This document shows positions 1 through 64,000 of a stretch of DNA of 64,000 nt, piece after piece (the first letter of the stretch is position 1; every line of letters starts with the position of its first letter). This DNA comes from Callorhinchus milii (lineage: Eukaryota): positions 133,488,001 to 133,552,000 of the forward strand of contig NW_024704742.1 of the NCBI RefSeq assembly GCF_018977255.1. The letters run 5' to 3'. Made by a program: the position numbers and the translations under genes. Under the pieces are notes generated by a model. That model was given only the letters and a program-made list of their open reading frames with translations. It did no database searches and was not told the DNA's origin.

Positions 1-3000
1 TGTGAAAGGCACTCTACAAATATAATTTTGTTGTTTATCACTATTTATTATTATTAGGTCTGTCTAGAGTATTGGTGCACTATCATTTTCTTTGCTCACA
101 TACCTGTAAATAAATACCATAAATGAAAGATAAAGTGCCTCGCGGAGCCACAGACACCAGTGACTTATCTTTTCTTCAGGGAGACTGTGTTGTGGGGGAA
201 CAGCCAGAAAGAGTTATCTTGCTAAGCAGCTGTTTAGTTCCCAGAACAGCACGACCAAAGTGTGACCTGTCAAACGACAGTCATACCATTGGGTCAATCT
301 GCAATCAGCTCACCACTGACTAGCAGAGACTGGCCTTTACATCACTTTACATCACGTAGTAGTCAGTTAGAATAAATAGCCTGTTTCAACTAGTTGGTCA
401 AGTCTGTCACAATATAATCATATGTAGATCTAAAGGGAAGTTTAAAAGAAACTTCTTTACACAGAGGGTAGTGAGAAAGCATCAAGGCATTTCAAGTGAA
501 AATTAACAATTGCATGACATTCAAGGGAATACAAAATAGAGTAATGCAATTTGCATTTATATAGCTCCTTTCATGTCTGTAAATATATCTCAAAGTGCTT
601 TACACAGCTGGCCCGGCAAGGGAGCCGATGATTGGGAGGGCGAGTGTTAGAGGAAAGAGAGGGATATGGGCAGGGAATTCAGAAGGATGGAAGCTGACGT
701 GGAGTATAAACACCAGCACGGACTAGTTGGGAACAATCTAATTGGGTGCTGTACATGAATGGAACAGGTTAATCAAATAAGAAATACTGCTGAAAGGAGG
801 GGAGTTGGAGGCGGAAATTTTATGCGACAATTACAATCAGCCTGTCAAGTCTCTACTGCATTTATCTGACTCCCTTTTAACATAGTTTATGGATTCTGCT
901 TTAACCTCAGTTTAAGGCCGAGAATTCAACTTTCCAACCACCCTCTGCATGAAGCTCTTTTTTCTTTATCCTCCCCTTTAATTCTTCCTCAGATTGTCTG
1001 TGAAGCTTGGCAGACAGTGCTCACGATGGCAAGCTACGCTGGTTTAAACTCCAGCAGTTATCCTACCCCACTTTGTGGTCCTCAAGCCTCGACTCCAGCC
1101 AAGCTATGCCTCATGCTTTCCTACAATCAGTACTTCTGAGGAGAGAGATAGAGAGACTGCCCACTCTATTCTAAACACAGGGAAATTTCCATGTGTAGCT
1201 GGTGAACCTATGTGGAACTCTCAGTCTGGTTTGGATCCTCTTAGTAATAATAATAATCCTTGCAATTGATATAGCACCTTATCATGTCTTTGAAGTTTGC
1301 TTTATCACATCTTTGACATCTCAAAAGTGCTTCACAGAATATACTGTAAAGTGAATTGACTGTATATTTTGTGGGCAACACTTTGCAATGTGTTTCCACA
1401 CGTGTCAGATAATCATTGACCAAAAGAGATTTATTTTTTAAACAACTCAACCAATGTTGCATCTACGACCATCAAGGTCAGTGCTTTTATATATATTTTT
1501 TTCTACATCCACAGAAAAGCTCTGTGTGAAGAATTGTTTTCCAGATTAAATATTAGTTTCAGCTTTGAAAGCCAGAGACAAAAAAGCTCTCTCACTCACT
1601 CAGACACTTTCACAATCCTTCCTGGTGCACTCAAGTGCATTGTAATTTATTAAACAAAAATGCAAAAGGGAAAAAAAAATGTGCGAGATACGGTGTCTTT
1701 GTTCCCTGGAAGTATTTATAAAATGAATGGACCGAATATTTGCACTATAAAATATACTATAAAATATATAAAATAAGCCCGCTCCTAATCACGTTTGATC
1801 CAATTATATCCCACCATGCCTGCGATCGAAGGAAAACTGTGCTTGTTTAGGTCACTGAAAGGATGAAATCCGGACTTGCTGAAGGTTTTCAAGTGCTCAG
1901 GTACTGCTGAAATGAAAGGAGAACAGGGGGAGAAGCCTTAACAAGCAAACAGTGATAAAGCCAAAGGAAGCGTGGAACTAATTTGAGGAACTAATCTTTC
2001 AATCTTTCGCTTTGGCCTCCCCCCAATACTAAATCACTGTCCTGTGGCATTCTTGCTGTATTCATGATTGTTTGTGAGACAATGCAATGTGTTTCTTTGG
2101 ATGCAATGTTAAACCAAAGTCCTGCATGAAATGAATGGCTTATTTTCTCTAAGGGGATTTGTTGGCCAGGACACCAGGAGAAACTCTCTTCCCTTTATAA
2201 ATATTGCCACAAGATACCCGAATAAGCATAGAATTTTAGTAATTTATGGTGTAGAAGAAGGCCATTCGGCCCATGGAGTCTACAGTGGCTTTCTGAGCAA
2301 CTGTTTTTTCCATAGTACATTGTTGTGTTGGAATATCAGCCTAGAATGCGAGTTGAGTCCCGAAGCGGGACTTGAACCCACAACCTTTAGACTCGGTGGT
2401 GAAAGTACTGCTAACTGAGCCAGGCTGATACCTAGAAGGCAGATAGCAAAGAAAAAAACTCCAGGAAATCAGTCTTGAATTACACTGCCCAAGTCTGACC
2501 ATTTTCATTCCGCAGAAAACACATCAACAGTCCCTCTGTTCTGTGGAGTATCTAATTATCCATGTCCAATCTTATTCTAAGAACCTTCAATCTTGCTCAT
2601 TGGCAAGTCACTCAGCTCCTTTTACACTGACATAACGTTAACCAATTTTGACTGATTCTATTATTACCTAATCCCCCAGAAAAAAGTACCTTCTCATCTG
2701 CAGTCTTGCTTGAGGCTTGACAACTTTTACTTGCATAACCTCTATTATAGCAACTACAAATTAATATAATTAACCAATTGTCTTTCTCGGTATTTTAACG
2801 ATCTTGATCATAACACCTCTCATCTCCTTCCCCCAACAAACCACCCCCACTCCCTACCTCCCGCCTCCACACCTCCCCCAGTTGAATAAGTGGTTCAGTT
2901 TGACAATTCTTCTCTTGGCTATGACCTTTATGCCTTAAATCATATTTGTCGCTCTCCTATGAACCTTTTCTGATCTCCTCAATATTCTGAATGTGGCCGT

Positions 3001-3945
3001 GCCAATGTGTCTGGCAACATAAATGAATCACAAATTTATAATCAGTTCAGGTGTCAGCTTGACTTAGTGGGTAACACTCTTTGCTTCTGGGTCAGGATAT
3101 TGTGGGTTCAAGATTTGATCTTACAATCCAGGCTGACACTCCAGTGCAGGACTTGAGGAGCTCTACATTGTTGGGGTGCTATTTTTCGCACAAGATATAG
3201 ATCAGGACCCTGATGGCTCCAACTCACATTGAGCTGCTGAACGCAAAATAGAAACAACCATCTCTAAACAAGGGTAAAGAAAAACAATATTGCTAACATC
3301 TAGTGGTTGTAAATATTATTTTGTCTCATGTTGAATTACTGTCTGCAACAGCACAATTTCGTCTGAAAACATTCCCAGACACAGGAACATGTCTACGCAT
3401 AGGTGGCATGCACATGTGGAGCACACAATCTGGTTTGGATGCTCCCAAGCACCGTAATGGATTTCCACATGTGTCAGACACTATTGGCAGGCCAAAGAAA
3501 ATGTTGAATTATAGTTTAATTAAAAGAGGAGGTATGCTTTTTTATCAACCTTATTGTTCATAAAACATGATTAATTTGTTACCGCATATATTTTGCACTC
3601 AGTTCAAACGTACAAATATAATGACGTTAATCCTTGGATTTGGTGTAATGCCTTTCACATTGGAAGAATGTCCCAAAGCACTTCACAGGATAAAGTGTAA
3701 AATGCAGTGACTGTGTGTTTTGTGAGCAGATGTACTCCACAAACAGTCATGAAATGAATAACTAATTTTATTTGTGGGGAATGTTGGCCAGGACACTCTG
3801 AGAAACTCCCTTCTCTTTTCAAATAGCACCATGAGATCTTTAACCTCCACCTGAACGGGCAGATGGGACCGTGGTTTAATGTCTTGTCTGAAGGATGAAA
3901 ATGCATTCACTGAACACGGGAATTCCTCAGAAAGTGACATTGCTA

Positions 3946-4216
3946 CAACAACAACAACAACATGATTCCATTTATAAAGCGCCTTTCACGTCAGGAGGAC
4001 GTCCCAAGGCGCTGCACAGTTGGGTCATGACCCGAGCAGGGGGGAAATGGTCAGGGTGAGGGGAGGGGAGGGAGGGAGCGAGGAGGGGGGAAATGGTCAG
4101 GGTGAGGGGAGGGGAGGGAGCGAGGAGGGGGGAAATGGTCAGGGTGAGGGGAGGGATGGGAGGGAGCGAGAAGGGGGAAGAGAGTCGAGAGGGGAGCTGA
4201 AGGCTCGGTCAAAGAG
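3946..4216 (-). mobile_element. L2 3' UTR fragment with an internal ~40 bp unit present three times
   Basis: (CAA)n tail plus gggggaaatggtcagggtgaggg repeated three times. Confidence 0.85.
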
Positions 4217-4959
4217 AATTGCTAGCAATCTGATGACCGGAAGTTGAGCATTTGGCAGCTCCCTGTGGACCACAAAAATACCAACCTCCGGGTTATTGCA
4301 TTGTCGCTGATGTCATGCACTGGTGACCCAGAAGTTAGCCATTTTTATAGTGTGGGGAAGCCAGATGAATTTTATGCACTCCCTCCCCCCCCCCCCCCAC
4401 ATCCGACTTACAAACCTTCATGCCCTTTTTGCACCTCACTACCTAGGGCGTCTTCTCTAGCCTCACTCCGTTCGCTCCATCAGCTCAGCAAATGCCGACC
4501 TGTGGCGTGTTCCTCCCACCTCTTCTGTCATGTCATCAGAGGACAAGTCTTCAACCACTATGCCCGCCTATTTTCACTATTTCCACTATTTTCACATCTT
4601 CTAGACGTCTCAAAGCGCTTCACAGAATATGCCGTAAAGTGAATTGAGGGTACATTTGTGGGCCAAACGCGGCAGCCGATTGCGCAGTGTCCCACAAAGA
4701 GTTGTAGATTGAAAATGTATTATTGTTTTGTTTTGGAGGGGTTATTATAATATAATTATAATTATAGTATAATGGGAGCCTGGCACTTTGACGAAATGCC
4801 TATGCAGTCTGTTCAGTCACAGGTTTTAATGAGGTCCATTTATAAGTTACGTGTAAGTATGCACCAATACCAGTGTCTGGCATCACAAATCAGGGTTTGT
4901 CTGTTCAGTTTTATTGAACAGTGATCCTAATTTTATTTGCTCAGCATTGATGGTGGAGG

Positions 4960-6110
4960 TTGTTGGTGTGTGGGGGGGGGTGGGGGGAGGTCGTTTGTAT
5001 TTGTGTGTGGTGGAGGGGGTGGTATTGCTGTGGGTGGGAGGGGGATGCTGAGTTTATGTGTGAGGGGATGTGAGGGCGTTGGGGGATGTGTGTGTGTGTG
5101 GGGGGGAGAGGATTTTGTGTGTGTTTATGGGGGGTGTTGGTGTATATGGGGTTGTGAGGGTACAGTGTTGGGGAAGGTGTGATTGAGGGGAGTTTATGTG
5201 TGTTAGGGGTATGAGTGTGTGTGGGGGTGTGTGGTATGAGTGTGTGTGGGGGGGGGCATGGGGGTATGAGTGTGGGGGGGGGGGCGTGGGGGGTATGCGT
5301 GTGTGGGGGGGGGGTATAAGTGTGTGGGGGGGGCGTGGGGGGTATGAGTGTGTGGGGGATGGGTTATGAGTGTGTGTGGGGGGTGAGTTATGAGTGTGTG
5401 TAGGGGGTGTGGGGTATAAGTGTGTGTGGGGGTGTGTGGGGTATGAGTGTGTGGGGGGGTGTGGGATATGAGTGTGTGTGTGGGGGGGTGTGAGTGAGTG
5501 AGTGTGTGTGTGGGAGGGGTGTGAGTGAGTGAGTGTGGTGGGGAGGGGTGTGAGTGAGTGAGTGAGTGTGCGTGGGGGAGGGGTGTGAGTGAGTGAGTGG
5601 TGTGGGGGAGGGGTGTGAGTGAGTGAGTGAGTGTGGGGGAAGGGGTGTGAGTGAGTGAGTGAGTGTGTTGGGAGGGTGTGAGTGAGTGAGTGTGGGGGGG
5701 GGGTGTGAGTGAGTGAGTCTGGGAGGGGTGTGAGTGAGTGAGCGTGGGAGAGGGGTGTGAGTGAGTGAGTGTGCGTGGGGGAGGGGTGTGAGTGAGTGAG
5801 TGGGTGTGGGGGGAGGGGTGTGAGTGAGTGAGTGTGGGGGGAGGGGTGTGAGTGAGTGAGTGAGTGAGTGTGGGGGAGGGGTGTGAGTGAGTGAGTGAGT
5901 GGGTGTGGGGGAGGGGTGTGAGTGAGTGAGTGAGTGAGTGTGGGGGGAGGGGTGTGAGTGAGTGAGTGAGTGAGTGTGGGGGGAGGGGTGTGAGTGAGTG
6001 AGTGAGTGAGTGTGGGGGGAGGGGTGTGAGTGAGTGAGTGAGTGTGGGGGGAGGGGTGTGAGTGAGTGAGTGAGTGAGTGTGTGGGGGGAGGGGCGTGTG
6101 GGGTATGAGT
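4960..6110. repeat. G/T-rich compound minisatellite ((GAGT)n-GTGGGGGGAGGGGTGT units)
   Basis: Directly visible tandem units; the plus strand has almost no C. Confidence 0.95.
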
Positions 6111-6920
6111 GGCGGAGGGGGCGGGGCCAGAGCGAGATAGCCAATGAGGAACGGGGGCGGGTTGGTCAGTGCGCGCGAGCGCCGGAAGTCAGGTCACGGC
6201 ACGTCACGTGGCCGGACGGTGAGCGGGCGGCGGGCGGCGCGCGGGCGCCAAAACAAATAGGTTTCTAAAAGCGGTCGTTTAATAACAACCCCCACACTCC
6301 CCCCCCCCCCACACCACAACCCCCCCCACACACCCCCCACACCCCCCACCCCCCCCCCCCGGTTCATTAGTGTTCGGGGGTGTGTGAGTGAGTGAGTGAG
6401 AGAGATTCGGTCACCAACGGTCAAGGTCAGGGGTCACCAACTGTCACTTCGCGGGATGGACGGTCACTAACTGCCACCTCCCGGCGCTGGTCTGTGTCTC
6501 CCCGCCCTCCCCCCGCGCCCCACACGCGTTGCGTTGCTCTCCGCTCTGCCCTGGACCCGCTCCAGTCTCACCACCTCCTCAACCGGTGGGTGCTCTCTCT
6601 CTCCCCCCCTTCCCCCACCCCCCCCTCGCCTTGTCGGCCCCACTCTCTCTCGCTCTCTGTGTGTGTGTGTGTCAGTCACACTCGGCAGTGTGCAGCTCCT
6701 GCTCATAAGTACTGTGATTGCCGTCGTTATTTACAGTTTAAATCTCTGGCCTGTGAGGAGGTTCACTCCTGAGCGGTTGGCCAGCCAGACCCCACAGCAC
6801 CTGCCGTGTTGCATGCGAATGGTGATTGATTTTCTGATGCCTGTCATTATTATTACTGTCGTCGTTGTTATCCTACGTTGCAGCGGCCGCCGCGGGTTGA
6901 AATGCGTTGGCGGGCGCTGC
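6100..6920 (+). promoter_or_regulatory. CpG island / housekeeping-type promoter, probably for AMACR
   Basis: Strongest non-coding CpG cluster in the window. Contains GC boxes (6118-6126, 6153-6161), CCAAT (6141), ETS-type CCGGAAGT (6182-6189), E-box GTCACGTG (6203-6210) and a donor-like CG|GTGAGC at 6219. Confidence 0.75.
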
Positions 6921-8204
6921 GCTGTCTTGTCTCTCTCTCTCTCTCTCTCTCTCATCTCATTTTAGTTTTCAAGCATCTCCCGCGCTACCCTCAAAACAAT
7001 AACGAATTGGTCATCTCACACCACGACTGACTGTGGGACGCTGCTGCGCGCAGTTGGCTGCCGCGTTTCGCCCACAAATATACAGTCAATTCACTTTACA
7101 GTCTTTTCTGTGAAGCGCTTTGGGACGTTCAGAAGACGTGAAAAGCGCTGTATCAAATGCAAGGATTATTATTAATATTACTGTTAGCAACTAGTGCCTG
7201 GGCATGTGTGGGGGTGTTTATAGCGGTAATTAATCCTTGCATGTCACATCTTTGAGCCGTCTCAAAAGGGCTTCACAGTGATAAGAGTACAGTGACTACT
7301 TTGTAGGTGAACGCAGGAGCCGATTTGCACATGGCAATGTCCCACAGCAACCATGAAGTGAATGGTGTGATTTTTATTTAGGGATTGTTGGCCAGGACGA
7401 CAAAAACAAAATTACATTTGTACAGCGCCTTTCACATCGGGAGGATGTCCCCAAGGCACTGGACATCAGGTGAAACTCCCTGCTCTTTTTGAATATCGCT
7501 GCAGGATCTTTAAACATCCATCCAGACAGGCAGGCACACCCTCAGTTTAACAAAGGACTTTGTGCTTTTAGGGTGACCTGTAAAAGCTTCGAACCCGTAC
7601 AGTTTGCTTGCTTACCATGTTTATTTGACCCGGCATGTTCGTACAAAGTACAAGTTGTAAAATATTTGCCTGCAAAAGCCCTTTTAGAAGTTTTAGCATT
7701 ATAGGTGCTACATTAAATGCAAGATTTATTTATTCAAGTAATGTTCTGTTCAGCTTTCCTCTTTTGAACACAATTCCTTGTTTCATTTGATGGCTGTGTT
7801 AAACAATTTGCATTTCCCTTCACGAAGGATAGAAGGGTAAGTTCTCGGAGCACTGTAAACATCATTAATTGATCAATCTTAATCTCTGTGTAGCACATGC
7901 AGGCAATGTTGTATCCACCGGAATACTTGCATTTGTTTTGACCAGACAATCGGGACAAGTATAATACGTTTTTTAAAAGTACTGTAGTTTGAATTGTCCC
8001 GTAGTTTAACTGTGTACAAGGTAGCGAGTGGAGCAATTGGATAAACTGGGGCTGTTCAGCCTTGAAAAGAGTATCCCTGAGAGAGCGCTTCTGAAATGTT
8101 AAGTGGAATTAAGAAAGGAAACACAGAACAGTATATTTAGATACCCCAAGGCATCAGAACAAGAGGACAGGTTCAAGGTTGTGAAGGGAACGCTGAACAT
8201 CTTG

Positions 8205-9516
8205 ACCATCAATGACATCTTGACCATCTGCGACCAGGGCTTCCTCTGCCTCCTCGTGCTCCTCGACCTATCGGTAGCATTCGATACGGTCGACCAGGCT
8301 ATCCTCCTCCACCGCTTGTCCTCCCACCTCAACCTTCAAGGCCCTGTCCTTGAGTGGTTTAGGTCGTACCTCTCCCTCTGTCTTCATTTTGTTTCCACAA
8401 ACGGCTTTTCCTCCGGCCCCCGCACTGTCTCGTGTGATGTCCCTCAGGGCTCTGTCCTCGGTCCCTCCTCTTCACCCTCTATATGCTCCCCCTGTGGTGA
8501 CATCATCCGCAGACATGGGGTTAACTTCCACATATATGCGGATGACACCCAACTCTACCTTTCCTCCTCTACCCTCAATTCCATGACCACCGATGTCCTG
8601 ACAGCCTGCCTGTCCGACATCGAGTCCTGGACGAGAGACAACTTTCTTCAGCTCAACGTGCGCAAAACTGAGGCCCTCCTGATTGGCTCACGTCAGCGCC
8701 TCCGCACCTCAGGCGCTGACAGCATCAGCATCCAAGGCTGCACTCTCCACCTCTCAAAGCCGTCAGGAACCTCGGGGTTCTGTTTGACCCTGAGCTGTCC
8801 TTTCTTCCTCATATCCGCGCCACAACTGGCACCGCCTTCCATCACCTCCGAAACATCGCCAGACTACGGCACTACCTCACCCCTCACGCTGCTGAAACTC
8901 TGGTTCACGCCTTTATCACCTCAAGGCTGGACTATGGGAACTCTCTCCTCGCCGGCCTTCCCGCCACCTCCCTCCACACTGCAGGTCATTCAGAACTCTG
9001 CAGCTCGTGTACTGTCCCGCACCAGACTTCGTGACCACATCACTCCCACCCTCGCTCGCCTCCACTGGCTCCCCATCCCCCAGAGGATCGAATTCAAGAT
9101 CCTCACCTACAAGGCCATTCACGGCCTTGCTCCCTCCTACCTCTCCAACCTACTATCCCCCTACCTACCTGCCCATACCCTCCGTTCCTCTGGCTCTGGT
9201 CTGCTCCACATCCCCCGCCCCAACCGCCCTACCATCGGTGATCGGGCCTTCAGCCTCTCATCCCCTAGGCTCTGGAACTCTATTCCCCCAGTGCCTTCGC
9301 CGCCTCCTCCCTTTCCTCCTTCAAGGCCGGTTTCAAGACCTTTCTCTTTGACCGTGCCTTCAGCTCCCCTCTCGACTCTCTACCCCCTCCTTGCTCCCTC
9401 CCTTCCCTCCCCTCACCATTTCTCCCCTTGCTCGGGTCCTGACCCAAGTGTACAGCGCCTTGGGACGTCCTCCCGACGTGAAAGGCGCTCTATAAATGAA
9501 ATGTTGTTGTTGTTGT
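8205..9516 (+). mobile_element. 5'-truncated L2-clade (CR1 superfamily) LINE, RT C-terminal half plus 3' UTR, frameshifted
   Basis: Motifs LLVLLDLSVAFDTVD, VPQGSVLGP, IYADDTQLY, LQVIQNSAARVL and LHWLPIPQRIEFKIL. Ends in a (TTG)n tail. Flanked by CR1 3' fragments. Confidence 0.92.
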
Positions 9517-11423
9517 AGGGTAATGGAGGCCAGATGCTTACTCAATTTAAAAAATGGCTTGATGCTGTAATGGGTATTCTGGAAGGATGAAATTGAACAT
9601 CTGTGATCTTATGATTTTTGTGTGCGCGTGTGTGGTAAAGATTATATTGGAGGAACCATAGTGCGATTATAGGAAATATTGGAATTCCACAAATTTACAA
9701 TAAGTATCCTTGCAAATAAGAAGCTTAGAATTTTGTTCACGCGCAAATTGTTAGGAAATGGAATGCCACCGTGAGCAGTGGTTGAAGCAGAATCCCTATT
9801 GGCTTTCAAACGGGACTAAAATACCTAAAAAAGGGAGTTCGCTTCAGGGGGGAAGGGCAGGTAAATGGGTTTGAAAGGATGCTCTTAAAAGAGCCAGGAC
9901 ATCGAGACATCTTAAAGCACTTCACAGGATTCACTGTAAAATGCAGTGACTATTTTATAGGTGAACCCTGCAATAGTTGGAACTTTGAGATTGGGGTTTT
10001 ATGTACAACATTCAAAGAGCAGTTCTGAGAACCTGCATTTGATGGGCTACATCTCTATGAGATCGGCCTCCAATGGTTGTGGACAATAGTGGGAAGCAGG
10101 ACCCTAAGCAGAAATAATTTTAGCGTTTACATGAATATCCTTTTGCCTTGACCGAGTGCTAACAATAAATATGTGCATGGCAATATTTGCTTGTTCAAAG
10201 AGCATTCAGTCCTCCAGTAAAAAGATAACCTTTTTCCATCACATGCTTTGCCTAGCAATTCAGAATCTGTCAATTCATTTAAAAAAAATCTGTATTAACT
10301 TTACCACTGATCACACGATGTCCCTTGCGTACGGACAATTCTGAAAGAAAGCAGATTCTTACATCTTGAAAACTGAATGCAGATGACTGTGTTTTTGGCA
10401 TAATCCGCGTTCTTGTTACTGTTTAAAAGGATTTATTTAATATAAAAGCAAGTCAGAAGATCACACTGAGCCCATGTGATGCAAGGTTCTATGATGCCTC
10501 TGTTATATTAAGTTCACTGTCCCCATGTGAGATGCATAAAGAATGCTGCTGCTATCATGCCAGAATGGTTACGTTACCAATGGTGAATGGTGGTCAATTT
10601 TCTCTGTAAGTGCACTTCCACACGTCTGTCTGTCTGATCGGCACAATGAATGTTTAGGATTTGGAGAAAACTAAACACCCAATTGCCCCAACTGAACAAT
10701 CTATTTGGCCCCCTCACTGTCATAAACCTGTTTAACAACAAAAAATACTGATTTTTGCTTCTGATTTCATGCTGGGAACATGTCTCAAAGTGTTTCACAG
10801 GGCTTGTTATCGCGCAGTGTCCCATGAAGTTAATGACCATTTTCTTCCAGGGCATTCTTTTCGAATAGGTAAACAGACTCTCTGACCGTCCGTTCTTTTG
10901 TGGTGTTCTGTGAGTCAGTGACTAGAGGGCATCAATTTAAGATAGTTAGTAAATGGAATAATTAAGAAAAGAATACACACAGGAAATGGAATGCCTCGCT
11001 TGGGATGGTGTTTGAGGCAGAATCCATAATAGCTTTCAAATGGGAGGTAGATGGATATCTAAAAAGGAGGAAACTGGAGGGTTACGGGGAAAGGACTGAA
11101 GGATTCTCATAAGAGCCAGCACAGGCACAATAGTCCGAATGGGCAACTTCAGTGCTGTAAATTTCTATGGTTCTATTATGGATTGTAAAATACCAAAACA
11201 TACACACAGTCACACTACTTTATAGTATATCATGTGAAGTGCTTTGAGATATCTCAATGATTTGATAAGCTCTATCAGATGCAAGGATTATTATTGAATA
11301 TGTTTTTCACAGTCTGTAACTTAATAGATGTCTGTTTCTTTTATGTCCTCAGAGCGGCAGATCTGTTATAACTTTATAAATGTACCTTGTTTTCTCAGAG
11401 ATCTCTCTTGCAGCTCCAAAGCA

Positions 11424-11670
11424 ATGGTTCTGTCAGGGATCAAGATAATAGAACTTGCTGGTCTGGCACCTGGCCCTCTGTGTGGGATGATACTAGCAGA
11501 TTTTGGCGCCAAGGTGGTGCGGGTTGACCGAACAAGAATAATGACAACTGTTGATGTGCAGGGAAGAGGCAAACGCTCAATCGCTTTGGACCTAAAGAAG
11601 CCAGAAGGAGCAGAAGTACTGAAGAAGCTGTGCATTCAGTCTGATGTTCTAATTGAGCCTTTCCGTAAAG
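11424..11670 (+). CDS. AMACR: Alpha-methylacyl-CoA racemase, coding exon 1 (247 nt)
   Basis: ATG at 11424 gives MVLSGIKIIELAGLAPGPLCGMILADFGAKVVRVDR...DVLIEPFRK, the CaiB/BaiF (CoA-transferase III) N-terminus. Donor AAAG|GTAAGA at 11671, phase 1. Confidence 0.97.
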
Positions 11671-12949
11671 GTAAGATAATCATATTCCCTACAAATCCTT
11701 CCATTTTATAAAGTTCATACCACTTCAATAGGATTTCCAAATGCCTCACAGGATTTCACTGTAAACTATAGAGATTGAATTTTTCAGGCGAATACAGCAG
11801 CTGATTTTGTGCACAGCAATGTCTCACAAACAGCTGTGAGTGTCAGCCTGGCTCAGACAGAAGCACTCTCTTCTCTGAGTCAGAAGGTTGTAGGTTCAAC
11901 CACCATGTCTGTACTTTGAACTCGCATAGTGACTGGCTGACTCCATTGCAGTGCTTGAGGATTGCTACGTTTTTAAAGCTGCCATCACTTGGATGAGACG
12001 TTAAGCCAAGGACTTGTATATCTGTTCATGTGGATATTAAAGATCCCAAGGCGCTATTCAAAAAGAGAAGTGAGTTTATCCCAGTCCCAGTCTCCTCTAG
12101 ATAAAATTAGGTCATTAATTTCATTTTGCTGTTTGTGGGACCTTGGTGTGCAGAACTGGGTGTCGTGCACAGCCACTGCACTTTACAGTAAATCCTGCAA
12201 AGAACCTTGAAACGCCCTCCCAACATGAAAGCCGCTGTGTCAAATACAAGGATCATTCATTATAAAGTGAATAATCAATTTTATCTGGAGGATTGTTGGC
12301 AAGCATGCCAACGATCTTCAGCCTTTTCATTGGTACAATTGATACCAACCTACAATGTTGTCTGTGTGCTTACATTTCATCCATCGTGAAGGCAGCTTCC
12401 AATAAACTAAGTCTCCTCTTTTGAGTGTTTACATTCTCAACGTCTCCATAAAATTCAAGTCCATTGAAGCATGCAGAGTGCTCATATATCGAAGGCGTCT
12501 CTTCGGGCTCGTTCACATTTCTGAACAGTCAACCAGGAAAGGCTTGTTACTGATCAATGTTTTCTGATGAAGTAATTTTGTTTCTCCTTTAAATGACCTA
12601 AATGACTCCCTTTTAAGCAGCCCCTTACAGTAACACTAATAACCTACTGTGCTCTGCTTGACTTGTCTTGGGTCCTATTATGAGCCCATGCCATCACAGT
12701 CACTAATTTTATTGTCTGGAGAAAATAGTGCGCTCACCTGCCAAGCCTGTCTCAGCTAGGTTTCTCAGCTAAATTAGCGAGCTGTGACAAACCTTGTTAT
12801 AATCCCCTGAGTGAAACTTCTGTGTAAACTTTCCCAGATCACAAAAGCAATGCTGTGGTGGCCTAGCTCAGTTGGTAACACTTTAGCCTGAGTCAGAAGG
12901 TTGTAGGTTCAAGCTCCAAATCGGGACTTGGAACCCATATAGTCTAAGT

Positions 12950-13521
12950 TAGTAGTTTCAATGTTTTTGGGCTCATGACCCACTTTCAAACCCAGATGGC
13001 CTGCAGAAGACAGTAAACATCCTCAGTGCAATAAACCTGTGGCCCACCAAATATAGCCAATAGTGCACTCCTGTGTGTGTCCAGATCAAAATGTGCCACA
13101 GAAAGTGAGCCGACAAGAGTAGAAGGCTGGGCTACCAGCAACCGGACAGCCTGGCCCATCCACCTGGCAAAGTTGGTGGAAGCAAAGAAAGCCCTGCAGC
13201 CAGCCGATAGCCATACCACAAGCAAAGCCGCAAAATCCGCCCACCTACATCAGTACAGCACCCAAAACAGCAGAAGAATCACTTCAAGAACTCCCAACCA
13301 TAAGCCAATGATAAACTCCCGACGACAGACAGAAACACAGGTTCAATATCCCAAAACAACCCCACAAAATGCATAAACCTTCAAATTCTGACGTTAAACT
13401 AAGGCCTGTCTGACTGTTCAGGTGGCGATCGCATGGCACCATTCGAAAAGGGAGTATCTCCCAAACAACCTACCCCCAACAACTCAATCCCAGGTCACAA
13501 CCCATGGGTTGAGAAACTCTT
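12950..13521. mobile_element. Degenerate hAT/Charlie-like non-autonomous element nested in a SINE
   Basis: Ends tagtagtttcaa...gggctcatgaccc and ggtcacaacccatgggttgagaaactct. Flanked by GTCTAAGT (12942-12949) and GTCTAAGA (13522-13529). Confidence 0.6.
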
Positions 13522-14261
13522 GTCTAAGATGATACTCCAATACATTGCTCAGGATGTATTGCATCAATTTAAAGAGAAATATGTTCCTTTAATCCAAAGA
13601 AGTCATAGGTGCCGGGCCATTTATTGATGATAATCCTTGCATTTGATACAATGCCTTATCATGTCGAGCTATCTCAAAGCACTTCATTGGGTTTATCACA
13701 TCACTGAAGTGTGGTGACCATATTTTGTAGGTGAATGTGATAGCCAATTTACACACAGCAGGATCACACAAACAGCCATGATCCAATTTTATTTGTGGGG
13801 TTTGTTGGTCATAACACTGGGAGAAACTCCCTTCTCATTTCAAATAGTGCCATGGGATCATCCACCTGGACAGGCAGTTTAGTGTCTGATCCAAAAGACC
13901 TGCTTCAATGTATCACATCTCCAGCACTACACTTGAGACCGTGGGATGTGGGACTTCTGGCTTAGGCAAAAGTGTTACCACCTGAGTCAGACTGATCTTT
14001 TGATGATCTAACCTCAGACCATCACTGTTGGTGGCCAGATTTGAGGAGGCCAGAGTTATAGTCTGGTGTCACAGTGCTGAGATCAGTGACTCACTGATCC
14101 TATGACCCTTCGGATCAGTGTCCTGTTACTCCATTGCTCATACCTGCTATGAAATTGTTATTGACATTGTTTTCCAAGTTCTTAACTCTGCAGAATCACC
14201 ACAATAGTAACTAGATGACTAGTTTGTAAATGCATCAACAAAACAAGCCCTTCTTTTCCAG

Positions 14262-14405
14262 GAGTAATGGAGAAGTTGAGTCTGGGCCCCAAAGATTTAC
14301 TCCAGCAGAATTCAAAGCTAATCTATGCCAGACTAACGGGGTTTGGGCAGAATGGGCGGCATGCCAGTAAAGCGGGTCACGATATCAACTTTATTTCTCT
14401 GGCAG
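14262..14405 (+). CDS. AMACR: AMACR coding exon 2 (144 nt)
   Basis: Acceptor ttcttttccag. Encodes [10 protein letters not shown]...[12 protein letters not shown]...[11 protein letters not shown], including the catalytic His motif GHDIN. Donor G|GTATGT. Confidence 0.97.
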
Positions 14406-14820
14406 GTATGTATAGCCGTTTTATCACTATCAAATTCAGCAGAAATCGAACTAATATATTTTTTAAAAATTCCTTTCATGTTGGAAATAGTACTGGAAAG
14501 TGGTTGAGGAAGTTACAATTTGGGAAGGGGTTAAGAGGGGGATGGGGGAGGGAAGAAGATAACCATATACAAAATAACTGGATCGGAGTGGAATTGTTAG
14601 GCATGCATCCATAACAACCATTTTGCTAGTGATAATAATTGATTTGCTCCATGATCTTTTCTCCTTTTATGTTGGGAAGAGCTTTTTACCATTGGATTGC
14701 TTTGCAAAACGTCTGACTGAGATGTTTTTTTAAACTGTTTCATGTCAATGTTTACGATAGGAAGTGATGCAGCTGTAATAATTTTTGATCAACTTAAAGT
14801 GACGTTTCTTTGGAACTCAG

Positions 14821-14981
14821 GTCTTCTTTCCAATTTTGGTCGGAAAGGTGAGAATCCCTGTGCACCAGTGAACCTTCTGGGAGACTTTGCAGGAGGTGGG
14901 CTTATGTGTGCAATGGGTATAATTCTGGCGCTGTTTGAGAGGACACATTCGGGGAAAGGACAAGTCATCGACGCAAGCATG
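14821..14981 (+). CDS. AMACR: AMACR coding exon 3 (161 nt)
   Basis: Acceptor ...aactcag. Encodes [54 protein letters not shown], including the catalytic Asp in GDFAGG. Donor ATG|GTGAGC. Confidence 0.97.
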
Positions 14982-16600
14982 GTGAGCTAGAACCTCAATC
15001 TGTGTTCATTCCTAAATTCTACCAACTAGTCCACTCCCTCCGATTGGCAGGTACTGGCCTGCTTTATGTTCCCTGCCTTGCCTTATCCATTATTGGCCGT
15101 CGGGCTTTCAGCCTTTCTGTCCCCACTCTCTGGAGTCCCTTCACTTTGCCCCTTCTCTTGCCTCCTTCAAGGGCTATCTTGAGACCTGCCTCTTTAACCA
15201 AGCCTTTGGTCATCTTTCCCCTCCCTCCCCACACCCTCTTGGTCCATACTCCTCCCGAAACCAACCCCCTACTCAAGTGCAAAGCCTCAACTGTCTAGCA
15301 CATTGAGATGTCATCCTGACATAAACACTAAAATTACATTTTTATTTTTCTCATTGTTGCTCTCCTGAAAGTCTGTCTCTTGCTGCAAAACAATAATCCT
15401 TGCATTTGATACAGAGCCTTATCAAATCATCAAAATGTTATGAAACACTGCACAGGAATACACTGTTAAGTGTACTGACTGCATATTTATATGCAAACAC
15501 ATACCATTCAAAAGAGTAAACTGAAAACAATACTTTCAGATGAACCAAGAGAGTAGACAAGAGGACATACGATTAGAGTTGCAAAGGGCAATTGTAGGAC
15601 AGAGAGCAGCAGAGATTTCTTTACCCAGAGGGTAATTAACGACTGCAAGAGGTTGCTAGGAGGCTGGTTGAGGCCAGGACACTGGAACTCATTTTTAAAA
15701 AAACAGCTTGATGCTCTTAGGAAGCATGGTAGGGCAGGTATTCAGAGGGGATTAGATGAAATGAGACGAAGGCCTTTATCCAAACCTCTTATTCCTAATA
15801 TCTTGACCAAACAAATAGAATGCATTCCATGTATATCGGCTGCATGGAAATGTCAGTTTGGTTTGCTCTTAAGCATGATGATGGGTTTCCGTGTGTCAGA
15901 TAACTGGCTGACCAAAAAAAAGAGAATTAGTGCTGTGGTTCCTGAATTCAAGAAAATCCCATTCAATAAAAGTGTACCTTCCCTGAGTAGAATGTTTTTC
16001 AAAAAATGGATGGCAGCACATTGTGCATCAGCCTGGCTCGGTTAGTAGCACTCATCTCTGAGTCACAAGGTTGTGGGTTCAAGTCCCGCATCGGGACCTT
16101 GATCTCAGTCTCGGTTAAGGGAGACTGCATTGTTCAAAATGCCACCTTTTAAATGTCAACTTTCACTGACGTTCCATCTGCCTGGTCAGATGGATATTGA
16201 AGAAACCATAACACTATTTGAAAAGTGAAGAGAATTTCTTCTGGTGTGCTGAACAATAGATAAAATTGGTCATTCACTTCATCGCTGTTTGTGGGACATT
16301 GCTGTGTGCTAATATCATATTTGCCTACAATAACAACAGTCACTACACTTGAGAGAATCACTTTGAGATGCTATCCTGCGTGAAGGGTGCTATATAATTG
16401 CAACTTGTTGTCACCTCCCCCTGGATCTGTGTTGTGCTCTGCTACTGACAGGAACTCTGGGATACTACCTTATGTGAGGGGCGCTATATAAAACCAAGTT
16501 GTTCCTAAATCGCTTTGAGACACATTCCCAACATGAAAGGTGATTTATTAAATGCAAGGATTGTTTTACTTATTATTATTAAATCTGTGGTGTTTGCCAG

Positions 16601-16787
16601 GTTGAAGGAGCAGCTTATTGTAGCTCTTGGCTATGGAAATCTCAAAAACTGAGCCTAATGGATAAGCCGAGAGGTGAGAACATCCTGGATTCTGGGGCGC
16701 CATTCTACGAGACATACAAGACGTCTGATGGGAAGTACATGGCTGTCGGCGCTTTGGAACCTCAGTTCTATGACAGACTAATAGAAG
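16601..16787 (+). CDS. AMACR: AMACR coding exon 4 (187 nt; not in the ORF track)
   Basis: Acceptor tttgccag. Manual translation [62 protein letters not shown]. Donor G|GTAAGT. Phases 0/1 fit the flanking exons. Confidence 0.96.
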
Positions 16788-18792
16788 GTAAGTCTACTTT
16801 CAAAGTTTACAGTAATTCCCTTTAAACAACTTCAGAGCTCGCAGTTCAAGCTGGCACTCCAGTGTCATGCTGGGGGAAACTGTATTGTCAGAGGCACCAT
16901 CCTTCGGATCACACGTCAAACCAAGGCCTGTCAGCCAGACGTTAAAGATCCTGGGAGTATTTATAACGATAACCCTGGCATTTCGATATAGCGCCTTATT
17001 ACACATCTCAAGGCGTATCAAGGCGCTTCACAGGATATACTTAATGGTGTTACTGTATTCGTTTTGTGCCTCAATGTATTTGAACAGAGACGGGAGATTC
17101 TCCCACCCTGTCGTTCAAAATAAATTAGTCAATTCACTTCATGACTGTTGTTGGGAATAGACGTGTGTAAATTGATGACCACATTTGCCCAGAAATAAGA
17201 GACACTATACAGTAATGTGAAGTGCTTTGAAATGTTTTGGCATTTTTGGCCCATAACAAATGCAAAGCTATTATTTGAAAAAAAATTCTTCTTCCCATTG
17301 AAGTGAGCTATAGGTTCTAAAAGTCTATGTTGGTGTGTGTATAGACAGCTCTAACAGTTCATCCGGTTTATTGCTACAGGGCAATCTGTTACAACATGTT
17401 TGAGGTCCATAAGATTAGATGGCTTGTTATAATGGGTCCAAAATAAAATATAAGTTAATCATTGCCTCCGGCGCACACGAGCACACTTCCTGGATTGGCA
17501 TTATGGGAGAGAGAGAGAGAAGGGCAGGCACTGTAGGAGACGGAGAGAATAACTGTCACTATAATAAAATCACCCCTTTATCACCTTTACTTTTGAGGGT
17601 GAAGTGTTGTGGTTCTGAAAAGGTTAAGTTCATGATAGTATCCAAAATCTCTGCGAATCCGGGAGTAATTAAGCTCACCCACCACACTGGTGTTGTTGTG
17701 ACCAATGGTTATCTGAGCTAAGCAGTGTTAAAACGCAATTAAACAGTGTTTTAAGTAATTACGGATCCCAAAGCATGTGAGTAATAATCATTGGATTTGA
17801 CATAGTGCTTTATCACAGCGTTGAGATGTCTACAGTAATGTTGTGTTTTGTGTAACGTGTATTTTGTTTGACAGGCTTGATAAATGTTTTTACTCTTCAA
17901 AATTTAAAAAAAAATCACTGAAATCACTTATTATTGCATCAAGAGGAAGTGAGCTTTGCAATTACTGCAGTAGGCTATCAGCTCTCAAATGTCTGATGGG
18001 GACAAATGCTGTTTTTCATATTGTATAGATACATTTGAAGGAATTTAAAAAGTAATTTGCAACAGGCGCTAACCTGCCCAATTGCCTAATGCAACACTCC
18101 AAACAATGACCTTTACAAAGTTTACCTTTTGTTGTGTTTCTTTCGGCTCGTGTGGGTTATCCCAAAATTAATGGTGGTGCAATAACAAATGCAAGGATTA
18201 ATTCCATTGAGTCGTGCTCAGTTTTACTTTCCATTCCTGTAGCTCAGTGGTTAGAGCACTCGAGTCGCAAGCGAGAAACCTGGATTTGATTCCTGGAGGG
18301 CAAAATGTTGGGCAAGTTTCCTTACACCATGCCTGATAATAATCCCTAAAGAAAATAATCAATAATAAATTGGTCACTTCAACCCACGACTGTTTGTAGG
18401 ACACTGCTGTGTGCAAAATGTTGGGCAAATTTCCTTACTCCACATGCTTCTGTTTACCTAGCAGTAAGTAGGAACCCAGTTGTTAGTCAATTGGTGGATC
18501 ACTTTTCTGGGGATAATAATTCCTTCAAAAATAATAATAAATTGGTCACTTCAATCCAAGACTATTTGTGGGACACTGCTATGTGCAATTGGCTGCCGCG
18601 TTTCACCCACAAATATACAGTCAATTCACTTTACCGCATAATCTGTGAAGCACTTTGAGACATCCGGCACAGACTCGATGGGCCGAATGGCCTCCTTCTG
18701 TGCCGTAACATTCTATGATCCAGAAGACGTGAAAAGTGCTAAATAATAAAAGTATTATTATTATAGACCCCCCCCTCCACTCCACTTACACC

Positions 18793-18833
<41 letters not shown>

Positions 18834-19529
18834 TGTTGTCTGAGATGATTCTCTGAGGCCAAATAGAGCCCCTGTCAAATAGTTTGTTCCCAATCATTTT
18901 TCACACAGTTGAGATAGAGGATATACTATGGCACCTTCTCTTTCTGGTAATCTCTGCCTCAAACAATTTCCCTGACATTTTCCTGGTAATGGATTTTCTC
19001 AGCAAGTGGGTATCGAGGTGGACTTGTGACAAATAGAAAGTACTCCCATTAGAAGGAAATTAGGGGAAAGGGAGCTTGGCCTTTGGATCACAATGTGAAG
19101 TTAATTTTGTTTCCACGCCTGGAGTTTACGCAGTCTGGTGTAAGTAAAATGCATGTAAAGAAATTGAATTGCATTTCATTTTAATGGTTCCCGTGGAGAA
19201 TGCCTTTTGATTACATAACACGGGCTTTAAATTCCATGCAAGGAGACTGTCACGAATATCAATTCCTGGATTAACAGACGGGCAAATTCCTGTCTGTGAA
19301 TCTTGTTCTTTCACAGGTTTATGATGGGACTAGCATCCGATGCCTTAAGACTATGTGTGAACAGGACAGTCTTGCAAGTGGAGACAAACACTATAGTCTT
19401 ACTTATTGCTAGCAGAGGACAGAAAGAGCTCTTGCCTCCTTTTCCTTTCTCTTTCCTTTCCATGATGCATATGTGTAACTGAGTGATTCAGTCCAGTAGC
19501 ATTCTCAAGCTCAACGACGCTGTATGTTC

Positions 19530-20400
19530 TAACAGTTTATGAGATCTTGGCAGATGAGGATTAATGTGGAGCAATGCGAAATGATGCATTTTGGGAGGAA
19601 GAATGAGAGAGGTAATATAAGCTGACGGTAAAATCTTAAAGGGGATGAAGGAACAGAGAGACCTGAGGGGTCATATAAGTAAATCTTTGAAGGTGGCAGA
19701 CAGGTAGATAAAGCTGTTTTAAAAGCATACGGGATACTAGGCTTTATAAATAGGGGCATAGAATATAAAAGTCAGGAAGTTATGATGAACCTTTATAAAA
19801 CACTGGCTAGGCCTCAGCTAGAGACTGTGTTCAGTTCTGGGAACCACATTTTAGTAAGGATGTAAAGGCATTGGAAAGGGTGCAAAGGAGATTTACCAGG
19901 ATGGTACCAGGAATGAGGGACTTCTGTCATCAGGAGAGACTAGAGAAGCTTGGATTATTTTTGGAGCAGAGAGGTTAAGAGGAGACTGAATAGAAGTTTT
20001 CAAAATTATGAGGGGATTCATTAGGGTGAACAAGGAGAAACTATTTCCACAGGTTGGTCGGTAACCTGAGGACGCCAATTTAAAATAGTTGTCAAAAGAA
20101 ACAGGGCAGGTGAGGAGAAATTTTTTTACACAGCGAGTTGTTCAGATCTGGAATGCATGGCCTGAAAGGGTGGTGGAAGCCAATGCGATAACAGCTTTTA
20201 ACAACAACAACAAGATTCCATTTATAGAGCGCCTTTCACGTCGGGAGGACGTCCCAAGGCGCTGAAGAGAGAAGTAGATACTTATTTGGAGACGACAAGT
20301 TTGTAGGGTTGTGGGGGAGTGGATTGAATTGGATAGTTCTTTTTAAATAGCCGGCACAGACACGATGGGCTGAATGGCCATCTGTGCCTAATTCTATGAT
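19530..20400 (+). mobile_element. Degenerate CR1 LINE 3' end with a ~63 bp inverted L2 tail inserted at ~20201-20263
   Basis: CR1-type RT C-terminus WQMRINVEQCEMMHFGRKN..EQRDL. 3' end gatgggctgaatggcc...ttctatga. Confidence 0.85.
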
Positions 20401-21988
20401 ATATAATCGCATTGCACTGTCCTTTTGCCATGCCCCTTAAAATCTACTGTCCAAACATCTGTCTATCTCTCAGTTTGTTGCATGTTCTAAGCACTGCAGC
20501 GGCATTTGAAGTAAAGCTAAACTACAACAACAACTTGCACTTATATTGCGTCCTCCACGCAGGGTAGTGTCTCAGAGCGCTTAGAATCTATTCCTTAAAC
20601 AAAGTGAAACTTATCTTTCTTTAACTCTTTATTCTTCAAGAATCTTTTCCCCAATTGAACCTGTTAATGTCAGATTGATTCAGTTTTTTTTAAAACACAA
20701 GTTATTGTTTTCAGTAATTTCGTGGCATTTTCTTCCTTAGTAATGTTCCTGGCCTAATGCCATTATAGCAGCCTTATGATCTTTTAATTCACATCGGTTC
20801 TGAGAATAATAGATCTTGTCTGGGATCCTTGCGTATTTTGTAGAAAAAGGATCAGTTCTGACGTCGTAAGTAAGATATTCCTTCAGTCAGTTGATTTGGT
20901 GGTACGCCAATTAGCAGCATTGGTAAATTTTGAACGTGGGGAGAGAGAGAGAGAGTTGGAAGGACTCCAGGAGTTGCAGAGCCAGGGGCAGAATAACTGA
21001 AAGTTTGTCCGCTGATGGTGGGTCGTGCAGGGCTGTGAACTTGAAGTAGGCTGGTGTTTACTCAATGAGTAACATTAGGAGTGGGGGAGAGAGGGGTAAG
21101 TCACCCCAATGAGGTTGTGTCCCTTTCACCAGGTTAAACCAGACATTGGAAAGAGTCACGAGTGTGGATCCACCCATAATGGGAGGCGAGACCAGGATTG
21201 TATTATAAGGGATTAGGTTGGTTCGAATTCATCATGGTATTTGGCTGAAAAGTCTGACCTGGAAGTAAAATTAAAGGGGTTATCGGTAAGCTTTAGCACA
21301 TTATGTTACAAAAGCTAACTGTCGAGCACACTTGTGTATATCATTGGGATATTGGTTTGTTGAGTAACTTAACTTAACTCTGTGACCCGAACAAATAGAT
21401 TTTCTATCTGATCCTTACTAGACAAGCAGTGAAGCTTGTCAGACAGTGTTTTCAATGGTAAGCTAAGAGGTGGTTGAACTCTAGCAGTACCCCCAACACA
21501 CACACACATAATAATAATAATAATAATCCTTGCATTTGATATAGCGCTTTTCACGTCGGGAGGACGTCCCAAAGCGCTTCACAGAACACACTGTAAAGTG
21601 AATTGACTATATTTGTGGGCGAACGCGGCAGCCAATTGCGCACAGCAATGTCCCACAAACAGTCGTGGATTGAAAATGACCCATTATTGTTTTGTATTTT
21701 GGAGGGATTATTATCAGGCGTGTGGAGTAAGGAAACTTGCCCAAGGTTTCGCCCTCTGCCTGGAATTGAACTCAGGTCTCTCGCTTGCAAAGCGAGTGCT
21801 CTAACCACTGAGCTACAGGTAACGTACATACGTGGAATTCTGGTTTGAATTCTCTTAAGTGTTTTGATGGTTGCCACGCGTGTCGGACACCCAGCTGAGC
21901 AAAAAAAAACAGTAGATTTTCAAGCAGCACTTCACGTTGTAAAAACCATGTTTGTGGGCTGACCTCTTTTCTTTGCATTTCATGCCAG

Positions 21989-22398
21989 GACTGGGCTTAA
22001 ATTCGAGTGAGCTGCCTCCTCAGATGAGCTTATCTGACTGGCCAGAGTTGAAGAGAATTTTTACCAAGATCTTTGCAAGCAAGAGCCAAGCAGTGTGGTG
22101 CAAGATCTTTGATAACATTGACGCTTGTGTCACACCTGTCCTGTCTCTGCAAGAGGCTTCCAGGTACCCACATAACCAAGACCGGGGGTCTTTTATTACT
22201 GACGAGGACGGACAAGTGAGCCCTAGACCAGCCCCTCATCTGTCTCGGACTCCTGCCTGCGTCAGTCTGGCAAGAGACCCGAAAGTCGGCGAACATACCG
22301 AAGCTGTGTTGATGGAATATGGCTTCACCAGAGAACAGATAAATGCACTGCAATGTGCTGAGGTTATTGAACTTAATGGACCCAAAGCTAAATTGTAA
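21989..22398 (+). CDS. AMACR: AMACR coding exon 5 (410 nt including TAA); spliced CDS 1149 nt = 382 aa
   Basis: Acceptor catgccag after a pyrimidine tract. Encodes GLGLNSSELPPQMS...DACVTPVLS...PRPAPHLSRTP...GEHTEAVL...PKAKL*. Ends in the PTS1 tripeptide AKL. Confidence 0.97.
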
Positions 22399-22649
22399 TA
22401 CGTCTTACACATTAGAGGAGAGGTGGTGATGGGGACTCAAACTCACTGCCTTGACTTGCTTTCTAACATAATCAAAATGATTTTCTTGGGATTCTTCTGC
22501 TGACGAGCCCAGTACATAGGTACACATTTACAGCATAAATTACATTAAATATTAAAGAATTAAGATTCAACAGCAACTTACATTTATACAGTGCACTTCA
22601 TACAGGGTTGCACCTCAGGGAGCTTAACATTAGCGGAACTTGATGCTGA

Positions 22650-23260
22650 TCTAAGGACTGTACACATGGTTGAAGAGGCGTCTTTGGGCATAATCTGAAG
22701 ATGGCCAAGGAGGAGGCAAGGTGGAGAGATTGAGGCAGGTGTGCCAGAGATTTGGGGTATCGCGGCTGAAAGCATGGCCGCCAGTGGCAGATCAGAGGGG
22801 ATGAGGGACATCCAGAAGGCTGGAGCCTGCTGAGTGGGAAGAAGAGTGGGTGGGTAGAGGAGAAGGTTTGAGCAGGTCGGAGTGATAGGGAGGTGATTTG
22901 TAAGTAAATGTAAAGATCTCGAAACTGGCTTGCATGGATGCTGGGCATGTGGAGTTTAGTACTGGTGTGGATACGGGCAGCAAACTTTTGAGTTGCGTAT
23001 TTCGATTTTATGAATGTGGAGCTGGGGAAACCAGCGAAAAATTAAGGCGGGAGGTGATGGAGGCGTGGATAAAGGTTTCAGCTGCATTGGGAGTGAGTTA
23101 TGGTCAGAGGTTAGGGGTGAAGCATATGGCCACCCCTTCGGGGTGGGGGGGGTGGGGAAGGGAGCACAGCAAACCCGAGTTTTCTGAGCAGAAGAGCCGG
23201 AGCAGGAGAAGATCGGCGAGGCAAGGAGATGCAAGGGTGTGGAGGGATTTATATGAGGCT
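22650..23260 (-). mobile_element. Old L2-like fragment downstream of the AMACR stop codon
   Basis: Purine-rich degenerate sequence resembling the reverse complement of an L2 ORF2 3' region. Confidence 0.55.
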
Positions 23261-26200
23261 GACCGTCTCTCATACATTGATATGAGAACTTTTCCAGTGA
23301 GGAAATCTCAATTTGATTCATTCAAGTGAAATTTCAATTATTTATGATTAACTTGGTGCTTTTATTAAAATGTATCCATTCCTGTTTTAAAAGCAAATTT
23401 TTAAATTCTGATCTGTTCCTTCGGTTTTCGTCAGTGTTCTGGGCACCACTGCAATCATTGTAACTGCTTTGCTCCCTGGAATGATTGATTGAAATCATGC
23501 ATAAAATTGCAAGTGCAATTTACTTCTTGTGAGCTGTGGTCCACTTTGTAATTCCTGTTGATTCACAGCAAGCAACATTCTATGTCTGTTTCTGGAGAAT
23601 GCTCTCTCAGGTAATTATCTAGATGGTTGCATGCGTACTGCGCGTTCCCCATGGATCACGGCTTGTTAACATGCAATCGTGCTGTTGACGCTGTCTTATA
23701 TTTTCAGCAAGAAAGTTGAAGAATACCAATTCCTCTTTCAGGGAAAATGTTAAATGTACTTAGTGTCACTCTGCACTATAGCATGGCTCATTTGAGAGGA
23801 ATGTCTGGTTTGCTCAGTGGAGTAAAGGGCTCTGTCCACTGTTTTTCAAATTTGTGTTTTTTAAAAGAAATTAAGTTTGCAAGACTTTATGTACATATTC
23901 ATAATACTAATGATTCTTGCATTTTGTTTAGAGCAAGTAATATCAAAACATCTCAAACCGCTTTACAGATTTCACAGCCTGGCTCAGTTGGTAGCACTTT
24001 CACCTGTGAGTCGAATGCATGGATTATTATTTAAGATCATTATTTTTACAAAAAAAGGACAACATTGGCTTGGCTGGTCACCCGAGCTGGTGGTGGGAGC
24101 AGAGGTCTGGGGAAGGAAAAGATTTTTTTTGAAGAAATGATCAAAAATCAAATTGTAACTGAACAATAAATCACGTCTGCATTAAATGTTCTAACTATCT
24201 AAATTTTTGTTGCATAAAATGAGGGAAATGCAGACAGAATGTATTGCTGTAAAGTTGTACAGGTGTCTCATACGTCCTATCCTTCCCCTCCCCCACCGCT
24301 TCAAACTCGTAGCATAAGTTGACATAGGATGTAATGAGACTGCTTGCCTCCTGGTGGCTAGTTGAATGCACAAGTGTTGAACACAATTTGGGGATCACAG
24401 TTTGTGGAGATCAATAAGACCCACTCCAATTCCGCACTGACTATAAGAACAGGAGAAAATCATTACAACAACACGGTTGCCTTTATACAGCAACCTCCAC
24501 GAAGAGGCACTTTGCAAGGACCTAGCTGGATATCGAGCGAGGGGGAAGGAGAGATGACTAACCGTGAGTGAAAAGTTGGATTTTTAGTTGCGATTTAAAG
24601 ACAAAAGTGCTGACATGGAGGGGTAGAGGGAGGAAGTTCCAGAGATTGAGACAAAATATCTGAGGCCATTCAGAGTAAAATGTATGAATACTCCAAATTA
24701 ATATGATGTTACAAGTTGTCCTTCCAATATTAAATTACTTGCAAGACAATATCCATCAAGAATTTGATTAGGAAACGGGAGGTTCATAGCTCTACCAAAG
24801 AAACCTCAAAAGCAAAACGTTTACTGTGTGAAATTGGATTTTTACCACAGTGTTACAAATCTGGATGTCACCAGTGAAACAAAATTTACCAGGAGTGTGA
24901 AGAACATTGGCTGCATTCAAAGGAGCTCCTTTGTATTCACTAAGGGAAAACGGTCATGAGCATATTTTGAAAAATAACACAACCTCCAGAAAGGTTAGCC
25001 ACAGAAACAATTAAACTAGCATAATAGGTCTTTAGTGCCTTTCGCGTCAGAAGGATGTTTCAAATTACTTCACAGGATATACTGTAAACTGTAGTGATTA
25101 TTGAGATGCTATGCTACGTGAATGGTGCTAAATAAGTGCAAGTTGTGTTTTGTAGGTGAACACAGCAGCCAATTTGCACACAGCAATGCTGCACAAAGAG
25201 TGCACTAAGTGAATGACCAATTTTAACAGGGGATTGTTGGCCAGGACACTGGGAGAAACTTCCTTTTCTTTTCAAGTAGCATGATGGGATCTTTAACTTA
25301 CACCAGAACAGACACAGAAGGGATCTCATCCACACATTCATCACATCTGGCTCGACTACGCCAACTCCCTGCTTGTCGGCCTTTCCAACTCTTCCCTCCA
25401 CTAGCTCCAGAATTTTGCAGTTCCCATCCCCATTCCCCTGTGGATAGAGTTCAAAGTCCTCAACTACAAGGCCCTCTATGGCCTTGCTCCTTCCTTACCT
25501 CTGCAACGTTCTGACCCTATACAACCTGTCCACTCCCCACGCTCAGCAGGCTGTGGCCTGCTCCACATCCCCCGCCTGGCCCACCCTACCATCGGCAGTA
25601 CAGGCTGTTGACGCTCAGTCCTTGAACTATCTATCTATCAAGACTGAGATAGATAGATTTCTTATTGCAAATTGGGATTAAGGGATATGGGGATAAGGCA
25701 GGGTCAGATTATTATCTGGAGTTAGATTAGAAGATCAGCCATTTTTGAATGGCGGGGCAGGCTTGAAGGGCCGAATGGTCTACTCCTGGTCCTACATGTT
25801 ATGTTATGAAAGGTGCTAGACAAATGTAATTTTGTATTGCATCTCAGTTTAATGTTTCATCCGAAAGACGGCACCTCCCATCAACGCAGCGCACCCCCAG
25901 CACTGTTTTAGACTGTCAGTTTAGGGCTATGTGCATTCAAAGTCCCAAAATGGGGCTTCCAATTACATCCTTCTAATTCAGAGGCAAAAGTACTACAAAC
26001 TGATCCAGGCTGGCACCATGCAATGAGTGACACCACATCACAAGAGTTGTGATGGGGAATCAGGCAGGTTTGTTCGTGGTTGCTTTGACATGCAAATAAG
26101 CTCCATGGTCTCAATGGTGTACCCTGATGTATTATGATGTTTGGAGGGAGTACTGCATTGTCAGAAATACTGTTCTTCAAGCAAGATATTAAACTGAGCT

Positions 26201-26839
26201 ACTGTTCTGGTGGGTGTTAAAGGTCCCATGACACTATGATGCTGAAATAGGTCACTCATGCCATTATTTCATCTCCCTTAACTTCTCCAACCCATTCCCT
26301 TCCTCTGAACCCACTTCCATCTACTCCTCAGGGAAAAAAAATTGCCCTCAACTCCTTCTGTGCAGTCTTAAATTCACCTGAATTGGTGATCCTCTGGCCC
26401 TCTTCTAATTTCCTCGGTCATTTTCCTTCAAAACTTCACATGGAAGTAAGCGGGTCGGAGAGGTAGGGAGGTGCCGGGGCGTAAAGGGATTTGAAGAGAA
26501 GAGATGTTGAAATCAATCCGTTCAATAATATGGAGTCAGTGGGGCCTGGCAAGGAGAACTCACAGTCTTCTAGCCCAGAGGCCAGACTGTTATGAACCGA
26601 GCCAGGCTGTCACACAGTTATGTAAGTAAGTGAGCATTATTTAACATTTCCATTCACCATTGTGCAGCAGATACAATGGAGCTTTGGCTAATTGGAAGCC
26701 TGTGACTACAGGGAAGGTTAGCCTTGCTTTTTTTGATGGCCAAATCTGTGTTCTGGCAAGATCTCAGTCACAAGAGATCCTGTAAAGTATTTCTTCTGCC
26801 TGGTTTACCACGAGTTGCTTGTGTGCAGGACTTGGGGAA

Positions 26840-27482
26840 AGACAGAGAGAGAGAGAGAGTCAGGAGCGGGAGGGAGTGAGGTGAAGGAGGGAGAAAAAGA
26901 GAGAGTAAGGGGTGGTGGAGGGGAAGAGAGAGAGGGAGGGGAGGAATAGAGAGAGTGAATGAGTGGAGACAAAGTGAGAGGGAGAAAGATGAGAGAGAGA
27001 TAGTGCGAGAGTGAGGTGGGAGAGAGTGAGTGTGAGAGGGAGGAAAGGAGACAGAGTGAGAGGGGGAGAGAGTGAGTGTAAGAGTGGGAGGGGGAGAGCG
27101 TGGGAGGGGAAGAGAGTGAGTGAGGAAGGACGGAGACAGGTGAGAGGGTGAGAGAGAGTGAGTGAGAGTGGGAGAGTGAGAGCGAGGAAGGGAAACAGAG
27201 AATGAGAGGGGGGTGGTAGAGGGAGAGAGAGAAAGACAGAGAGTGAGTGTGAGAGAGAGAGTGGGGGGGTGGTAGGGAGAGTGAGGGGAGAGAGAGAGGG
27301 GTAGGGAGAGTGAGGGGAGAGAGAAGGGGGTGGTAGGAGAGTGTGAGGGGAGAGAGAGGGGGGTAGTGAGAGTGTGAGGGGAGAGAGGGGGAGGTAGGGA
27401 GAGTGTGAGGGGAGAGAGAGAGAGAGAGAGTGGGGGTAGGGAGAGTGTGAGGGGAGAGAGAGTGTGTGAGGTGGGGGGAGGC
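26840..27482. repeat. GA-rich polypurine tract immediately upstream of SLC45A2 exon 1
   Basis: Low-complexity GAGA/GGGA/GAGT sequence. Confidence 0.95.
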
Positions 27483-27557
27483 AATGACACGTTTAACAGA
27501 GGGGTTTGGAGAAGTTTTGGATCCACTGCCCAAGGTGGGGTCCCGGCTGGTGAGAGG

Positions 27558-27897
27558 ATGGCAGACGGGGAGATGTTGAGGTCGGGGGAGCCGCCCAGCA
27601 GGTCCTCTGTGAGGCTGGTCATGCACAGCCTGGTCATGTTCGGCAGGGAGTTCTGCTACGCTGTGGAAGCGGCTTTCGTGACCCCAGTGCTGTTGAGCAT
27701 CGGGCTTCCCCGCAGCCTGTACAGCCTGGTGTGGCTCATCAGCCCAGCCGTGGGCTTCATCCTACAGCCCATCATCGGCTCAGCCAGCGACCACTGCAGG
27801 TCTCCCTGGGGCCGCAGGAGACCCTACATCCTAACCCTGGGGCTCCTGATGATATTGGGCATGACTCTGTTTCTCAACGCAGACGTGTTGGTTTCGG
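27558..27897 (+). CDS. SLC45A2: SLC45A2 (MATP, melanosomal transporter) coding exon 1; start codon uncertain
   Basis: Encodes [46 protein letters not shown]...[18 protein letters not shown], with the sucrose-transporter-like signature. Ends at a G|GCAAGT GC donor, phase 1. Confidence 0.9.
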
Positions 27898-28821
27898 GCA
27901 AGTTCCACGACTTATTTATTATATTATCTTTGTTTTATTATATATATATATGTATAATATTTTTTTCTTGGTTTGAAAAGCTCTCGTTTTTTATTGTGAA
28001 GTTTTCTTTTTAAAACGAGCTTTTATGCGGCACTTTGGAAAGAAACTTTTTGTTTGAGGTTTCGCTGTAAACTTTTGTGTGGAGTTTCGACAGTAAACTT
28101 TGATGCAGAGTTTGATTGGGACTGTTCTCAGGTGGAGAGAAGGAATCTTCTTTTGAAACACAGGTGAATTCTTTTGTTAAAAAGAAAGTTCTCTGCTATG
28201 AAATTTTAAATTAACTTTTTACATTTTAATATTAACTTTTATGTAAAGTTATGCAACTATTTCGGATCGAGAGAAGGTTTTTTTTAACATAGGGTGAGTT
28301 TAACGTTTTGTGTGTCAGTTGTTACACACTGACCAGCTGATATCACGATTTTATTTGCAATTTTAATGCAAAGTATTGTAGACACATATTGCAATACACT
28401 TTAGATACTTACGGTATTACCTGTAGATACGTATCACGATATAGTGTAGATAAGTATTATATCTATATTATAATACATATGTTATATGCAGTATATGAGA
28501 ATCTTACTTATTACAATATGTTTTTATAGTTAGTTTGCATTTTTATACCGTCAGCAACTTACAAAAAAATTGTCTTCAAAGTCAGTCAGTCCCTAATTCT
28601 GAAACAATTGAATAAGTATCTCCACTAAATATGAACACTGGAATTTTTCCCTTTTTATATAAAAAAAACACAACAGTAACTGGGTGAATGACCAATAGCT
28701 CTGTTGCACAGAAGGCCTGATTTGTTCTGCGTTAAGAGTCAGATGTGAGGTGCTTGAGAAGTGAACCACATTCCAGTGGTGGACTCAGGGAGGCTGACTG
28801 GCCACTCTCTGTGTGTTTCAG

Positions 28822-28998
28822 CTCTGATCAGCAGCAAGAAGCAAAGGTACATTTGGAGAATCTTGGCTGCTATGTTCGGAGTGGTCCTGTTCGACTTCTC
28901 AGCTGATTTCATAGATGGCCCCGTCAAGGCTTATTTGTTCGATATCTGCTCCCATCGGGATAAGGAGCGAGGGCTGCACTTTCATGCTCTGTTCACTG
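28822..28998 (+). CDS. SLC45A2: SLC45A2 exon 2 (177 nt)
   Basis: Acceptor gtgtttcag. Encodes ALISS...[40 protein letters not shown]. Donor G|GTGAGT. Confidence 0.96.
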
Positions 28999-30282
28999 GT
29001 GAGTGCTTGCCTTCTAATGCTCTTGGCAGCCAGTCATGTGTTAATTATCACAAGTTTCTCCATTCCAGAGAGCACTCACACACACACAAAGTCTCACCTC
29101 GTGATGTGCTATACCACAGGCAGGAGACCAGGAGGCATGACTTCTAGAGAGCAATGGGCATAAAAGAATCTCCTACATTGTCCTGCAAACACATTCCCAC
29201 GTTTTAACGCTGCTTTTCTTGCTGTGTCCAGTATGTCTTTTATATTTCTGGTTTAATGTAATTTATCTCAGAGTGGTCTGAGACTCTATCCTGCTTGTGG
29301 GGCACTATACAAATGCAAATTGTTGTAGTCTAATTTGTTTTTCGGGCCTGGTTCAGCGGGTAGCTGAAGGTTGTGGGTTTGAGACCCATGTCTGGATTTT
29401 GAACTCACATCTCGCTCTAGACTGATGATCTAGTGCAGTGCTGGCGGTGTGTTGCATTGTCAGTGGTGTCATCCTTCAGATGAGCCATTAAATCAAAGTC
29501 CAGTTTGCATGTTCAGGTGGACGTTAAAGATTCTGTGGCACTACCCGAAAACAGAAGGAAGGGATTTCACCCTGTGTCCTGGCCAACAATTCTCCAAATA
29601 AAATTGGCCATTTGCTTTGTGGCTGTTTGTGGGACATCGATGTGTGCAAATTGGCTGCTGCGTTTGAGTACAAAATACACGGTTCCTAAACCTTACAGTA
29701 AAATTAGCACTTTGAAACACCCTCTCAACCTGAAAGATGTAATATTAAATGTAAAGATTATTATTATAATCAACAGTTTCCATTGATTGGAATGAAGCTG
29801 CTTTTGGTATTAGTAAAAAATGTAAAAGATTATTTTGCATAACTTTTCAAGTTGGGAGGACGTCCCAAGGCGTTGCCAGTTAATCAAGGATTTTCACCCG
29901 AGCTGGGGAGTTGGGATCAGGAGGCGTGGGGGGCAGGGAGGGTGGGAGTAGGTGGGTGACCAAGGGGATGGTCAAACAGGAAGATTTTGAGACGGGCTTT
30001 GAAGGAAGCAAGGGAAGAGGGTAGGTGAAGGGACTGTCGTGTTGGATGGAGTTCCAAAGGGTGGGGCCAGAAAGGCTGGAGGCATGAATGCCAAAGGTGG
30101 GGCAGGCAGGTTGGGGCGATGGAGCAGACCAGAATCTGCTGAGCAGAGGGAGAGGTAAAAGAGTTAGGTACAGAGGTAAAGGCGAGTTAGAGAAAAGGGT
30201 AGCGGTGGCAAAGGCACAACAGGCATAACAGCCTCCCTTCTATGCAGGACATGACTCTTCCTCTATGTCTCTCTTTGTGCAG

Positions 30283-30620
30283 GTCTGGGAGGAGCACTTG
30301 GCTACCTCATTGGTGCCATAGAGTGGAACCACACAATCCTGGGAAGGATTTTTGGCTCTGAGTTTCAAGTCATATACTTTTTTGGGACAACCATCTTCAC
30401 TCTGTTTCTAATCGTGCACCTGTGTAGCATTCCAGAGGCTCCGTTTCGCCAAAGCACGGAACTGGACAGGTTTCTGTTGAAGGATAAGGACGCTTCTGTC
30501 TACGGAACCATCGAGAGCCCGGGCGATGGTCAACATGAGTCAGATTTGTACAAGCCAAATGCTCCACTATTGAAAAGGGAATTTGAAGCCAAAAACTATA
30601 TCAAAGCACCAGAAGGAGAG
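30283..30620 (+). CDS. SLC45A2: SLC45A2 exon 3 (338 nt)
   Basis: Acceptor ctttgtgcag. Encodes GLGGALGYLIGAIEWNHTILGRIFGSEFQVIYFF...HLCSIPEAP...YGTIE...APEGE. Donor GAG|GTATGT, phase 0. Confidence 0.95.
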
Positions 30621-30809
30621 GTATGTTGTCCATAGATAAGGAGCTGCCTAGGCCATTAAAGTAGTGCAGAGGAGAGCAATTGCAATGATGCGCATTGTTA
30701 GAGGAATGTGCAACAAGTAGACAAGTCAGGATGTCTCAGAGGGACAGTGGAATACAAGATTTTAATTGAGACTGAGTAAGTAAACCCAGAATAATACTTT
30801 CAGATACAT

Positions 30810-31190
30810 GGAGTCCTGTAGCGCAGGGGTTAGAGCTCTCGCCCTCACAAGCCAGAGAACCCGGCTTCGATTCCCAGGCAGGGTGAAACCTTAGGCAAGT
30901 TTCCTTACTCCACACGTCTCTGTTTACCTAACTATAAGCAGGAGGGTGGTTGTTAGTCAATTGGCAAATCACTTTCCTGGGGAAATAATCCCTTCAAAGA
31001 AATTGGGTCATTAAGTCCACGACTGATTGTGGGACACTGCTGTGCACAATTGGCTGCTACGTTTCAACCACAAAATACACAGTCAATTCACTTTACCATA
31101 CATACCATACCATACCATGAAGTGCCTTGAGTTGTTTCAACGATGTGATAAGGCGCTATATCAAATGCAATGATTCTTCTTATTATTACT
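30810..31190 (+). mobile_element. Full-length tRNA-headed SINE with L2-like tail. Other copies at ~18236-18660 (+), 21510-21818 (-), 31590-31950 (-), 45900-46130 (-), 50845-51230 (+), 59628-60025 (-)
   Basis: A-box-like TAGC(T/G)CAG(T/G)GG and B-box-like G(G/C)TTCGATTCC, body gggcaagtttccttactccac, and tail gcgctatatcaaatgcaa-(TTA)n. Recurs throughout the window. Confidence 0.88.
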
Positions 31191-31225
31191 AATATCATTT
31201 TAAAATGAGTTTTATTTCCGTTCAG

Positions 31226-31406
31226 ATTTACAGAAGGATCTTTTACCACTCATAGGGATGAAGGGATTATACTTTGTAGACTATTTCTTGTTCGGTCTCG
31301 GAACTGGGCTAATCGCCATTTTCCCTGTTGTCAACTCCATGCTGGTCCTGGGTGCAGTTTTTGGGCTGATGGCCAGGACCCTTTACACAGTCCCTTTTAA
31401 CCTGAT
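31226..31406 (+). pseudogene. SLC45A2: Duplicated, 3'-truncated copy of SLC45A2 exon 6 inside intron 3
   Basis: Aligns without gaps to 40644-40824. About 19 mismatches in 181 nt by manual count. Retains the acceptor. Confidence 0.93.
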
Positions 31407-33498
31407 GTGTAATAATGTTCTCTTTGTAAAGTGCTCTGAGACAATTATTTTATGTGAAATGTACTATATAAATGTAAGTTATTGTTGTTGAGGTGATTTA
31501 AGAAAGGGAACACTGTAAAAGACTGACTCAATTGGTAGCTCTCTCACCTCTCGGTAATAAGGTTGAGGGTTTGAGCCCCACACGAGGAGTTAATAATAAT
31601 AAGAAGAATCGTTGCATTTGATATAGTGCCTTATCACATCTTCAAGATGTCTCAGAGCTCTTCATAAAACGTACTGTTTAGTGAATTGGCTGTATATTTT
31701 TGGGGCGAAACGCGGCAGCCAATTGTGCACAGCTGTGACCCATACACAATCGTGGGCATTGAGTGACCAAATTAGTTTGATTTATTTTGAAGGGATTATT
31801 ACTCCCGGAAAATCCGCCAATCAAGTAACAGTCGGGTCCCTACTGATTGTTAGGTAAACAGAGGCGCGTGGAGTAAGGAAACTGGCTCAACATTTCGCCC
31901 TGCCAGGAAACGAACCCAGGGAACCGAGTGCTTTAACCACTGAGATACTGTTGAGTTGACCTCACAATCAAGGCTGACACTTAAGCAAAGCTCAGAGAGA
32001 ACAGTGCATTGGTAGAACAATACAAATTCACGGTACAGAAGAAGACCATTCGGCCCTCAACAGTAATCCTTTCAGTTCCATTTACCTGCCCTTTCCCCAT
32101 ACCCTTGCAGCTGACTCTTTTTCAGGTATTTATCCAGTCACTACTTGAAACCCAACATGGATTCAGCCTCACCACCGTCACCATTCCATATCCAACTAAT
32201 CTGAGTGTAAAAAATGCAAGTGTTATTATTAATAAAGTTCGCACTATGGCTGCTTGTGGGACATTGCTGTGCACAAATTTGTTGCCCCTCTAGCCTACAA
32301 ATATAAAAAGTCACTGCGGTTTACAGAAGCTTTGAGAAATTATAATAATAATCGTTGCATTTGATATAGTGCCTTTCATGTCAGGAGGACATCTCAAAGC
32401 ACATCACAGGATTCACTATAATGCAACGGTGCGAATGAGCAGATTTATTTGGGGAAATTGTAGGCACAGGGAATTTGGGAGAAACTCCTTTCATTTTCAA
32501 GTAGCGTTTCTTTGTTCCTGATTCATGGCCCCATGGCCTATCTCCACATGAATATTGCATTGCATTTATTTTAGGATGACTAGCATTCAGCCTGCACCAG
32601 TTTATCTCAGAAGGAAACATTCATCCCATCAGTTTGGGCTGAATTTCTTAATGGGTTCTGCAGGGGATGGAAAAAGATCTATCCTTGCCGTGCTGCCCAG
32701 TTCCTTACAAGAAATTTCTCATGACCTTAATCTAAAGAACATGATCTTAAAATTTAACATCGTGCACAATTTTTGTAAAATTATTCAACTTACTTTTAAC
32801 TCAAGAATCGGTTATCCCGTAGGTCAAGAATTTAGGTTATTTAAGCAAATTAGGTTAATTAAGACTGAGTTTTAAGAATCCTTTCCAAATTCTAATAGGT
32901 TAATTAAGAGTGAGTTTTAAGAATTGCTTCCAAATTCTAATTACAATATATATATATGTTTCGCCCACAAATATACAGTCAATTCACTTTACAGTATATT
33001 CTGTGAAGCGCTTTGAGATGTCTGGAAGACATGAAAAGCGCTACAAATGCAAGGATTATTATTATATATTCTGTGTTTTGAGGTGGTTCAATGATGCGAT
33101 AAGGCACTACATCAAATGCACGGATTTATTTTTTAAGTATAAATTAATATTAATATATTACTAAAATTAATATTATAAATTAGTATATTTTTATTATAAA
33201 TTTCACAAAACCTTACATGTTAAGACAGAAGTTGTTCACACTGGAGAAGGTTGTGAGGGGCAGTGGAAGCAGAAAATTTGTTTCAAGATGAATTAGATAA
33301 AGTTCTGCTAGAAAATAATATCTCAGGATACAGTGTATAGTTTGTGTATAGTCACGGACTGCCAGGATGGTGGAAGGCATACTATGTGGACCTTCTTTCG
33401 CCTACCAAATTCTTGTGATCTTATGTAGTTCCGAGGTTAAGACTGTGAGGAATTTTGGTCATTGTGGGGTTTCGCTGATATGTTGCTTTCATTTCAAG

Positions 33499-33642
33499 GT
33501 GCAGCCACGTATGACGCTGAAATCCCTGATTAAGGCTCTGCTCAGCATGCCTGCTCATTACCGTTACTTGTGTGTCAGCCACCTTATAGGATGGACAGCT
33601 TTCCTCTCAATCATGCTCTTTTTTACAGACTTCATGGGGCAG
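33499..33642 (+). CDS. SLC45A2: SLC45A2 exon 4 (144 nt)
   Basis: Acceptor atttcaag. Encodes [48 protein letters not shown]. Donor CAG|GTAAGA. Confidence 0.95.
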
Positions 33643-33835
33643 GTAAGAAAGGAACAACTTGTGAATGGTTTGGGTTTTCAGATTCTTCTTGGATCGAGCC
33701 ATAGAAATGTACAGCGAAGAAGAAGGCCGTCATGTCTGTCGTGGCTCTTTTAAAGGACAATCCTTTCAGTCCCATTTACCTGCCTTTTACCCCCATGTGC
33801 TTACTCCTTTTTAGATATCTATCGAGTAGAAATCA

Positions 33836-35129
33836 TGTTATATGGGTCCCGGCTTGATCAACCGATCACAATGACTCGGGATACACACCCTCCTGGCTGG
33901 CTCACCAACTGTAAACTGTAGCGGCGATGGCTGAATTGGTACACACACAGATCTGAACACCGTTTCGATAGTATAAATAAGTTTAATCAAAATAACTGGT
34001 TGCAACTGACATCACGAATATTGAAAGACTCATAAGGGTTAGTGATTGGTTATACCTTAAGGGTTAAATGGACATTAGGCTTTAAACTAAATAGATCACA
34101 TACAGTCGACCGCATACTAATCCCGAATACAGTTCAATAAATCACAAGTTTGAATCACATGATATCAAAGGTTTTAAGCGAAAGAGGGTGCATTATGCAT
34201 GGATGCTTGGAAGTGCGAAACTATACTATCGGTAACTAGCAGTCAATCAGCCGGGTCGGGTAGAAGCAGCGTGCTGGGAAAGGAGGCTGGGTCAGCGGTC
34301 AAATCTGACTGGTCTCTGGAGTCTGTGACAAGGCTTCCTTTTTTTTTCTCTTTTTTTTCTCTCTCTCTCTGGCTACCTTGTCTCCCTCTGGTGTGTTTGT
34401 GGTATTCTGCCTTAATCGATCTTTCCCCTGAAGTCTGCAGTCCAGAGTTCTCCGGTGATCAGCATGATCGACTGGAAGAGCTGCCTGTTGCTGGTCTCTT
34501 GAGTTTTAACTCGGAGTCTGTATTGTTCTTCCTCCTTCAGCCCTCCTGCTCGTCCTACGAGGAGTCGTTCTCAATCTTGAGTTTCTGTGGTTTCGGTTGG
34601 AGAGGTCAGCCCTTCGCAATGATGACCACAGAGCCTCCTCCCCTGTTCTCTCCCCGATCCGAGACAACTTCACTCAGTTTCTAAAAGTACTGACTCTTAC
34701 AGTCACATCACCTTTTGACCGTTACCTTCCTTCAGATCTGCTCATCTTAACCTGCGCATGGTGTTCATTGTATCGATACCCCTCAGTGATGATTTCTCAC
34801 GCATTCCTTTGCCCCTCGTGACTCTTCTCCTGGCTCCTAATCTCCTTGTCCCAGGCTCCCTGTCCCGGCCTTGAAACTGTTTTCTGACATGTTTTGTTTT
34901 TCTGGAAAATGTAACTTCGTCTAACTTCTTTGATAGCTCTAAACCCATTTGTACCAGCCTGCTGACCGCTAGGTTCAATTTACTGCTGACTTCCGTGGTT
35001 TCAAAGGTCATTCAATTGCCTATTTTCCTTATTAAACAGCAGCGAGTACATTACCCATAATCATATGAATCAACGCTTATAGTCCTGATCATACATAACA
35101 TAATTATCCATAACTCATCATTATTTACA
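33836..35129 (-). repeat. Putative 3' LTR (~1.3 kb) of the ERV
   Basis: On the minus strand it begins TGTAA one base after the PPT and ends ...TAACA at 33836, with ATTAAA at 33982-33987. No second LTR is visible to confirm the boundaries. Confidence 0.6.
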
Positions 35130-36454
35130 GTCCCCACCTTGAGGGGGAAAGGCTTAAACGTTGACCCCTCACCTCCGAATTAAATCTATCAGGTTCAGCT
35201 GGGTTGCTCATTGTTGCAGCTCACGAACTAGCCCGTGGTCCCAACACACTGACCCGATCAGCACTACCATCACTATCATTTGGACAATCATGAACATTTG
35301 TGACATCAAATGCAGAAGGGGTGTTGGTGCAGCAGGTGACATGATGATCCAGATTGCTAATGAGTACCACACTTCAATCCTTGGTTCTGCTTCTGTAAAG
35401 GATCAAGCATATGATGTGTTACTTATACAGTTTCAGCTGATTAATGTGATGCTATCTCGTGTGTTTCCTTCCTTTTGTATTGTATTGTAGTAAGTATACA
35501 AAGAGGCTGGCTTTATCTACTATGGGAAAGGTGCCTCTATATCGCACTTGAAAAGGGTAGCATTTCTTTCCGAAGTCCAGAACCATAACCGAGTCTCCCA
35601 CGTCATATTCAGTTGCTTTGACTTTTTTGTCAAAGCAGTGTTTCATTGCTGCTTGGGTTTTCCCGATATTGGTGGCTACGTACAGGTTAGTAGCCTGAAT
35701 GTGCTCTTTCATTTTGAGTACCCAATTTTCAGTAATGGCGCTTATTTGGACCGGTGTTAAGCTGGGTAGCATCAGTTTTTCTGGTCTTATCATCAAGTGC
35801 CATTGCTGCCATTGCTTGATGTGGAGTTATCCCTGTGGTGGAATGTGGAGTAGCTCTGATTGCCATCAGGCACATAGGATGGGGTGATCTGCACAAAACT
35901 TCTTGAGCATTGTTTTAAGTGTCTGGTTTCCCCTCTCCACTACCCCTAATGATTTGGGGTGAAAGGAAATGTGAAACTTTGCTGGATACCCAACAAGTCC
36001 TGTAATTCGGTAAAGATCCGCCCGGTGAAATGGGACTCCTGGTGGCTGTCCACTTGCAGTGGTATTTCCCACCTGCAGACCACTTCACGCAATAGCAGCC
36101 TGGCTGCTGTCAAAGCGGTGTTGAATTCAGTCTCTAAGTCCATTGCTGGAGCAAGGAATCATCGTCCCCTTTCAGGAGTTCGTATAAAGGTTTTGCCAGC
36201 TCAGCGAAAGATGGTATAAAGGATCGCTAGTACCCACCAATCCCAAAAATGATCGCAGGGCAGTTTTGGAAGTAGGTCAGGGCAATCGTTGTATGATCTT
36301 CACCTTGTGTTCATCTGGTGTTCGCCTTGTTTCGGATAGTTGGACGCCAAGGAAAGTGACAGTAGATTGCATCAATCAAGCCTTTTTAGGGTTAATTTTT
36401 AACCCTAATATTTGTAGCCGCTGGATTACATCAGCCAAGATTTCCAGATGCTGC

Positions 36455-36958
36455 TGCTCCCCCAGAGGATTGAATTCAAGATCCTCATCCTCACCTACAA
36501 GGACATTCACGGCCTCGCTCCTTCCTACCTCTCCGACTACTATCCCCCTATTTACCTGCCCGTACTCTCCGTTCCTCTGGCTCCGGTCTGCTCCACGTCC
36601 CCCGCCCCAACGGCCCTACCCTCGGTGGTCGGACCTTCAGCCTCTCAGTCCCTAGGCTCTGGAACTCTATCCCCCAGTGCCTTCGCCGCTTCCTCCCTTT
36701 CCTCCTTCAAGGCCGGTCTCAAGACCTTTCTCTTTGACCGTGCCTTCAGCTCCCCTCTCAACTCTCTACCCCTTCCTCGCCTCCTCCCTTCCCTCCCCTC
36801 ACCCTGACTATTTCCCCCCTCCTTGCTCCCTCCCTTCCGTCCCCTCACCCTGACCATTTCCCCCCTGCTCGGGTCCTGACCCAACTCTCCAGCGCTTTGG
36901 GACATCCTCCCGATGTGAAAGGCGCTCTATAAATAGAATCTTGTTGTTGTTGTTGTTG
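36455..36958 (+). mobile_element. L2 3' fragment inserted into the ERV RT just after YVDD
   Basis: Near-identical to 9080-9516. Has a (TTG)n tail. The RT reading continues on the other side of the insertion. Confidence 0.9.
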
Positions 36959-38070
36959 TCTGCCGTAGCAATCAGTACATCATCCACGTAGTGGAATACA
37001 CATTCGGAGTGTACACACCCCTTCATAATTGCTGCCATACCCTTGTGGGATATGATGGGGGCATTGTGAAACCCCTGGGGAACACAAGTCCATGTATACT
37101 GTTGGTTGTCGAAGGTGAAGGTAAACTTGTATTGATCGTCCGCCACTACCAGGACACTCCAAACGCCATTGGAAATATCTAAGATTGAAAACACTCGGGC
37201 AGCCCGCGGCAGACTGGTTAATAACATGGGAGATGCGCAGGAAGGGGTGACCTTGTTAAGGTGCCTATAATCAATCGTGAGATGCCAGTTCCCGTCGGGC
37301 TTACAGACTGGCTGTACTGGAGAATCCATGGTAAACGTGCCTTTGTGAATGACTCCCTGATACAACAGAGACTCGATCATAGCCGCAACATACAGGAGGC
37401 TTTCCCGAGGTATTGGGTACTGTCGGCACTGTCGGTGGGGAGGACGTTTATCGTTTCTGGGGTGTCCATTCTCCCTGATCAAATATTATTATTAGTAACC
37501 TTTCCCCTGATTCTTTGCTAACAATCCCATTGTGTCTCTGCTAATGCTGACCAAGCAGTCTGAGACACAACTCTGCGTGAGGAGGAAGGTATAATAATAA
37601 TCATCATAATAATACTTGCATTTCATATAGCGCCTTATCACATCTTTGAGACGTCTCAAAGCGCTTCACAGAATATTCTGTAAAGACTTCAGGCAAAAAG
37701 CAGCAGCCAATTGTGCACAGCAATGTCCCACAAACAGTCATGGATTGAGTGACCAAATTATTTTCTATTTTGATGGAATTATTACCCCCCAGGAATAGAA
37801 ATGTAAATCGTCGTTGTTGTTGCTGACTCTCTGCTCTAACTCCATTCCCTTGCTCTTTACTCTTACCCATTGGTATTATTTTTCTCTCCAAGCAAGAAAA
37901 TCCAATTCCATTATAAATGTAGTTTTGGCTTTAGCTTCAGCAAACAGAGCAGCTAATCCGCTTCAGCAACCTGGAACGCTTTGAGATATCTCGTCAACGT
38001 GATAAGACGCTGTGTCAAATGCAAAGATTATTATCCTAGCTGGTTTCCCTCATCTTTTCATTTGTTTCAG

Positions 38071-38194
38071 ATAGTTTATCGTGGTAATCCCTACGCAGAG
38101 CACAATTCCACGGCGTACATTATCTATGAACAAGGTGTGGAAGTAGGATGTTGGGGCCTTTGCATCAATGCTGTTTCATCTGCGTTGTATTCAT
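38071..38194 (+). CDS. SLC45A2: SLC45A2 exon 5 (124 nt)
   Basis: Acceptor tttgtttcag. Encodes [41 protein letters not shown]. Donor T|GTAAGT, phase 1. Confidence 0.96.
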
Positions 38195-40643
38195 GTAAGT
38201 GCTGGAAGCTAAATCCTTCACTACTGATCAACTGTGTCTTGTGGATACCAATCGCTCCTTTGCCTTTGAAATATAAATATTATAATGAGGGAGAATAATC
38301 TGCGACTGTTCTCAATAAGATGTGGATTGATTATTGAATTGAAACCCAAAGTTGCACCACAGTCTTATCTGATGTTCTTGTTTTTACTGATGCCATCATG
38401 CAGGGCAGGAAAGTTTTAATGAGATGATCTATGGTAGGTGGAAAGTAAGAGGAGTGTGGCGTACTGTAACCCGATTGGAAAGTAATGATTGATTCGAAAG
38501 GGGAGGGATGAGCACAAGATCAAAAAAGGACTGTTAAGCGGGTATGGGTCACTAACTAGCCTAAAGTTGCAACTGAGGCAAGAAGACAATACAGATCTGT
38601 TTCCCGGATTGTTAACTATACCTTTTTCTGTAACCTGCTATTTCCATACCGACCTGTCCTTTCCCTTCACTCAGCGGATTCTGGCCTGGTCCATGTCTCG
38701 TGCCTGACCCGCCCCACCATCAGTGGTCGGCCCTTCAGCCTCTCTGCCCCCACCCTTTGGAACTCCATCCCACAGTCCCTTCGCCTCCCCCCCTCCCTTG
38801 CCTCCTTCATGGCCCGTCTCAAGACCCTCCTCTTCAAACATGCCTTCGGTCATCCTCCTACTGCCACTCCCCCTGCCCTCCACCTTCCAGGATCCCAACC
38901 CCCAGCTCGGGTGCAAATCCCTGACTGTCCAAAACCTTGGGACGTCCTCCTGACATGAAAGGTACTATACAAATGTAATTTGTTGTTGTAAGAACACGTT
39001 GTCTCAGTATTCAAGATTATGCAGAATTGTGGAAAATTCTTGAATTTAGGCTTCTTTTGGAAGCTGGTCTTCCATGGTTTTGATGACACTGCATTGATAG
39101 AGGTGCTGTTATTTACCATGAGAAGTCGAATCAAGGTTCCATCTGTTTGTTTAAGTGGACATTAATGATCCCATTGCTCTACTCGAAAAGAGAAGTGCAT
39201 TTCACCTGGTGTCCTGGTCAACAATCCCCATAGATAAAAAATGACCATTTCCTTCCTGGCCCTCTTTGTGGGTCATCGCTGTGTACAAGTTGCTGCAGAG
39301 AGTATTAGACTCAGTTTGGCAAGAATCCAGAGTGTGTGTTTGGGGTAACTCCTGGAGTTTAACTAACTTAAACCAAATAGCTTTCCATTGAGAGCACTAT
39401 CTGGCAAGCTTCCCACTGCTTGTCCAACTAGGACCACCCTACCTGTTAGGGCTTGCAGGGTTAAAAGGAGCTGAGTGGAATGCCTCACTGCTCCCAGTGA
39501 CTGGTCTGCCCTTTCAAGTCCTGCTAATGGGCCAGGCTGAGTTGTGCTGTCATCAGCAGTTCCTTAGAATATTGCAGACCCATTGGACAAGCGAGACCGC
39601 CACAGAGAACTGGCTCGATTCCGACATTGTGTTGCTAAGCGTGTCACCTTGGAAGCAGTTCAGCTTAAAAATGATCTCTTATATGGCCTTGTCAAAGTGC
39701 AGTTTGCTTGCACAGCAAGCATACTGCATCCAGTGACCTGCAGATGGAGTCTGTGTGCTACTTTTTCAGAAAGTTGTGCTGTGTTATCCCGTTGACTGCT
39801 GGCTATCCCTGAGAACTCCATGCCCTCTGAGTTAGAAGGTTTCAAAACCAAATACAAATAAATCCTTGTATTTGATACAGCGCCTTATCACATCATCGAG
39901 ACATCTCAAAGGATATACTGTGAAGTAGTGTGACTTTGTGTGTCTTATGGGCAAAACGTGGCAGCCAATTTGCATACGGCAATGTCCCACAAACAGCCAC
40001 GGTGTGAACTTAACTCATGTTATCCGGGGGGATTGCTGGCATAAGGACACCGGGAGAAATTCCCTTTCCTTTTCAAATAGTGCCATGAGAGTTTGGATTG
40101 CCCTGCCAAGTATTGTGGTAGAGACAGAGCCCTTTAGGTGTTTCAAGAGGGAAGCAGACAGGTATCCCAGGGCCTTGGGAGGTCCTCCCTACATGAAAGG
40201 CACTATACAAATGCATTTTTTTCTTGTTTATAATGAAGAGTAGAGGCTTGAAGGCATATGGGATGAAACAATGTGACAATATTAAAGTCATCCAGAATGT
40301 TCTCCCAACGTGAAAGGCGTGATACAAATGTAATTTGTCTTGTTGTCAGAAGTAACTAAATAAACTTTAATAGTCAGAGCCTGTTTACTATTTTGTGGGT
40401 CCACAAATAACACAAGTGCTTTGTGGCCTTGTGGTTTACCAGAGATGTGGTACACCTGTGTGTCAACCAGGTGCACCTTTGAACTACAAGGTTGTGAGTT
40501 GAAACCCTTGCTCACAAAATACACAGTCAATCCACTTTACAGTACATCTTGTGAAGTGCTTTAAAATGTCTCAACGCTATATCAAATGCAAGGATTATTC
40601 TTAACATTATTATTCCTAATAATATCATTTTATTTCCTTTTAG

Positions 40644-40849
40644 ATTTACAAAAGGGCCTTTTACCACTCATAGGGCTGAAGGGATTATATTTTGTAGGGT
40701 ATTTTCTATTTGGTCTCGGAACTGGGCTAATCGCCATTTTCCCTGTTGTCAACTCCACGCTGGTCCTGTGTGCAGCCTTTGGGGTGATGTCCAGTACCCT
40801 TTACACAGTCCCCTTTAACCTGATCTCCGAGTACCACAGAGAGGAAGAG
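40644..40849 (+). CDS. SLC45A2: SLC45A2 exon 6 (206 nt)
   Basis: Acceptor ttccttttag. Encodes [28 protein letters not shown]...[19 protein letters not shown]. Donor GAG|GTAAGA. Confidence 0.96.
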
Positions 40850-41929
40850 GTAAGAGTTGGGATGTATGTTGAAGAATGATGTAATAATGATCCTTACATT
40901 TGATCCAGTGCCATTCATTTCGAGAGGATGTCTCAAAGTGCTTCACAGCTACACCGTGAAGTGTGGTGACTGCGTATGTTCCAGGTGAACGAAACACCCA
41001 ATTCTCACACACACACACAGCCATAAAGTGAATGATTAATTTTATCTGGCAGGATCCTAGCCTCTTTGGCTAAGGCCCTTTGTAAAACACCTCAAACTAT
41101 CTGAATGCAGTTCCTTCCTGGTGTTTCCTTCAGATAGACGTTAAACTCTGACGCTGCTATGATGGTTAAAGGTCCCTTAGAATTAATCCAAGGTGTTCTC
41201 CCAGAAACCTGACCAATATCCACCACCTTCGGGAGAAACAGGAAATATTGGTCAAAATTTCGGATGTTGTTTAAAATCCACCATCAACCTCTGCTGAAGG
41301 CTATTGAGTCCTTCCTTTGTCAAAGGTGCCATCCTTCGGATGAGGAGTTAAACCGAGGTCCTGTCTGCTTGTTCAGGTGGATGTTAAAAGATCCTATGGC
41401 ACTACTCGAAAAGAGAAGGGAGTTTCTCCCAACTGCAAAGAAAGCCCATGATGTACTTTGTAGTCTGAGAATGTGATGAGGCACTATATCAAATGCAAGG
41501 GTTATTATAATAATAATGAGAATGATAGTTGTATTTAATGCAGACCCTTATGTCATTCAGATGTCTGAAAACACTTCACAGAAAATACTGTAAAGTGAAT
41601 TGACTGTATACTTTGTGGGCAAAACGCAGCAGGTAATTGTGCACAGTAGTGTCCATAAATAGTCATGGATTGCATGACCAAATTACGATTATTATATTTT
41701 TTTATTATTACTATTATAACCAATTAGGATATAGCCAAAAATACAACCAACTGAGCCAAAGCCACATTTAGCGAGGGTAATTCTGAGAGCCCAGCCCATG
41801 TGAAGGGTGCTGTATGAATGCAAGTTGTTGTTGTTGTGATGGTTGATAAGGATTTGCAGAGTTTAGAAGGTTCTGGTGGAAATGTGCCCTACGACAGACA
41901 GAAGATTATGATTTTCCTGTGTTTTTCAG

Positions 41930-42154
41930 ATGCACCACAGGGGCAATGGGGGACTCCCATATGACAGCCGGGGTAAAGGCATCGACTGCGCCGCACTGAC
42001 CTCCATGGTGCAGCTGGCACAAATCCTGGTGGGAGCCGGGGTAGGTGCCTTGGTCAACATGGCAGGCAGCGTGATTGTTGTGGTGATCTCGGCGTCCGCC
42101 ATGTCTCTGGTCGGCTGTTGCTTCGTCACATTTTTCATCAGATATGTCGAGTGA
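41930..42154 (+). CDS. SLC45A2: SLC45A2 exon 7 (225 nt including TGA); spliced CDS 1554 nt = 517 aa from ATG 27558
   Basis: Acceptor gtttttcag. Encodes MHHRG...[35 protein letters not shown]...FFIRYVE*. Candidate AATAAA at 42170 and ~42873. Confidence 0.96.
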
Positions 42155-44176
42155 AGGTCAAGAGCGAGAAATAAAATGGGGTGAAGACCACAGTCCGTTG
42201 ATTCTGCACGCTTTCCTTCTGCACTTCCCCATAGTAACATCACGGCATCTACACTGTACTTTGTATGGAAGCCGAAGGGAAATGCAAGAACAACAAGTAA
42301 GAACAACAGCAACAACTTGCACTTATATAGCGCCCTCCACGCAGGGTAACATCTCAGAGCGCTTAGTAAAATCTTATTTAACATGTTACAGTGAGAAATT
42401 CCACCCATTTTCTTAGCATTCAGAGTTTGAACTTTGAAGCCGGCTTTTTGAAAGAAACTTATCAATAACTCACCTCAAAAAACAAAGTTGGATTTGGATT
42501 TTGAAATGGAAAGCCATGAGTTTTTTTTAGCACGCACGCACACTCTGGGGTGGGAGGTGGGGGTTTGGGGGGGAAACCTTGGCTCTCACCAACCCGTGCT
42601 GATACTTTCTAGGATCGGGTGAAATGGAGTGTGTCCCTCTGGGGAGAGAGTGCGCAATCCATTCCAGACGGGAATGAAAATTCCCACGCGGGATGTGGAA
42701 CTCTCAGCAATTTGGTTGGAGATGGTTTGTGATGGGTTTCCGTGTGAGTCGACCCCTGTCTGACCAAGAAAAAGGGCAATATCTTCTCGTCTGGTGCTAT
42801 GTCCATTTTGGTTGAAGTGATAACCCTCTGACCCAGAGGCGAGCAGGGCAGGCACTGAGCCAAACTGACACACAATAAACAAACCCTTTTTATTTCAAGT
42901 TGTCGTGACTTTTTGTTGAGCTTCTTTTGTTCCAGGCAAATGAAAAGATTAGCTTCCTGCCTTGTGTGAGCACACAGCACGTTGACACGAAGGTGAAGAG
43001 AGACTAAACCAAGATACCATCTGCCTATCCGGGTGGATGTTAAAGATCCCTTAATTCTGTAATAATAAATAATAATCCTTGCTTTTGATATAGTACCTAA
43101 TTGCGTTGTGAAGAAAAGCTCTGCATAGCTGAAAATTAAGGATGACAATTCCAACCAGCCGAATAATAGTAAAACTAGTTTGTGAGAAGGAAAGTGTAGG
43201 AAAATACAGACCAGAAATGGAAAATAACTCAAGAGGAACTCTGTCAAGGAATTCGATAGGATAGCTACAGAGAAACTGGATGTGTAGGGGAAAAAAGTCC
43301 CATAGGATTATCTGTTATCTGGGACGACATATCAAAGTGACTCGTTCAATGTGTACAAATAAATAGAAAGGGAATTGTACACAAGAAAGTAAGTTTATTC
43401 ACAGAATGTTGACTATGGGCCAACAGTACAATAAAACCTGCCCTTTGCTCTGCTAGAGCTAGTCAGCAATGTTAAGAAGTTAAACCAACGGTGCTGGGGC
43501 TTAATATCCTGACACAGAGAGAAGATGCATGCAGATAGCTCATATTCCATGCCTTTTTCTATCAGAAACATTAGAGTCATTAAGCCTCAGTTCCTTTCTT
43601 GTTCCTCTGATGAATTTCCTCCTAATTGTCACTGTGCTACAATCAGAATATTACTCAGTCAGTGCTCTCATGACAAACTTTGTGGTGTTAGATGGTTAAA
43701 CTCCATCATTACCTCCAGGACGCACTCTGAGGATCCCAAACCTTGGCTCTCTCCAAACAGTGCCTAATAATCTCTGGAATTAGGTTAGGAGGGAAAGACA
43801 TTGGATTTCCATGTATAAATAAATAATCTTTGCATTAGATAAAGTGCATTCACATCAAGAAGATGTCTAAAGTGATTCTCCGGATACACTGTAAAAGTAT
43901 ATCGACTGTCTTTTGTAGGCAAACATGGCAGCCAATCTGCACACAGCAATGTCCCACAAAGAGCAGGAAGTGAATGACCAATTTTATTTCAAGGATTGTT
44001 AGCCATGACAGCTGGAGAAACTCCCCTTTCCTATTTAAATAGTGGCATGAGATCTTTAATGTACACCTGAACACCTGAACAGGCAGATACAATCTTGGTT
44101 TAATATCTTGTCCATCAGCACTGGGGTCATCCTGGACTATATGAGCTCAAAGTCTTAACATGCGACTTGAACCCAC

Positions 44177-44207
<31 letters not shown>

Positions 44208-44463
44208 AACTGAGTCAGGCTGACACTTAGTCGGTTGATAGCTAGAACATAGCATCGAGTTGTGAGGAGAGGCTTCAGAAGCTAGGAACGTTCACACTAA
44301 AGAAAAGGTGGTTTTGACGTCCGAGTGCTGTTTTCAACCCCAAACTAGCTTTCACATGTGGAATGGCGAGATAAAGCTGAGGTGGTGTGATGGTCAACGC
44401 GCAAGAGGGAAGCAGGATGCAGAGAGAAAGAAAAAAACAGTAATTTAGAGAGGAGCGAACATT

Positions 44464-44905
44464 AACAACAACAACAATAACAAGATTCCTTTTATAGAGC
44501 GCCTTTCACGTCGGGAGGACGTCCCAAAGTGCTGTACAGTTGGGTCAGGACCCAAGCAGGGGGGAAATGGTCAGGCTGAGGGAAGGGAGGGAGCGAGAAG
44601 GGGGTAGAGAGTCGAGAGGGGAGCTGAAGGCACAGTCAAAGAGAAAGGTCTTGAGACCGGCCTTGAAGGAGGAAAGGGAGGAGGCGGCGAAGGCACTGGG
44701 GGATAGAGTTCCAGAGCCTGGGGGCTGAGAGGCTGAAGGCCCGGCCACCGATGGTAGGGCGGTTGGGGCGGGGGAGGTGGAGCAGACCGGAGCCAGAGGA
44801 ACGGAGGGTATGGGCAGGTAGGTAGGGGGATAGTAGGTCGGAGAGGTAGGAGGGAGCAAGGCCGTGAATGGCCTTGTAGGTGAGGATGAGGATCCTGAAT
44901 TCGAG
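44464..44905 (-). mobile_element. L2 3' fragment
   Basis: Reverse complement of the 9088-9516 L2 end, with a (CAA)n tail on the plus strand. Confidence 0.9.
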
Positions 44906-47389
44906 TCTATTCGGTGCAGATATTCACAGTAATTAAATATTTGAAAGTGATACATGAATTAAACTTTTATGAATTAATGCTATAAATCGAGAATGAGTGA
45001 GAACAATCCACTTAAATTAAAGTCTGCGGACAAAGGCACAGTGGAGAGTGGAGGATCAATCTCACTTGTAGGGCAGATTTGCCCTTTTATTGCAGTTTGG
45101 TCGCTCTTAATTAAAATGGATTGATTGAAAAACAACAAATCCTCTCGCACCATCCTGAGTTCCATAAATCAGTACTACAGTCTATATAAATTGTTATTGC
45201 ACCACAAGCCATCGATCACTGGAGCAGATTGTCCAAGATGCAACATCACTGCGGTGAGATCTTTAACAAAGCGTGTGAATGTGCGAAAAGTCCTTTAATC
45301 ATTGCTCATGATGTTATCTCTGTGAAGGTATGCCAGACAGTGTTTGCAATGGCATGGTTATAGCTGTTAGTACGCTTGTGCCATTTTTTTGGTCTGACAG
45401 CAGAAACCCATTGCCACGCTCAAAGAGTAGCCAAATCAGACTGGGTGGTGGGGGGTTCCATTGTATGTTTGACATCTACACATGGAGATTTCCCTATATC
45501 TAGAATGGAATGTGAATTCTTACAATGAAGGGGCATCCTGCTTACCTATTTCTTGACAGTATTATTATTATTGATAATATTATTAATAATACTGCTTGCA
45601 CTTGAGATAACGGCTTATATGTTGAGATGTCTCAAAGCACTTCAAAGGATATACTATAAAATGGGTTGACTGTGTATTTGTGAGAGAAAGGCATCAGCCA
45701 GTTGCACACAGCAACATCCCACAAACAGCCATGGAGTAACTGACCAATTCTATTTGGGGGATTTGATGAGAGGACACTGGGAGAGGGAAACTCCTATCTC
45801 TTTTCAAATAGTGCCATGGGATCATTAATGTCCACCTGAACAGGCAGATGGGACCTCGGCTTTAACATGTCATCCGAAGAACATCACCTTAGCAGCCAAT
45901 TTGTGCACTGCAATGTCCCACAAACAGCAATGGATTGAGTGACCAATTCTTCTTTTTGGAGGATTTATTACCCCCAGAAAGCAATGCGTCAATCGACTAA
46001 CATCTGTTTTCCTACTTACTGCCAGATAACAGACGCGGGTGGAGTAAGGAAACTTGCCTAGGGTTTTGTGCCACCAGGTAATCGAACCTGGGTCCTCTCA
46101 CTTGCGAGGCGAGCGAGCTGTGCTACCACTGTTGAGGGATTCCATAGTGTATTGGTAAGAGAAGGGAGTTATTCCCAACCCTTGACCAACAATCTTCTAG
46201 ATAAATTGATCATTCACTGTAGGTGGATATAATCAGCGACTGACTCAACCTAATTGCTTCAAAGCAGTGCATATTAATTACCTATTAATTTGTTATTATT
46301 GATATAACTCAAGATATGAATATTACTAAAAACAAACCTGACTTCCAGCTACAAAGTTCCACTTTCAGAACCTTGGAAAGCAATTTCTTACACCCACAAC
46401 CCAACTTAGATTTCGAACGTAGATTTGTTTCACGCTCTTTCATTGTTTCCTTGTATCCATTTCTCACCAATCAATCTGCCTCTCCTCTTTCTCTAAAGGT
46501 GGCCATGCTGATGGCTACTCACCCATCACAGTTAATTGCCAGTCTACATGAATGGTATGCAATGCGACCGTAGCTTTTCATTGCCTGCTTAATACCTTCA
46601 AAACTTTAAATAATAAGAAATCGTTATATTTGATGCAACCTCTTTCATGTCAGAAGGATATCTCAAAGCGCCAGAATATACAATAAAATAAAATAATGAC
46701 TGTATTTTGTAAGCGGCCAATATGTACACAGCAATGTCCCACAAACAAACAAACAAACAGCGCCTTGGGACGTTCTCCTGACGTGAAAGGCGCTACATAA
46801 ATGTAATTTGTTTTTATTGTACTTCATGCAGCAAAAACTAGCTGGCTTCAAATTGACAAACATCAGTTTTTCTGTTAAAATCATGAGTGCTCACATGTTG
46901 CACATAATAGTTGGCCAAATGCCACCCGTCCCTTCAGTCCACAAGATTTCTGGGCAAATAAGTTCCTGAAGCCAATGTTAAAGGAGTCCATTGAGCCTCT
47001 TAATCCATGTCTAAGGCTGTGATACAGTGTAGGGTGGCTTTGATGTGACAGCTTGAGATACCAGCATTATTTGAGAGTCTACAAGCAAATCTCTAAGGCA
47101 AAGGTATTTCAAGAAATAAAAGTGGGTGAAAGATTGTCCCCTCTTCGATCTTTATCCCTCCTAATAATAATCCCTAATAATAATCCGTCCAAAAAACAAA
47201 ACAATAATTGGTCATTTTTCAATCCACGACTGTTTGTGGGACATTGCTGTGCGCAATGGGCTGCCGCGTTCGTCCACAAATATACAGTCAATTCACTTTA
47301 CAGTATATTCTGTGAAGCGCTTTGGGATGTCTAGAAGACGTGAAAAGCACTATATCAAATGCAAGGATTATTATTATTACTATTCGAAC

Positions 47390-47890
47390 TCGAATTCAAG
47401 ATCCTCATCCTCACCTACAAGGCCATTCACGGCCTTGCACCCTCCTACCTCTCTGACCTACTATCCCCCTACTTACCCGCCCGTACTCTCCGTTCCTCCG
47501 GCTCCGGTCTGCTCCACATCCCCCGCCCTAACTGCCCTACCATCGGTGGCCGGACTTTCAGCCTCTCAGCCCCGAGGCTCTGGAACTCCAACCCCTGTGC
47601 CTTCGCCGCTTCCTCCCTTTCCTCCTTCAAGGCCGATCACAAGACCTTTCTCTTCGACAGTGCTTTCGGCTCCCCTCTCGACTCTCTACCCCCTCCTCGC
47701 TCCCTCCCTTCCCTCCCCTCACCCTATAATAATAATAATAATAATCCTTGCATTTGTTATAGCGCTTTTCACGTCGGGAGGACGTCCCTGAACATTTCCC
47801 CTTGCTCGGGTCCTGACCCAATTGTCCAGGGCCTTGGAGCGTCCTCCCGATGTGAAAGGCGCTCTATAAATGAAATCTTGTTGTTGTTGT
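47390..47890 (+). mobile_element. L2 3' fragment interrupted by an inverted SINE tail (~47726-47789)
   Basis: Same L2 3' sequence, with an internal (AAT)n-ccttgcattt...cgtcgggaggacgtccc segment in the opposite orientation. Confidence 0.88.
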
Positions 47891-50800
47891 ATTACAACAG
47901 CAGCAACTTGTACTTATGTATAAAGCAGGTGAGAGAGGTAGGGAGGTGCCAGTGTATAAAGTGATTTGTGGTTGAGTGTGAGGATCTTGAAGTCAATCTG
48001 TACACTGTCCTATTATAAAGTAGACTTCACTTATATAAATTCTGTGAAGATCTATTAAATATGTTGATGATGTAAAAGTGCGATAAATAATGAACACAGT
48101 ATTATTATTAGTGGTGACATTGCCAAGGTGATAATGGAATTTTGCCTCAAAAAAGTAGAGTTTCAGTCCTGCTCAAAATATAAAGGTTTTTGAATGTCCC
48201 CATCCTTGGAAAAATATATTAAAGACACTTTTCATACGATGTAAGTTACAATTTCTCTCTAGCTCTCTTGGATTCTCTGTTCTCTCTCCCATCTCCATCT
48301 CCTGCCTCTGAATTGTTTTCTAAAATGTCCCCTACCACTCTTGTCAAATCATGGGAATATAATAAGAATAATAAATCTTGCATTTGATACAGTGCTTGAT
48401 CATGTCTTTAAGACATCTCAAAGTGTTTCACACCACTTCACAAATCAAGCTCCTTTATGTAATCATACAACTTATTTTGTTATTTGCTCTGTCCCTCTAC
48501 CAATACAGCTCAGCAACAAATTTTCCTTTATTCATTGCAAACAACAAAATTGTGTTCGCATTCCTATAAAGTCAAGGTTGGTAATTGTTAGGCACCACAC
48601 ATTTAACACCTCCATGGAACAGAACAACACATTTCACAGTTAACAATTTCTTTAATTGATTTCAAAATGCTTCATTACTTCATCGTACATTCGATGCATT
48701 AAATTAACAGTACCTGTAACATACACCGACACCACTGAACTGGAATTAGCATGTTTTTATTTCAATTACATGTTGAAACATAATGAACAAATATTGATAA
48801 AGCCAACTCGCACAGCAGCAATCAATTGATCTAAGGGTTACCGAAGTGTCAAAGATTGAAAGCATTGTGAAAGATCACACGGGAATACTTTATCAAGTAT
48901 AAACTCCCTGCAGACTGGAAAATATTTGTTTCATTACAATGCAGCCTTGAACCAACTTAAATCAAACATTGGAAATGGGACAAGGAGGACAGAGGGGACA
49001 AAAAGAGATAAATTTCAGGCTGGGCATTCCACTACAAGTTCTGTGCCTAAAAGCTGATGATCTTTTATCCCCTTTAGGTAACTTGCACTGAAAACTATTG
49101 TTTACTGTCATGCATCTGTGAAAGTTACTCACTCAAGTAAGACAGCTTATTGGCAAATCACATTTAGCATATTGGACCTGAAGGGTTAAATATTTTTACT
49201 ATTGCCTGGAAAAAACAACTTGACAACAACAACGTGCACTTATATATCGCCCTCAGGGTAGTGTCTCAGAGTATCTCATACGTCTCTGATCACACTTCCA
49301 TTCATCTTCCCGCCATCCAAACCCACCCACCTGTCAAACACTTTGGGACATCCTGCCAACATGAGCTATATGAAGGTAAATTGCATTCTAATGTTGGATG
49401 TTCAGTGAGCGAGTGGTAAATCTATGGAACAGCTTCCCTGGGGACATGGTGAAAACAGAAATAATTGATTCTTTCAAATGCAAATTGGGTAGATTTCTTT
49501 CAGGAAATAATATTTTGTGGTACAGAACATAAGAAGGATAAGAAGAATCTTGCATTTGATATAGAGCCTTATCATGTTGTTGAGATGTCTCAAAGTGCTT
49601 CACAGAAATACTGAAAAGTGAATTGACTCTATATTTTATGAGCGAAATACGGCAGCCAATTCCCACAAACAGTTGTGGATTGAGTGACTATTATTACTAT
49701 TTTTTATATAGAGCGACTATTACTCCCAGAAAGAGATCTGCCAATCGACTAATAACTGGGTTCAGTTATTAGATGGATGGACCTTAATCTTTTTCATCTA
49801 GTATTTTTCTATGTTCCCGTGTTCCACTAGTGAATACAAAAGCTATTGTGAATTCACAAGAAGCCCTTGTACTGCTGTGAAATGATGAACTTCTTGCATA
49901 TGACTCAGAACATCAATCAAAATATCTCAAAGCGCTTCACAAGTAATTGCTGTAAGGTCTCATCAAACCTCAGTATTCTGATAACATCGTGAGCAAATAT
50001 TAAGTGCAAGCTGGAATCTGCACCAGGGAACTGTTGACCAATAGGGTGTTTGAAGTGACTGACAGGGTGTGGAAATATCATTATATTTCCCTGTATTAAA
50101 TATAAACTGGCTAAGTTAAATCCTTCTCTTTCATGCTGACATATCTTTAATCTGTTCTAGTGTTAACGTCTTATTAAATTCCGACTTACTACATTATTAA
50201 AAAGTAACATTTCTAAGACTCAATAGACTACGGTTTTATTGATAGAAATGAGATTTTGAAGTGTTTAGCACAATAGAAGGTGCATCTTAGTTTTTCCCAC
50301 CCACAGACAAGCTTGCAATATTAATATGCTTCCTCGTGATCCTGCTTATGGGTTTAATCGATTCATTCTTCCAAAACAGTGAGAAAATGATGACTGGTGT
50401 AAGGGGGATAATGGAAGATTAGAAGTGGCTTCAGATCTCAAAAGGGGGGCATTCAGCCGTTCATAACGTTACCTATACCTAATGTACGTGACTCAAGGCC
50501 ACTCTTGCAGTTGATGTAATACTCAACCTTGTGATTGATATAAAATGTCTCAAAGGGCTTCTGAAATGCAATTGTTTTCAAAATGCACTTGTGGCTGTTC
50601 AATTGTGTGATAAGGCGCTGTAACAAATGCGCGCATTTATTATTACCATATTCTACAAACTGTGGTGAAAAATTATGTCAAAGCGATAAAATGTTGTCTC
50701 AAAGCGTCTCACAGAATAGATTGTAAAGTGGAATGACTGTGTATGTTGTCGGCGAAACACTATGAAAGGCACTATACCAAATGCAAAAAATATTATTATA

Positions 50801-52675
50801 ATAAAGCCCCCACCAAAAAAAAAATTAGGAGAAGAACATTATGTGGAGTCCTGTAGAATATAGAATAGAGCACTCGCCTCACAAGCGAGAGCCTGGGCGA
50901 AACCTTACGCAAGTTTCCTTACTCCACAAGTCTCTGTTCACCTAGCAGTACGTAGGAACCCGGTTGTTAGTCAATTGGCAGACCACTTTCCGGGAGCAAT
51001 GATCCATCAAAAATAAAATAAATATAATTAATAAATAAACAAACAAACAAACAAATAATAATTTGGTCACTGAAACTGTTTGTGGGACACTGCTGTGCAC
51101 AATTGGCTGCTGCATTTTGCGCACAAAATTTAAGAACAATTCATCTACAGTATATTCTGGCAGTGCTGAGGTACTTTGAGACGTCTTGCCGAACTGATAA
51201 GGCGCTATATCGAATGCAAGGATTATTATTAAAATTGTCTTTTTGTGTTTCAGGACTACTATACTCAGTGAATCTCCTCCCTTGTACAATTGCAGTTCCT
51301 GCTCTTGAGGGTGCATCAAGCCTCGCAGTTTCTCCATTCAAGAAATTGCATTGAAAAGCATCTCCTGTGAGAAAGCAGCGACTGAAACACCACTGATCTC
51401 TATTTAATTGTAATAGCCAAAGCAATCAATAGAGAGAAAGAAATGACACACATCAGCTGTGATTCACAACATGTTGACATTATTTATGAATGCTTCTAAA
51501 ATCGAAATCATCAATTCAACCCTCAGAACAACACAAGATATTCCGTAAGGGTTATTTGTTTGTTTATATATCTTCCCAGAGCCATCAGTGTGGATTGGAT
51601 GATATTTACATTAAACTGGAAACTGCATTCTTTTAAAAACAAAAGAGCTTAAGTTTGTACAATATGAAGTGAGGAGGTGAAAGGAGACTCGGAGGGAGGG
51701 TGTTGGTAGTAGATGTGTAATAACATAAAAAATATCCAGCAAAATACTTTTGAATTCAACACGCTAACGTGAATTGGATGCAAAACCAAGTCGCCGTTAC
51801 AAGAACACGGGACAAATGGATATTTACGCAGCAGAATCGAAGAAATAACAAGATACAACTTCAAACGACTGTACATTATCAACACTCTTAGATGCACAGT
51901 AAAAAGTTAACTTGCAAAACATCCACATACACAACACACACACAACAGGGTTGTGAGTGCAGTTTAGAAATATTAGTTGCTTTGTGTTTTATTTAAAAAG
52001 TCATTATTCTATTGATTGCCCTTCCCAATAATAATGGAATGATAGGCAATAAATAACACCAACAACAAAGTACATTTGTATAGCGCCTTTCAGGTTGGAA
52101 GGACGTGAACATTGGGGGTTTGCCTCTTGAGAGATGCAGTTTGGGGGAAGAGAGAAGGGTGGATGAAGAGAAAGGAGGAAGAGGTTAAAAACAAGAGGTG
52201 AAATGTACAGAGAGTTAATCATTCGCATCGTTGCTCTTCATTCACTCATTAACCCAGAGGCGTGACTCTGATACAGAGAAACCCACACATCTCTGGTCCC
52301 AAAAGGCTGATCACAAAACCGGCTTAACAAGTCAAGTCATCAAAGTGAGCTAAAATATCATTTATCTGTCGATTTAAAAAAAAGTGTGCATTATTATGTC
52401 AGCTCGTCACTTATTGCCATCTCTTTCCACTCCTCCTGTGTGTGTGTGTGTGTGTGTGTGTGTTCAGTTACAGAAAACGACTGCTTCAAAGAAGAATTAA
52501 AGAAAAAGATTAAAGGTTCAATTTCACTTATTCCTCAAAAACTCGGGAGCACTTTAGAATGAGTGGAGTTTTGAGTTTGCGTTGGGCGGTGAATTTCCCT
52601 ACCCCCCCAAAAAAAAATCTTGTAAAGCCATTTCTCCTTACTCTTCTCTATCCAGAAGCTACTTTACCAGGTTGT

Positions 52676-52708
<33 letters not shown>

Positions 52709-53119
52709 TGACTTTCTCCCAATTTGAAAGTGCAATAACTCGTGTATTCTGGTGTTCCGTCTGTTGTTAACTCAGTCTCAGTGTTGGGGAAAGGTCTCCC
52801 AGCCTGGACCGACCCACGAAACCCCACCAGAGAACTTCTCTTCCTTCCTTCCCCCTATCCCTGCACCGTGCTACATCCAACCCTGACACCTCCTCAGATA
52901 ACGCGCGATTCGCAGCACTTCGCCCCCCCACCACCATACGCTCCCACTAAAATGTGCAAAATAAACCAACAGATGAAATTAAAACACTTACGCATTAAAA
53001 ATTAAAGCTCTCTTGCATTGCATTTCTTTGCGGATTCTCTTGTTTTTCTATGCTTTTCTGATGAAAATCACAATGTATATCATGTCCTCTGAAAACTGGG
53101 ACATTTAAACGTTCATCCT

Positions 53120-53640
53120 CAGGGACAGAGAGAGAGAGAGTCACACACACACTTTCTCTGAGAAAGAGAGACAGACACACACTCTCTTTTTCTCTGAAAG
53201 ACATACATACACACACACACACACACACACTCTCTGATACACTCACCCTCTCTCTGAAACATACACCCACACACAAATGCACTCTTTCTCTGAGAAAGAG
53301 AGACACACACTCTTTCCCTCTCTCTTTCTCTGAGAGAGACACACACTCTACACTCTTTCCCTTCTCTTTCTCTGAGAGTGAGACACACACACTCTTTCCC
53401 TCTCTCTTTCTCTCAGAGAGAGACACACACTCTTTCCCTCTCTCTTTCTCTGAGAGAGAGACATACACTCTTTCCCTCTCTCTTTCTCTGAGAGAGAGAG
53501 ACACACACACTCTCCTTTCTCTGAGACACACACATTCTCTCACTTCTTCCCCTTCTCTCTCTGAAACGCACACACACACTCTCTCCCTCTCTCTCTCTCT
53601 CTGAAACGCACACACACACTCTCTCCCTCTCCCTCTCCCT
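53120..53640. repeat. CT/CA compound repeat abutting the RXFP3 stop codon (3' UTR)
   Basis: ~40 bp units of ctctttccctctctctttctctgagagagagacacac. Confidence 0.92.
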
Positions 53641-54870
53641 CTAGTATCGCTGTTCTGTAGAGTTGGCTGGTAAGATGTCATAGTGGCTGTTGTAGATGAC
53701 TGCTCCTGGGGGATAGTACAAGATTTCGGGTTGAATCGGGTTCAAGGGGGTCATTGAATGTCTCTGATCGTCTCTCTCGGGTTTGGTGGTGGCCGTGAAG
53801 GGGCGCATGTTGGTGGTGGTGGTGGGAGAGGTCACCCTCCAGAACATGTTCCTCAAGGCTTTCCTGAACTCTCTCCTCATCAGACAGTACAGCACGGGGT
53901 TGAGGCAGCTGTTGGTGTGAGCCAAGCACACGGTGACTGGGAAGACGTAAACCTGGAGCGTGTAGTACGCGGAGCTGAAGTGAACCGCGTTGAACTTGAC
54001 CAAAATGCCCCAGAGAGTTGCGGTCTGGTTGGGGAGCCAGCAGAGGAAGAAAGACAGGACCACGATGGTGACCGACTTGGTCACCTTGGACCTCCTTTTG
54101 GTGCTGGAGGAGTTGACGTTCTTGTTGGTCACGTAGCGCAAGAGGAGCAAGTAGCAGATGGTGATGATTCCCAGTGGGATGACGAAGCCCAGCAGGACCT
54201 TCTGGATGTGGTAGAGCCCCATCCAGAACTGGGAAGAGTTGTTGTCATCCGGGAAGCGGACCAGGCACAGTTCCACGTTGGCGATCCTGGAGGTGGTGGA
54301 GAAGATAGCGCTGGGGATGGTGGCGAGCAGAGCCGAGACCCAGATCAAGACGCTCATCCACTTGGCCGAGCATCCGAGAGGCTGCCTTCTGGGCTTGAGA
54401 GCCGAAGCCACCGACCAGTACCTGACGATGCTCATGGCGGTCAAGAAAAAGACGCTGGCGTACATGTTCATGACGGTCACCGAGATGACTATCTTGCACA
54501 TCATCTTGCCGAAGGGCCAACTGAAATCCAGGGCAGTGTCCACAGCCCAGAAGGGCATGGTCAGGACGAATTGAAAATCGGTGGCCGCCAAGCAGGTGAC
54601 GAAGACGTTGATGGAGGACTTTTTCCACCCTTGCCTGCTCTTCATCAGGTAGAGGACCAGCACGTTGCCAATCAGTCCCAGGGCGCAAACTATCGAATAC
54701 ACGATGGATATGACTATGGACATAGCCGGCCACCCTTCGCTGTGGACCTCCGACCCGTCCATCTCCAGGTAGGGCATCAACTCGTCCAGAGTCTGGTTGG
54801 TCTTGTTGTAGGTGTTGCTTCGATCCAGGAAAAGGTTGGGAAACATCTCAGCTCTGTACCTCTCTACCAT
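53641..54870 (-). CDS. RXFP3: Relaxin-3 receptor 1 (class A GPCR), intronless, 409 aa
   Basis: 7TM motifs GNVLV, LAATDFQFVLTMPFWA, MNMYASVFFLTAMSIVRY (non-DRY, as in RXFP3), CWLPNQ and HTNSCLNPVLY. The ORF-track start at 54918 is TTG; the first ATG, at 54870, has the Kozak context GCCATGG. Convergent on SLC45A2, as in human. Confidence 0.95.
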   Translation of the reverse strand: MVERYRAEMFPNLFLDRSNTYNKTNQTLDELMPYLEMDGSEVHSEGWPAMSIVISIVYSIVCALGLIGNVLVLYLMKSRQGWKKSSINVFVTCLAATDFQFVLTMPFWAVDTALDFSWPFGKMMCKIVISVTVMNMYASVFFLTAMSIVRYWSVASALKPRRQPLGCSAKWMSVLIWVSALLATIPSAIFSTTSRIANVELCLVRFPDDNNSSQFWMGLYHIQKVLLGFVIPLGIITICYLLLLRYVTNKNVNSSSTKRRSKVTKSVTIVVLSFFLCWLPNQTATLWGILVKFNAVHFSSAYYTLQVYVFPVTVCLAHTNSCLNPVLYCLMRREFRKALRNMFWRVTSPTTTTNMRPFTATTKPERDDQRHSMTPLNPIQPEILYYPPGAVIYNSHYDILPANSTEQRY

Positions 54871-55142
54871 GGCTCTGAGTCGCAGACTTACCCGCTCCTC
54901 CCCCTTCCCCCTTCCCAAGTGAAACGAGTGTTCCGGTGGACGGGCGGTGTAAGGGCGCGTTCAGCCCATGATCAGGCGCTTGGGGGCGTCCGGAGTGGCG
55001 GATCGCTTTCTGCGGCAGCGTTTATCCGGATTCATCTTCTGAAGGAAAAAGGGAGAGAGAGAAGGGAGAGAGGAGAGAGAGAGAGAGAGAGAGAAAAACA
55101 CACACACACACCCCCCCCCACCCCCAGAGCAACGATCACCTC

Positions 55143-55150
55143 TTTATATA
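55143..55150 (-). promoter_or_regulatory. Candidate TATA box for RXFP3
   Basis: TATATAAA on the minus strand ~275 nt upstream of the ATG, next to a CpG-rich 5' leader. Confidence 0.4.
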
Positions 55151-58100
55151 GACCCCATCGTTCGCCACCGTCACATTACACCGACAAGTGGGCAGTTCAG
55201 GGGAACGCATGCGTCCTCTCCACTCAGCATTGCCCAGGGATTGACAGTGATGCCAATTTCACTTAAACGGGAGATGCTTTGGGTGAGATTTTTTTTTTTT
55301 TGGGGGGGTGTTTTGAGCAATGCATCCCCTCGCATGACTGCGGTTTGGGGTCGTAGAGATTGCATTGCAACTCAGTTTTGCATCCACATTGCACTCACTC
55401 ACTGTTTGCACCGTTCTGTGTCTCAGTCCCACTCACTCACTCTCACTCACTCACTCACTGTGAAGGGGTCTCCTTCACTCTATTGGGATGTGTCCCCCCC
55501 CCCCCTCGGAAGACAGACAGTGTCATTGCACATTAATGCTAATATCTAATATCTCACCATCATAATGACTCTCGCGTCGGAAAAAGCTGAGTCGCTTCTA
55601 AAAATAACGTTTGAAATAAGTGATCTGCATTCACTTCGAAACGTCTCCCAAAGTGGCTTTAAAGCTAAATATCATCGATTTGGGGAGTCGAAAGCGGACA
55701 CATACGGTGATTTAACAGAAGAATACACACACATGTGAATTTGTGATTTAAAAGAATATATGTAAAATCAGAAGAAAATAAAGAAACTCTCAAAAGAGGT
55801 CTGTATTTTGAAATTTAAGATATTATATATACATATACATCATATATTTATAATGTATATGTGATGTGTAGATTGTCTTATTACATGTATTTTATATGTA
55901 TGTATAGCTATATTTTCCATATTTATATATATGTATATATATGTGTGTTCAGGTGTATTGAATATGACTCTCTATATGAGTTGCAATGCAAGTATAAGAT
56001 GTAAAAAATAATATTTTAGGTTAGATGCAGATTTGCTAAGTGTTAAACGAGGCAAATAGGCAAAGGGTATCAATCAGAACATGTCCCATCACTTCATTGC
56101 TAGTGGTTTCAGAGGAAAGAGGTAAGTGTATCCATGGGAACTGAAAGGATTGCAAACTGGTGTATGGTCAAACATACGGTCTGTCCGGTGTGGAGAGAGA
56201 TAACTATAATAATAATTGCAATCCTTGCATTTGATATAACTCCGTGTCACGTTGTTGAGACGTCTCAAAGCGCTCCATAGCATACACTGTAAAGTGAATT
56301 ACCCGTGTGTGTATTTTCAGGAGACATTCAAGGTACAAGGCAGGTTTCCCAACAAATACACAGTGCAAATGTTCGAAACAGGGAATAATAATAATAATAT
56401 TAATCGTTGCATTTGATATAGTGGTTTCACGTCTTCTGGGCGTTTATTTTTGCCTTTTGTTTATTTTTGCCTTTTGTTTATTTTTGCCTTCATCTTTGTT
56501 AACAATCACCCGTTTCCCCCTCTTCCCTTCCCTATTCATTCCCACCACCCACACCTCCCACCGCACCCCCCCCCACTCCCAACTCCCAACTCTACCAGGA
56601 CATACTAACATAGCAAATTCTCAAAGTGGTATAAAGTTCCCAACCAGCTAAATGATGTGAGTGGTGTGTTGGGAGGGGAGTTCATCTTGATCACTGCTGT
56701 GTTTGAGATTCACAATAGCCAGTAGATTTCTTTCCCCCAAACAAACAAACAAACAAACAATCACCTAAATATTTCTGAACTTGGGAGAGAAGTTTTCCAA
56801 ACCCACAATGTTAACCAAAAACATCACAATTCATGTTTAGTGGAAGCGCTTTCACACCGACCATCTGTTTTGTATGAAAGTTACTGCCTTAAAATAATAA
56901 TAATAATAATCCTTTGCATTTGGGGAGAAAGCAGGAAATCGGAATTGAAAGGATTAGTTGAAGTGTAGATCAGCCAGTCATGGTCTAATTAAATAGCGGA
57001 ACAGGCTCGAAGGGCTGAATGGCCTCTTCCTGTTCTTATGATATAGCGCCTTATCAGGTCTTCGAAACGTCTCAAAGCGCTTCACTGGATACACTGTAAA
57101 GTGTGGTTTGTGGGCGAAAATAGTCTTGGTTAGTTTAAACACAGGCTGTCGTTTTGAGGGTAGAGAATTGGCTTCATACAAGTTCTGCCCTTTATACAAT
57201 TGGCTTATTTTTCGATGTGATGTTTTTCTTTTAAAATGTGCAAATCTTTTATGGTTTTAGTTTAATGTCCCGTCCTGTCCGACCAAGTGGGTGACACAGA
57301 CAGTATTACAGACTGAGTGTGAAGGCGCTAACTAAAATGTAAAACGTTTGTGAAATCGCTACCCATCAAGTCTTTGCCGTTAACACTTAAGTGCAGCGTG
57401 AACAGAAACAACAACCGAGTGCTCGACAGACTCAATAAAGTGGGGAAATAAATGGGCTTTCAATATAATTGCACAGAGCGCTGCAGCAGTGTCTTGGCAA
57501 TAAGGCAGAACAAGTTCAAATCCACTTGGGTAATGATTTCACTTGGGTATTGACTGTGTGAAAGACGCGAAGGAGAGATGGGTTATTGTTGAAGGAACCC
57601 CAATGATGGAGATTTGTGGTCGGGACGTTGGCAGGACACTCTGAATCGCCTGTCTCCACAGCTTTACAAAAAAAAATGTTTATGTTTTTTAAAATGAATC
57701 TCTTAAAATAGCCCTTCTCTCTTCCCTCTCTCCCTCCCTCACTCTCTCTCTCTCTCTCTCTTTGTGAGAAAGCCAGACAATGTTGTGTGACACACAAAAC
57801 ACAAGAGAAAGGGGGGGAAACCAGAATTTATATATAAATATATATATATACACTGTATATAATATATACTATATATGTGGTTTGTGTGTGTATGTGTGGT
57901 GGGGGGGTAAAGCCGAAAGTTACTGGAGAAAGTCAGGAGAGGGGAGTGGATGATAGTGAAAGGAGGAAACAATTGGGTGAAAATGCACGTGTGTTGTGAT
58001 GATAATCGCTTGTGATAGTTATCACATCGAATACCGAATTTTCACCCCCTTTTAAGGCTGTGGGTGAGGAGAATGGAGATCGTGTATGACACTGTAAGGG

Positions 58101-58375
58101 TTCAGTGTCGCTTTCAGTGTCACCTTGAGTGTGAGGTGCTGTGGTGAGGGACAGGGAGCCAGTCTGTGCTATTGCTGCAGTTTGACCTCTCACAGCGCAC
58201 GTTTGCCCCATTCGCAATGCCAAAGGATAACCTCCCCAATTCAAAGGGCCACGGACGGTTCCCCGCCTCATACTTTTCGGATTACTTCCAAAGATAAGAT
58301 TGCAAATAAAGATTAAAAGCAATAAATGAGCCCAATAACGAGATAGCTATTCTTTCTTTGAGATGGACGAGATTC

Positions 58376-58830
58376 TTAGAGAGAGAGAGAGGTGGGGGGG
58401 GGAGAGAGAGGGAGAATGGAGAGAGGGGCAGGGGGTGGGGGGAGAGAGAAAGGGGGAAGAGAGAGAGGGGGAAAGGAGAGAGAGAGGGGAATAGAGAGAG
58501 TGGGGGAGAGACAGGGGAAGACGAGAGAGGGGGAAAGAGAAAGAGGTGGGGAGAGAGAGGGGGAATAGAGAGAGAGGGGGAGAGAGGCGGGGGAGAGAGA
58601 GGGGGGTAGAAAGTGAGGGGGGAGAGAGGGGGGGAAGAGAGAGAGAGGGGAATAGAGAGAGGAGGGGGGAAGAGAGGGGAAGAAGAGAGAGAGGGCAAAG
58701 AGAGAGGGGGGGAGAGAGAGAAGGGGGGAAGAGAGAGAGAGGGGTAGAGAAAGAGAAGGGGGGAAGAGAGAGAGGGGGAAGAGAGAGAAGAGAGAGAGAG
58801 AGTGGGGGTGTGGGAGAGAGAGGATGAGAA
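58376..58830. repeat. GA-rich polypurine tract
   Basis: Low-complexity G/A sequence. Confidence 0.95.
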
Positions 58831-59262
58831 AAGGTATAGGATGAACCGAGAGTGTTACTGAAATCATCCAATGCTCCACTCACAGGTAAAAGAGTTCCTG
58901 TGAAACTTTACACACTGAAGAGTTGTGACAATAGAAAACATATCAACTCACTGAGCAAAAGCGCTTGAGCACAAACTGCTCTATTTATATTATTGTGGCA
59001 AATGTCTTTTGCAAATGCTTTATAATAATAATAATAATAATAATAATAAAACTCCCCCAATTCCGTCCCATTTTTTGAGACCAAATGAGGAGAGAGGGTT
59101 AAGTTAACTTGGAGAGAGTTTAAAATCCATCTGAGTACCTGGATCTGGATATATAAATAATATGTTGTTGAGTTTCAGCAGGTGTGAAATATTGGAAAAG
59201 TCTTGAATTCAGTCTTAATTAATTGGGTTCTTTTAAGAGCCTACAGTAAAACTGGCTTCAGG

Positions 59263-59315
<53 letters not shown>
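59263..59315. repeat. (ATA)n microsatellite
   Basis: Perfect trinucleotide run. Confidence 0.95.
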
Positions 59316-59316
<1 letters not shown>

Positions 59317-60394
59317 TGCCCATTCAGAAATGTTAAGGAAAAAAACAGTCTTAAGCCTGGATTCAGGTGGAGTTTTTTTCTCTCTCTCTTTCCCCCTGAA
59401 GCAAATCTCCAGCCAACAATCTCTCTATTTCCAATTTCCACTGCAGATTACCTGCACTTCCACCCAATCGCCTCCAGATGACTCTAACGTATCGATTTCG
59501 GTTCAAGATGCAAGTAATAGCCAGTAACTAAATGGGTCAATAAAGTATCAGTGTGGCTCAGAGCATTAGCTTTCACTCACCTCAGTGGATTACTCCCACT
59601 AAAGAATGGACACCAGTATAATTTGATAATAATGATCCTTGATTTGATATTGCACCTAATCACGTCTTTGAGATGCCTCAAAGCGCTTCATAGAATATAC
59701 TGTAAAGTGAATTACCTGTGTGTGTATTTTCGGGAGACGTACAAGGAACATTTTTGTGGGCGAAATGCAGCAGCCACAGCAGTGTCCCACAAACAGTCGT
59801 GGAGTGAGTGACCAAATAATTATTTTTAAAAAAAGGTTTTTGAATGAATCATTAACCCCGGAAATGCGATCCGACAATCGATTAACAGCCAGTAACCTAC
59901 TTTCAGCTAGGTTAACAGACGTATGGATTAAGGAAACTTGCCCAACATTTCGCCCTATCCGGGAATCGAACCCAGGTTGTCTCGCTTGCGAGGCAAGTGC
60001 TCCAATCCCTAAGCTACAGAACTCCACTTGATGTGGTTGTTTTTATAAGTGTAGATGCTACGTGAGCTTCTGAAAACCTGGTTAAATTGATTTCTTTTCC
60101 TACTCTCAATTCATGAGAGTGCTCACGTCTACTCCTAGCTGCTTCGAATATTACTTGGCTGTAACTTCAATCTACCTTGGCATAATTAGCTATCTGGAAA
60201 GTCCTTGTGCGAGATTGTAAAGTCCTTCAAAACAGTACTTTCTCAGTTCTTCCAACGCAGTGAATGTTTCTGTAACACAGCTCTAGGGGCTTACCTTTCA
60301 CTAAGTGCAGCTATGTAAGTCCTCTGGTACTGACACTTGTGCCTTTCACAGGTCTGCCTCTACGATTTCAAAAGTGATTGATTAAGACAACAGA

Positions 60395-60840
60395 GGGGCT
60401 CAGTTAACACTGTAGCACTCTCACCTCCGAGTCAGGAGGTTGTCGGTTCACAACCCCAAGTCAGGGTTTTGAACTCACGTGGTCTAGGCTGATACTCCAG
60501 TACAGTATTGGGGGGGGTGTCGCACTGTCAGAGATGCCATCCTTTGGATGAGATATTAAAACCGAGAACCCGGGAGCCTGCTCAGGCGGATGTTAAAGAT
60601 TCCAGGCACTTTCCAAAAAAGAGAAGGCAGTTTCTCTTTTCTCTCTGTGTCCTGGCCAACAATTCCCCATTTAAAATGGGTCATTCACTTCATGGCTGTT
60701 TGGGGGACATTGCTGAGCGAAAAATGGCTGCCGCATGGGCCTACACATGCAATTCCCTACACTTTATAGTAAATCCTGTGAAGCGCTTTGAGACATCCTC
60801 CCCACTTGAAAGGCGGCGTATCAAACGCAAGGGTTAATAT
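60395..60840 (+). mobile_element. Older tRNA-headed SINE with a DeuSINE-like central domain. Other copies at ~2340-2430, 3650-3930, 11840-12260, 29345-29770, 41320-41515, 43815-44226
   Basis: Head gctcagtt...ctctgagtcagaaggttgtgggttcaag. Core ggatgag..ttaaaccgagg...aaagatcccatggcact...gtgtcctggccaac resembles the Deu domain (recalled, not aligned). Confidence 0.7.
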
Positions 60841-62329
60841 TCCTATTCTTTTTGCGTCCAAAATTTATATGGATAACTAAAACGCAATACAAAAAAAAAA
60901 CATAAAATGCAAATAAAATGGTCTTCCAATTTGTCCTATTAGAAGGCGGAAAGATTTTTGATTTGCATCTGGCAAGAAATTTGAAAAAAANTTAAGTTAT
61001 TTGAGCATCAGAAATGGTTCCTGCAAATCGGTCTTTCTGCCAAAATAAAAGGTAACATGGATTTGCACTGGACTTAAGCATTCCCTCCCTTTGTGGAAAT
61101 GTATGATAAATAAGTTGCTCTGCACACATTTTGAAACGGGGGTGAGGGGAGGGGTTCACCGGGCAATCGAAGGGTTAAATGAGGAGGAGTATTCTTATGT
61201 GGAAACACTATTTCACTGAGCCGGTAGTAAATGTGGAACAGGCTCCCAAGGAGACGGTGGAAGCAGAAAGTGTTGATTCTTTCAAGATCAAATTGGGTAG
61301 ATTTCTGTTAGGAAATGATATCTCGGGATACAGTATGTTTATAGTTTGGCACATGGCAGCGTGCATGTGACGGCCAGGAATGTGGAAGGCGAACTGGATG
61401 TACTTTAATTTTCTTTCTCCTAGCAATTTCTATGTTCCTCTTTCAATTGTATTTAGGTAACTCGGCCTCGTGTTTGTCAGCTATTTCCAGGAGAATAACT
61501 AGGTCAGGGATTGCCTGCAATGTCCATCCTCCTAACAAAACAGAGGTTACGATTCAATGCCTCATTTAGGTTATTAAGTTGTAATATATATATTAAGTTA
61601 TTATAATATTAATATTATTAGAAGTTGAACTTAGAAGTTCAAAAACAGGTCTTTGGTGCTTTTGTGTGCGGGCACGAGTACATCAATAATAATAATCCTT
61701 GCATTTTTCACATGGCGCCTTATCACGTTGTTGAGACAGCTCAACGTGCTTCACAGAATATCCTGTAAAGTGAATTGACTGTGTATTTGTGGGAGTGTTG
61801 CTATTTAATTGCCAGTGCAAACATCACTTTAGTTTAATCATTGTTGGGCTTTGGCTTCCGAATGATAAATGACATCTTTAACAAGTTGTGCCTTTGGGGT
61901 GTGAGTTTTAAGGCTTGCAAATGCCTTCCCCCCCCACCCACCCCACCTTCTAAAACACTCTTAGAAACAGGGTGGACTTGCACTCATCTGTGGAAATCCA
62001 AGCCAGTCTTGCATGGTATCTGTTGGCTTGTGTTGTGCCGCGGGGGTAGGTTTTGAGATCAGACTTGACTGAATGAAATCGACAAGGGCGCGTCCTCCAA
62101 GTCCACACACAAGGGGTGAGTGTGTGAGTGATGTGATTGAGCTGGATTTAAGCTGTAACTTGCACAGCTGCTGTCAGGCGCAGGAAACAGACATGTTTTG
62201 TTTGCTGAAAACATGGGAGAAAGTTGCAAGTAAGCAGTGTTGGTGAAATAAAAGACGTTTCAAATTAAAAACCCCGGCTTGTGCTATACATAACAAAAGG
62301 CGAGTGAAAGCAATATTGTATTGTTCCGA

Positions 62330-62900
62330 ATTTACATTTTAATTTGCATTATATATAATTATATATGACAAATAATATATATAATTTAAATGTAAAACGT
62401 AAATGTTTACATATAATAAATGCATTTAACAAGCAAATGCAAGTATTATTAAAATGCAAATGCAAACATTATATAATAAATACATTTATACAGTATATAC
62501 CCTAAAACTATTATAGTTTAAAATTTTAATAATTATAACATTTATACACTTTGCATTATATATAATTACATACGACATATATAATTGTATATGACATATA
62601 TATAATTTAAATGTAAAACGTAAATGTTTATATATAATATTAAATACATTTAACATGCAAATATTATTAAAATGCAAATGCAAACATTATATAATTAATA
62701 CATTTAACATTTACATTTTAATTTGCATATATAGTATATACGCTGTCAAATTCTTATCGTTTAAAATTTTAATAATTATAACACTTTTAATCATTAACAT
62801 TTAAATAATACTAATACTAAATTCAATGATATTTAGATATAATACAATATATAATTTTATATATTGTATACAAATTATAATGCAAATTCGATTAATGCAT
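62330..62900. repeat. Very AT-rich region with a ~110 bp direct duplication (~62378-62488 and ~62600-62706)
   Basis: tatataatttaaatgtaaaacgtaaatgttta...aaaatgcaaatgcaaacattatataa occurs twice. Confidence 0.8.
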
Positions 62901-63208
62901 ATACTTCGGTGTGTATATATAAAACGCAAATGCAAATAAAATGCCTGTACCAATGATGCAGGACTCTGATATCCATAGCCTTTTTTTTAAAAAAAAGCCA
63001 CACTCATTTAAAAGTTTAATACTGTAGCTTGCAATTGCTATACCCATCTCCCTTCAAGAGGCCCCGAAATACATCAGTCTGTCTTCAGTGCAACATCAAA
63101 CTTGGTGAATTCTTAATTCCTGTCTGAATGTGGAACCTGATCTCTTATCCAGAACTGTGGCAAACTCCCTTCTTTCAAAACACAACATACTGCAGCTGCT
63201 GAAAATCT

Positions 63209-63420
63209 GAAACAAAAACAGAAGTCGCCGGGAATACTCAGTAGGTCAGGCAGCATCTATGGAGAAAGGAAAGTAACTCAATGTTTAGGGTCCACAACTC
63301 TTTTGTCGGAACGAAAAGTCAGAACGAAAGGTTGTGGACCCCAAACAATGACTCACTTTCCTTTCTCCATAGATGCTGCCTGACCCGCTGAGTGTTCCCA
63401 GCGATTTCTGTTTTTGTTCC
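63209..63420. repeat. ~210 bp imperfect palindrome (foldback element)
   Basis: Arms aacaaaaacagaa..actcag..ggtcaggcagcatctatggagaaaggaaagt and actttcctttctccatagatgctgcctgacc..ctgagt..ttctgtttttgtt. Confidence 0.9.
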
Positions 63421-64000
63421 CTTCTTTCAACTGCAGACTGGATTTAAGATCTGTCACTTCCCTCTCTGGTGCATTTGATATAATGCCTTATCACATCTTC
63501 GAGACGTCTCAAAACTCTTCACAGAATATACTGTGAAGTGAATTGACTGTATTTTGGGGGCGAAACGTCGCAGCCAATTGCGCACAGCAGTGTTCCACAA
63601 TCAGTCTTGTGTTGAGTGACCAAATTTTTTTTGGGAAGAAATCTATCCCAACTTTACATTTTTGCAGGCCACATGGGCTTTATTGCTTTGAGATTAGATT
63701 GACATTAGAAACTAGATTGTGTACATGCATTAACATGTACACATCTGCCAAAAAAAATGCACATACATTTCTGTAAATAGGAATTACTGAGAGACTGCCA
63801 TGGGCAGTTAAGTTATTGAACCCTCCCTCTTTCAAGAAATAAGACGCTCAATTTTTTTCTCTCTCTCTCACTCCCCCTTTTTTTCAGCAATCGCTGACTT
63901 TTTGTTTCTTTTGGTTTTTCTTGGTGATCACAAGAACAACTTAGATTCCTTCCACTTTCCACTTCTTCCTGCTTTTCTCTCTCTCTCTCTCTCTCTCTCT

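What the first reader, a model, noticed from the sequence alone, without database searches (positions are those of the whole stretch)
33836..37590. Spuma/loki-like endogenous retrovirus hidden antisense in SLC45A2 intron 4
Seen on the minus strand: RT (QYP, PV.KPDG.W.LTIDYR.LNK, LDISNG.WS, QYTWT..PQGF.N.P, YVDD), then an integrase core with a GPY/F-like tail, a short env-like remnant, a PPT and a long LTR. RNase H and the integrase N-terminus appear internally deleted, and gag and the 5' LTR are missing. Established: PQG-type RT motifs are retroviral rather than Ty3/Gypsy (MPFG), and LD..NG.W with YVDD resembles foamy virus RT. Inference: the element is foamy-like or belongs to the lokiretrovirus sister lineage. 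Foamy-like ERVs are reported from elephant shark; I do not recall lokiretroviruses from chondrichthyans, so it could be an undescribed lineage.
Basis: partly seen in the sequence, partly recalled or inferred. Interest (0 to 1): 0.75.

Follow-up and report, generated by a model that had tools for sequence, protein, structure and literature searches.

The report
Broken snakehead-type retrovirus relic in chimaera
This is a real but dead, heavily deleted retrovirus relic in an intron of a cartilaginous-fish pigment gene, and it is a sister family of an endogenous retrovirus already described from the elephant shark, so it is probably neither a foamy virus nor a lokiretrovirus.

Summary
The element is real. 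It is an antisense provirus remnant in SLC45A2 intron 4. It holds RT split by an L2 fragment, a deletion of about 1.5 kb (tether, RNase H, integrase N-terminus), a frameshifted integrase, a 269-nt spacer, a PPT and a 1,294-bp LTR. RT trees place it inside Retroviridae, apart from loki-motif and Gypsy rows. Its sisters are an unnamed Pol and a Xenopus tropicalis Pol. An AU test rejects a loki grouping (p=0.027) but not foamy (0.148) or Gypsy (0.083) groupings. The closest published element is elephant-shark CmiERV lineage I = ca_mi_ERV1, which is snakehead-retrovirus-like (clade Huo). It matches 84 of 133 RT residues by eye and has a similar PPT, post-pol splice acceptor and TAACA end, but a different LTR. 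Sequencing runs hold diverged relatives, most densely over the LTR. One lacks this deletion and one shares the short spacer. The env remnant is unproven. Verdict: a new family of a known class III group; low interest. The scan's index held no look-alike.

The parts
33836..35129 (-). 3' LTR, 1,294 bp, TGT...ACA; ATTAAA poly(A)-like signal at 33987
   Evidence: Termini and motifs. 5' edge supported by a diverged contig whose match stops at 35129 (X1 record 6). The 3' edge rests on the TAACA end, also seen in CmiERV-I; it was not confirmed by reads.
35130..35140 (-). Polypurine tract directly before the LTR
   Evidence: nearly the same motif precedes the 3' LTR of CmiERV_Scaffold 2 (by eye)
35150..35418 (-). 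269-nt spacer between pol stop and PPT: splice-acceptor-like site near 35393 and a hydrophobic 64-codon frame (35402-35208); possible env remnant, unproven
   Evidence: No Pfam or Atlas hit; hydropathy control 22 of 2000 and 1 of 1000; one diverged contig has a similar short spacer (X2 record 12)
35419..36131 (-). Integrase core (N-terminal part missing) and C-terminal GPY/F-like domain; three frameshifts and one in-frame stop; pol stop at 35421-35419
   Evidence: tblastn to P0002, profile hits in four frame pieces, Pfam rve
36132..36137 (-). Junction of the internal deletion (about 510 codons: tether, RNase H, integrase zinc finger and start of core)
   Evidence: Jump in P0002 coordinates from about 430 to 943 (domain positions); an 89%-identical contig leaves the reference at 36133 (X2 record 15, X3 record 23)
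36137..36457 (-). RT end/thumb; two in-frame stops and one frameshift
   Evidence: Pfam RVT_1 165-205, tblastn
36458..36958 (+). 5'-truncated L2-type LINE fragment with (TTG)n tail, inserted into RT just after the YVDD motif
Evidence: 81-90% identity to other window copies; the longer copy at 8103-9515 has an RVT_1 frame.
36959..37449 (-). RT fingers/palm, one stop-free frame with LDISNG, PQGFHN and YVDD
   Evidence: trees
37450..37590 (.). Unassigned. Weak by-eye likeness to the protease-RT linker up to about 37476; the rest has no detected homology. A SINE-like repeat follows at 37590-37800.
33490..33642 (+). Host SLC45A2 exon 4 (start approximate); donor 194 bp from the LTR end
   Evidence: gene name from motifs and AMACR-SLC45A2-RXFP3 synteny (recalled), domain classes
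38071..38194 (+). Host SLC45A2 exon 5; limits how much of the provirus 5' part can remain here
   Evidence: AG/GT boundaries, open frame

Best explanation
This is the 3' part of a long-dead endogenous retrovirus of the snakehead-retrovirus-related class III group (clade Huo). It is a sister family of elephant-shark CmiERV lineage I and of a Xenopus tropicalis ERV. History: (1) germ-line integration, antisense in SLC45A2 intron 4, by the ordinary retroviral route (inferred from PPT-LTR anatomy and integrase); (2) the family left other copies and many more LTR copies (shown as diverged contigs; solo-LTR formation inferred); (3) this copy lost its 5' LTR, gag and protease, suffered a 1.5-kb pol deletion that at least one relative lacks, gained an L2 insert, stops and frameshifts (shown). 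It can make no working RT or integrase and is most likely neutral debris that is spliced out with the intron (inferred). Env was probably lost or cut down in part of the family before some copies spread (weakly supported).
For: Top two hits among 1.84 billion proteins are P0001 (59%) and X. tropicalis P0002 (53%; PR-RT-tether-RNase H-IN). Query+P0001 100/93 and +P0002 98/94 in a 55-row RT tree; 100/95 and 99/71 in a 41-row RT-tether tree. Retrovirus clade without loki-motif and Gypsy rows 99/93 and 100/99. Integrase independently scores best with P0002 (139 bits vs 74 for a loki-motif Pol). ca_mi_ERV1 RT: 84 of 133 positions identical in two ungapped blocks (my count by eye). Its LTR start matches Han's CmiERV_Scaffold 2, lineage I, which clusters with SnRV. 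That element has near-identical integrase-core DNA stretches, a splice acceptor right after pol, a similar PPT and a TAACA end (by eye). Ca_mi_ERV1 is listed in the Huo block, and the five C. milii foamy-like sequences in Tu. Paralogous contigs.
Against: My trees do not resolve the base of the retrovirus clade. The SnRV-like row P0008 is not sister to the query's group, so 'clade Huo' is taken from the papers through ca_mi_ERV1. The comparison with ca_mi_ERV1 is by eye; it could not be put in the tree. Its placement in Xu 2018 is read from tip order in PDF text; the figure was not seen. AU tests did not reject query+feline foamy virus (p=0.148) or query+Gypsy (p=0.083) on 165 columns. A frog+shark pairing is also reported for XtrFLERV/CmiFLERV, whose sequences I could not see. 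Contig depth is not copy number.
Confidence: 0.85

Rival explanations
1. A foamy-like ERV in the strict sense (CmiFLERV/XtrFLERV group, clade Tu); the X. tropicalis Pol P0002 would be XtrFLERV.
For: Best PDB hit is foamy Pr125Pol. Long LTR. Shark and X. tropicalis FLERVs cluster in Aiewsakun and Katzourakis 2017. AU p=0.148.
Against: The PDB search listed no SnRV-like RT, so 'best hit foamy' is weak. The query never groups with feline foamy virus. P0002 has no Spuma_A9PTase or SH3_11 hit, which P0073 has. The query has W.LTIDYR and QYKF.FTF, where foamy Pol has WRMVLDYR and TAFTW. ca_mi_ERV4 shows the foamy-type motifs and differs (by eye).
Confidence: 0.08
2. First chondrichthyan lokiretrovirus.
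For: Shares W.LTIDYR.LNK and DQYK..F.F.NQQYTW-like motifs with Loki RTs. None is reported from the Chondrichthyes row seen in Wang and Han's supplement.
Against: PQGFHNAP instead of PFGY.NSP. Outside the loki-motif clade (100/99) in both careful trees. AU p=0.027. The shared motifs also occur in CmiERV-I and P0008. The loki rows were labelled by motif, not by accession.
Confidence: 0.02
3. A Ty3/Gypsy LTR retrotransposon.
For: P0002 carries an automatic 'Gypsy retrotransposon integrase-like' label. No env is shown. AU p=0.083.
Against: The intact relative has tether plus a second RNase H, the retroviral/loki arrangement. PQG motif. Gypsy rows form a separate 100/100 group.
Confidence: 0.01
4. 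The LTR or the short hydrophobic frame has been kept for a host function, for example antisense control of SLC45A2.
For: The LTR end is 194 bp from the exon 4 donor. One run guessed to be RNA covers only the LTR zone. The hydrophobic frame is somewhat unusual.
Against: The LTR is multicopy and those contigs differ from this copy. Contigs cannot show strand or level. No conservation across species was tested.
Confidence: 0.04

Closest known systems
CmiERV lineage I (Han 2015, PMC4422223, scaffold 2) = ca_mi_ERV1 (Xu et al. 2018, PMC6001957)
   Same: RT about 63% identical by eye; closely similar integrase core; splice acceptor after pol; PPT; TGT...TAACA LTR ends; same host group
   Different: No likeness seen between the LTRs by eye (about 0.8 kb vs 1.3 kb here). 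CmiERV-I has gag, protease, RNase H and a full env with ISD/CX6CC-type TM (read by eye); this copy has none. Its integrase C-terminal linker is longer.
Xenopus tropicalis ERV Pol UniRef A0A803JYW4 (P0002) and frog/coelacanth 'NYNRIN-like' Pols (P0007, P0169, P0172, P0005)
   Same: 49% RT, 50% thumb, 42% integrase C-half to P0002; starred clade with it
   Different: P0002 is an intact PR-RT-tether-RH-IN frame; different host class; its LTR and env were not seen
ca_mi_ERV6 (Xu et al. 2018)
   Same: An RNase H-integrase fragment that resembles P0002 by eye, so the same wider lineage; it could be this very family
   Different: It covers the part deleted here, and only its first 400 letters were visible, so identity could not be tested
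Snakehead retrovirus (L001/P0008; name recalled from genome length and gag start)
   Same: 43% RT identity; type virus of the group in the papers
   Different: Not sister to the query in my trees; complex genome with env
Foamy viruses / CmiFLERV, XtrFLERV (PMC5512871)
   Same: LD.SNG.W, PQGF.N.P and YVDD motifs; long LTR
   Different: Different RT motif set; no Spuma protease in the intact relative; separate block in Xu's tree
Lokiretroviruses (PMC7947760)
   Same: W.LTIDYR motif; dual RNase H in the relative
   Different: PFGY motif absent; excluded by tree and AU test; no F-like env or smc seen

Membership tests
Retroviridae (ERV) | RT inside the retrovirus clade, apart from Metaviridae | tested here: met
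   99/93 and 100/99; the AU test against Gypsy was not significant (p=0.083)
Retroviridae (ERV) | Tether plus second RNase H | tested here: inconclusive
   Deleted in this copy; present in the closest full Pol P0002
Retroviridae (ERV) | PPT directly before a TG...CA LTR | tested here: met
   edge at 35129 supported
Retroviridae (ERV) | env gene | tested here: inconclusive
   Only a 269-nt spacer with a hydrophobic frame and no homolog
Retroviridae (ERV) | Paired LTRs, PBS, target-site duplication, gag | not testable with these tools
   5' part absent; no host genome held
SnRV-related class III (clade Huo) / CmiERV lineage I group | RT closest to CmiERV-I / ca_mi_ERV1 | tested here: met
   84 of 133 by eye, against 58% over 160 columns for the best database row; different spans, not a computed tree
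SnRV-related class III (clade Huo) / CmiERV lineage I group | Supported RT clade with snakehead retrovirus | tested here: inconclusive
   Base unresolved; grouping taken
CmiERV lineage I family itself | Same LTR and high nucleotide identity | tested here: not met
   LTRs differ in start, length and sequence by eye; 0 hits for 4 DNA motifs in Han's supplement
Foamy / FLERV (clade Tu) | RT groups with foamy viruses | tested here: not met
   Not grouped in three final trees; only one true foamy row; AU p=0.148, so not formally rejected
Foamy / FLERV (clade Tu) | Spuma A9 protease, Gag_spuma, foamy Env | tested here: inconclusive
   Absent from this copy; the relative P0002 has RVP-type hits, not Spuma_A9PTase
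Lokiretrovirus | RT in the loki clade, sister to retroviruses | tested here: not met
Lokiretrovirus | PFGY.NSP RT motif (seen in the Loki rows) | tested here: not met
   Query has PQGFHNAP
Lokiretrovirus | Env related to paramyxovirus F; smc gene | not testable with these tools
   No env or gag region left in this copy

The most novel reading that the evidence does not exclude
An uncatalogued chimaera family of SnRV-related ERVs with 1.3-kb LTRs that lost most of env early, kept only a spliced short membrane-peptide frame, and spread inside the germ line like a retrotransposon, leaving many LTRs of which some are still transcribed; it would pair with a X. tropicalis family as a second fish-frog link at the base of retroviruses.
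Probability: 0.2. Interest if true: 0.4.

Novelty: new member of a known kind. Interest (0 to 1): 0.2.

Why it matters
It matters little. Class III ERVs are the commonest ERV RT type in cartilaginous fish (2,843 loci in 6 genomes, PMC11089739), and this lineage is already published from the elephant shark. The locus adds one more family to a poorly resolved part of the retrovirus tree. It also shows that foamy-like RT motifs and a best PDB hit to foamy RT do not identify a foamy virus. A lokiretrovirus in a chondrichthyan would have been news, but the evidence is against it. If the family proves to be env-less with active LTRs, it would be a modest case of a retrovirus turning retrotransposon in a slow-evolving genome.

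Tried and rejected
No host genome was held, so copy number, fuller copies, TSD and LTR dating could not be tested. The word-indexed protein search with the RT frame ('longer') found 0 hits at E<=1e-20 among 260 candidates. The search with P0001 gave 4 hits among 1537 candidates, none a named chondrichthyan protein. Viral contigs: 0 loci with the RT frame; 1 locus of 55 pattern matches with the alignment. ESM Atlas gave only generic RT clusters and nothing above 0.79 for the hydrophobic frame. No RNA holder was listed for the stretch. CmiFLERV/XtrFLERV alignment rows were not visible, because the supplement is cut. Exact motif searches gave 0 hits for 5 element-specific motifs in Xu's supplements, whose long runs are cut at 400 letters, so this is no evidence of absence. 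A 'CCT..P' likeness of another spacer frame to gamma-type TM was noticed and rejected as post hoc and unsupported by Pfam. Trees: 80 of 286 proteins then held went into. 25 of those 80 were dropped for (near-duplicates, fragments, long branches, among them P0139). 41 rows were used. Group labels other than feline foamy virus are motif-based or recalled. (bacterial promoter scan on 11 bp) was uninformative. Repbase and Dfam could not be searched. Seven paper searches showed no description of this exact family.
Full report
Setting. The window holds AMACR-like (CoA_transf_3), SLC45A2-like (MFS_2) and RXFP3-like (7tm_1) genes in a row (gene names from motifs and recalled synteny). SLC45A2 exon 4 ends at 33642 and exon 5 spans 38071-38194, so the element lies antisense in intron 4. 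The host is a cartilaginous fish, probably Callorhinchus or a close chimaera. This is an inference: the window's LINE frame at 8103-9515 is nearly the same, by eye, as the LINE-derived protein printed under ca_mi_ERV2 from C. milii. No host genome was held.

Observation. The RT motifs lie in one stop-free frame, 37485-36958, with Pfam RVT_1 E=1.3e-15. A 500-bp LINE fragment at about 36458-36958, 81-90% like other copies in the window, splits RT just after YVDD. The RT end follows, with two stops and a frameshift. At about 36137/36131 homology jumps from about residue 430 to 943 of the best full-length relative. By that protein's domain map this removes tether, RNase H, the integrase zinc finger and the start of the core. 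Integrase then runs in four frame pieces to a stop at 35421-35419. After a 269-nt spacer come a PPT and a 1,294-bp LTR, 35129-33836, TGT...ACA. There is no second LTR in the window. No retrieved protein or profile hit extends upstream of about 37449, and exon 5 begins 600 bp further on, so gag, protease and the 5' LTR are absent. The env remnant is not shown: Pfam and the Atlas give nothing. The 64-codon hydrophobic frame is matched by 22 of 2000 random window stretches and 1 of 1000 shuffles, a post-hoc test.

Relatives. Among solved structures foamy Pr125Pol scores best (94 bits; MLV 52; Ty3 50). Among 1.84 billion representative proteins the best two are P0001 (unnamed, 59%) and P0002 (X. 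tropicalis A0A803JYW4, 53%); the best single-domain hits after them include coelacanth and frog ERV Pols. P0002 is an intact PR-RT-tether-RNase H-integrase frame. It is also the best match to the integrase half: 139 bits, against 89 for other frog Pols and 74 for a loki-motif Pol. RT and integrase therefore agree.

Trees. Only the stop-free RT frame was used. In the 55-row careful tree (165 columns) the query joins P0001 (100/93) and P0002 (98/94), inside a retrovirus clade (99/93) that excludes five loki-motif rows and seven Gypsy rows. The 80-row quick tree and a 41-row RT-tether tree (100/95, 99/71, 100/99) agree. Feline foamy virus (P0073, named) is never its sister. The base of the retrovirus clade is unresolved, and the SnRV-like row (P0008, 99.4% identical to the 10,688-nt record L001; name recalled) is not its sister either. 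AU tests: query with loki rows rejected, p=0.027; query with foamy virus p=0.148 and with Gypsy p=0.083, not rejected. The loki rows were labelled by the PFGY.NSP motif seen in Wang and Han's Loki proteins, not by accession.

Literature match. Xu et al. 2018 list six C. milii ERVs. The RT of ca_mi_ERV1 matches the query at 84 of 133 positions in two ungapped blocks (my count by eye) and looks closer still to P0001. Its LTR start is that of Han's CmiERV_Scaffold 2, lineage I, which clusters with snakehead retrovirus. In the text of Xu's S2 figure Ca_mi_ERV1 stands in the clade Huo block near Snakehead_retrovirus, and the five C. milii foamy-like sequences stand in clade Tu (tip order only). Read by eye, CmiERV-I has closely similar integrase-core DNA, a splice acceptor just after pol, a near-identical PPT and a TAACA end. 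It differs in having a shorter LTR with no likeness seen by eye and a full env with a gamma-type TM signature. The element is thus a sister family and not a copy of CmiERV-I. ca_mi_ERV6, an RNase H-integrase fragment like P0002, may be the same family, but it covers the part deleted here. Against this reading: a shark-frog pairing is also reported for CmiFLERV and XtrFLERV, and I could not see those sequences.

Other copies. Fourteen of 24 listed runs hold the stretch or part of it, all of one species label. Four were laid on 33650-36450 at 80% likeness. Summed contig depth over most LTR bins is several times that over pol (X1: 52-124 for 34026-35153 against 6-15 for 35154-36450); the tool warns that this is not copy number. 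Most laid contigs are under 95% alike. One contig's match ends exactly at 35129, supporting the LTR edge. An 89%-identical contig in two runs leaves the reference at 36133, so at least one relative lacks this deletion. One contig (about 84% alike) has the same short spacer with 52 more letters. Another joins 35155 to 35437 with unknown sequence between. X6, only guessed to be RNA, covers the LTR zone alone. The LTR's 3' edge was not confirmed, because the loose-end table was cut and dominated by a neighbouring repeat.

How it works. Shown: retroviral RT and integrase, PPT-LTR anatomy, multiple breaks, diverged relatives. Inferred: ordinary germ-line integration, later solo-LTR formation, loss of the 5' half, neutral decay, and removal with the intron. 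The L2 insert is younger than the provirus. No function is indicated. Early env loss in part of the family rests on one contig.

Verdict. Observation confirmed; interpretation partly supported. It is a new family-level member of a known group, the SnRV-related class III ERVs, which are common in cartilaginous fish. Interest 0.2. It may already be in Repbase or Dfam, which I could not search. The scan's index held no look-alike sequence, and the notes did not bear on it.

Papers seen. PMC7947760: main text parts 1-2 of 4 and supplement searches, file cut. PMC4422223: part 1 of 2, supplement search, supplement 1 part 1 of 3. PMC5512871: passages and supplement searches. PMC6001957: parts 1-2 of 5, supplement search, file 7 part 4 of 40 with runs cut at 400 letters, S2 figure text. 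PMC10699275: parts 1-2 of 4. Passages only: bioRxiv 2020.12.18.423569, PMC8278194, PMC11089739, bioRxiv 2021.11.23.469661, PMC4977317. A 2023 J Virol paper on cartilaginous-fish endogenous foamy viruses is recalled and was not seen. Unseen supplements (RT alignments of PMC7947760 and PMC5512871, full ca_mi consensus files, bioRxiv supplements) bear on the family and clade assignment.

Noticed in passing
window 33910-35035 (run X6): A run guessed to be RNA covers only the LTR zone, with one contig of very high depth at 34379-34586 (5 differences). Some LTR copy elsewhere may be transcribed; contigs cannot show strand or level.
   Followed up: no
window 35118-35433 and 35155/35437 (X2 records 12 and 13): One relative shares the short pol-PPT spacer, and another has different sequence there; the family may have at least two 3' variants.
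   Followed up: partly
window 8103-9515 (+): A 471-codon stop-free LINE RT frame. It is nearly the same, by eye, as the protein printed for ca_mi_ERV2 in Xu et al. 2018, whose visible first 400 letters are LINE-like and not retroviral.
   Followed up: partly
window 33733-33830: A short, very high-copy repeat sits between exon 4 and the LTR end, with copies at 9821-9901 and 32065-32138.
   Followed up: no
window 37590-37800 and 38627-38989: A SINE-like repeat with many window copies, and an older L2-like fragment in intron 5.
   Followed up: no
window 11328-22395, 27550-42156, 53644-54960: AMACR-like, SLC45A2-like and intronless RXFP3-like genes in the order recalled from other vertebrates.
   Followed up: partly
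P0002, P0007, P0169, P0172: Intact frog Pol frames of this ERV group are auto-annotated as 'NYNRIN-like' or 'Gypsy retrotransposon integrase-like'; the P0007 cluster has 24 near-identical members, which suggests recent activity in ranid frogs.
   Followed up: no
window 19826-19942: A weak tblastn hit (E=2e-7, 39 aa) to the C-terminal part of ERV-like protein P0087, perhaps another small retroelement fragment.
   Followed up: no
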